From Chrysomallon squamiferum (Eukaryota > Animalia > Mollusca), in NCBI GenBank assembly GCA_012295275.1, contig CM022668.1:11036001-11100000 (forward strand): DNA of 64,000 nucleotides. Reading direction: 5' to 3'. Shown here piece after piece: positions 1 to 64,000 of the stretch. The number at the start of each line of letters is the position of its first letter. The stretch's first letter is position 1. Both the position numbers and the translations under genes were made by a program. Below the pieces are notes generated by a model, which was given only the letters and a program-made list of their open reading frames with translations, was not told the DNA's origin and searched no databases.

Positions 1-90
1 ATAAATAAAATCAGCAGTGTGTATTAACAGATATCACAGTATGCAGATTGCTTTCCACAGAGATAATAGAATTTTAGAATTTCTTCTATG

Positions 91-290
91 NNNNNNNNNN
101 NNNNNNNNNNNNNNNNNNNNNNNNNNNNNNNNNNNNNNNNNNNNNNNNNNNNNNNNNNNNNNNNNNNNNNNNNNNNNNNNNNNNNNNNNNNNNNNNNNNN
201 NNNNNNNNNNNNNNNNNNNNNNNNNNNNNNNNNNNNNNNNNNNNNNNNNNNNNNNNNNNNNNNNNNNNNNNNNNNNNNNNNNNNNNNNNN
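91..290. other. Assembly gap (200 N)
   Basis: Run of exactly 200 N; flanked on both sides by copies of the same local repeat in opposite orientation. Confidence 0.99.
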
Positions 291-919
291 GATAATCTAG
301 ACTGTTTTAATAATGCACATAAAACTGATAGATGCTAATACATTTACAACATAATTTTATTAAAGTATACAAGAGAATAGTTTCAAATTTATTTTGAAAT
401 ATTTTTACTCTACTGTGCACCAGTCTTCTGAAATAAATTCTGATCAGAAAACAAATATTGATTAAAACAATTAACATTTAGCAGCTCTCTCTTCTTTATT
501 TCAATATACATAATTTGATTATCTCTGCAGAAAGCAATCTGCATACTGCGATATACATTAACACACATTGTACACATAGTAAGATATCCGCTCAAGTTAT
601 TAATTTCGTGTTTAAATGACTGATGTATTAAATCAATTCACACTTGAGGAAAATAAAATCAGTGTATATAAACGTTTGCTCTGTTTTACTATATAATTAG
701 TTTGATAGTTGTAACAGGTGTTTTGTGAAACGCTGATGTCAGACATTGCAGTGCGTTGGACACAGTTAATTATAAATGTTTTCCAGATCTGATGAAATCA
801 AAACCGACTGCGACCAGTGTATTTCATACACAAAAAGTAGACTGAAATAGTTAATACTCGTTAAAATAACAACAACAATAGCAATAAAAATAACAATAGT
901 AATAACCACGACTAAATAA

Positions 920-952
<33 letters not shown>

Positions 953-3880
953 GATAATAGTAATAGTAATAATAATAGTGATCACTATGACTAAATCAAT
1001 AAAATAATAATATTAATAATAATAACAAGAATATAATCAGTAATAGTAATCAGAGTCTTATTTTTTGTTTATTTAATTTTTCGTTTTATTTTTTTCTTTT
1101 TTTTCTTAATTTAGGTAATACTACTACAACTACTACTTTCTGTTTTATATTAATAATTTTTGTCTTAAAAGACCTATTTTTGAAACGACAGTTTTAATGT
1201 CAAATCTCATCTACTGACGTACCTGTTCTAAATATCAATTAACTTAAAAGAAAAGATAAAATTTCCTCTGAAAGATATTAAAATTATTTTCGTGTTTATT
1301 GATTTTTATTTTAAAAAGTCAGTGGATCGCTGTGTACTGCTCTTTTGTCACGCTGAGTTTATCAGACGATGAAAAAACACGTGTTTGTGTTATGTGATTG
1401 TAATACAAATAATAAGTTCTCTTCAGTCTGATTAAATTATTTATTAAAATGTTTTTTGTTCTTTTTTTCAGCTGGACACTATTATAAAATAAGAATAATA
1501 ATAATAATAATTTATTTTATTCTTGTTTAGTTTAGTTTTTCCTTTGTTTATTTGTTTGTAGACGTCTATGTTTGTTTCGTTCGTATAGGTGAGTTTTGGC
1601 GTAATTATTGATGTTGTTGCTGTGTTGTTGTTGTTTTTTCTATTTTGATTACTTTTTAAAAGAAATGTTTACGTTCGTTCAGAAATGTACTATTCCCTTA
1701 GTTATCACTTAAAACACTAAGATTAACTAAATGTGCCGTACTGCAGTGTTTCTCAGAACAGAATAAAAATTATTAAACTTATAAATCACATGAATGAACT
1801 ATATGTTAAGTAAATGTTAACTATTATTACTGAATGCAATATAAATAACATTGATTAAAAATGATAATATATAGTAATAATAACTTCTATTATTACAATT
1901 TCATTTTTATTTTTTTATTTTGAGAAAGACGTCATTACTATTATTATAAAATTGTGCTGTTACTACTGCTAGTATTATAATTTTCTATTTCGTTTGATTA
2001 ATTTCTTTATTAAAATGAATATTTTCACTAGCAGAGATTTAATGTCAAATCTTCAGAGAATGACACATATAATTTCACCTTTGTTCATTTCAATCCTGAA
2101 AATCAAGTTAAACACAGAGAACATCTGTTCTATCACACTGAGTTTCAACTCTGATAACACAGTAATTTTCTTTAGATACGAACATTGAACATTTATTCTT
2201 CTGAGATAAACGAAAGCCAGCTGTTAATAAAAAACTGACTTTAACAATATTTCTTTTATGTTTTTGTTTAAAAGTAACAGTGTACTTTAAGGTGTCAACA
2301 TTTCTATTTGTCACAAAGTTTGCTGTAATGTGTTTAGTTCACACAGAATATAAACTCCTTATTTTCTACATCTCTATATTGAATATCTGATTCCTATACT
2401 ACTACTACTACTTCTTATAATAAAAATAACAGTAACAACAATAATAGTAATAATAAAGAAAGAAAGACAGAACTAAATAAACAAACAAACAAACAAATAA
2501 TATTCGAATATTTACAAATATCTACATATTTATTTGGCACCACTGTTTTTCTGTGAGTAATGGCCGTTGTGCATTAACGTAGGGTTTAATTTATACGCGT
2601 ATCTTTATATTTAATTCCACTCCAGCTGTGATTATCTTTCTTAGCATTCATTTTACTTGATAGGAAAGAGAAACCGCTCACAAGACAAGACGAGTAGTAA
2701 CCAGATTTAATTACAAGATACAACACGTGTGATAACGAAACTACGTACACACATATATGCAGATATACATAGATACATAGATACGTATTCACATATATAT
2801 ATATGCATATATGTATATTTATATTGAAATATGAATAGCTTGACAAAAAAATAGATAGTGATGCACTCATATACATACATTCAGTTACACACTTAGAAAA
2901 AAACAGACCGACACATACCTTCATACATATTCTCATAAAATGACATAGATAAAAAAACATATCAAGCATACATACATACACAGACTAACACATATATACC
3001 CACATATTTACATACTTTAATATGTACATGCTCGTATACATATTCACACATGCATATACACCTGTGTACATCAACCCACACACATGCACTCAGATTTCGC
3101 TTACAAAAGAGGTGAATATTTAATTATTCTTTGTCTGTGTTACACGATATAGGAGAATAATACTTGTCTTGCAATTTCGTCCTCCGACTTGTCTCCTTCA
3201 GATAAGCTAGATGTTTTTAATATGCATACATATTCTGATAGATGTTAATATACTTTTATTAAAGTATACAAGAGAATAGTTTCAATTTATTTTGAAATAT
3301 TTTCACACTAATGTAGACCAGTCTTCTGAAATGAATTTTGATCTGAAAACAAATATTGATAAAAACAATTAACATTTAGCAGCTGCCTCTTGTTTACTTC
3401 AATATACATAATTTGATTATCTCTGCAGAAAGCAATCTGCATACTGCGATATATATTAACACACACTGTGCACATAGTAAGATATCCGCTCAAGTTATTA
3501 ATTTCGTGTTTAAATGACTGATGTTTTAAATCAGTTCACACTTGAGGAAAATAAAATCAGTGTAATAAACATTTGCTCTGTTTTTGTATGCAATTAATTT
3601 GATAGTTGTAACAGGTGTTTTGTGAAACGCTGATGTCAGACATTGCAGTGCGTTGGACACAGTTAATTATAAATGTCTTTCAGATCTGATGAAATCAAAA
3701 CCGACAGCTACCAGTGTATTTCATACACAAAGTATACTGAGATAGTTAATACTGGTAATAATAACAACAACAATAGCAATAAAAATAATAATAGTAATAA
3801 TTTTCTAAATAAAATAATAATTATAATAATAGTAATAATAATAGTAATAACTATGACTAAATAAATAAATTAATTAATTA

Positions 3881-3924
<44 letters not shown>

Positions 3925-4054
3925 TAATAATAATATCAGTAATCGTAATGAAAGTTTAAATAATGTTTTCTTTCTTCTTATTTCTTTTCTTTTATTTTAT
4001 TTTTCGTTTCATTTTTATTTTTATTTTTTTTCTTAATTTTGGTACTTTTCTTAA

Positions 4055-6900
4055 ACCAGACACTTTTGTAGAAATGTTTCAGAGCATCCTAATACAAAGG
4101 AAGGTGTTTTAAAATGTTTCATAGATCGCATATCTGAAGCAAACTGGAACATAACACGAACACATACTCAGAATATTTAAATATTTACGATATGCAATTG
4201 TGTACTTCCTTTGAAAGTTTTTCTTCCCTGGTAACGGTACGTGCAATACTAATAGAATTAATCTTATAATACAATAATATGTTTATTATTTTCGACAAAT
4301 CTAGATGAAACTGATTAGAAAAAATGATTAAAGCTATTTTAAGAATGTAAATAAAAATAAAATTACTCTGACATTCTTATAAATCAGACTAAAAAAAAAG
4401 CAGCTTTCACAAATTGAGAAAATCACATCTTAGGCACATACAAATAAGTGCCTGGTAAAATGTATCAAGTTAGCAAAACTGGACAATGTAAAGATCTGCA
4501 CAATAGTCTAATACGTCAACTCTGGAGAGTAATTTCTCATATGCCGTATCAGATGCTCTCCTTCTCCTACAGGCTCAAGAAAACAAAAAGCAAGACAGAC
4601 TTCCAGAACATCAACATCCTATTGGAATCCCCTGCGGAACAACAGAACCAACAGCAGCTAAAGGAGACTACCTGGATAACTACAAGAACTCTCCATTAGA
4701 AGCAGTATGGCACAAGAACTGATCTACAGATTACAGTACCTTTCTCCACTGGCCTTCATGTGTAGCAAAAAGGGAACGAAAAAAAAAGAAAAAATCAAAT
4801 GGAAGTATATATGTATCTGATTATCACTATAGTAAAAAAAAAAAAAAAAAAAATGCAAACAAAGAAGAGACTGAAGTACTGTCAAAACAAACCAAAAAAA
4901 ATAATAACATCTATGAAACGAAAACGAAGATCGAATATTAAATGTATTTTTATTTTTAAGATATTGGCCCGATTAACGATTTTCAGTTGCTTCAGCAGAA
5001 ATGTAAAACATTTCTGAGATGGCCACACCTGAAACAACAAAACGATGAAAAATGTGACATCAGTAAAATAGAGACAAAAAAAAAGTATTTCAAATAAGAG
5101 AATTTTATATTTTTTCAGTTTTAATGAAAAAAATTAACACGTGATTAAAAAAGAAAAGAATTGATAAAAATGTAATTATCTTACCAATATTTTCTTATAT
5201 GATATATGTTGTTTAAATAATATATTAATTTTATATTTTATGTAAAGTAATAAATACCTGATCAAAAGTATTTTAATAGTAATAAAAGTTTAAATAATGT
5301 TTTCTTTTTCTTATTTTTTTTCACTTTTCTTTTACCCTTTTTTATTATCATTTTTGTTTTATTTTATTTTTCGTTTAATTTTTTTATTATCATTAATACT
5401 TTTGAGTAGGAGAGAAGTGATTACTACTTCTACTACTACTGCAACTACTACTTTCTATTTTATATGATTAATTTACGTATTAAAATAGCTACTTTTGAAA
5501 CGACAGATTTAATGTCAAATCTCAGCTACTGACGTACCTGTTCTAAATATCAAATCACATAAAAGAAAAGAGAACATTTTCCTATGAAAGATTTTAAAAT
5601 TATTTTCGTATTCATTCATTTTTATTTAAAAAAGTCAGTGAATCCCTTTGTATAGCTGTTTTGTCACGCTGAGTTTATCAGACAATAAAAAAAGATACGT
5701 GTTTGTGTTATGTGATTATAATACAAATAATACTTTCTCTTTCCTCTGATTAATTTATCTATTAACCTTTTTTTTTCAGTAGGACACTTTTATAAATTAA
5801 AAATACTACTACTAATAATAATTTATTTTATTTTTGTTTTTCCTTTAGTTTGTTTTTCCTCTGTAGATGTATATGTTTGTTTCGTTCGTATAGGTGAGTT
5901 TTGGCGTAATTATTGATGTTGTTGCTGTGTTTTTGTTTTTCTATTTTGATTACTTTTTAAAAGAAATGTTTACGTTCGTTCACATGCGTACTATTACCTT
6001 CATTATCACTTAAAACACTAAGATTAACTCTATGTGCTGTACTGTAGTGTTTCTCAGAACAGAATGGAAATTATTAAAGTTATAAACCACATGAATGAAC
6101 TACATGTTAAGTAAATGGTAACTATTATTATTGAATGCAAAATAAATAACACTGTTTAAAAATGATAATATATAGTAATAATAACTTTTATTTTTACAAT
6201 TTCATTGTTTTATTTATTTATTTTTTTTGAGAAAGACGTCATTACGATTATTATAAAATTGTGCTGTTACAACTACTACTACTATAATTTTCCATTTCTT
6301 GTGATTAATTTGTTTATTAAAATGAATATTTTCACTAGTAGAGATTTAATGTCAAATCTTCAGAGAATGACAGAGATAATTTCACCCTTGTTCATTTCAG
6401 TTTTGAAAAATAAATTAAATACTGTGAATATCTGTTCTGTCACACTGAGCTTCAACTCTGATAACACAGTAATGTTCTATACATAGAAACATTGAACATT
6501 TATTCTTCTGAGATAAACGAAAGCCAGCTGTTAATAAAAACTGAGTTTAACAATATTTGTTTTATCTTTTGTTTTCATTCAGTGATGGTAATTGCTTTTG
6601 CTGACATCTGTGAGGCTGAGATTGGAAAATAAATCAAACACTGCGCACAGCTGTTTTAATCCCTTGAGTTTAAACTCTGATAAGAGATGACTTATATTTT
6701 ATGTTCGGTGAACCTAATCTGAAAATTGGGTTTGCTGTTGGAGGACAAATATTACAACCGATTTTCATCCCTGACATGAATGAAATCAAAGAATAACTTT
6801 TATTAAGCCATATACATTTTTAAAATCATTTTCAGGAATACTTATAACAATAAAATAGATATCTAAATAGATAGACAGATAGATAGTTTCAGTTACTTAT
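4055..6900. repeat. Direct copy of ~55565-58700 with the terminal exon deleted; partial third copy at ~1110-2270
   Basis: Colinear match including the LINE fragment (4440-4770 vs 55960-56260) and the recurring ...SRDLMSNLQRMT... spurious ORF; the exon at 56721-56848 is absent at ~5260-5280. Confidence 0.85.
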
Positions 6901-8386
6901 AAAAAGTAGCTTATTAATATCCAATAATAATTTTGTTTCACTGTTATATTTAAACAGCAGTAAAACATTCTTTATTTAATTAATTGTTTAATTGTTATAT
7001 TTAAAGACCAGCAAAGCACTGCTGGTTATGGAACTGTTTTAGATTAATCAGTAAGATTTTGTTTTATTTAAATATAGTGTGCTTTCTCTTCTTTCATTGT
7101 TTTATTCAGAATTTAGTAATAATTACTTTATTCGTTTTATTATTCCTTAGTAATATATATTTGATGTTACGTATACACTTATTCATATTTAGATGCATAC
7201 ATACATACATATATACCTACATATATAAATACATACCTACATACATACATACTTATATACATATATGATTACATACATATGTATGGCTTATGTTATTCCG
7301 TTGTTTTACTCAGAATTTAGTAACAATTAATTTATTTATTTTATTGTGTTATTTAAACAGCCGTAGATATATTGTGTTTTGTCTTATTGTTTTATTAAAA
7401 CGTGAGTACGATTTGGTTAGGTTTATTTGAAAAGAATAGAACTACGTTCATGTCTATTTTTGATTTGTTTTAGGACTAAAGCTTCTTTTACTTGTTTTGT
7501 CGTTTATATTGAAACTTTCAGAACACTCTTTATTCTAAAAAGGAAGTGGGATTATTTGTATTTTTTTTAAACATTAATAAGACTTGGTTTATCTATGTTA
7601 CTGTTATTATTTAGTTAGTGTTGGTTTATCTGATATATCTTATTTTTTATTTTTTTAAAATTTTTTTTGAGAAGTGAGGGAACTTTTAAACCTTAATGAT
7701 TTGAATTACATTTTACATACATGATGTTTATGAACGACAGTGTGTGAATGGTGGAACTACTAACGCATTATTTTGTACACGTATTTGGCAACCACGTTGG
7801 GAAGAACTATGAAGAGAGGAAATATCAGTAATTTTAATTCTTAATAACTTTAAGTTTAACGGTTTTTATGCTATTAAAAACACAGACAAATACATATATA
7901 CACACAATATACTCATCAAAATGAAGTGCAAGACACAAGAAGGTATAAGTTCATGTACGTATTTAACTATCACACTTAAAACGAAACACTCTGTTCATAC
8001 AATGTTGTTTGTTTGTATGTGTGTTTAACAACACGACACAATGATTAAAACTGGATGTTGTCTATGATTTAAACGGATATTAGATATACGAATGCAGAAC
8101 TTTGGTCATTTAAAATATATTTTCATTCATGGAACTAAAAAAAAAAGTATTTTTTTTTTCATACAACCTTTTGGTTATAGCAGGGACAGCCAGCATGCAC
8201 TCCACCCGTTTCCAAGCCCAGCCTCACCGCTTTCAGTATATCTCTAGTTTCTGAAAGCAATCACCATCACTGACGAATACAACAACACAGCAACAACAAC
8301 AATAATGATTCACACCATGGAAAGTGTACTGTTGTTCTTTGTTGTGATTGTTGTAGTTGTTGTAGTTGTTGTTGTTGTTGTTGTTG

Positions 8387-8433
<47 letters not shown>

Positions 8434-8982
8434 GTTATTATTTATTTATTAATTACTTAATTGATTAATTATTAGACGACCCTACTGAAAATAATGTTTT
8501 TGATAAATAAATTAATCGGACGAAATAGAAAGTATTATTGTTTGCTCTTTCTATGTATTACTGATATTAGAATCACAGGGCACAAATGTGTGTCTTTTCA
8601 TCGTCAGTTAAACTCAGCATGACAGAACAGCTGTACACATTGGTTCACTGACTTTTTTAAATGAAAATCAATCAATATGAAATTAATCTCAAAGTCTGTC
8701 ATAGTAAAATTGTATCTTTTATTCTAAATTAATTGATACGTAGAACAGAGCCATCAGTAGCTGAGATTTGCATTAAATCTCTTCTTAAAAATAGCTCTTT
8801 TAATAAATAAATTAATCATTTAAAATAGAGAGTAGTAGTAGTAGTAGTAGCAGTAATTTCGCTCTCAAAAAAAAAATTAAAAGAAAATAATAACATTAAT
8901 AATAAAACAATTGAAAAGGGAAAAAAGAAAAAGATAAATTCATTAAATTTCATTATTAGTATTATTAATATTATTATTATTA

Positions 8983-9067
<85 letters not shown>

Positions 9068-9525
9068 GTTATCATTATTGCTGTTTTGGCTTTTGCTATT
9101 GTTATTATTATTATTATAGTTATTACACCTTTTATATACATCCATCCCTTCATTCATAAATATATGTAAGAACAAGAACATTTGAATGCATTCTTACATA
9201 CGTTTATACACACATACAAATACATGTACAGACATATACAAACAGAAACGTACATACAATACACACATATGCATACACGCATACATATCTATATACATAA
9301 ATTCATATATATATATATTCATACATACACACCTGGATAAAAACGCAGACCCATATTAATAAATAGATAAGTGTCTCTGTGTATTTAAATTTGACACTTG
9401 AACAACCAGTCATATTTCAGTTTTCATAAGCTCCTTGAAAATAGGCAAAAACAAATTGTTTGATTGACATTTAAAATCTCCTTAAATAACGCAGTCTGAT
9501 GTTTACGATTTTATTTACAATAACC

Positions 9526-11067
9526 ATGAATCAGAAGGACATTGTATTAAACATTTTCTTGGTGGGATGTTTCCTTCTGGTGTCGTCTGCGATGGAAAGA
9601 GTCTCCAGCAGTAAGATTTCATTTTCCTTTTACTTCTCTTTAAACAGCAGAAAGATTAGTTGCTGTTGTTTGGGGGGAGGGTGGTTTTTTTTTTTTTTTT
9701 TTTTTTTTTTCATTCTTTTAGAAATGTTAAATGATTTTGTTTATTAGTTTTATTTAAACACAGTAAGATCTTATTTTTCTTGCTGTTTATCTTTAAGCAG
9801 AATAAACTATTTATTTGTTTTAGTATTTTGTTTAGAAAAATGTAAAGCATTGTTGATTTGTTCTCATATTTTCTTTACACAGTAAAGCATTGTTTATTTG
9901 CTTGTTTTTATACTCTGTGTCTTTCCAGCTATACCTGGTTGTGAGTACATCGTTATTCCAGGCAGATATGGAGATGACTTCTATCTAAAAATTACAGGGT
10001 ACCATACACTTGAAGATTGTAGAAGGTTGTGTGACACACAAAACGGATACAATAATAAACCGTGTACTGCAGTAGAACATCTTGGCACCTACTGTTATTT
10101 GTATTCTTCCGTTTTCCCTTTCAGCTATTACTATTTTTCAACAATGTACATAAAATCCTGCAAAGACGGTAAGAAAATGTGTTGTTAAATATTCATTCAA
10201 GATTAGATGGTAATTTATGTCTTCTATTGATTTTTTTTCTGTTAAGAACAGAAGCTGCAAAAGTGCTACAAGAATTATAAAATATACTAACAATCTGCAT
10301 TTGGTTGTTGTTCCAACCAGTGATGCTTGACATGTTAATCAGATGAGAGAATAGTTAATATATGATTACTTTCTCCGGTTATCATTTAGCACTCCTTGTG
10401 TTTATTTTAATAAATCTACCTTTATTTTAGATATTTTAGAATTAAAATAAGAAAGATTTCTCTTTGTAGGCAAGGAACATTATTTTTCCTAAGGAAAATT
10501 TGTTTTGTTTTCTTTAAACAGTTTTTATAATCTGTCACAGGTACATGTGGATTACCATGTGCAAACGGCGCCACTGTAAACTTTGATGACTGTACTTGTT
10601 CTTGTTTGAATAACTGGGAAGACACTCTTTGTGGTAAGTTATTTCTTATTTGGTAACGTATTTGAATGAATGATAACTGTTCAGTGTAAAACGTCAAATA
10701 AACAAATGAATTCAGCATGCAGCGCAAAATGAGAATTAGGAAAAATTGATAAACTATTAGTAAACATTCAGAAGGTGACTAATGGAAAAGGAGAATCTGG
10801 TAAGACTCCATTACAAACTTTTCATTTTAAATTAGCAACTTTTTGGGATGTCCCTGAACATCATAACTACATAGGATCACAAAAAGTAAGGAATCATAAT
10901 TTACCTTGCTATAACATTTCAATGCTTATTAGCCAAGATGAAAACGTATTCCTTTCTAATGATATATCAGGTACGTGTGGATTTCCGTCTAAAAACGGTG
11001 CAATTCTAGTATGCAGGACTGTATTTGTTCTTGTATGGAAGGTGGGAAGGAATTGCCTTTCGTACGT

Positions 11068-11126
<59 letters not shown>

Positions 11127-13831
11127 TTATTTAAATTCAGATATATGCAACGAGGACTGTTTAAATGGCGGAGTGTTCAACTCAGATAACTGTACCTGTT
11201 CTTGTTTGAACAACTGGGAAGGAGATTTCTGTAGTAAGTATATTAATTCATATCATAATACGGCTTTATTCTCACGTCAGTTACTATAACTTATGCCTTT
11301 TCATTTTTTTTATTTTGTATTTATTATTTAAATTCAGATGTATGCAACGAGCACTGTTTAAATGGCGGAGTGGTCAACTCAGATAGCTGTACCTGTTCTT
11401 GTTTGAACAACTGGGAAGGAGATTTCTGTAGTAAGTATATTAATTCATATAATAATACGGCTTTATTCTCACGTCAGTTACTATAACTTATGCCTTTTCA
11501 TTTTTTTTTTTTTTTATTTATTATTTAAATTCAGATGTATGCAACGAGGACTGTTTCAATGGCGGAGTGTTCAACTCAGATAGCTGTACCTGTTCTTGTT
11601 TGAACAACTGGGAAGGAGATTTCTGTAGTAAGTATATTAATTCATATCATAATACGGCTTTATTCTCACGTCAGTTACTATAACTTATGCCTTTTCATTT
11701 TTTTTTTTTTTTTTTATTTTTTTAAATTCAGATGTATGCAACGAGGACTGTTTCAATGGCGGAGTGTTCAACTCAGATAACTGTACCTGTTCTTGTTTGA
11801 ACAACTGGGAAGGAGATTTCTGTAGTAAGTATATTAATTCATATCATAATACGGCTTTATTCTCACGTCAGTTACTATAACTTATGCCTTTTCATTTTTT
11901 TTTTTTTTTTATTATTTAAATTCAGATGTATGCAACGAGGACTGTTTCAATGGCGGAGTGTTCAACTCAGATAGCTGTACCTGTTCTTGTTTGAACAACT
12001 GGGAAGGAGATTTCTGTAGTAAGTATATTAATTCATATCATAATACGGCTTTATTCTCACGTCAGTTACTATAACTTATGCCTTTTCAGTTTTATTTATT
12101 TATTTATTTATATATTATTTAAATGCAGATGTATGCAACAAGGGCTGTTTAAATGGCGGAGTGTTAAACTCAGATAACTGTAACTGTTCTTGTTTGAACA
12201 ACTGGGAAGGGGATTTCTGTAGTAAGTATATTTTATAATGAATTCGTATGTTAATATGCAAAGAAGAAAATATTTAAATCCGCAATTTCTCGTTTTTCTT
12301 TTTCATTTATTTTCATTTATTTTCATTTATTTTGTTTTATTTATTTATTTTTTCATTTATTTTCATTTATTTTCATTTATTTTACTTTATTTTATTTATT
12401 TATTTATTTAAATTTAGATGTATGCAACGAGGACTGTTTTAATGGAGGCATCTTCAACTTAGGTGACTGCAGCTGTTCTTGTTTGAACAGCTGGGAAGGA
12501 GATTTCTGTAGTAAGTATATTAATTTATATCATAATACGGCTTTATTCTCACATCAAATACTGTGATTTATGCATTTTAAGTTTTATTTATTTATTTATT
12601 TAGAATATTTATCTGAAACTAAAGTTTATTTCATGTTCACTGTCACCGTGAGAGATTATCAGTTAGTTCTGTTATTATTTCACTCTGGTTTTAGTCCTGT
12701 ATCATGTTTTGGATTGCTCCAATAAGCCCTAACTTCACGACAGAAGGATGATAGCAACACTCATGTATTTTTCAGAACTAGACTTTCGTTGTTTAACTTC
12801 AGTTATTAATCATATTAATAAGCATTTTTAGTTTCCGTAGCTATCACATGCTGTATAAATGATAAATAAGCATTGATTGAATTCTATTCTTACAGATGAA
12901 TGCAATCTAGTCTGCCAAAATGGCGGTTTGTTGAATACGATATCTTGCACTTGTACGTGCAAAGAAAACTACTACGGGGATAAATGTGAGCTAAGTAAGT
13001 ACTTTTTTACATACACACACATAAACACACAGACACACACACACAAACACACACACACATACACAAACATACATTCTGATATAGACATGCTTGATATTCC
13101 TGTGCATATTCTTTCACACAAATAAATTTGATAAGAAGAAGAAGAAGAAGAAGTAAAATAAGAAGAAGAAGAAGAAAAAGAAAGAAATAATCCAGAAAAC
13201 AAGGAAATAAATAAAGAAATAACAGTTTCTTCTCCATTTTGCTAGATTTGTTAACATTTTAGCTTATTACTTTGGATTTGATCAGATATGACTTTCCTTT
13301 AATTTGTGATTCCAAACAAACATTTTCCAGGTTGCCATGATGACGCAGTGACCATAATGCATCAGATAATAGAGAAAGAATGTAGAGCTTCTGGAATGTT
13401 GTGGTTCTGGTGTGTGAAAACCTGTCAGTTATGTCAGAATGGTAAGTTGATATGTCTACGTACATACATTTGTAAATAAACAATAGTAAAATACATGCGT
13501 ATATATATAAAACAATAAGCAGGATGGACGTATTTCTCTCTGTATTACCAGTAAATGAAAGTATTTAAATGTGATATATATTCTTTCTTCAGTTCTTTTT
13601 GTATTCTTTTCAGTTCCTATTTGCATCCAGAATAGACCTCAGGCTTCTTATCAGGAATTATTTATTTGATTTGTTTGTTTTCTGTTTACTGTGATAGGCG
13701 TGGTGTGCAAGGACAGACAAGAAGAAAAGTGTAGCCATTTTGAAGAACATGCGTTTGACGAAGCCACTCACATGTTCTGTTATGAACGTGAGTCCCATGA
13801 GTGTCAGCACCTCTGTTTGTATTCAGAATAA
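9526..13831 (+). CDS. Gene A: secreted PAN/apple-like + 9 EGF-like + ShKT-like + His/Cys-rich C-terminal domain protein (~470 aa, 13 coding exons)
   Basis: GT-AG, all phase-1 exons: 9526-9610 (MNQKDIVLNIFLVGCFLLVSSAMERVSS, signal peptide), 9929-10168 (PAN-like), EGF 10541-10633, 11141-11233, 11338-11430, 11535-11627, 11732-11824, 11926-12018, 12129-12221, 12418-12510, 12896-12994, ShKT-like 13331-13441, terminal 13698-13831 (TAA). Sum 1413 nt, open frame if the decayed exon at 10971-11061 is skipped. Confidence 0.85.
9929..10168 (+). CDS. Gene A exon 2, PAN/apple-like domain
   Basis: IPGCEYIVIPGRYGDDFYLKITGYHTLEDCRRLCDTQNGYNNKPCTAVEHLGTYCYLYSSVFPFSYYYFSTMYIKSCKD: six Cys with the C-x3-C...C-x-A-V...C-Y-L PAN/apple pattern; ccag acceptor, gtaag donor. 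Confidence 0.8.
10971..11061 (+). pseudogene. Decayed EGF pseudo-exon inside gene A
   Basis: AG/GT retained but 91 nt rather than 93; two 1-nt deletions and two Cys lost relative to the intact homologue at 31421-31513 (GTCGLYCMNGATVDTQDCVCLCAGNWEGVVC). Confidence 0.75.
11141..12221 (+). repeat. Tandem array of ~197-bp exon+intron units, six near-identical EGF exons
   Basis: Exon starts 11141, 11338, 11535, 11732, 11926, 12129; consensus DVCNEDCFNGGVFNSDSCTCSCLNNWEGDFC; introns differ mainly in T-run length. Confidence 0.95.
13331..13441 (+). CDS. Gene A ShKT-like exon (5 Cys)
   Basis: CHDDAVTIMHQIIEKECRASGMLWFWCVKTCQLCQN; C-x-D start and C-x-K-T-C-x-x-C end typical of ShKT; second Cys absent. 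Confidence 0.7.
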
Positions 13832-15526
13832 ACAAAGTCCTTTATGAAAGGTATTACTGTCTTTCTTTACTCTGTTTTTATTAGTTCATTATTCAGGAGA
13901 TTAATAATATAGAAACCAATAATAATTTGAAATATTATAAAGCAATTTTTTTTTACTTTTTAATCACATTTTGAGTAAGTTTCTTAGGGGTGACAATGAA
14001 AGAAAATTTAAACATATAAATTACTTACTAAATAGTAAATAAATGAATATTTATGATTGTTGTTGTTGTTAATGTTATTGCTATATTAATGTTTTTATTT
14101 TTGTTATGATGATTTATTGTATATATATATATATCCAAATCAAGGTATCAGTAATTTTTTTTTTTTCTTTTAGATCTGAAAACTGGGTAATGCAGTTTAT
14201 GTAAACCCTCTGTCACAAATACGATTTCAAATAAAAGACATATGCTCTTCAACTAGATTTTTTGTTGTCTTTTTCAAAAGAAATAGCATATATCAGAACA
14301 AGAACACTACTACTACACATACTGTTAATACAACAATTACTAGTACTAGTATTCCTACTAATACTACTAGTGATAATCATTATTATAATAAAAAATATTT
14401 TTAAAAACTCAAAAATAAATCAAGAAATAAATAAGTATACAAATCAATGAATGAAGAATTAAATAAATAAATACGTGAATAAACCAAAAACTGTATGTAA
14501 ATAATTAAACAACGAATGAATGGATGAATGAATGAATAAGTGTAGTGTAACGCAGTAAGTAGATAAATAAGTGCACTTTCACTCATACATATTATCATCA
14601 CCTTCTTTGGGATGTTACTACTACTACTACTATTACTACTACTACTACCACTACTATTACTACTACTACTATTACTACTTTTACTATTACTACTGCTACT
14701 ACTACTGCTGCTGCTAGTATTAGTACTAGTTCTTTATTTTATTTTATCTATATTATATTATAGGCATATTATTCGACCGTGCAATTTTTAGAAATATATG
14801 TATAATTGTCAGTAAATAAATATATAAACAAACACATAAACTAGTAAGTGCAACGAAAATATACAAATTGTATATAAGGGAACTAACTCTCATTAAAACA
14901 GGAAAATAAACAGGAAGACGTCAAATTTCAGTAAGACTTCCTGCCATATCTCATTTTTCTAAATATTATCTACTTGATTTAAGATCAACGTTGCACTGTT
15001 CAATATTATTTATTTATTTATTTACTTACTTATTACTTGCTTACTTATTTTTGTATTTATTTATAGGGGTATGCGTAGTTACTTCTGAACTGAATGAAAC
15101 TCATACTGCCAACAAAATATATTTAAATCAGTATCAATGTAATAACAGAGGTTTAAGAGGCAGAATTTTAATATTAATGTAGGGGAATAACTCTTGATTT
15201 ACTCTCTCTCTCACACACTCACACATACACACACACGTACACTCACACACTCTAAAATAGATGTGTCTGTTACACGTGTACAAACGCTTTCTCACCAAGA
15301 TGTTTGATAATAACAAGAAGAAGAAGGAGAAGAAGAAGTAGAAGAAGAAGAAGAACAACAAGAAGTAAAACAGGAAAGAAATAAACCAGAAAACAAGGAA
15401 CTAAATAAACAAATCAAAACGTCTCTTCTCCATTTTGCTAAATTTGTTAATATTTTAGCTTATTACTTTGGATTTGATCAGATATGACTTTGCTTTCGTT
15501 TGTGATTTCTCACAAACATTTTTCGG

Positions 15527-15592
15527 GTTGCAGTGATGACACATCAGATAATAGAGAAAGAGTGTCAGCATCTCTGTGTGTATTCAAAATAA
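15527..15592 (+). pseudogene. Deleted duplicate fusing the ShKT exon 5' part to the terminal exon 3' part
   Basis: gttgcagtgatgac..catcagataatagagaaaga|gtgtcagcatctctgtgtgtattcaaaataa, within a copy (~15380-15720) of 13190-13940; acceptor AG mutated to GG. Confidence 0.75.
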
Positions 15593-15727
15593 ACAAAGTC
15601 CTTTCTCTAAGGTATTGTTTTTCTTTTTACTCTGTTTTTATTAGTTAATTATTCTGTAGATTAATTATATAGAAACCAATAACAATTTGAAATATTATCA
15701 AGTCATTTTTTTTATTAAATTTTGTTT

Positions 15728-15810
<83 letters not shown>

Positions 15811-16989
15811 CTGATTGTTTTCTTTTTATTTTATTTATAAATGTTATCATTATATACATATATATATAATAACTATAAAGAACAAAATGAAAGAAAAGAA
15901 AAATAAACTACATACATTCATTATATGTTATTCACTATGGTAACTTTTCATTTATTTCTTTCTTTTCTTCCTATAAATTAAATAAGTTCTCTTTATTATT
16001 ATTATTCTTGTTGTTGTTGTTTTTTTTGCTTTTTGCTGTGTTTTATTTGTTTTATCTTGTTTTAGTGTCATATTTAAATTTTGCTCGTTTACATTTTTAA
16101 GTGTCAGCTTTGCGTAATTATGAGAGCAGTATTAATATAAGTAATAATTATACAAAAAGCTATATGTTTGTTTCAATATTTGTATGTTTGTGTGAGTGCC
16201 TCATGCATGTATGTCTGGCTTACCTTTGTATGCACATGGGCATGTATATAAGCATACACATGTACATGCATTTATATATGTGTGTATGTATTGTATTTGA
16301 ATATATTATTGTGTTACATTATTAACGAGAGTCTGTATATAAATAATGTTTATAAAATATACATTAGTTGATTACAAGTCCAATGTATTCTACAATATAA
16401 TTCTGAAACATTTTTAACAAGTTATTAATAGCTTAGGGCAATCATAACGACTCGAGAAGCACAATGTCGTGCCTTCACATAGATTGTATTCGTGAACACA
16501 TTGGTAAACGAAGATCACTTCCATCATGCGTATCTGTGTATCTATCTATCTACCTATCTATCTGTATGTGTGTGTGTGTCTGTGTGTGTGTGTGTTTGTG
16601 TTTTAATACTAATCAGATTGCTTTATTATTATGGTTCCAATGCTATCAAAAATATTTTCTTCGCTTGATAAGTTATTCTTTCATTCAGTCTATATAGTTA
16701 TAAGAAAATCATTTCATATCTAATTTATTAATTTGTTTCTCATACAGTTTCTTCTTTCCGTTAATATGGAGTGACATGAAATATAGTACCAGTATCAAAT
16801 AACAATATTTTACCCAACCAGACATAAATTATAATAGTATACAAACATATAATATTTATTTATAATATGTGCGATGACGATGGTGAAATTTTATGATGAT
16901 GATGCCAAGATCATGATAATAACTAACAAACACACATATATACAGAAAAGTAAAACAGAATATTCATTCACATCACATACATAAATAGA

Positions 16990-17046
<57 letters not shown>

Positions 17047-17661
17047 TCAATAAAATCATATAAAGGAACAGAACGTGAAAATGGTTTTATTTTTGTTGGT
17101 TTTTGGAAATGTTGCTTAGGACATCCACCCTGTACTGTTACTATCACATCTGCTCCCTCCACTGCAAATGTTGTCTAAGACAAAAAAAAAAAAAAAAAAC
17201 AGCTCTAAAACACAACAAAACCCACTTGTCACATACAGAGATATCTTTAATTCGATATATTTTATCCAGGTATTATATATCATATTTATTAAATTTTACT
17301 GTTGAAAATGGCGAAACCTGTACTAGGCAATATCTCTATTAGAAGCGGGTGACATATGTCCTAGCTTACGTTTAATTTGGGGATACCTTGGAGGACAAAT
17401 GTCTCTGATTAGTGCGTATATCACTGAATATACTGATATTGTTTTCATATCTCGATATTGTAAATGTATTATGTTATTTCCACCCTTTTAGTTATTCTGC
17501 TTACTGTTAAAATCAGTTATCGCTATGTTTTATTGCATTCATTTTGTATCTGTTTATCTTTATAAAATATCGGAACTGACTTTTATCCAGAATAAATTAG
17601 AAACACACACATACATACAAGAATACATGCCATTCAGTCCCACATACATACACACACACAC

Positions 17662-17769
<108 letters not shown>

Positions 17770-18159
17770 GTCTATCTATCTATATATTTGTATGTATGTA
17801 TGTAGTATATATGTGTGTGTGCGTGTGTGTGTGTGTGTCTGTGTAGATATATATATATAGACGCAACATGAACACACCTATATATACACGTGAGTATGTG
17901 TGTATAAACACAGACATACAAGAACATGAAGAAAGAAACAGTGATGATAAACTCAGGTAAAACAGAAAACTGAGAAATAAAAAAATCATAGAGAAAAAGA
18001 TCAACATACGAAACAGAACTGCTTCAATGTTAAACAATTGTCTATGTAATTTTTCTTTAAATCAGAAATTGACTTTACTGTAAATAATATATACACGATT
18101 GTTTCATTTACTTTAATTTAGTTAGATCAGAATAAAATGTTGAAAGATTATATTATGAC

Positions 18160-18194
<35 letters not shown>

Positions 18195-20137
18195 CACACG
18201 TATTCTTACCCATATATGTATGCATACCCATTTGTACATATTTTCGTATACGCATACACTCATCCATGCAGGCATACACAGACAAAATATGTGTAAAATA
18301 AAGATTGCAGATTGTCTAGTTATTTTAAGCAGTTTTCCACACTTTCTAAGAAATGAAAGACTCGCCATTCTTTGATAGCACTGAAGATAAACACGCCTAC
18401 AGAGACATTGTAGTAGTATTTAGCTGTATAATTTATAAACAGAATAATGTTCTTCAAATGCAAATAAACACAAAATAAATTTAGATTTCAACAATTACTT
18501 TTAACTTAAAATGTTTTATTTGTTAACTGTACCTGATCAGAATAACCATAAGCGTTCACCACTTTGTAGTGAATTTTTCAATTGTTTTATTTTATTTTAT
18601 TTGTCTTCAGTTGATTAACATGTGTTCGTGTCACTTTTGATTTTAACCTGTCTTAACATGGTAGTTCAGTGTTCAACAACTGAATTAGAAAAAATAATCG
18701 ATGTGTTTCTTCATAAACACAATGTGCCTAAGACTAAGTATATTGTTAAACAATTTAGTGGAAATTAATATTAATTGACTACATCTAATCAATGAGATCA
18801 AGTGTCTGGTGACAAATGGCTGAAAATTTCAATTGATGGATGAGTTGAAAGAAACTTGTTCAGTAAATTTAGACAGTTAGACATTATGTACAAAACTCTC
18901 CAGTGTGGTGATCTTAATACATAAGAGAGCCAAGCTGACAGATGAAACAAAACACTTTTTCAACGCTGAATAAAAACACTGAATAAAAAAGTCAGGAAAA
19001 AAGTATTAAGTATCTCTATAAGAAGATGAGTCTACGGTATAAATGTAGGTTTCTGTCGGTTAACAGCACAATAAAAATCGCTGAAGTGTAACGTATTTGA
19101 ATATACTGCATTATTAGCATTACTATTTTAATATACTGAAGCATAGTTTTGTTTTAATCGGTTGCATCATAGTCACTTTTGCATCTTCTTTCTGAAAATA
19201 TTGTTCTTGTTTTGCTTTGTTTTGACTTGTAGTAGTAGTAGTAGTAGTTTTGGTAGTAGTAGTAGTAGTAGTAGTAGTAGCAGCAGTAGTAGTAGTTTTA
19301 TATTTTAAATAACTCTTGCATCTTCTTTTTGTAAGTATTTGCCTTTAAGACAGTTGATGGTAATGAATGATAAATCTTTCACTTCAGACGGTGTCAGCTG
19401 TAGAAATTACCTTGAAAAGTCAAACAATGTTTGATTTCCAGGAGTAATACATTTTTATATACTGATCTGCCTTCAGTTTAATTATGTTTTCTAACATTTT
19501 ATGCTGCGGGAAAATATATCTGAAAGTACATTTTATTCTGGTGGTCACAAGTGTACTTTTACTTAACTAAAATGTTCAGCTGACACTGACTTAGCTGGAA
19601 CGAAAGTCAGATATTTAAACAAATCGGTAGATGATATTCTAGTGATAACCAAATTTCCTTCTACTGAACTAAAAGTTCAAGCTGATACTAACATAGATGG
19701 AATGAAACAAAAAAGGGTTGAAGACAATTTTGAGAAAAATATAATATTTTTCATATACTTGTGCTGGCTAAACTCGGTGGTTTTCTTCTGTGGATATTTT
19801 ATTAAATGCCACTCAAAACAAAATTGATAAAATTAATTATTTTGCTAATTAAGTTGCTGCAGAAAAAAATAAGAGTTTGAAAAGGAAGAAAACAAGATAA
19901 ATGAATAAAGAAATAAAGAAAAACGAAATAAAGAAAGAAACAAACAAACACACAAACAAACAAATAAACAAACAAACAAATGAATAAAAAAAACTTTCGT
20001 ACTTTTTGCATGAACAAAACACACACACAAATTATATTTTATTAATTCAACACTTCCGTAAATGGCACAACCGATGGTTGTCCTTTTAAAAAATATATAC
20101 ATATTATATAATGAAAACTGAAAAGAGAAGACAATTT

Positions 20138-20437
<300 letters not shown>

Positions 20438-20756
20438 ACAAAACAAAATTAAAAGAAAGAGAATGCTCGGTTCAGGGTTTGTTTCATTGAATGGCACTCT
20501 ACAATGTTTCAAGGACATCGTTACCATTGATTCAGATATTCTTGTCATGTCTGTGTACATATTCAGTTCATTTGTATTTTCATTATTCAGAGTGCCATGA
20601 TTCAGACTATCTCTCTCTAATTAAAGTGTATGTATAAGATTGGGATAGGTATAATAGTAGTGATTGGCAGTTCTGTTTCATTTAAATACTGTAGACTGTT
20701 GCATACGAATTTCTGAAAATATTTTGATACTGGATAAGTAGCAATTTGAAATAATT

Positions 20757-21357
20757 ATGAGCCAGACGTGCATTGTGTTTTGTATTCTTTTGGTGGAGTG
20801 TTTTGTCATTCAGTTAGATACACGATAACTTACAGAGTGCGGTAAGATTTCATTTTATATATATACATACATACATACATACATACATGCATACATACAT
20901 ACATACATACATACATACAGATATATAGATAGATAGATAGATAGATAGGTAAGTATATGCGTACGCTATTTTATTTATTTTACTTTATATATTCTTTCAT
21001 TTCAGACATTTATTGTTGATATATTTTTATGTGTAAAAGATCCGAGTGTTAACTAATTCCTTGTTTGTTTATTTAGTGAGTGGAAACACTGATGTCCTTT
21101 CAGTTTAATTATATTATCTTTTATTTTGTGCAATGACGTAAAACAATTTGACCAATACCAAATCTTCGCTCATTTCACGTTGTCGTGGAGAGATTCAAGT
21201 TTTAATTCTGTTCATAGAAGGGAACCTCAAGGTCTGATATACCGATAAAGAAGAGATTTGATTTTATATTTATTTATCTCAGTCTGAACAAAAATCGAAC
21301 AGCTTTTTATTCATCGCAATTACCATATTCATAATCAAAATCATGATCATGATCATG

Positions 21358-21433
<76 letters not shown>

Positions 21434-21813
21434 TTTATTTACTTTAAGGCATTCCAGGTTGCGACTGTATCACTGTTCCGCATATACTCGGACTTGATGA
21501 TGTGGCTTACTATATCGGATATTATAGCAACGACGACTGCAAATATCTGTGTGACACGAAGACGTTTGATGGTAAAATGTGTCTTGCAGTAGAGAATTGG
21601 CGGTGAAACTGTTAGCTCTTCTCATCAAATTATATGTTTGCATTGAGCAGTCCCTCGACTCTGTTCATAAAAGCTTGCGATAACGGTAAACATACGAATG
21701 AAATAAATAAAATATTATATTAAAAAGCAATGACGATTTCTACAAATAAAAAATAACCCTTAGATAGACAGATAGAGGAATACATAGATAGATAGGTAGA
21801 CAGACAGACAGAC

Positions 21814-21870
<57 letters not shown>

Positions 21871-22505
21871 GATAGACAGATATAACAAGTACTAGAAATA
21901 TTTCGTTTATGCACTACAGAAATAAATAAATCAAATAAATTAAAATATAATAAATTAAAAAGTAATAAATCACAATATTTAAGAACAAAAGTCTGCTTAT
22001 TTTCTCATCAATTTGTTATCATTTGTTATCATGAGCAACTATCAAATACAGTAATGATTTCTCTGTGAGATAGTTATCGAGTGACATCTATTCGAATCAA
22101 CGAAGAAAGACTGTCGAAGATGAAAACATTTAATTTCTAATAATCAAAATCACTGACAAACTTTTTATCAAAATCATTGACAAACTTTTTATCACTATCA
22201 TTGACAATCTTTTAATCAAAACATTTCAAATACATAATAATCGTATCAGTTTCTCAATCTTCAGTCATTCTGTATTAAATGTGTTCTTGTTCCAGGCACA
22301 TGTGGATTGCCGTGCGCTCACGGCGGCACTATAAATCATGACGACTGTACTTGCAACTGTTTAGGGAACTGGGAAGACATTTTATGTCGTGAGTAACAAA
22401 GCTGATCTGCCTATAAACGAAACCTAAATTATTTAGTAGATGTTAGAAATAGGTGATAAATACTGAAAGAACACAAGCAAAAATCAATATGCGGAATTAT
22501 AATAA

Positions 22506-22536
<31 letters not shown>

Positions 22537-23642
22537 AATTATTATTATTATTATTAACATAGCTATAATAGTAATGACAATAAGTTTGCCATTTATTTAT
22601 TTTATGTTATTGTTCGTTTCTTTCAAATACAATGGAGAATACCGCCATGGAATATAGTAAGATTATTATTTAAATATCATAAAAAGAATATATTAAAATG
22701 TAAATAACTAAAACATACAATGTATTTCAATACATATGTTTTGAAATGTAATAACATAAATATATATCCAACATGTTTGCAATGTAAAAAGCTTAACATG
22801 TAATAATCTTAAAAAGGTATTACAAGTATTAAAATACGTAAAAACAGCATGAAAAGCTATAATATTAAAATTCGAAAAAACATCTTTCAAATGTAAAAGT
22901 ACTAAAAGTTACACAACCATTTAATAAAATGTAAAAGTATTGTACGTCGTATAAACAAAATAATTTAATAGTTAATACATAAATTTGTAATTCAAACAGA
23001 ATAGCATAAAAAAATCACAGTGTACTTCAAATATTCGTTTGTTTGTAGATAAATGCAATCCACTGTGTCTAAACGGCGGAACATTTAACGAAGACTGTAG
23101 CTGCTCCTGCTTAGGAAAGTGGACAGGGAAATCCTGCAGTAAGTGTAACTGGATATAATGTTACTGCAAAGGGAATGATAAGTAGCTTAATGCTAAAGTA
23201 AGCAAACGAACATAAAGACGTTGATTTCCTACGTATTTTTGCATTACAGGTGTTTGCTCACGGAAGTGTGAGAACGACGGACTGCTGAATAGTCTTAGCT
23301 GCACTTGTACTTGTAAACGTGGCTATTATGGAGAGGACTGTGAGCTAAATATGTATCAGCTATACCTTTATGTGTCTTACTGTCTGTATGTGTGTGCGAC
23401 TGTGTTTTAAAATGCAATAAAATGTCGTGCTTCACATATTTATTTGTGTGTGTGTATATATATCCATGCATAAATATATTCGCAAACATGTCCTAGTGGA
23501 TCAGTACACACGCACGCACGCATCCACGCACGCACACACATACATACATATATATTTTTATGTACATTCATTCATACATACAGACATACATACATACCTG
23601 TCTAAGTATTGGATTTCATCTGTCATTTGTAAAATCTTTAAA

Positions 23643-23692
<50 letters not shown>

Positions 23693-24801
23693 GTGAAAAG
23701 GTCTAAGTTCACTTAACAACTGGTTAAGGTTTGATGGTAGTGAAGAAAATGTTTACTATTTTTACTCTGAATGTTAGTTAACTTGGTGAATTATTTGCAG
23801 GCTGTGAAGAACAAATTGACTGTTACAAGAAAGTCATACTAAGAAACAAATGTGTAGCTGATCCTTCATTGTGGTTGTACTGGTGTACGAAAACCTGCGA
23901 CATGTGTCACCTAAGTACGTCCATGTCTACGTTCTTTTCTAAATCATAACACCATAACTGTCGTTAATTAAAATAGCTACTACATTATAACAATTCATGA
24001 ACTGCTTTATAATTATACAAACAAAACAAGAAAACTGTTATCTCTATTTGTACATCTGCCATTACCTCAATGAATCAAAAGTGAGTCCTGTAAATTCCTT
24101 ACTTTCACCTCTAACTGGAAGCCTTTAATACTATCACCATTGATATCATTACAATTTCCCTCTACTACTATTAGCATTAATACCATAACTACTATTATTA
24201 CTAATATCATAACTATTGTCTCTACCAGTATTATCAGTAATGCAATAATTACTGCCTCATTTACCACTAGCCTGACTACTGCCCCTACTATTTTTACCAT
24301 AATACCGTGACTACTGAACTACTGATGCTGGAGCTAAGTTCATTATCAGCATATCCATTATTACTACACTGAATAAACTACAACTACTGACATTTGTCTT
24401 TTGAGATAACTACCTTACTTCTACCATTGATAATAATTAGTTGCATATTATTTGGGAGTTATCTTTAAACCTAACCTTGTCTTTAAATATATGTGTGTGA
24501 ATGTGTGTGTGTGTTAATGTATATGTATAACTATATGTATGTATATGTGTATATATGTCTATGTGTGTGCATATATGTATTTATTTTAAAACATCATTTG
24601 AAATCCAGGCTATAACAGACCTATTAGAAAAAACGTATTCATTAGACAGTTTCTCTTATATTTTAACCTACTGTTTCAGCAAATGGAGCCTGCACTGACA
24701 AATATGAACATATGTGTGAGCATTTACGGATGCATGTTGCCCATGAATCGATTCATATGTTTTGCGATGAACACCACAACGTGTGTTCGCATATCTGTTA
24801 A
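20757..24801 (+). pseudogene. Gene B: PAN + 3 EGF + ShKT + His-rich terminal domain, pseudogene
   Basis: Exons 20757-20841 (TAA at 20826), 21449-21685 (TGA 21604, TAG 21613), 22296-22388, 23049-23138, 23250-23348 (donor GT>AT), 23801-23914 (CEEQIDCYKKVILRNKCVADPSLWLYWCTKTCDMCHL, full 6-Cys ShKT), 24680-24801 (NGACTDKYEHMCEHLRMHVAHESIHMFCDEHHNVCSHIC*). Confidence 0.85.
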
Positions 24802-24930
24802 TAATCTGCAGTCTGTCAGGTACTGTGTTTGTTTCTTAGCTGATTGGTCGGCTGGTTGTTGATTGTCTGGTTTATATAAAATAGAAAACGGGGGAAAAAG
24901 AGAAAGATAAAATACGAAACAATTATTTAA

Positions 24931-25005
<75 letters not shown>

Positions 25006-25012
25006 TTCCTAG

Positions 25013-25094
25013 TGAAAGGACCATGTCTCAACAGAGATGAGCATTTGAGTGAACATTTGTACAGACATGTTTCATTAGAGGCCTTACATGTCTA
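25013..25094 (+). pseudogene. Truncated D-type terminal exon fragment
   Basis: KGPCLNRDEHLSEHLYRHVSLEALHV*, matches the 5' two-thirds of 43619-43746 in inverted orientation. Confidence 0.75.
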
Positions 25095-25511
25095 ATTATA
25101 TTTTTATCAATTTTAAATTTTATCACCTTAATTCACTAACAATTAAAAATATAAAATGTACTTGCTTTGAAATAATTAGTTTTCTTCTTTTTTAATGATG
25201 TCACTTTTATCACTGAGATGAGAGAATCAGACGTAGAATAGTTTATATATGATTCCATTTATGTCGAGCAATTGTAATCTGTTATAATTAAAACGATTTG
25301 CATGACTGTTTTTAATTTTGTTGTTTTCTTTCTTCTTCATCTTTCTCCGATTATTATTTAGCACTCCTTGTGTTTATTTTAATAAATCTACCTTTATTTT
25401 AGATATTTTAGAAATAAAATAAAAAGATTTCTCTATGTAGGCAAGGAACATTATTTTTCCTAAGGAAAATTGGTTTTGTTTTCTTTAAACAGTTTTTATA
25501 ATCTGTCACAG

Positions 25512-25604
25512 ATACATGTGGATTACCGTGTGAAAACGACGCCACTGTGAATTTTGATGACTGTACTTGTTCTTGTCTGGGCAATTGGGAAGACACTCTT
25601 TGTG
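25512..25604 (+). pseudogene. Orphan EGF-like exon (copy of gene A/D first EGF exon)
   Basis: TCGLPCENDATVNFDDCTCSCLGNWEDTLC with AG/GT; flanks match 10370-10680; no PAN exon found upstream. Confidence 0.75.
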
Positions 25605-25994
25605 GTAAATTTATTCTTATTTGGCAACTTATTTGAATGAATGATAACTGAACTCATTTACAAAAGAAATATTTCAACGTTAATCATCAAGTAGCTAATA
25701 TTTAGGAAAGTGATATATGAGAGGAAGACATTCTGAACAATGATGTCTTACTTTTTGCTGTATATTTTCCTATTTAAATAAGAGTTATTTCCCTTATATA
25801 CAAATTGTATATATTAACCTTCCACATATTTGTTTATCTGTTTGTTTACGTATTACTTACTGACAACTATAAAGTATTTCTAGAGCGAGCACATAATGCA
25901 CTGGTGAAAAGTTGTTATAGATAAAATAGAAGAATAGTAATAAGAATTAATAGTACTAGCATTAGCACTAGCAGTGGTACAATAAGAGCAGTAA

Positions 25995-26035
<41 letters not shown>

Positions 26036-26884
26036 ATTGTTGTTGTTGTTGTTGTTGTAGATTCACAAGTGTAGTGATAGTAGTAGTAACAATAATAATA
26101 AAATCCGTGATAAATTGATGATAACGCGAATAAGTGAAAGGCATATGCTTATTAGTCTACTCACTTACTTACATAAACGTATTCATTCATCATTTATTCA
26201 CTTGTTCGTTGTTTAATTATTTACATAAATTTATTTGTTTATTTGTTTCTTGGTGTATTGATTTATTTATTTATTCATTCATTCATTCATTTATTCAATT
26301 ATTTATTTGGATGCTTATTTTTAAAGTGTTTACTTATTTATTTATTATAATAATTATTATCACCAGTAGCATTAGTAGCAACACTAGTGGTAGTAATTGT
26401 TGTATTAACAGTATGTGTTGTAGAAATGTTCTTGTTCTGATAGTTGCTATTTTTTTGGATAAAAACAACAAACAAATTAGTTCAAGAGCATATGTCTTTT
26501 ATTTGAGATCGTATTTATGACATAGGGTGTACCCACATCTCAGATCTAAAAGGAAAAAATAATAACACAAATGATTAATGACACCTTGATTTGGATATAT
26601 ATATAGAAAATTAAACATAAGTAAAATAAAAACAGTAAGAGAAGAACAACAGTAACAACAACAACAACAATACATATTCAATTGTTCACTATTTAGTAAA
26701 TAATTTCGATTTTTTTTTTTTTTTTTTTTTTTTTCTGGCCTGTAAGAAATGATTCAAAATTTAATAAAAATGAATTTATAATATTTCAAATTGTTATTGG
26801 TTTCTATATAATTAATCTACTGAATAATTAAATAATAAAAACAGAGTAAAGAAAAACAATAATACCTTACAGAAAGGACTTTGT

Positions 26885-29279
26885 TTATTTTGAATACAAG
26901 CAGAGGTGCTGACACTCATTGGACTCACGTTCATAACAGAACATGTGAGTGGCTTCGTCAAACGCATGTTCTTTAAAATGGCGACACTTTTCTTCTTGTC
27001 TGTCCTTGCACACCACGCCTATCACAATGAATAGAAAACAAAGATATGAAATAAATAATTCCTGATAAAAACCCTGAAGTCTACTCTGGATGCAAATAGG
27101 AACTGAGGAGGATACAAAAAGAACTGAAGAAAGAATATTTATCACATTTAAACACTTTCATTTACAAGTAAGACAGAGAGAAATACGTCCATCCTGCTTA
27201 TTGTTTTATATATATACGCATGCATTTCACTATTGTTTGTTTACAAATGTATGTACATAGACATATCAACTTACCATTCTGACATAAATGACAGGTTTTC
27301 ACACACCAGAACCACAACATTCCAGAACCTCTACATTCTTTCTCTATTATCTGATGCATTATAGTCACTGCGTCATCATTGCAACCTGAAAAATGAAAGC
27401 AATGTCATATCTGATCAAATCCAAAGTAATAAGCTAAAATGTTAACAAATCTAGCAAAATGGAGAAGAGACGTTTTATTTCTTTATTTATTTCCTTGTTT
27501 TCTGGTTTCTTTCATTCTTTTTTTATTCTTCTTCTTCTTCTTCTTCTTCTTCTTTTCTTCTTTTCCTTCTTTAAATAATAAAACCGTGCCTATGTATCGT
27601 GCCTTCTTTTTACCATTGTTTGTTCTTCTAAATTCATGTACTTACTTAGCTCACATTTATCCCCGTAGCAGTCTTCTTTGCACGTACATGTGCAAGATAT
27701 CGTATTCAACAAACCGCCATTTTGGCAGACTAGACTGCATTCATCTGTAAGAATAGAATTCAATCAATTTTTATTTATTTTACATACAACATCAGATATC
27801 TACGAAAACTAATATGATTAATGACGAAAAGAGTGTCACTGAAGATAAACAAAAGTCAATAACTGAAAAATACATGAGTGTTGCAATCATCCTTCTGTCG
27901 TGAAGTTAGGGCTTAAGGAGCGAATCCAAAACATGATACATGGCTAAAACCAGAGTGAAATAATAACACAACTGACTGGTAATATATTACTCTGACAGCG
28001 AACATGAAACAAACTTTAGTTTCAGATAAATATTCTAAATAAGAGAGACACAAATACTGCTTTCTTGTTTTGTAAATTAATTTGTATAGATCTTTGCAAA
28101 TAAGTAATATTTCAACTATCAAATATGCTTACCACATGTATCTCCTATCCAATAGTTGACACAAGAACAAGTACAGTCACTTTCATTCAACATGCCGCCA
28201 GGAAGACAGTCCTCGTTGCATACATCTGCATTTAAATAATAAATAAATTAAATTAAATTAAATTAAATTAAATAAATAAATAAATAAATAAATAAAACTT
28301 AAAAGGCATAAATCACAGTATTTGATGTGAGAATAAAGCCGTATTATGATATGAATTAATATACTTACTACAGAAATCTCCTTCCCAGTTGTTCAAACAA
28401 GAACAGCTGCAGTCACCTAAGTTAAAGATGCCTCCATTAAAACAGTCCTCGTTGCATACATCTAAATTTAAATAAATAAATAAATAAAATAAATGAAAAT
28501 AAATGAAAATAAATGAAAATAAATGAAAAAATAAATAAATAAAACAAAATAAATGAAAATAAATGAAAATAAATGAAAAAGAAAAAAGAGAAATTGCGGA
28601 TTTAAATATTTTCTTCTGTGCATATTAACATACGAATTAATTATAAAATATACTTACTACAGAAATCCCCTTCCCAGTTGTTCAAACAAGAACAGCTGCA
28701 GTCACCTAAGTTAAAGATGCCGCCATTAAAACAGTCCTCGATGCATACATCTGAATATAAATAAATTAATTAATAAAAAGTTTTATGGTATAAATCATAA
28801 TATCTGTTATTAAAAAGTAATAATAACAAAAGAAAAACCTGGTTTCTGATTACTTATTAATTTCTACGGAATCATTTTACATTTTCTTCTTTACATGTCA
28901 ACGTATGAATTAATTATCACAAATATTTACCACACGCCTCGCCATCCCATCTGCTCAAACAGGAACAGCTACAGTCAGTTTCGTCCAATGTACCTCCATT
29001 GTAGCAGGCATTAGAGCATTCAGCTGTGTTTGAATAAAGACATGAATAAATAAGTAAATAAATAAATAAATATTTCTTTCGTTTTTTTTTTTATTATTAT
29101 AATATTTGAAAATGTATAACGTTGTTATACAAAAATAAATTATTGATATCTTCACTCTTGATTTTTTCCCCCACCCTCTTGATTCCTATTGTCTATTTCT
29201 TCTATTTATTTATTTCTTTTTTTTTTTTTATTATCATTATTTTTGTTTAAGATATAGACGTGTATGGTGATATTGTTAA

Positions 29280-29316
<37 letters not shown>

Positions 29317-32300
29317 TTTTTTTTTTTTTTTTTTTTTACAAAGGTAATATTTAGGAATAAATGAAAGGAATTACATAATTAAATATCACTGTGAGTATAC
29401 AGAATATTCTTTCATTTATTAAAACTTCAAAACCTGTCTTAATTATATATGTTTTGTCTATGTGTGAATGTTTGCTTTTTAAGCACGTGTTGGAACGTTA
29501 TTAATTACTTCAAGAATCAAAAAACAAACAAAAAAAACCACATAAACATATAGACAAATTCATACTCTGTGGTTTGCTTGCAGTACTGAACACAAACGAT
29601 TCACATCAACAATGTAACTTCTTTAAATTTTACATAAATGAAAATTATTTAAAACCGTGTTTAGTTGCATCCATTGTTTTTAAACCAACAATTAAAATAA
29701 ACAGTCTCCTAGGTTGATAGATTTTCAGTTCTACGAAATCACATATTAGAACTACAGTTCAACAGTACCAAGTAGAAAACACGATAGTATTATTAAGTAT
29801 ACTTGCTACAGACATCTCCTACCCAGTAGAAAGCACGATAGTATTATTAAGTATACTTGCTACACACATCTCCTACCCAGTAGAAAACACGATAGTATTA
29901 TTAAGTATACTTGCTACACACATCTCCTACCCAGTAGAAAACACGATAGTATTATTAAGTATACTTGCTACAGACATCTCCTACCCAGTAGAAAACACGA
30001 TAGTATTATTAAGTATACTTGCTACAGACATCTCCTACCCAGTAGAAAACACGATAGTATTATTAAGTATACTTGCTACACACATCTCCTACCCAGTAGA
30101 AAACACGATAGTATTATTAAGTATACTTGCTACACACATCTCCTACCCAGTAGAAAACACGATAGTATTATTAAGTATACTTGCTACAGACATCTCCTAC
30201 CCAGTAGAAAACACGATAGTATTATTAAGTATACTTGCTACAGACATCTCCTACCCAGTAGAAAACACGATAGTATTATTAAGTATACTTGCTACACACA
30301 TCTCCTACCCAGTGGTCTATACAAGAACAGCTACAGTCAGCGAGGTTCAAACTGCCTCCATTGGAGCATTCACTATCACATATATCTGGAGGTAAATAAA
30401 TGCATTAATAAATAAATAAATAAATAAGCACAATGCATTATTATCACGATTTCAGAATTTTATAGTTGTTATTTTAAAGTGATTCATTTTCGTTTCTATA
30501 TTTTTATCATTCTAATTATAGATTGCCACAGCTATTTACTGCCTTTGACTATCTATGCTGTTTTACTGCGATTATATAGAAATGTATGAAATAGACGCCA
30601 TTTAAAAGAGTAAAAACAATGAGTTTAAATTTATATTACTTTAAAAAAAAAATGTATTTAATATACTCACTACATGATATTCCACTCCAGGTGTTCAAAC
30701 AAGTACAGGTGCACTCATTTGCATTGAATGTGGCGCCATTAGAACAATCTACGTTGCATATATCTGAATTAAAAACAGCAGCAACAAAACAATAATAATA
30801 ATAAACAGCAACAAATAAACAATCAAACAATCAAACAAACAGACAAAAAAAACAAACAAACAAATAAAAAATGAATGAATCAATCATTCAATAAATATTT
30901 GTAATATAGATATATTTTCTGTCTATGTTCTTTTAGTGCGATTATTCTCACAGTAATCTGGTTTCTATAGTGATGTAACAGAAAGTATTATGTCAGATTC
31001 TCCTTCATACACAACACTACATCTTTTCCTTTCTCATTTAAACAGACTTCAAGAAGTCAGCACAACATCATCTTTTGTTTAATCTGACTTTCAAAGTTTA
31101 CTCAATTCTGGAAAATGCTTGTACTTTATAGTTCAATCATTGTGTGACCAGAAGCAACTAGAAGAAGAAAACTCCTAGTCTAAAATTTGTTTAATGATAT
31201 TTGATTGCTATTTCTGATCTTATGTAATTATTACATACATTTGTAGTGTAAAACCTAGATTAGATCAGTTTTCTTTTTATTAATTTAATTTTGATATTTG
31301 TGACTCTCAGCTTTTTAGAAATATTTTCCTTGAACGATGTGTTTAGATTTTCATTGTTTAATAGTAATCATTTGAAAACATTAGTAAAATAATTAAAAAT
31401 AAACAAATAAACAAACGTACGACACACAACGCCTTCCCAGTTTCCGGCACAAAGACAAACACAGTCCTGCGTGTCTACTGTTGCGCCATTCATACAGTAC
31501 AATCCACACGTACCTGAAACAGATACAATAAAATCATTAAAGAGTGGGAAACAATAGAAAAAAACAATTTGTGACAATTTAAAAAAATCCTTATTTCTCT
31601 ACTTATAGAATGTGTTCTTTTTTCATCTTTAAATGATATAAATTAAACGTGGATTTATTAAAACTGTGTAATGATGGTTGTCTTAGGTAAACACGAACTA
31701 TTGATGTAAATGTTTTTAGTAGTAAAATAAATGTTTGCTGACATGTATAAAATTCCAATACCAATTTCTTTTTCATCGGATTAACATTTCATATAGTACA
31801 GTTGAAAAACCTTTTAGTAATTTTTTATGTTTGTTACACTTCTCTTAATATTCTTAATGTTCTGTGATATGATCTTAAAAATCCACAAAAAGAGATAATT
31901 TAGCATTTTATCTCCGATGAATATTTTCCATTTTACCATCAGTGCACGCTTTTACTAAGAGTGTGGCGTCCTCCAAGGGCAGGAATGGTGAGTCATTGCT
32001 AGTATGTAAGAAACAGGCACCTAAATACAATCCCGCAGAAATACAAGGTGGATCACCGGCATATTCGTCACAAAAAGTTATACACGGTTCAGTTTCAATC
32101 GCTGGTGTTTGATCCTCCGAGTCGAATCCAATAAAATCTGGAATAACTATGTATTCACAACCAGAATCACCTGCGGAAAAATGTATTACCAAAAAATAGA
32201 ATTAGAACAAAACAATAAAAGCCATTTTTTGTTCTACAAATAAAACAATAAAACAAATTAGCAGTGTTTTTCTGTTATTTAAATGAATCAACAATACAAA

Positions 32301-32773
32301 TAAACTGTTTACTTCTGTCTAAACACAAACAGAAAATAAATAATATCTTATTTTTCTTTAAATACAAAAGGTAAGCAAAATAGTTCTTTTATTTAAATAA
32401 AACAATATAACAAAAGAACCCCAGTATGTTATTTAAATAAAACAATAAATAAATAAAGAGTGTCTTACTCTTGCTTAAATAAATAATAAACCTAATTCTT
32501 TCTGCTACACAAATGCAAAAATATCAAAGTTTTCGTCCCATTTAAATATATCAACAGTACAAATAAATGAATTATTTCTGCAGTTTAAATAAAATAAAAT
32601 AAAAATCAAGTGTCATTGCTATTTAAATAAAATTATAAAATAAATACTATTGCTATCTGAATGAAATAAATCAAAAAAATCTTACCACTGGGGAGTCTCT
32701 CTTCCACACATGAAATGAGGAGGACAAAACACTGAATTAAGAAAATTTCCAACACGATTTTCTTCTGTGTCAT
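26885..32773 (-). CDS. Gene C: secreted PAN/apple-like + 8 EGF-like + ShKT-like + His/Cys-rich C-terminal domain protein (~438 aa, 12 coding exons)
   Basis: Exons (minus): 32773-32686 (MTQKKIVLEIFLIQCFVLLISCVEERLPS), 32170-31937 (PAN-like), EGF 31513-31421, 30763-30671, 30385-30293 (GC donor), 29023-28931, 28750-28658, 28461-28369, 28225-28133, 27744-27646, ShKT-like 27385-27275, terminal 27018-26885. Sum 1317 nt, open frame, all phase 1. Confidence 0.85.
29773..30312. repeat. Minisatellite, 10 x 54 bp
   Basis: Unit tagaaaacacgatagtattattaagtatacttgctaca[c/g]acatctcctacccag starting at 29773, 29827 ... 30259; the last unit overlaps the end of exon 30293-30385. Confidence 0.97.
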
Positions 32774-33082
32774 GTTTTGTGAAATCAAGTTATACTATTG
32801 AGAAATACACTTTCGTAAAACTATTTCTCTGAAATGAATTTTACTCAACGGCGCTAATAGTTAAACAAATACCAGATGTCAGTCAAAACAGTTTGATACA
32901 TTTTCATTACTTTTATTACCGAATCTGATTGGTTTATCGTCACGTGTATAACACACACAAACACACACACACACACCCGCATAATAAAATAAAATCACAC
33001 TGATTTATTTTATCACATATACACACATACACATATGCACAAGCATTCATAGTTAAACAAAAATGAAAAGAAAAAAGGCATA

Positions 33083-33167
33083 TTAGCATCAACGTATCTT
33101 TAGCATCAACGTATCTTTAGCATCAACGTATCTTTAGCATCAACGTATCTTTAGCATCAACGTATCT
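33083..33167. repeat. 5 x 17-bp tandem repeat upstream of gene C
   Basis: (ttagcatcaacgtatct)5; the duplicated block near 33725 has only one unit. Confidence 0.92.
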
Positions 33168-34389
33168 TTCAACTAAAATATTTGTTCTACTTGCTATATT
33201 AACGGCAAATTATCATTTCACTAAACTGAAACAGAAAATCAATAATATAAATAAAATGTTTACTTCTCTTTAAATACAAACATAAAATCAATAATGTAAA
33301 TAAACTGTTTACGTCTCTCTAAATAGGAAAAGAAAAATCAGTTATAATAAAACCCGTTTACTTCTCTTTAAATACAGATAATGAAAAATACAAAAAAAAG
33401 TGTTTTCGTTAAATCCAAAAGGTAAGCAAGATATTTCTGTTATTTAAATAAAACGATAAATAAATAAATAAATAAATAAACAGTGTCTTACTCTTGCTTA
33501 AATAAAATAATAATGACCAGATCTCATTGGTTTATCATCGCGTGTATAACAACAAAAACAACAACAACAACAATACACACACATACAGAACAAAAATAAA
33601 TAAAATAAAAGCACACCGATATTTTTATCGTATAAACGAACATACACACATATGCATGCATACTCATAGTTAAAAGCAACTGCAACAACAACAAAAACAA
33701 AAACTGAACAAAACAAAAAAGGCATATTAGCAGCAACGTATCTTTCAACTGAAATATTTGTTCTACTTGCTATATTAACAGCAAATTAGCTTCTTACCAA
33801 AGTAACGTTCTGATTGTTATAACAGCAACTCGTTATCTTACACCCAAAACACGTCACATATTAGTTCTGCCTATTTTTTATCTTACACATCAATAAAACC
33901 ATGAGACCACTGACAAAAAAAATAGCATTATCTCTTTTACTATTTCTCCTTAAACTATTTCACTGAGCCTCAACTCTGTAAAATAAAACTTGTTCCACCC
34001 TAAGTTTAAACAAGTATGCTATATGTAACATACAGGTTTCATATATATATATTTTTTATTATTATTATTGTTTTATATAATGTATGATACAACTTAGAGT
34101 TTTCTTATAGTGTATGTTACAACTTAATGTTTTCTTATAGTATATGTAACATCTTAGAACAGTGCTTTCTTATAGTGTGTGTAACAACTTCGAAAAGTTG
34201 TATTTTACTGTATGTTACAAGTCAACTTAGAACAAAAGTTTCGTGTCGTATGTGCTAAAACACTGTTTTACTTATCGAGAATGTTTATTTTTGTTTTCTA
34301 AATGTATTATTATTATTATTGTCATCGTTGTTGTTGTTTTCGCGTTGTGGTTGTTGACGTTATTATCAAAATTATATATTATTATTAAA

Positions 34390-35824
34390 TGTATATGAAA
34401 TACACTGGTAGTTGTCGGTTTTGATTTAATCAGATCTGGAAGACATTTATAATTAAAAGTGTTCACGTACTACAATATCTAACCTCAGCGTTTCACAAAA
34501 CACCTGTTACAACTATCAAATTAATTTCATACTAAAACAGAGCAAACGTTTATATACACTGATTTTGTTTTCCTCAAGTGTGAACTGATTTAAAACATCA
34601 GTCATTTAAACACGAAATCAATAACTTGAGCGGATATCTTACTATGTGTACAATGTGTGTTAATATATATCGCAGTATGCAGATTGCTTTCTGCAGAGAT
34701 AATCAAATTATGTATATTGAAATAAACAAGAGGCAGCTGCTAAATGTTAATTGTTTTAATCAATATTTGTTTTCTGATCAGAGTGTATTTCAGAAGACGT
34801 GTACAGCAATGTGAAAATATTTCAAAATAAATTGAAACTATTCTCTTGTATACTTTAATAAAAGTCTATTAGCATCTATCAGTGTATGTATGCATATTAA
34901 AAACATCTAGCTTATCTGAAGGAGACAAGTCGGAGGACGACATTGCAAGACAAGTACTATTCTGCTATATCGTGTTACACAGACAAAGAGTAACAAAATA
35001 TTCACCTGTTCCGTAACCGAAATCTGAGTGTATGTGCCTGTTTTGGGGTAACAGGTGTGTATATATAGGTGAATGTGTATATGTGTATTTACGTATTAAA
35101 ATATATACATATGTATGTATGTATGTGAGTGAAGGGGGTATGTATGTATGTATGTGTGTGGAGGGGGTATGTATGTATGTATATATGTATGTGTATATCT
35201 GTGAGCATGTAATGTCCACCTGTCTATGTATGCGTGCGTATGTTTATTTATCTGTGTTATTTTATAAGAATATGTGTGTATGTTTTTTGCTATGTGTGTA
35301 AATGAATGTATGTATATGAGTGTGTATCTATTTATAAGTTTATGATTTTTATATATGTACATATTAATGTATCAGTATAAATATACACGTATGCACTAAT
35401 ACATGTGTATAAGTATGTATGTATAGATGTATGTTTAAGAATATGTGCATGTATCTATTTGTCTGTATGTATGTGTGTACGTAGTTTCGTTATCACATGT
35501 GTTGTATCTTGTAATTAAATCTGGTTACTACTCGTATTGTGAGTTATTTCTCTCTTCTATCTAGTAAAATCAATGTTATAGATACTAAAAAAAGATAATC
35601 ACAGCTGGAGTCCAATTACTTATAAATATAAGCGTGCAGTTTAAACCCTACGTCAATGCACAGTGGCCAATATTCACTGGAAAATAATACTGCAAAATAG
35701 ATATGTAGATATTCGTAAATATTCAAAGTATTATTTATTGATTGATTGATCGATTTGTTTGTTTGCTTCATTGTTTGGTACTACAAGTGTAACTTCTAAT
35801 ATTATGCTAACGATGATAAACAGA

Positions 35825-35859
<35 letters not shown>

Positions 35860-36014
35860 ATACATGCAGGTAAGTAAGTAAGTAAATGAATAAATAAATA
35901 CATTTTTACTCACATTTATCATCACTTTTTGTTTGATTATTATTATTATTATTATTATTACTGTTATTATTACTATTATTATTGTTTTTATTATTATTAT
36001 TCTTATTATTGTTT

Positions 36015-36052
<38 letters not shown>

Positions 36053-36190
36053 TAGAAATCAGATATTCAATTTTGTTTCTATGTAGGGAGGTAGCAAATA
36101 AGGAGTTTATATTCCCCCCAGTCTCTCTGTGAACTGAACACATTACAGCAAAGTTTGTAACGAGTACAAATGTTAACACTCTACAGTACA
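34390..36190 (+). repeat. Inverted copy of the block at ~2310-3740 (further partial copies at 291-860, 1-66 and ~38270-38890)
   Basis: Shared non-coding sequence giving the recurring spurious ORF MSGYLTMC... at 410-595(-), 3308-3493(-) and 34626-34814(+). Boundaries approximate. Confidence 0.85.
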
Positions 36191-36389
36191 TTCATAAACA
36201 CTATATTAGTTTCGTACTTTTGAATCGCTGATTCAATGGGTTCTGAGAAAAAGTGAGCGGATTCTGCTGCTATGAATTACTATGCATGACAACAACTGAC
36301 TCAGTGTTCTTTTACTACACCAGTTTAGTCAGTTGTATTTCAGTCGCAGTTTGTTCGTACCTGGTCATCTTGATGCAAATGAATTTACA

Positions 36390-37070
36390 TTTAACCATTC
36401 TATCCTTCATTCATCCACAATTACATTTCTTTGTTTTTCCCTTCACCCACTATTACTTTTCGCTGTGCTTCCATTCATTCACTGTTATAGTTCTCTATTC
36501 TTTCATTCATCTACTATTATATTTCTCTGTTCCTTCATTCATCCACTATTATATTTCTCTTTTCTTCCATTCACTATTATGTTTCTCTGTTGTTTGATTC
36601 ATCCACTACTAGATATCTCTGTTCTTTCATTCATTCACTTACTAATATATTTCTCTAATTTTTCATTTATCCACTATTACATTTCTGTGATCTTCCATTC
36701 GTTTATTATTACATTTCTCTGTTCGTGCATACATTAACTATTACACTTTTCTATTCATTCATTCACTAATATATTTCTCTGTTCTTTCATTCATTCATCC
36801 ACCTCTACTACATATTTCTGATTTGTTGATTCATTCAATATTAGGTTTAACTCTTCTTACATGCATCACTATGTTATTATCTTTCATCCACTAGTACATG
36901 TGTCTGTTCCTTCATTCACTGTTCTATCTCTGTGCTGCATCCATCAACTGTTATATCTTACATTCATCGACTATTATAGTATCCTGTTCTTCCATTCAAT
37001 CACTATTACATTTCTCTGTTCCTTCGGTCATTCCATATTATATTTTGTGCTCCTTTATCTATCCATTTTT
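36390..37070. repeat. Degenerate ~32-bp pyrimidine-rich minisatellite
   Basis: Recurring ttcattcatccactattatatttctctgttc-like units. Confidence 0.75.
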
Positions 37071-37448
37071 ATGTTATTCTCTAATTGTTTTGGTTATCTT
37101 TACGTAAAAACATAACGTCATTATCGATATTCATGACGTAATAAAAATGTTATACCGAGAATCCATACTTGAATTTAAATAAGTGTTATTTGCTATAGAA
37201 TTAATTTGTATTCTATCTTGTATCTATGTTCTTCTCTGTTCATGTATTTATTTACTGCAAATTATAATTCGAAATATATGCTGTAATAGAAAAAACAAAA
37301 ACAACAACAACAACAACACCTAAAAAAACCCCCACAAAACAACAAAAACAAACATTTAATTTATCAGTTGGATTTTACTGGTTAATTTTATTCTTTCATT
37401 GAACGGGACAGAAAAAAGTAATAATAATAATCATAATAATCATAATAA

Positions 37449-37479
<31 letters not shown>

Positions 37480-38057
37480 AATAATAATCATCATTATGAT
37501 GAAGATGATGATGACTACACAAATAACAATAACCAACCAAAAAGTGATGATAAAATGGATGAGTAAAAGTGCTTTTATTTATTCATTTACTTACTTATTA
37601 CTTACTCCATTTATTCATTTATTTTCAGACAGATGTATTCACTTTGGTTTCATAATTAATTAACTAATTAATTAATTAATGCAAATATTCACTTTGAAGG
37701 TATGATTATGAACAAATACTGATAGACTTAATTTAGCAGATGATGGTTGCTTAAAACTGTGCATATTTTGTATTTATTTTTCCTTTCCAGGAAAAGGAAA
37801 CTATTTTCAACTGATCGTTATGAAAATCTGAAATAAATAGAGTAAATATGTCAGAATACAAAATAATAAATCCATCAGTAATAATCCTGTGCCAACTTTT
37901 ACCGAAAGTAGAAGAAACAAAAAATATATAAATAACAGTTAAGGTCAATCTAAACGGATCATTATAAGATAACAACATTAACAACTACAACAACAACAAC
38001 AATAATGCCAGCATTCTTCTATTTTCAACACTAACACGCATACAAGGACACTGGTCA

Positions 38058-38102
<45 letters not shown>

Positions 38103-39605
38103 CTATATATATCAGTTAATGTTTTCAAATAAAAGCTTTTTTAATTTTATCTTAAAACTCAGAATAAAATTGTTCAAATTTAATACGAAAATTCTCTCTA
38201 TACTAAAATCTAAACCTAACTTGAACCCTAACCCTATTTCTATCCTATCATATGTAGAGTAAATTTAGCACTAACTATATTCACTTATGAAACTGTTAAT
38301 GATGCCGAATACCAGCGTTCTAAAGAGCATCTGTTACAACTAACAAATTAAGTCGATATCAAAATAGAACAAACGTTTATATACGCTGATTTCATTTGCT
38401 TCAAGTGCCATTGGATTTTAAACTTCTGTGATGAAAAGACGGAATAAATAAAATCAGCAGTGTGTGTTAACAGATATCACAGTATGCAGATTGCTTTCCA
38501 CAGAGATAATAGGATTAAGCACGTATTGTATTCACATAAACAACAGGCAGTTGCTAACGTTAATTGATTTCATTAATATTTATTTTCTGATCAGACACCA
38601 TTCTTTAGCTAAGAAGATACTGTATATTAATGTGAAAATATTTCAAAATAAATTTGAAACCTTCTGTACTGTATATTCTAATAACAGTTCAAAATCTATC
38701 AGCAACTGTCAGTCAATGTATTTATATCCAAATACCTAGAATGTCTGGAAGTGACAGGATGGAAGACGAAATTGTAACAAGAAATGTTCTCCTTTGTCAT
38801 ATGGCACAGAGTAAAGCTAATTAAATATTCATCTGACCTTTAAACATTGTTAGCATAATTTTTGACTTGATAATCGAGATCTGAGTGTGCACGTGTCAGG
38901 GGATAGGTGAGCTATAACGTGTGTGTTTGTTTGTAGATGTCTATACCTGTGTATGTATATATTTATCAGTGTGTGTATACACACATATATATATATATGT
39001 ATATGTATGTATTTATGTATGTGTATGTATGTATGAATGTACGATATTTTCTATGCGTATATTAATGAACGTGCATGTATATGTAAGTATTTTGTGTTTG
39101 TATGTGTGTGTGTGTGTTTGTGTTTGTGTATGTGTGTGTGCTCGCATGATTGTACATCTGTTGAAGCATGTGTGTGTGTATTTATACAGATGTATTCTAG
39201 GACCAGACTTTTCTCTTTCTTGAGTACGTCTGATTAGACTCCGCACGTAGGCGACGTTCGAGAACGCACTGGTAGAGGAGGACAAGGTGTGGCACTCACT
39301 CGCTCGCACGGATGACGTCATTACCGTTCAGCCATCATGTCAACCTTAGCTGTTTATTTATGTATGAATGCTTAGGTATATACGTGTGGGGGTTAGTGTG
39401 TGTTATTGTGTCTATATGTATGTATGTGTTTATGTGTGTGTGTGTATATATATAAGTATATATACACACACACACACACTTATGTTTGTATGTTTCTATA
39501 ACTATATATACGTATGTAGGTTGGAGGTAAGTATGTATATATTTATGGGCATATCTGTATGTTTATGTGTGTATACGTAGATGCGTGTATGTATATGTTT
39601 ATATA

Positions 39606-40739
39606 CACTAACAAAAAAGTAACGCAAAAGTAGATTTTACTGACATTGGAAATATCCATCTAATGGATCAACAGAAAACAGCAGAACGTTCACATTTTAC
39701 TCACACTTTGGCAATTCATTAATAGTGATGGTATTACATTGAAAAGGTTAAAGTTCAAGGTTATAACAGTATAATATCAATACCTTGTGTGCCCTCCATG
39801 GAAGTCCAGAACTGCCTGACATCTCCTTCCCATGGCAGTAATAACATTACAAATTACACCTTGTTGTGGAATGGTGGTCCACTCTGTCTGAAGGAATAAT
39901 GCCAACAGCACGATTCTCTGGCTGTGGTTGATGCTGCCTCAGTCGTCTATCCAGCTCCTCCCATAACTGCTCAATAGGGTTGAAATCTGGAGATTTAGAG
40001 GTCCAGGGCAGGACCAGTATGTTATTGTTGTGTAGGTACGCTGTTGTGAGTCTGGCTGTATGTGGTCTCACATTGTCGTGCTGGAGTACAGCCTTCCATT
40101 ATTCATAATTGGCTGCAAAATTAAACCACACAGTTCTCCATCGTGCTGTAAAACTTTCATCTCGGCACCACTGACGTCGTTTGACGATTTCTTGGATGTG
40201 AACCAGGTTGGTCCTGCCGTCTGGCTGAATTGCTGACCACACAATCACATTACCACCGTCTCATCTGTCCTACGGAGACATGGTATGCTGAAGCAGTAGA
40301 GGTTGCCGTGGTGGTTCTTTCCTGTAGATGAAGTACCCGTCTGTAGCGGTCATGGGCCCTGGTGGTTACACGTGGTCTATCTGATCTGGGACGGTCACCT
40401 GTTGTTTGGTGTTGCTGGAACCGATACCACAATCTCAAGATGGTGCCTGGGGATACATGGAACACCCGGGCTGCGGCCGAGAAGGATTCGCCAGCTTGTA
40501 AACGGCCGATGGCGTTGTTTCGTTGCGGTTCACTCAGTCGTGGCATTTGTTAGATGTTGGGTCAGAACAAAAATAACGAACAGAAGTATTCGAAAACCTT
40601 GCATTTTTATAACTCTCGTATTCAAGTTTCATGTGCCCTACGTGCACATACACTGGTAACGTGGTTTCCATGAGGGGACGTTTTGGCTAATAAACACGAT
40701 CATAGCCTTTGTTTTGTGTTACCTGCTTTTTGGCGTCTG
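39606..40739 (-). mobile_element. Tc1-like (DD34E) DNA transposon, internally deleted and frameshifted
   Basis: Minus-strand HTH region MPRLSEPQRNNAIGRLQAGESFSAAARVFHVSPGTILRLW...DRPRSDRPRVTT (from 40546); catalytic QHDNVRPH...SPDFNPIE with 34 residues between D and E; C-terminal GGHTRY* (~39777); imperfect TIRs (cactaacaaaaaagtaacgcaaaa vs cagacgccaaaaagcaggtaacacaaaa) flanked by TA. Confidence 0.9.
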
Positions 40740-40860
40740 TAACAAAAGCTATATGTTTGAATCACCAAATGTCATTATATTAATAGTTTGTACATCGATA
40801 TGTGTCAGTTTACAATAGTTATCTAAGAAAGCAACCATTTTATGTTTCTTTTTTGGAAGA

Positions 40861-40906
<46 letters not shown>

Positions 40907-41465
40907 CTTTGTATATATGTTTGTTTGCATGTATATAACTACGTGTGAATGCATGAATGTATATATGTGGGTATTTAATTATCATACAACCACGTTTGGT
41001 TATCGCATTTTACGTATTGACATTAGTTTTCTCTTCTATCGACTTTATAGATGTCGAAATGTTTGATCGAAATGTTTACCGATAGCTGAGAAAAACCAGA
41101 AGGCAATCTATAGAAATGGCCGCCAAAAGTCTGCATCGCTACCATTCGGAAACCCTATACATCGGAGTACCAACATCTGTTCAACAATTTCGTGTACAAA
41201 TTCAGTCTAGCTTCATGCACTCAGAATTATGTATGACATCGTTACGACGTCATATATATCAATATTTTCGGTAATCATAACGATAATGTAGTTACGTTAC
41301 GTAATAAGAAAAAAATGAATGCACTGAAAAGACCATTTACTCAGTCGTTCTAGACATTTGCTTTATTATAGACAAGAGTAGTTCCCCTTGACTACGAATC
41401 AACTAAATTAGTTATTAATAACGAATACGCTGTAAAGTGCCAGTTCACCTACAGAGTGTACATAC

Positions 41466-41499
<34 letters not shown>

Positions 41500-41508
41500 G
41501 TATGTATG

Positions 41509-41542
<34 letters not shown>

Positions 41543-42339
41543 TATATATTCTGTATGTATATACTACATACATACAGAATAGAAAGTTTTATTTCTATTT
41601 GAAAATGACACGGATTGTTATTTCATAAGCATACATTTTTTCAATAAAACAAAAACTGTGTTGAGGTTATTCATATTTAAAGATGTAATATAATAAATAT
41701 TTCTCGTAGTTAGTTCTGGAAGTGGTAATATGCTAGTACAGCATCATAATTGTCTTAAATTTTACATACTTGCGGTGCAGAATACAGTAGTAGACACTGT
41801 CACCTGGACATCATATTACCGTTACATATCGCCAGTACTGAAGAAACCCCACTGGTTGCCTGTCTACTGTGGGATAAAGGACACACTCATGATCGATAGG
41901 ATCGTTGTATTGCATTATAAACAAAATCCCAAGACCCTACATAAGAATTTATTTTTAATCAGGTTGGTTGTTGGAGGGCAGATTAGCCACACGGATTACC
42001 AGACACTTTTGCAAAAATGTTTTAAAAGCATATGAATTTAATTTTTTAATCACAAATGCAGCAGATATACTCATAATGGTTGTTCGAGGGCAGATTGTTA
42101 TGCTAAATGAAACAAGAATTAAAACTTTTTTAAAGAATTCTAATAGGCATACAATTACGTTTCCATTTATAAACAAAACTGTCATTGGATAGAAAATCCT
42201 GGTGTGAAAGAAATAATCAAATGGAAGATTTTTCCTATTGCTTTCATTGATCTCATGTTAGCAAACATACCAAAACAACCACAAAACACTTATCTCATAA
42301 CCGAACGGCACTGTAAGCAACGTATCGAATGCAACTAGC

Positions 42340-43140
42340 CTTTGACAATGTTGTCTCGGAGTCAAGACTGGTGCATGACGATGAAAAAAGACAAGTCAGC
42401 TGTTACATTTTTCTCACTGTCCACAAAACAGGAATCAGATAACCTGAAACTTGATGAGACCATTCTCCTGTATGAAGACTGTTTTGAAGAGAGACAGAAC
42501 TGGAAACCGCAAGCGGATTAAAGCTGAGAGCAAAGCTTGAAGAAAACGTGAAGTAATGAGGAAAGTAGCTGACACCATTTGGGTGAAGATCATAACCTAT
42601 TGAAAAGAGTCTATCAAGCAGTGATCAGATCATATCTAGAGTACGAATCCTATCAGTAGTGTTAATCAGGTCGTGTTATATTGAATCCCACCTCACAGTG
42701 GTATAGCTAGAAATGAGAATGAAGACAGACCTGCAAAACCAGTTGCAGGTAATGAACAGGAGGATAACTGTGTGGCAGATGGACAGAAGATATCCCCTGT
42801 TCAATTTCCCTGTAGACCTGTCAAACACACCGATGACTAGCACATGCTATCCCGTCGTGAACAAGTCATTATTTTCCGAATTGAGGACTGGACACAACAA
42901 GATCAACCAGCATATACAAAAGATGCTCCAGCTGATGTCCTCTTCCATGTGCCCCTGTGGAAAAATGGAATAAGGGACTGTTCATGTCATCCAAAGCCGC
43001 GTAAACCTACAGCAGCTAATGGACACTACTGGGTAACTACAGCAACTCTCCATTAGAAGCAGTATGGTACAAGAACGGATCTACACAATACAGTACAGTA
43101 TCGTTTGTATTCACTGATGGCCTTTTGGTGTAGCAAACAG
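42340..43140 (+). mobile_element. Decayed non-LTR retrotransposon (I-group-like LINE): end of RT region, RNase H C-terminus, zinc knuckle
   Basis: Fragments LLKRVYQAVIRSYLEY, HSGIARNENEDRPAK (RNase H H-x-G-I-x-G-N-E-x-A-D-like), LSRREQVIIF / LRTGHNKINQH...MCPCG; multiple stops and frameshifts. Confidence 0.75.
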
Positions 43141-43618
43141 CGAAGGAAAGAAAATATCAAATGGAAGTATTGATGTGTCTGATTACCTCTATAGGTTAAA
43201 AATAGATTGTAAAGGAAGAACAGACTGAAATAAAGTCATAACAAACGAAAACAAATAATTACAAGAACGAAACAAAAACGAAGATTAAATATTATATTTA
43301 TTTTTATTTTTAAGATGTGTCGTTTGTTTAAGAAAATAAAGTAAAATATATCTGAGATGGCCACATCTGAAATAACAAAAGAATGACTAAGGTGACATCA
43401 GTAAAATGAAGAAAAAGATATGTTTTCAAAGCAGGAACATTTTAAATTTTCAGTTCTTAGTGAATGAAATTAATAGGTGATAAAAATTAAAATTGATAAA
43501 AATGTAACTATTTTATAAATATTTTCTCCTCTTTTATGTGTTGTGTACATAATGTAATAAGGTTATATTGTTATGTAAAATAATAAATACCTGATAAAAA
43601 GTAAGTTTTTTACTTCGC

Positions 43619-43753
43619 TCAACAACAGAGATGTTGACATTCATTGTTCTGACGTTGATCACAAAACATGTGTAAGGCCTCTAAAGAAGCATGTCTGTAC
43701 AAATGTTCACTCAAATGCTCATTTCTGTTCAGACATGGTCCTTTCACTAAGAA

Positions 43754-43849
<96 letters not shown>

Positions 43850-46800
43850 TAAAATAAAAATAAATAATAATATAATATAAAATAAAGCAAATCAAATAAA
43901 TAAAACCATATTTTTGTCACTGTCAACACAGAGATCACTATAGTTTTGTCATCCTCTTCATTATTTTTTTTTCTTCTTTTTGTGGCTCTTTCGTCCTTAT
44001 GTATACATCATAGTTCCAGATAAGCTGGGACATGTAAGATTTCAAAGTTTTGTATAGTATAATTTTGTAATGATTTAGACATAAACGGAGACACACACAC
44101 ATGAACATACCTAGGTGACACATGTCGCAGGTTTTCGTACACCAGTACAACCACAATGAAGGATCAGCTACACATTTGTTTCTTATTATTTCTTTCACGT
44201 AACTCTGAACTTGTTCTTCACAGCCTGTTAATGAAACGAAACATTAAACAACAATATGTGTGAGAAAGACTCATGCGACTATCAACGATCAAGATATTAG
44301 TGGTTTTTCTCACAAGTAAGACATAAAATGTGTTTGAAAGTATTAGCTAAAGCATTTTTTATACCTGCGTTACTGTTTAATATGGCCAAAGTCATCTAGA
44401 TCTATTGTCACGACATTTTTGCATTCTTTGCTTATCCAATGCTATGTGGAGACTGACAGCTGGATAGACATTTAAAATGATGGAATTCAAAGAGTGCGAA
44501 AGTACAAATTGAACTTCATTTTTGTCGTCTTAAACGGAACTGATAAAAAAAATAGAAACCCGAAAGTGCTAAAAATTCATTGCCATTTGTAAATGCGTAT
44601 TTTTAAGTTAAAAGTATATTATAATATTTATTTTCGGCACCATATTTTTTAAAGGAAAGGTTTATAATATTATAATTATTGTGTGTTGATTCTTAAACTA
44701 TAAGGCTGATACGTACTTTGCTCACAGTTTTCTCCATAGTAATCTTTTGGGCAAGTACAAGTACAAGGTATTGTATTCAACGAACCTCCATTTTCACATC
44801 GTCGTACACAAACACCTGTAATATACAATATAACTTCTAATAACGATGTTATATATTTATTTATTACTCTGTTCAAAGGACAAAGAACATGCCTGACACA
44901 TTCAGAAAACGTCTAGTAACTGATATGTTTTCAGTTTTATTTTTTTGTTAAATGACACCAAGACAAAGAAGATTCACAGATAATCTATTGGGAAGACTAA
45001 TTTTTATTATTTTATTTATTTATTTTTTTCTTCTCTTATTTTTTTCTCCATTTTTCTTGCCCAACTAACGGCGACGAATCCTTGCTAACAATAATGTTTG
45101 ACGTTTGGAAAGTAAACATATGAAGATAAACTAAGAATGATGTAAATACTTAAGCGAATTCATTTGCGGTTTGCAAAATACTGAAAAAATAGTTTTCTTT
45201 CTACTTGCTTTATTCTAAATGATCAATAAGATGATCATCTTACTTTATTGTTAATAACGACTGGAAGCACTACATAACAGAACAAAATACACTATATACA
45301 GAAACTGCCTATTTGAAAATATTCTTGAATCAAGGATATTGCTGTAATCATAATATATCTTTTAATTCACATTTGCAAAGAAACCAAAACGTCAAATACA
45401 CTTACTACATGATTTTCCTCCCCAGTTTTCAGGACAGGAACAGCTACAGTTACTTCTTGTGAATGTGCCGCCACGAAAACAGTTCTCATTACACGTCCCT
45501 GAATTCAAATAAATAAATGAATAAATAAATAAATAAGTAAATAAATAAAAAGATTATTGTTATTATTTCAATGTTTTATAGCAGATATACTACATAATTT
45601 TACTTCCCAGCTGTTCATTCAGGAATAGGTACAATAATTATCATTCAACGGACATCCTCTGAATTTAGTTATTTATTAGACATTTTAGATTGAACAGTTA
45701 TAATTCATTCAGATATGTTACCAAATAAGAATAAACTTACCACAGAGAATGTCTTCCCAGTTGTCCAAACAAGAACAAGTACAGTCATCAAAGTTTACAG
45801 TGGCGCCGTTTGCACATGGTAATCCACATGTACCTGTAACAGATCATAAATAAAACTCTTAAAAAAAAAATAAGATGAAAAATTAACCAAAGCAAAAATA
45901 TTGATATTTATGTTCATTGCTTACAAAGAGACAACGTTCTTATTTTATTTCTGAAATATTTTAAATAAAGGTGGATTTATTAAAATAAACAGAACGAGTG
46001 TTAAAAAATAATCGGTGACAAATGAAGAAGAAAGAAAGAAAGAAAAATAAAAACAGTTATGCAAATATCTTTAATTGTAACTGATTGCAAACACTTGATA
46101 AATGATTGTAATAATATATACACTTGTCTACGTCCCGTTTTCTCATCTGATTAACATTTCTAACACCACAGGTTAGAAGAATAAAATAAGTTTGTTAGTA
46201 TATTTTATAAATCTTGTAGTACTTTGGAAACTTCTGTTCCTAAAAGAAGAACAAATCAATAGAAGACATAAATTAGCATCTAATTTTTAAGGAATATTTA
46301 ACAACACATTTTCTTACCGTCATCGCACACTTTTGCGAACATCGTGGAACCAGTGTTATAGCTGAAAGGGTAAACGGAAGAATACAAATAACACCAGCCG
46401 TAATAATATTCTACTGCAGTACACGGTTTGTTATTATATCCGTTTTGTGTGTCACACAGCTCTCTACAACCTTCATATGTATAGTCCTCTCCAATTTCTA
46501 GATAGAAATCGTCTCCGTATGTGTATGGAATGACGATGTACTCACAACCAGGTATACCTGGAAAAACACAGAATATAAACCCCAAAAAAAAAAACAACAA
46601 CAACAACAACAACAACAAAAAACAAACAAACATAAAAAAACGTGTTACAGATGTTTAAATAAAAAGTTAAAACTAATAATAAAAAATAACTGAGTAATGT
46701 ATGAAGCAGTAAAACAAATAAGTATTTTATAGTCGTTTAAATAAAACAATTAAACAAATAATCTTTCTTTAACTCTTTTGTAAATTTAATTAATATAATA

Positions 46801-47683
46801 ATAATAAAAAAATAACTGTGGTTTAAATAAAATAATGAAAAGCTAAAGATTGTTTTAAAAGCATCAAAAGAATAAGTAAACAATATTTTAGTGTTAATTA
46901 AATAAAACATAAAACAAATAAACAAATTTACTGCTGCTTAAACAACACTGGACAAATAAAACAATATTTTATTGTTGTTTAATTAAAGGAAATAAACAAA
47001 TACAAAGTGTTGATATTTAAATAAAACAAGAGAACAAACGTGTATTTAAATAAAACACTAAAACAAATACACAGTTATACATTACTTGCTATTCAATATC
47101 ACAATGGAAATGAAAAATTGTTTACTGTCAAAATGAAGTATTAAAAAAAGAAAACAATGTTTTACTTTATTCAAATAAGACCGTAAAAAAATAACAGTAT
47201 TTACTATTTACTATTAAATAACAGAGCATAAAAATTATCAATGTTTTACTGTCTAAGAAAATTTTTACAGGAAATAAACAAAGTTTTACATTTATTTAAA
47301 TAAGACCTTAGTACTTAATATTTAATATTAAAAAAAATGTACATAATAAACAATGTATTACTGCCTAAATCAAATATTAGAACAAATCAACAATGATTTA
47401 CATTTTTCTAAATAAAATACGAAATCAAATTACCATTTTCTTCTGCTTAAATACAAACAGCAAGAAAAATAACACCTTACTGCGTTTAAATAAAACACAT
47501 AAACACAATCTTAGTGCTATTTCAATAAAGGAATGACAAAAAGAACAACAAAAATATTTCTGCTGTTTAAAGAGAAATAAAAGGAAAAGGAAATCTTACT
47601 GCTGGAGACTCTTTCCATCGCAGACGACACCAGAAGGAAACATCCCACCAAAAAATGTGTAATACAATGTCCTTCTGATTCAT
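43619..47683 (-). CDS. Gene D: PAN + 3 EGF + ShKT-like + His/Cys-rich terminal domain (~283 aa if a 1-nt frameshift in exon 1 is corrected; otherwise a young pseudogene)
   Basis: Exons (minus): 47683-47600 (84 nt vs 85 in gene A), 46557-46318 (PAN), EGF 45833-45741, 45498-45406, 44815-44717, ShKT-like 44224-44111 (CEEQVQSYVKEIIRNKCVADPSLWLYWCTKTCDMCHL), terminal 43746-43619 (KGPCLNRNEHLSEHLYRHASLEALHMFCDQRQNNECQHLCC*). All splice sites canonical. Confidence 0.75.
45590..45662 (-). pseudogene. Decayed EGF exon remnant inside gene D
   Basis: Minus strand reads LNDNYCTYS*MNSWEVKLC followed by gtatat; 5' part missing. Confidence 0.6.
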
Positions 47684-48136
47684 GGTTATTGTAAATGAAA
47701 ATAGTAAAATCAGACTGCATTATTTGAACAGATTTAAATGTCAGTCAAAACAATTTTATATATTTATTCGTGGAGTTTACGAAAGTTGAAATGTGATTGG
47801 TTGTTTATATTTCCAGTTTATACAAACACAAACACTTACTAAGATATGAATATGTATGTATGTTTGTATACAACCTAGTACAGCTGTTCTGTCACGCTGG
47901 GTTTATCAGTCGATGAAAAGACACGTGTTTGTGTCCTGTGATTCTAATATAAGAAATAAATAGAAAGAGCAAATAATAATATTTTCTGTTTCGTCCTATT
48001 AATTCATTTATCTAGTTAGTTAGTTAGGTAGTTAGTTATTTAGTTAATAAGTAAGTTAGTTAAATAGTTAGATAGTTTAGTTATATCATTTTTGTATTTT
48101 GTAATTCTAATATAAGTAAGAAATTTAAAAAGAGCA

Positions 48137-48204
<68 letters not shown>

Positions 48205-48214
48205 CAACAAAAAA

Positions 48215-48340
48215 GATATGTAGACATTCATTGTCCTGACGTTGATCACAAAAAATGTGTAAGGGCTCTAAAGAAGCATGTCTGTACAAATATTCACTCA
48301 AATGCTCATCTCTATTCAGACATGGCCCTTTCACTAATAA

Positions 48341-48397
<57 letters not shown>

Positions 48398-48400
48398 CAT

Positions 48401-48437
<37 letters not shown>

Positions 48438-50810
48438 TAGAAACAGTAATAAAAATTTAAATAATGTTTTCTTTTTTCTTATTTTATTCAATTTTCTTTT
48501 CCCCTTTATTATTATTATTTTTATTTTATTCTATTTTTCGTTTAATTTTGTTTCTAATTATTATTATTATGTTTTGTGTAGGAGAGAAGTGATTATTACT
48601 TCAACTACTACTGCAACTACTACTTTCTATTTTATATGATTAATTTATTTATTAAAATAACTATTTTTGAACCGACAGTATTAATGTCAAATCTGTTCTA
48701 AATATCAAATAACGTAAAAGAAAAGATAAAACTTTCCTCTGAAAGGTATTAAAATTATTTTCGTATTCATTGATTTTTATTTTAAAAAGTCAGAGAATCC
48801 CTGCTCTTTTGTCACGCTGAGTTTATCAGACGATGAAAAGACACGTGTTTGTGTCCTGTCATTGTAATACAATTAATACTTTCTCTTTCGTCTGATTAAT
48901 TTATTTATTAAAAATATTTTTTGTTTCAGTAGGACAAAATATGAATAAAAATGATAATAATAATAATTTAGTTTAGTTTACTTTAGTTTTTCCTTTAGTT
49001 TTTTCCATTTTAGTCTTCGTACGTATTGGTGAGTGTTGGCGTCATTATTGATGTTGTTCCTGCGATGTTGTTTTGATTACCTTTTTGAAAGAAATGTTTA
49101 GGTTCCTTCCCAAATGTACTATTACCTTCATTATCACTTAAAACACTAAGATTAACTAAATGTGCGGTACTGCAGTGTTTGTGAGAACAATATCAAAATT
49201 ATTAAACTAATAAATCACATGAATGAACTATAAGTTAAGTAAATGGTAACTATTATTATTAAATGCAATATAAATAACATTGCTTAAACATAATAATATA
49301 TAGTGATAATAACTCATATTTCCACTTTTTCATTTTTTTTTCATTTTTTGAGAAAGACGTCATTACTATTATCATAAAATTATGCTATAACTACTACTAC
49401 TATAATTTTCTATTTCGTCAGATTAATTTCTTTATTAAAAGAAATATTTTCACTAGTAGAGATTTAATGTCAAATCTTCAGAGAATGACACAGATAATTT
49501 CACCTCTGTTCATTTCAATCCTGAAAATTAAGTTAAACACAGAGAACATCTGTTCTATCACACTGAGTTTCAACTCTGATAACAAAGTAATTTTGTTTCG
49601 AACCGAACTTTTGACATTTATTCTTGTGAGATAAACGAAAGCCAGCTGTTAATATAAACTGAGTTTAACAATATTTGTTTTATCTTTTGGCTTTCTTCAG
49701 TGATGGTAATTGCTTTTAGAAACTAGTGTTATGCTGACAGCGGTGAGCCTGAGATTGGAAAATAAATCAAACACTGCGCACAGCTGTTCTGTCACCTTTA
49801 GTTTAAACTCTTGTAAGAGTGCTTTTGTTTAGACACCAAAATTGAATATTTATTCTATTAACATAAACTGATTTTGACAATATTTATTTCATCTCATTGT
49901 TTTTTTTAGTGAATTAATTGATTTTAGTAACTAGAGGTATGCTTAATCCAGTGAGGCTGACGTTTGATGATAGACAGGATGTTCGGAGAACCTAATCTGA
50001 AAATGGAGTTAGTTGTTGGAGGACAAATATTAAAACCCATTTTCGTCAGTGACATCAATAACTTTTATTAAACCATATACTTTTTTAAAACTTTCAGGAA
50101 GAATTATAACACTGAAATAAATATATAAATAGACAGACAGAAAGACAGTTTCATGAATGGTTATAAAAATAAAATACATACATACATACATGTATGCAGA
50201 GATAGATAGAAGATAGATTGTTAGGTATTTAGGTAGATATTTATTTGTTTAGTTTTCTTACTTTATACAAGTTTTTCCATTATACACGTAGCTTAGAAGG
50301 AAAACATAACGTCGGCAAAGACAGACAGACATACAGACATGTGATAGATAGGTAAATGCATAGGCAGGTATGATGATAGACGAAAATATAGGTAGACAGT
50401 TCGGTGTGCTGTTTCAATTAGTGCTTGTAGATGTGTTTATTTCGTATGTACGTACAAAATTTGATATGTTTTATAGTGGAACTGCTGAAAGATTACAAAA
50501 TATGCTAGTACAGTTATTCTCAAAACGGACAGGATCAACCACTACTGGAAAACAGGTGCATTTTATAGATCACAAGAAAACTTTATTTCATCAGACGATG
50601 AAAAGAGAGATGATGTTTGCGTTCTGTGATTCAAGTATTAGTAAGATGTAGAAAGAACAAACAATTATATTATTATTTTCATTTATTTTTATTTATTTAT
50701 TTATCATCATCATCAGTAGTAGTAACAGTAGTGTTAGTAGTGTGTTCTTGTTATTATTTATTTATTACTTCTACTTCTACCACTACTAGTGTGTGTATGT
50801 TTCCGCCTGA

Positions 50811-50850
<40 letters not shown>

Positions 50851-51503
50851 GTGTGTGTGTGTGTGTTACAAGACATACGTATAATTACCTAAAATATTTC
50901 TAAATTCTGATGTACTCAGGAAACCGGCTGCAAGAAGATCATTCTGTGACTGCAGCTGATGGATAATTTGAGGAGGGAGGCGAGCCGTAAATGGAAAACA
51001 AGTTTGCTGTCAGCACTGGAATTCTTTCTAATCGGAATTAATTTAAGACCAACAGTCATTTAAGTTGTATTCTTTTCTCCTAACAAGCGAATAAGCATGT
51101 TCTAAATCGCACACTTTGCTCGACATATGGACCGTTGGTTGTGTGGGAGCCAAGGTTTCTTATGGGTTATCACCAACTAAACCCACGTTACTTTCACTGC
51201 AGTGATTATACGTATAATCTCAACATTTCAGGGATAATATATAATTATTTCCTTTATAATATATCTTTGATATACAAAAATATTCAAATAAATACATACA
51301 TACATATGTACATACATCCTAGTATGAAATATTTTCGTCCATACAACATTCTGACACAATATACTTTTGTAATAAGCTAGATACAAATTACCTAAAATAC
51401 ACGTCGCAGGTTTTCGTACACCAGTACAACCATAATAAACGATGTGTCGTACATTTATTTCTTATTATTTCTTTCACGTAATTATCAACTTGTTTGTTAC
51501 ATC
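48215..51503 (-). pseudogene. 3' remnant E: ShKT-like exon (51503-51392) and D-type terminal exon (48333-~48215)
   Basis: CNKQVDNYVKEIIRNKCTTHRLLWLYWCTKTCDVY (112 nt, last Cys lost) and KGPCLNRDEHLSEYLYRHASLEPLHIFCDQRQDNECLHI; no upstream exons found. Confidence 0.8.
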
Positions 51504-52440
51504 CTGTTAGATATTAAATAACAGTTTGTGTGACAACGTGTCTTGTGTCTACAGTGATTTCTGGTATCAGTTATCTATGAGCTAACTATACTAAAACCTT
51601 ATTTGCAAATAAATATTTGAGAGTCGAATGGATAAAACATTATTTAGTCTTTCTTTTTGCATTATCGTGTTATGTAATAATACTATTACTACTACTATTA
51701 CTACTACTACTACTAATAATAATAATAAAAATAATAATAATAAGTATACAAAATGTTAGTGTAGAAAGGAGATGACGTCAACTGAAGAATAATTAACAGA
51801 CCTTCACAGATTATCAGAAATGTGTTATTCTTGAAAAAATTAACAAAATAACAACAACAATAATAAATAAATGAAAAAGTAGTAAATAAATAAATTTAAC
51901 AAAAAAAAAAAAAAAAAATAAAGAAATTAGTGTAGACATTTACAGTAAATTATTTTATGGTTCAGATCCCTTATCAACGATGATTCTGTAGGCTGCCATA
52001 TTAGTCATTCGATTTTTCAGTGCATACAATGGTATTTCTGTCATTCACAGACGAATTGGAACCGATGTAAGGCTACAACTTGTATCCCTAGATTTGGATT
52101 TCATACTAGACCATAAATTTATATTCTAAAACCAGAAAACGTTCGGATTAAAGGTCCAGAATGTTTATATTATTACATATTTTAACCCTGGAAAAGTAGA
52201 CGCTTGTAAAAATAAGAAAAAATGAAATATAGAAACAAAGTAGATTAAAAATGAGCAAAATGACATCACTAAACAACAGTTTGTTACCTCAGTCATTCAC
52301 AAAAATGTAAAGTCTCCGAATGGATGTTTATCACAATAAACGTGGACGGATTATAAACCATATCACTGTAAATATTAACGGGTTTGTTAGCATCTGTTTC
52401 TTACAGCTAGATACTTTACAGAGCAAATATTAAAATAGAA

Positions 52441-52475
<35 letters not shown>

Positions 52476-53079
52476 TGTTTGTGTGTGTGTGCGTGTGTGT
52501 GTGTGTGTGTTTGTGTCTGTGTGTGTGTGTGCAAATATAAATATAGAAAATTAACAGGCAAATATAATTATAGAAAATAAACAGGCTAATATTAATTGCT
52601 AGAAATATCACAAATTCACTAGATGATAAACATCTGTGACTTTATATTAGTATAGAACCTGGACACAAAGAGGAAACTAAAACGTACTACATACCATGCC
52701 CCCCTTTAAAACCATCCGATGTTTCAATGTAACAGTAGTAGTATAAGCTGTAGATGTAAACGTACCTAGATGACAAATGTGAGATTTCGAAAGCTAGTAC
52801 CAGAAAAACACTTGTACACGTCAATACTGATTAATATACACAGTCACTAAAGTAGTAGAATATGTAACATAACGGGGATAATGCATAGTGTGTAACATAT
52901 ATATTTTTCATGTTCACAATTTAAAATGTTATTTGTAACTGGATTTAAAATAGTTCTTAACTTCCTATCTGATTTTAATTTAAAAAAACATACATTAAAG
53001 GGGTCTTACGAAATAAACATCTCTACATAAAATAGTATAATTAATATTTTCAATGCATTTTTGTTTTATCAGTAAAGCT

Positions 53080-53189
<110 letters not shown>

Positions 53190-53503
53190 CAAATATAAAC
53201 ACACACAAACACACAGACACACACATGCACACACAAAGATACACTGAAATAAACATTTGGTTGGAAAAAAAAGAAGATTAGTAATAATAATAATAATAAT
53301 AATAAAAATAAGCTGGACGGACGCATTTCTCTCTGCAGTAAGTGTAAAAGAAATCATTTGAATGTATAGGACACGTGATAAATATCCTTGAAATAAATCC
53401 TTTTTTTTTTTTTACTATTTCACTTATTTTTAGGAGTTGTAAACCTCAGGCATCTTAGGTATATGAAGACATAATATATATTATTTTTTCTCCAGTGTAC
53501 TAG

Positions 53504-53595
53504 GTATATGGTGCAAGGACAGACAACGAGAAAAGTGTCATAATTTTAAAGAACATGCTTTTGATGAATATTCGCATATCTTTTGTTATGTTTAA
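53504..53595 (+). pseudogene. Truncated A/C-type terminal exon, followed by an A-like 3'UTR segment
   Basis: IWCKDRQREKCHNFKEHAFDEYSHIFCYV*; 53773-54000 resembles 14174-14400; a more decayed copy lies at ~61910-61975. Confidence 0.75.
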
Positions 53596-54032
53596 AATTA
53601 TGTATTATTTTCAGTAAATTTTGACTTAGTTGAATAACCTAGCTTAGTGAAACCTCTAAATTACTTACTAAACAGTAAACAAATGAATATTTTATGTTAT
53701 TGTTGTTCTTACTGTTGTTGGTATATTACTGGGTTTTTTTTTGTTAAGAATATTTGTTCTGTATATAGCCATATCTGAAATATGGGTAATGCAGTGTATA
53801 AAGAGCCTGTGTGAGATCTCAAGTAAAAGACACACGCTCTTGAACTAATTTCTGCATTGTTTTCAAAAGAAAGAGCAACTACCAGAAGAAAAACACTACT
53901 ACTACACATACTGTTCATACAACAATTACTACCACTAGTGCTGCTACTAATGCTACTAATGATAATGATTATTATAATAAATAAATACATAAATAAATAA
54001 AAATTCAGACATTAAATGTCAGTTTGACTTCC

Positions 54033-54073
<41 letters not shown>

Positions 54074-54860
54074 GATAAATCGTATCACCGGAATGCCAAA
54101 TATATATATATATATCTGTGTGCGTGCGTGTGGGTGTTTCCTTTTCTGTCTGTATGTGTATGTATGTGTCTATCTATCTATCTATCTCTCTATCTATATC
54201 TATTATGAATCTATCTATCTGTCTATATGTATATTATGTATCTATCTATCTACCTATCTATCTATCTCTATATATTATGTATCTATCTATCTATCTATAT
54301 GTATGTATATTATGTATGTATGTATGTATGTATGTATGTATGTATGTATGTATGTATGTATGTGTGTATTTATGTATGTATGTATGTATGTGTGTATGTA
54401 TGTATGTATGCATGTACCTAAGTACGTGGGTGTGTGTTAAACGTGTAAATAAACATTTTTGTGTTTAACAAAAAAGTTATTCATTTCTTTGTAATCATTC
54501 AAAAGGATTCAAATACTGTCTTGTTTCTGAAAACGTATCTTGATACTTACTCTGTGGAAGATCTGTCAAAGGTACCCATAATGTTATTGTCTGATCCGAG
54601 CAGACAACATCTGTTAATTCGTATTCAAATCAAACATATTAATAATATAATAATATAAAAACATGTAAATTATGTATATACATTATTTGTGCATGTGCAG
54701 AATAAGTCAGGTGTCATTTCTTCTTCATATTTCGTGTAATTCATGGACAGTGTTCGGTATTTGGCCTGAAGAAACATTATTTTAAAATCATAAAAACATT
54801 TGCAGCTATGTAATTAAATGTGTGTCTTTATATATATCTATCTGTCTATCAATCAATCAG

Positions 54861-54891
<31 letters not shown>

Positions 54892-56720
54892 ATCTATGTA
54901 TCTATCTGCCTATCTATCAACCTATCTATCTATCTGGCTGTCTATCTATCTATCTATCTATTTATCTGTATATATATATATACACACACACACATACACA
55001 CAGAATATAGATTTTGATTTCTATCTGAAAATAACAACATCAACAACAATAGCAATAAAAAATAATAGCAATAGTAATGATAATGACTATAATGTTTACA
55101 ATAACAATAATGATGATTGTGATTATGATAAATAAATAAATAAACAAATATAGATATACATATACATATACAAATATATATCTATCTATATATATATATA
55201 TAAATACATACATACATAAATACATACATACATACATACATATACATACATACATACATATCTTTAGTGCATTAGCATGGATTGTCACTTCATAATCGTT
55301 CTATCTGAAATAATATAAGCACTGGGTTGAGGTGATTCATAGTTAAAGATGTAATATAATAAAGTGTTCTGTTAGTTAGTTCTGGAAGTGGTAATATACT
55401 AGTACAGCATCATAATTGTCTTAAATTTTACATAAATCTGTTCCAGAAAGGTGTGAGACTGTCGCTGGGAATCCCTACGTAATAATTTATTTTTCATCGG
55501 AAAATGCAGCTGGTTGTTGGAGGGCGGATAATAAAACACATTTTTCATCACACGATTACTTTTATTAAACCAGACAATTTTGTAGAACTGTTTTAGAGCA
55601 TGATTAAAATAAAGGAAAGAGTTTTAAAATGTTTTATAGATCGCATATCTGAAACAAACTGGAACATAACAGGAACACATACTCAGAATATTTAAATATT
55701 TATGAGATGCCATTGTGTACTTCCTTTGAAAGTTTTCCTTCCCTGGCGACGGTACGTGCAATACTAATAGAATTAATCTTATAATGCAATAATATGGTTA
55801 TTATTTTGGACAAATCTAGATGAAACTGATTAGAATAAATGATTAAAGCTATTTTAAGAATGTTAATAAATATAAAATTATTCTGACATTCTTATAAATC
55901 AGACTTGAAAGAAGCAGCTTTCACAAACTGAGCAAATCACATCTTTGGAAAATAAAAAATAACTGCCTGGTAAAATGTATCAAGTTTAGCACTGCCAACT
56001 GCATCACATCCTGGAAACCAAAACTGGACAATGGAAAGATCTGCACAATAGTCTAACACGTCAGGCTCAAGAAAACCAAAGGCAAGTCAGACTTCAATAA
56101 GATCAACATCCTATTGGAATCCCCTGCGGAACAACAGAACCAACAGCAGCTAAAGGAGACTACCTGGATAACTACAAGAACTCTCCATTAGAAGCAGTAT
56201 GGCACAAGAACTGATCTACAGAGTACTGAACCTTTCGCTACTGGCCTTCGTGTGCAGCAAAAAGCGAACGAAAAAAAAAATCAAAAATCAAATGGAAGTA
56301 TATATATATCTGATTATCAGTATAGTAAAAAAAATGCAAACAAAGAAGAGACTGAAATACAGTCAAAACAAACGAAAAACATAATAACAACTATGAAACC
56401 AAAACGAATATCGAATTTATTTTTATTTTTACGATATTTCAACGATTAACGATTTTCAGTTGCTTCAGCAGAAATGTAAAACATTTCTGAGATGGCCACA
56501 TCTGAAACAACAACACAGTGAAAAATGTGACATCAGTAAAATAGAGAGAAAAAAACAAAATATTTCAAACCAAGAGAATTTTATATTTTCAGTTGTTAAT
56601 GCAAAAATTAGCACGTGATAAAAATTAAAAGTGATAAAAATGTAATTATCTTTCTCCTATGACATATGTTGTGTACATAATATAATAATTTTATATTTTA
56701 TGTAAAGTAATAAATATCTG

Positions 56721-56876
56721 TCAAAAACAGACATGTAGACATTCATTGTTCTGACGTTGATCACAAAATATGTGTAAGGCCTCTAAAGAAGCATGTCTGC
56801 ACAAATATTCACTTAAATGCTCATTTCTGTTCAGACATGGTCCTTTCACTAGGAAAATAATAATAATAATAATAAT

Positions 56877-56912
<36 letters not shown>

Positions 56913-59833
56913 CATAATCATAATAATATAGTAGCAGTATGAAACATTTAAATAATGCTTTATTTTTTCTTATTTTTTCAATTTTTTTTTCCTCTTTTTA
57001 ATTTTAATTTTAATTTAATTTTATTTTTCGTTTATTTTTTTTTTAATTATTATTTATATTTCTGTGGTAGGAGAGAAGTGATTACTACTTCTACTTCTAC
57101 TGCAGAGACTACTTTCTATTTTATTTTATTAATTTATTTATTAAAATAACTATTTTTGAAACGACAGATTTAATGTCAAATCTCAGCTACTGACGTATCT
57201 GTTCTAAATATCAAATAACATGAAAGAAAAGATAAAACTTTCCTCTGAAAGATTTTAAAATTATTTTCGTATTCATTGATTTTTATTTTAAAAAGTCAGA
57301 GAATCCCTGCTCTTTTGTCACGCTGAGTTTATCAGACGATGAAAAGACACGTGTTTGTGTCCTGTCATTGAAATACAAATAATACTTTCTCTTTCGTCTG
57401 ATTAATTTATTTATTAAAAATATATTTTGTTTCAGTTGGACTCTATTATAAAGTAAAAATAAAAATAATAATAATAATTTAGTTTAGTTTACTTTAGTTT
57501 TTCCTTTAGTTTTTTTCCATTATAGACTTGCATGTTTGTTTCGTCCGTATAGGTGAGTTTTGTCGTCATTACTGATGTTGTGGCTGTTTTTCTATTTTGA
57601 TTACCTTTTTCAAAGAAATGTTTACGTACGTTCGCAAATGTACTATTACCTTCATTATCACTTAAAACACTAAGATTAACGAAATGTGCCGTAATGCAGT
57701 TTTTGTCACAACAATATCAGAATTATTAAACTAATAAATCACGTGAATGAACTCTACGATAAGTAAATGGCAACTATTATTACTGAATGCAATATAAATA
57801 ACATTGCTTGAACATAATAATATATAGTGATAATAACTTTTATTTCCACATTTTCATTTTGTATTTGTTTATTTCATTTTGAGAAAGACGTCATTACTAT
57901 TATCATAAACGTGTCCTACAACTACTACTACTATAATTTTCTATTTCGTAGTTTAATTTGTTTACTAAAAGAAATATTTTCACTAGTAGAGATTTAATGT
58001 CAAATCTTCAGCGAATGACACAGATAATTTTACATTTGTTCGTTTCAATCCTGAAAAATAAATTAAACACAGAGAACAGCTGTTCTGTCATACTGAGTTT
58101 CAACTCTGATAACACAATAATTTTCTTTAGACACGAACTTTTGACATTTATTCTTGTGAGATAAACGAAAGCCAGCTGTTAATATAAATTGACTTTAACA
58201 ATATTTGTTTTTCTTTTGTTTTTCTTCAGTGATGGTAATTGCTTTTAGAATCTAGTGATCTGCTGAAATCGGTGAGAATGAGATTGGAAAATAAATCAAA
58301 CACTGCGCACAGCTGTTCTGTCACCTTGAGTTTAAACTGTTGTAAGAGTGCTTTTGTTTAGACACCAAAATTGAATATTTATTCTATTAACATAAACTGA
58401 TTTTGACAATATTTATTTCATCTCATTGCTCTTTGTTAGTTAATTAATTGGTTTTAGTAACTAGAGGTATGCTTAATCCAATGAGGCTGACGTTTGATGA
58501 TAGACAGGATGTTCGGAGAACCTAATCTGAAAATGGAGTTTGCTGTTGGAGGACAAATATTAATACCCATTTTCATCACTGACATGAATGAAATCAAACA
58601 ATAACTTTTATTAAACCATATACTTTTTGAAAACACTTTCAGGAAGAATTATAACACTGAAATAGATATATAAGAAGATAGACAGATAGATAGTTTGATG
58701 AATGGGTATAAAAATAAAATACATATATACATGTATGCATATATAGATAGAGGATAGATTGTTAGGTATGTAGATAGGTATTTATTTCTTTAGGTTTTTT
58801 TACTTTATATACGTTTTTGTATTATTCGTAGCTTAAAAGGAAAACATAACGTCGACAAAGACAGACATACAGACACCTGATAGTTAGAGAGGTATGCTTT
58901 GTCAATTAGTGCTTGTAGATGTGTTTGTTTCGTATGGAACTGCTGAAAGATTACACAATATGCTAGTACACTGATTCACAAAGTGGTTAGCATCCACAAT
59001 ACTGAAAAGCAAGTGCATTTTACACATCACAAGAAAACTTTATTTTATCTGTGATTAAAATATTAGTAAGATGCAGACAGAACAAACAACCATATTATTA
59101 TTTATTTATTTGTCATCATCATCATCATTAGTAGTAACAATAGTGTTACAACTACTACTAGAGTGTGTGTGTGTGTGTGTTTATGTATGTGTGTGTTTGC
59201 CTTTGTGTTACAAGACATGCGTATAATTACCTAAAATATTTCTAAATTCTGATGTACTCAGGAAACCGGCTGCAAGAAGATCATTCTGTGACTGCAGCTG
59301 ATGGATAATTTGAGGAGGGAGGCGAGCCGTAAATGGAAAACAAGTTTGCAGTCAGCACTGGAATTCTTTCTAATCGGAACTAATTTAAGACCAACAGTCA
59401 TTTAAGTTGTATTCTTTTCTCCTAACAAGCAAATAAGCATGTTTTTAATCGCACACTTTGCTCTTCATATGGACCCTTGGTTGTATGGGAGCCCAGGTTT
59501 CTTATGGGCTATCTCCAACTAAACCCACGTTACTTTCACTTCAGTGATTATACGTACAATCTGAACAATCCAGGAATAATATATAATTATTTCCTGGTAA
59601 TATATATTTGATGTAACGTATATACACATAAATATTTAGGTACATACATACATACATACATACATCCCTAGTATGAAATACATTCGTCCATGCAACATTC
59701 TGAGAGGATATACAAATTTATCTAAAATACACGTTGCAGGTTTTCGAACACCAGTACGACCATAATAAACGATGTGTCGTACATTTATTTCTTATTATTT
59801 CTTTCACGTAATTATCAACTTGTTTGTTACATC
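56721..59833 (-). pseudogene. 3' remnant F: ShKT-like exon (59833-59722, both splice sites mutated) and intact-looking terminal exon (56848-56721)
   Basis: KGPCLNRNEHLSEYLCRHASLEALHIFCDQRQNNECLHVCF*; ShKT exon near-identical to 51392-51503. Confidence 0.8.
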
Positions 59834-60060
59834 GTGTTAGATATTATATAGCAGTTTGTGTGACAGTGTGTCTTGTGTCTACATCGATTTCTGGTATCAG
59901 TTATCTCTGAGCTAACTATACTATAAAGTTATTTGCAAATAAATACTTGAGAATTGCATGGATAAAACATTATTTGGTTGTTGTTGTTTTTTTGCATTAT
60001 CGTGTTATGTACTAATACTACTAATAATAATAATAATACTAATACTACTACTACTACTAA

Positions 60061-60092
<32 letters not shown>

Positions 60093-60775
60093 CTAATAAT
60101 AATAATGATTAACAAAATGTCTGTGTAGAAAAGAGATGACGTCAACTAAAGAATAATTAACAGACCATCACAGATTATCAGAAATGTTTTATCTTTGACT
60201 TAATTAACAAAATAACAACAACAATAATAAATAAATGAAAAAGTAGTAAATAAATAAATAAATAAATTTAACCAGAAAAAGAATAAAGAAATCAGTGTAC
60301 ACGTTTACAGTAAATTACTTTACGGTTCAGATCCCTTATCAACGATGATTGCACAGGCTGACATGTTAGTCATTCGATTTTTCAGTGCATACACTGATCT
60401 TCCTGTCATTCACAGACCAATGGGAACCGATACTAAGACTACAATTTGAAAGCTTAGATTTGGATTTCATACTAGACTATAAATTTATATTCTAAAACTA
60501 GAAAACGTTCGGATTAAGGGTCCCGAATGTTTATAACATATTTTAAGCCTGGAAAAGTAGACGCTTGTAAAAAATAAGAAAAGAATGAAATATAGAAACA
60601 AAGTAGGTTAAAAATGAACAAAATTACATGACAAAACAACAATTTATTATCTCAATGATTCACAAAAATGTTAAATCTCCGAATGGATATTTATCACAAT
60701 AAAGATGGACGGATTCCAAACCCATTATTTACAAAGCAAATATTAAAATATACGTGTGTTTGTGTCTGTGTGTGT

Positions 60776-60835
<60 letters not shown>

Positions 60836-61469
60836 CTATTATTCACCCTAATCGGGCCTGTATTTAAATGTCTAATTAAAGAAGATCGTATACTAAAAAT
60901 ACATTTATTTATTAATTAAAGAAAAATTCGATATAAAATCTGTTTCGATATGATGTTAAATATATGTTGTTTCTTACCCATGAGTAAAAATGAAGAGGGA
61001 AATATAATTACAGAAAATAAATAGGCTAATATTAATTTCTAGAGATATCACAAATACACTAGCTAATAAAAATCTGCGACTCTATATTAAAAACTAAAAC
61101 GTAATAAATACCATGCCTCCCTTTAAAACGATCTGAAGGTTCTCTGTAACAGTAGTAGTATAAACTGTAGATTTAAACGTACCTAGATGACAAATGTGGG
61201 ATTTCGATAGCTAGTACCAGAAAGACATGTGTACACGTTAATACTGAATAATATACATAATATACTGATGGGGATATTGCATGGTGTGTAACATGTATAT
61301 TTTTCCTGTTCACAATTTAAAATGTTATTTATAATTGGATTTAGAATATTTCTAAACTTCCTATATCATTTTAATAATAACATACATTAAAGGACTCTTA
61401 CGAAATGAATATTTCTCTATAAAATCGTAAAACTAATATTTTCAATGCATTTTGGTTGTATCAGTAAAG

Positions 61470-61601
<132 letters not shown>

Positions 61602-61660
61602 AAAATATAAATACTCACATACATATACACTGAAATGCACATGCTTATTTCTAAAACACT

Positions 61661-61714
<54 letters not shown>

Positions 61715-62778
61715 GTAGTAGTAATAATAGTATTAATAATATTAAGCTGGACGGAAGCATTTCTCCCCGTAGTAAGTGTAAAAGAAATCATTTGAATGTA
61801 TAGGACATGTGATAAATATCCCTGGAATAAATCCTATTTTCTATTATTTCACTAATATTTAGGAGTTGTAAACCTCAGACATCTTAGCTATATGCAGACA
61901 TAAAATCTAGGACAGACAACGAGAAAAGTGTCATAGAACATGCTTTTGATGAATCTACACGTATTTTTTGTTATAGTTCAAATTATACATCATTTTCAGT
62001 AACTTAGCTTAGTTATTTTACTCTAAATTACTTACTAAAAAGTAAACAAATGTTGTCGTCACTGTTCTTGGTATATTACATTTTTTTATTTTTGTTAAGA
62101 ATATTTGTTCTGTATATAGCCATATCTGAAATATGGGTAATGCAGTGTATAAAGAGCCTGTGTGAGATCTCAAGTAAAACACATACGCTCTTGAACTAAT
62201 TTCTGTATTGTTTTCGTGTAATATTTTTCGTGTAATTCATGGACAGTGTTCGGTATTTGGCCTGAAGAAACATTGTTTTAAAATCAAAAACAAAATGTGC
62301 AGCTATGTAATAAAATTTCTTCTATAGCCATTTTTGTTATTTTCGTTAAGAAAATTTGATCGAAATGTTTACTGTTAACTGAAAAACACAGATGGCCAAA
62401 ATTCTGCAAGGCAACCACTCCGAAACTTAAGTCATAACAGTAACCAGAATCTGTTCATATGCAAACTCCGTATAGCTTCATACACTCAGAACCTCTGTAT
62501 GACGTCATTACTACGTTATGCGTATCCATATTCTTAGTAATAACAACGATAATGTAGTTGCATTACGTGATAAATACATAATAATGGTAAACATAATATA
62601 AAATACTAAAATATAAATAAATTACAGCATGCACTGCGAGAACACCTACTCAGTCGTTCTAGAAATCTGATTCGATCAGAGACAAGAGTCGTCCCCCTTG
62701 TGTAAGACTCCATAAAACTGGCGACTGATAAAACTGTTTTGTAAAGTGCCAATTCACCTAGACTGTATCGATCTTATT

Positions 62779-62828
<50 letters not shown>

Positions 62829-62842
62829 ATTATCTATCTATC

Positions 62843-62873
<31 letters not shown>

Positions 62874-63099
62874 GTCTATATATATATATATATATATATA
62901 TAGAATATAGATTTTGATTTCTATCTGAAAATAACAATAACAACAACAACAATAAATACAATAACAATAAAATAGTAGCAAGGGCCTCCTGTTAGGAAAG
63001 ATGGGGGAAAAAAAGAAAAGAAAAAAAGAAAAAGAAAAGTAAAAACAAAATAATTAAAAAAAAAGATATATAAGATAAAGGTACAAGTGGACCAAGTCT

Positions 63100-64000
63100 T
63101 ATCTCATAACCGAAAGGCAGATGGCTAACATAGCATGAAAGTTATGTTGCGCCTTGCAGTATCCCCTGTTCAATTTCACATATAAAGATCTGCACAACAG
63201 TCGAACCCGTCATCCCTGGCGACGAACATAGCAAACCAAAAAATCGAGATCTGACACTACCTATGATTGATGAAAAGTCCCCATAGACATCATGGCACAA
63301 GCATATACTAATGGATCAGCGACAAATGCAGTGTAAAACGGAATATACATCATAGACACTAGTGGCTACCGAGAGGTGGCACATCTTCGTGTAGAGAGAA
63401 CTATTGCACAGAGTATGCTGCAGATGTTGAGACTTTCATTTACGCTGCCAACGTCGTCAGATCCAGGGAGAATTGCTCACACATGTCATCGTTGTCATCC
63501 AGGCTGTTGAAAACAAAAGCTAGACAGACTTTCAAAACGGCTGCACCTATCAGTAGTTTGAACTAAGTCGTGTTACAATAAAGCCGACCTCACAGTGGTA
63601 TAGCTGGAAATGAGAATGAAGACAGACCTGCAAAACCAGTTGCAGGTAATGAACAGCAGGATAACTGTGTGGCAGATGGACAGAAGATATCCCCTGTTCA
63701 TTTTCCCTGTAGACCTGGCAAACACACCGATGACTAGCACATGCTATCCCGTCGTTAACAAGTCAACTATTTTCCAAATAAACACAACAGGCTCAACCAA
63801 CATGTGCAAAAGAGGATCCAGCTGATATCCTCTTCCGTGTGCCCTAGCTGATATCCAGAATAAGCGATTGTGCATGTCATCCGAAACTGCATAAACCTAC
63901 AGCAGCTAAGGGAGACTTCTGGGTAACTACAACAACTCTCCATTAGAAGTAGTATGGTACAAGAACGGATCTACACAATACAGTACAGTATCGTTCGTAT
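63100..64000 (+). mobile_element. Decayed LINE remnant with RNase H domain (same family as 42340-43140)
   Basis: QAYTNGSATNAV (YTDGS motif), NYCTEYAADVETFIYAA (N-Y-x-A-E motif), HSGIAGNENEDRPAK; 63545-64000 near-identical to 42650-43105. Confidence 0.78.

Follow-up and report, generated by a model that had tools for sequence, protein, structure and literature searches.

Conotoxin-type genes combine a conserved signal exon and a fixed set of Cys residues with a mature exon that changes above the neutral rate at many sites. An EGF stalk carrying a variable distal domain, together with strong variation between individuals, is typical of gamete-recognition and self-recognition proteins. PAN domains mediate the binding of proteins or carbohydrates and occur in immune candidates of snails (available parts of PMC7588048 and PMC13712769), and in the family of leech antiplatelet protein (LAPP) and saratin purifying selection mostly prevails, with 2-4 selected codons, as described in the available part of PMC3631404. 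Searches of the open-licence literature on PAN/apple combined with ShK, EGF, mollusc or selection gave, among the matches listed, no paper on a PAN-EGF-ShK family, and the secreted multigene family with PAN-EGF-ShK-like architecture described here is apparently undescribed so far.

The window, by which we mean the whole 64-kb stretch of DNA that was analysed, has a G+C content of 29%, many microsatellites and spliceosomal introns, and therefore comes from an AT-rich animal genome. It contains four paralogues (A, B, C and D) of one gene and several remnants (Table 1), and the architecture read from the exons is signal, PAN, three to nine EGF, ShK-like and His/Cys tail. Gene A consists of 13 exons (9526-13831, plus strand), namely signal, PAN, nine EGF-like, ShK-like and His/Cys-rich tail, and its joined exons form a frame of 1413 nt with a single terminal stop and 71 Cys; Pfam EGF matches to its EGF exons are weak and below the cut-off. 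Paralogue C has an open frame of 1317 nt with eight EGF exons and one GC donor, while paralogue B has an in-frame stop in the signal exon and two more in PAN. As assembled, the signal exon of paralogue D is frameshifted in a homopolymer run, which may be a long-read or assembly error or a recent loss; the other exons of D are open and constrained. The EGF stalk counts 3 modules in B and D, 8 in C and 9 in A, and as no copy contains a transmembrane segment, the product is predicted to be secreted.

Table 1. Exons and paralogues of the family in the window (position 1 is the first letter of the window)
Feature	Position	Strand	Remarks
Gene A exon 1, signal-peptide-like	9526-9610	+	ATG, hydrophobic stretch, GT donor
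Gene A PAN/apple exon	9929-10168	+	6 Cys; hypervariable codons 11-12, 20-32, 50-54, 62-78
Gene A EGF-like exon 1	10541-10633	+	near-identical to D counterpart
Degenerate copy of C first EGF exon, in gene A intron	10967-11097	+	76% to 31517-31387, broken frames
Gene A, eight more EGF-like exons	11141-12994	+	starts 11141, 11338, 11535, 11732, 11926, 12129, 12418, 12896
Gene A ShK-like exon	13331-13441	+	5 Cys, C-x-K-T-C-x-x-C end
Gene A last exon	13698-13831	+	His/Cys-rich tail, stop
Paralogue B	~20757-24801	+	pseudogene; signal, PAN, 3 EGF, six-Cys ShK-like, tail
Orphan intron end and EGF1 exon	25341-25650	+	EGF1 exon 25512-25604; intron portion matches A at 97% identity
Paralogue C	26885-32773	-	intact; 12 exons: signal, PAN (32170-31937), 8 EGF, ShK-like, tail
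Paralogue D	43620-47683	-	signal, PAN, three EGF, ShK-like, tail
Paralogue D signal exon	47683-47600	-	
Paralogue D PAN exon	46557-46318	-	
Paralogue D EGF exons	45833, 45498, 44815	-	
Paralogue D ShK-like exon	44224-44111	-	
Paralogue D tail	~43746-43620	-	

Several other repeats accompany the four genes. Seven of the EGF exons of gene A lie in 11141-12510 (+), where five form a tandem array with a period of about 197 nt, and a 54-nt minisatellite at 29766-30300 repeats the end of an EGF exon of paralogue C with its donor site, this being the exon that uses the GC donor. Stranded ShK-like/tail exons with no PAN head are found at 15512-15616 (+), 25004-25088 (+), 48342-48211 (-), 51509-51399 (-), 53511-53590 (+), 56857-56721 (-), 59839-59729 (-) and 61909-61974 (+), and are leftovers of additional copies. 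A non-coding unit of 1-2 kb occurs five times (1116-2269, 5431-6686, 8555-9116, 48442-50335 and 56722-58875); it takes in the region upstream of A and D and marks the duplication unit.

The PAN exons of A and D, both 240 nt long, of phase 1 at both ends and with cag and gtaag at their borders, differ at 47 of 240 nt and in the amino acid of 23 of 79 whole codons, or 24 of 80 with the split junction codon, which agrees with the hand count in the earlier note. All 6 Cys are kept, and the patches named in that note are present around the invariant Cys (codons 11-12, 20-32, 50-54 and 67-69), with additional variable codons at 62, 73, 74, 76 and 78. Clustering of the variable codons is modestly above chance in 20,000 permutations with Cys held fixed (p = 0.014 for runs, 0.012 for adjacent pairs and 0.027 for the longest invariant stretch, which has 17 codons). 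The Tyr counts of 12 in A and 14 in D were likewise correct, and Tyr stands on one side of 12 of the 23 changes. Tyr-richness as a family trait was ruled out, as the PAN of C has 3 Tyr and that of B has 6.

The exons on either side are much more alike, with 2 of 30 residues (4 of 90 nt) different in EGF1, exactly as claimed earlier, and 1 residue of 27 comparable codons (2 substitutions and one indel) in the signal exon; set against PAN, these residue changes (3/57 versus 23/79) give a Fisher p of 0.0004. It had also been claimed that the signal exon and the start of intron 2 look more alike than PAN, which is true of the signal exon and of the first 65 nt of intron 2 (4 differences), but not to a significant degree of the introns overall: per-segment alignments of the five intron blocks that could be aligned show 106 differences in 730 columns (14.5%), and the excess of the PAN exon (46/237, 19.4%) is non-significant (p = 0.08). 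Upstream DNA, which is 22-28% different, was excluded from this neutral yardstick, and adding it would shrink the gap between exon and introns. The contrast of PAN with its neighbours stems mainly from constraint on the neighbouring exons, and conversion may contribute besides constraint to the near identity of EGF1.

Nei-Gojobori estimates between A and D are dN 0.234 and dS 0.195 for PAN, dN 0.029 for EGF1 and dN 0.016 for the signal exon. The dN/dS of the whole PAN exon is about 1.2-1.45 and not significantly greater than 1, since a single-ratio codon model gave an omega of 1.45 when the introns served as the neutral clock (p = 0.077 versus 1) and 1.38 without them (p = 0.41). The changes are unevenly spread among the codons: 47 are identical, 19 have a single base changed and 13 have two or three changed, whereas only 5.6% of intron triplets differ at two bases. 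In codon models run with our own pairwise code on two sequences (A and D), with a gap-free alignment assumed, M2a was preferred to M1a both with the neutral rate tied to the introns (LRT 25.5, p = 3e-6; 65% of codons with omega near 0 and 35% with omega of about 6.4) and on the exon alone (LRT 19.5, omega 14), so the magnitude of omega varies with the model and omega is above 1 in every model. A null with two codon classes of different age and omega not above 1, i.e., a conversion mosaic, was rejected (LRT 20.0), as were doublet-mutation nulls (LRT 24.9 and 17.6, and 13.4 with a free doublet rate, p = 0.001), and in simulations none of 150 replicates under each of three nulls reached the observed grid LRT of 17.3, the highest being 6.9. 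Doublet mutation was rejected as the source of the signal, given the LRT that persists with a free rate and introns with no doublet excess (14/683 observed versus 14.4 expected), and so was CpG hypermutation, with CpG touched by 6 of 46 differences.

Synonymous changes adjoin the patches (codons 13, 15, 16, 70 and 71) and also occur within the invariant stretches (codons 8, 40 and 42), which means that these stretches are selected and not freshly converted. Taken together, the PAN exon is very probably under site-specific diversifying selection. The proposal of such selection in the earlier note is thus upheld by the site models, which found a class with omega above 1 when applied as M1a/M2a to the A/D pair, and by recurrent change at the same codons; the whole-exon ratio and the comparison of exon with introns, both non-significant, do not carry it.

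Further versions of the head are present in contigs from seven public DNA runs of three studies, of which X1-X4 were compared with A and X2, X5, X6 and X7 with the PAN of D; contigs with a likeness of at least 80% were taken, and these mix alleles, paralogues and pseudogenes. A given difference at one site was carried by up to 12 contigs on A and 8 on D, so that each run holds several close copies. The 40 differences listed on A (of 228) comprise 15 in the PAN exon (240 nt), 13 in intron 2 (372 nt), 7 in intron 3 (167 nt), 3 in intron 1 (209 nt) and 2 in EGF1. Scored singly, the 40 differences listed on D (of 120) are non-synonymous in 31 cases and synonymous in 9, and 8 of these 9 are simply the base of A. 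Sixteen of the same 40 are states absent from both A and D, 15 of them non-synonymous and 1 synonymous, which is non-significant against neutrality (p = 0.074). The 15 non-synonymous novel states among the differences listed fall in 13 codons, 8 of which belong to the 23 that vary between A and D (p = 0.008; 0.015 without Cys), and 7 of the 16 novel states listed are a third base where A and D already differ (p = 0.023). Between A and D, the 13 codons themselves have 15 differences in 39 nt, a higher proportion than the 106/730 of the introns (p = 0.0003).

Loose contig ends, translated by hand, yielded extra versions of the patches (RRTRGY at 19-24, SNATL at 23-27, TYFGA at 50-54 and GTTGY at 11-15), and some variants have charged patches in place of Tyr patches. 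Contigs at least 99% like D number 6, 0, 5 and 0 in X2, X5, X6 and X7, respectively. One contig class, seen in three runs, gains one base and loses another at two PAN sites separated by 24 codons (window positions 46451 and 46524, in codons 35 and 11, respectively), the loss being present in a fourth run too; this class is a compensated frameshift or a dead copy. Run X3 has a contig identical to A over the 5' half of PAN (9949-10080) and none with the bases of A at codons 68-69 (10133-10136), a weak hint of patch reshuffling between alleles. An assembly chimera as the source of the patches was rejected, as there are contigs that reproduce A (9949-10080) and D (46305-46432) without a single error.

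With respect to the fold, C4, C30, C34, C45, C55 and C77 are invariant in A, D, C and the outside protein P0002, with C-x3-C on the helix. The model of the A head, made from a four-sequence alignment (pLDDT 87), has predicted strands at 4-14, 18-21, 47-51, 54-58 and 64-77 and a helix at 27-36, and it matches the plasminogen PAN with Z 10.5 (rmsd 2.1 Å, 72 residues aligned), HGF with Z 10.1, factor XI/kallikrein with 8.5-9.0, SML-2/MIC4 with 8.0-8.3 and LAPP (1i8n) with 8.6 (rmsd 2.7 Å, 76 residues, 14% identity, rank 28). Foldseek E-values were 0.015 or worse, Pfam PAN_1 matched A at E = 0.004 (17.4 bits versus a cut-off of 21.4) and had no match in D and C, and Atlas features placed the head at 0.94 to PAN clusters. 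The predicted structure confirms the A head as a PAN fold.

In the PAN topology as we take it to be, codons 20-29 and 50-54 should adjoin at the pole opposite the C4-C77 stalk end, codons 11-12 should face 67-69, and codons 74, 76 and 78 should point alternately to the same side along the last strand, with the invariant codons 1-10 and 33-49 presumably at the stalk end. Such a layout fits an exposed site, and the variable patches would be a putative binding surface in the modelled head. The analogy with antibody CDRs drawn in the earlier note is a loose one: 12 of the 23 variable residues belong to predicted strands and 3 to the helix, which leaves 8 for the loops, nothing speaks for somatic diversification, and C and B have so few Tyr. 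The likeness to conotoxins suggested there extends to the conserved signal exon, the fast mature exon and the fixed Cys, and there is no sign of a venom role.

P0002, an 89-residue six-Cys PAN protein with 32% identity, was kept from the two matches of a search among representatives and is the sole credible outside relative found; the other, P0001 (1339 residues, cysteine-poor and bacterial-looking), was rejected as a chance match. Comparison of PAN A with longer proteins gave no homologue among 2 candidates, the PAN profile against proteins of near length gave one of 8, which was the input P0002 itself, and the tail profile gave none of 41, all three being weak evidence. A PDB sequence search with the PAN profile returned 2 chance matches only, and LAPP was not among them.

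Gene A is a mosaic, and thus a recombinant gene, with a D-like 5' part and with 3' exons that are 96-98% identical to those of C, whose PAN is 36% identical to that of A. The 3' half of A (12099-14978) is an inverted near copy of the 3' half of C (28777-25686), and the ShK-like exon of D resembles that of B. In intron 2 of gene A the 3' half is 97% identical to the orphan copy (25341-25511), while the EGF1 exon that follows is closer to D (4 nt) than to the orphan copy (10 nt), from which it follows that conversion acts at the locus.

The ShK-like exon ends in C-x-K-T-C-x-x-C in the family. An ShK domain has six Cys with C-x3-C-x2-C at its end, and here the count is six in B but five in each of A, C and D. 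None of the 4 ShK-like exons carries a Lys at the dyad position, in the segment preceding C-x-K-T-C, and loss of the Lys-Tyr dyad has been taken as a sign against a channel-toxin role (available part of PMC7333891). This exon had no Pfam match and, with a low-confidence model (pLDDT 63), no fold or PDB sequence match; in the Atlas it falls in clusters that have PF01549 on 11% of their members. The tail encoded by the last exon of A and its paralogues has 40 residues with invariant Cys and four invariant His and gave no Pfam or protein match; it could be a metal-binding or ShK-derived module.

To hypothesize, the product would be a soluble recogniser in which an EGF spacer, changing in length, joins the variable PAN head to the conserved tail. 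The head would sit at the end of a stalk of 3-9 EGF modules, and the conserved ShK-like and His/Cys tail would do a common job, for example anchoring or oligomerising. Each copy may have its own glycan or protein ligand, of the kinds bound by other PAN domains, with selection for new specificity acting on one third of the head codons, and the repertoire would turn over by birth and death, through duplication, change of the exon array and pseudogenisation, and by exon-scale conversion. By analogy with known families, the PAN head quite possibly serves for recognition, with microbes or parasites as its opponents in an arms race, an assignment that we hold just short of probable; if selection is granted, a defence-related target becomes, by the same analogy, moderately probable. 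It is a more doubtful extension that the locus belongs to a new germline-encoded variable receptor system on a PAN scaffold, a soluble repertoire in which four patches are selected and reshuffled by conversion between copies, and equally doubtful that the set of heads differs from one individual to another, the EGF stalks and effector tails being interchangeable.

It seems unlikely that there is no positive selection and that the exposed patches are merely unconstrained, with short conversion tracts from older paralogues or pseudogenes importing blocks of change. The non-significant whole-exon omega and PAN-intron comparison, the synonymous changes beside the patches and a mosaic locus with dead copies all suit such an account, and multinucleotide changes can mimic selection (10.1101/165969, available part), but the two-age mosaic and doublet nulls were rejected, the simulations never reach the data, the invariant stretches carry synonymous changes of their own, and third-base states recur at the same non-synonymous sites among the differences listed. 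A structural protein of mucus, glue or shell matrix, with Tyr used in cross-linking and its positions free to wander, is very improbable; wandering Tyr positions do not yield an omega above 1. It would explain why the Tyr totals stay so similar although half of the changes involve Tyr, and EGF- and ShK-bearing proteins are present in limpet adhesive mucus (available part of PMC7333891); the Tyr-poor heads of C and B and the contig variants with charged patches for Tyr patches speak against it.

The same selection could also have another opponent, in that a salivary or venom-gland effector may use its PAN head to track prey or host proteins, which we consider unlikely as well. LAPP is among the fold matches, but only as the 28th, below plasminogen and HGF; the LAPP/saratin genes are polymorphic tandem arrays with few selected codons (PMC3631404, available part), and salivary CAP-ShK proteins of type II have an EGF and atypical-ShK tail of variable length (PMC6409789, available part), although the same source places type II CAP-ShK genes in non-predatory molluscs too. 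The conserved signal exon with a fast mature exon would suit an effector, yet no copy has a CAP or protease domain and the four ShK-like exons lack the Lys. It is quite improbable that the product acts in gamete or self/non-self recognition and owes its diversity to sexual conflict or frequency-dependent selection. The typical build of such proteins, an EGF stalk with a variable distal domain, is that seen here, and the number of contigs nearly identical to D varies by run, but contigs missing from a run are no proof of absence, neither A nor C has a transmembrane segment, and most of the variation seems to be among co-existing copies, a single run having as many as 8-12 contigs at a site, and not among alleles of one locus.

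Fast-evolving secreted multigene families are common, and the selection pattern by itself is unsurprising; less usual are PAN as the diversified module, the proportion of about one third of its codons, and the PAN-EGF-ShK-like architecture, which the protein searches likewise did not bring up. If the receptor system proposed above were real, PAN would be one more scaffold, besides Ig, LRR and lectin, on which invertebrate immune diversity is built. With 80-residue heads and a natural series of variants, the family lends itself to inexpensive tests of ligand specificity, and a prediction of the binding site can be read from the selected codons.

Compared with known systems, the family shares the six-Cys pattern and predicted fold of PAN/apple domains (PF00024; plasminogen/HGF N-domains, factor XI/prekallikrein apples and TgMIC4/SML-2 lectins), but it is only 11-19% identical to solved members, carries just one PAN, placed N-terminally to an EGF stalk, and lacks kringle and protease domains. 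LAPP/saratin is similar in being a secreted PAN encoded in polymorphic tandem arrays with some positively selected codons (available parts of PMC3631404 and PMC7191736), but 2-4 selected codons stand there against about one third of the PAN codons here, and the solved LAPP chain is a lone PAN of 89 residues, whereas our family has a long EGF tail and no sequence match to it. Type II CAP-ShK proteins (Cumia CreCAP-ShK 4-7, Conus Mr30/Tex31) also join a signal and one N-terminal domain to a variable EGF-like and poorly recognisable ShK-like run (PMC6409789, available part); in the family described here PAN replaces CAP, exon 2 being PAN in all four copies and the frames of A and C being open with no CAP in them, and the likeness is by architecture only. 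The Biomphalaria FREPs/FReDs and the PAN/C-lectin candidates are multigene families of secreted or surface proteins in which the binding module varies and PAN/apple is present in some (PMC7588048 and PMC13712769, available parts), whereas fibrinogen, IgSF and C-lectin domains are absent from every copy here; each coding exon of A and C has been assigned, none of them to fibrinogen. Finally, unlike conotoxins, which the gene recalls in its conserved signal exon and fixed Cys, this is a modular protein of 440-470 residues in which only one exon of 12-13 is the fast one.
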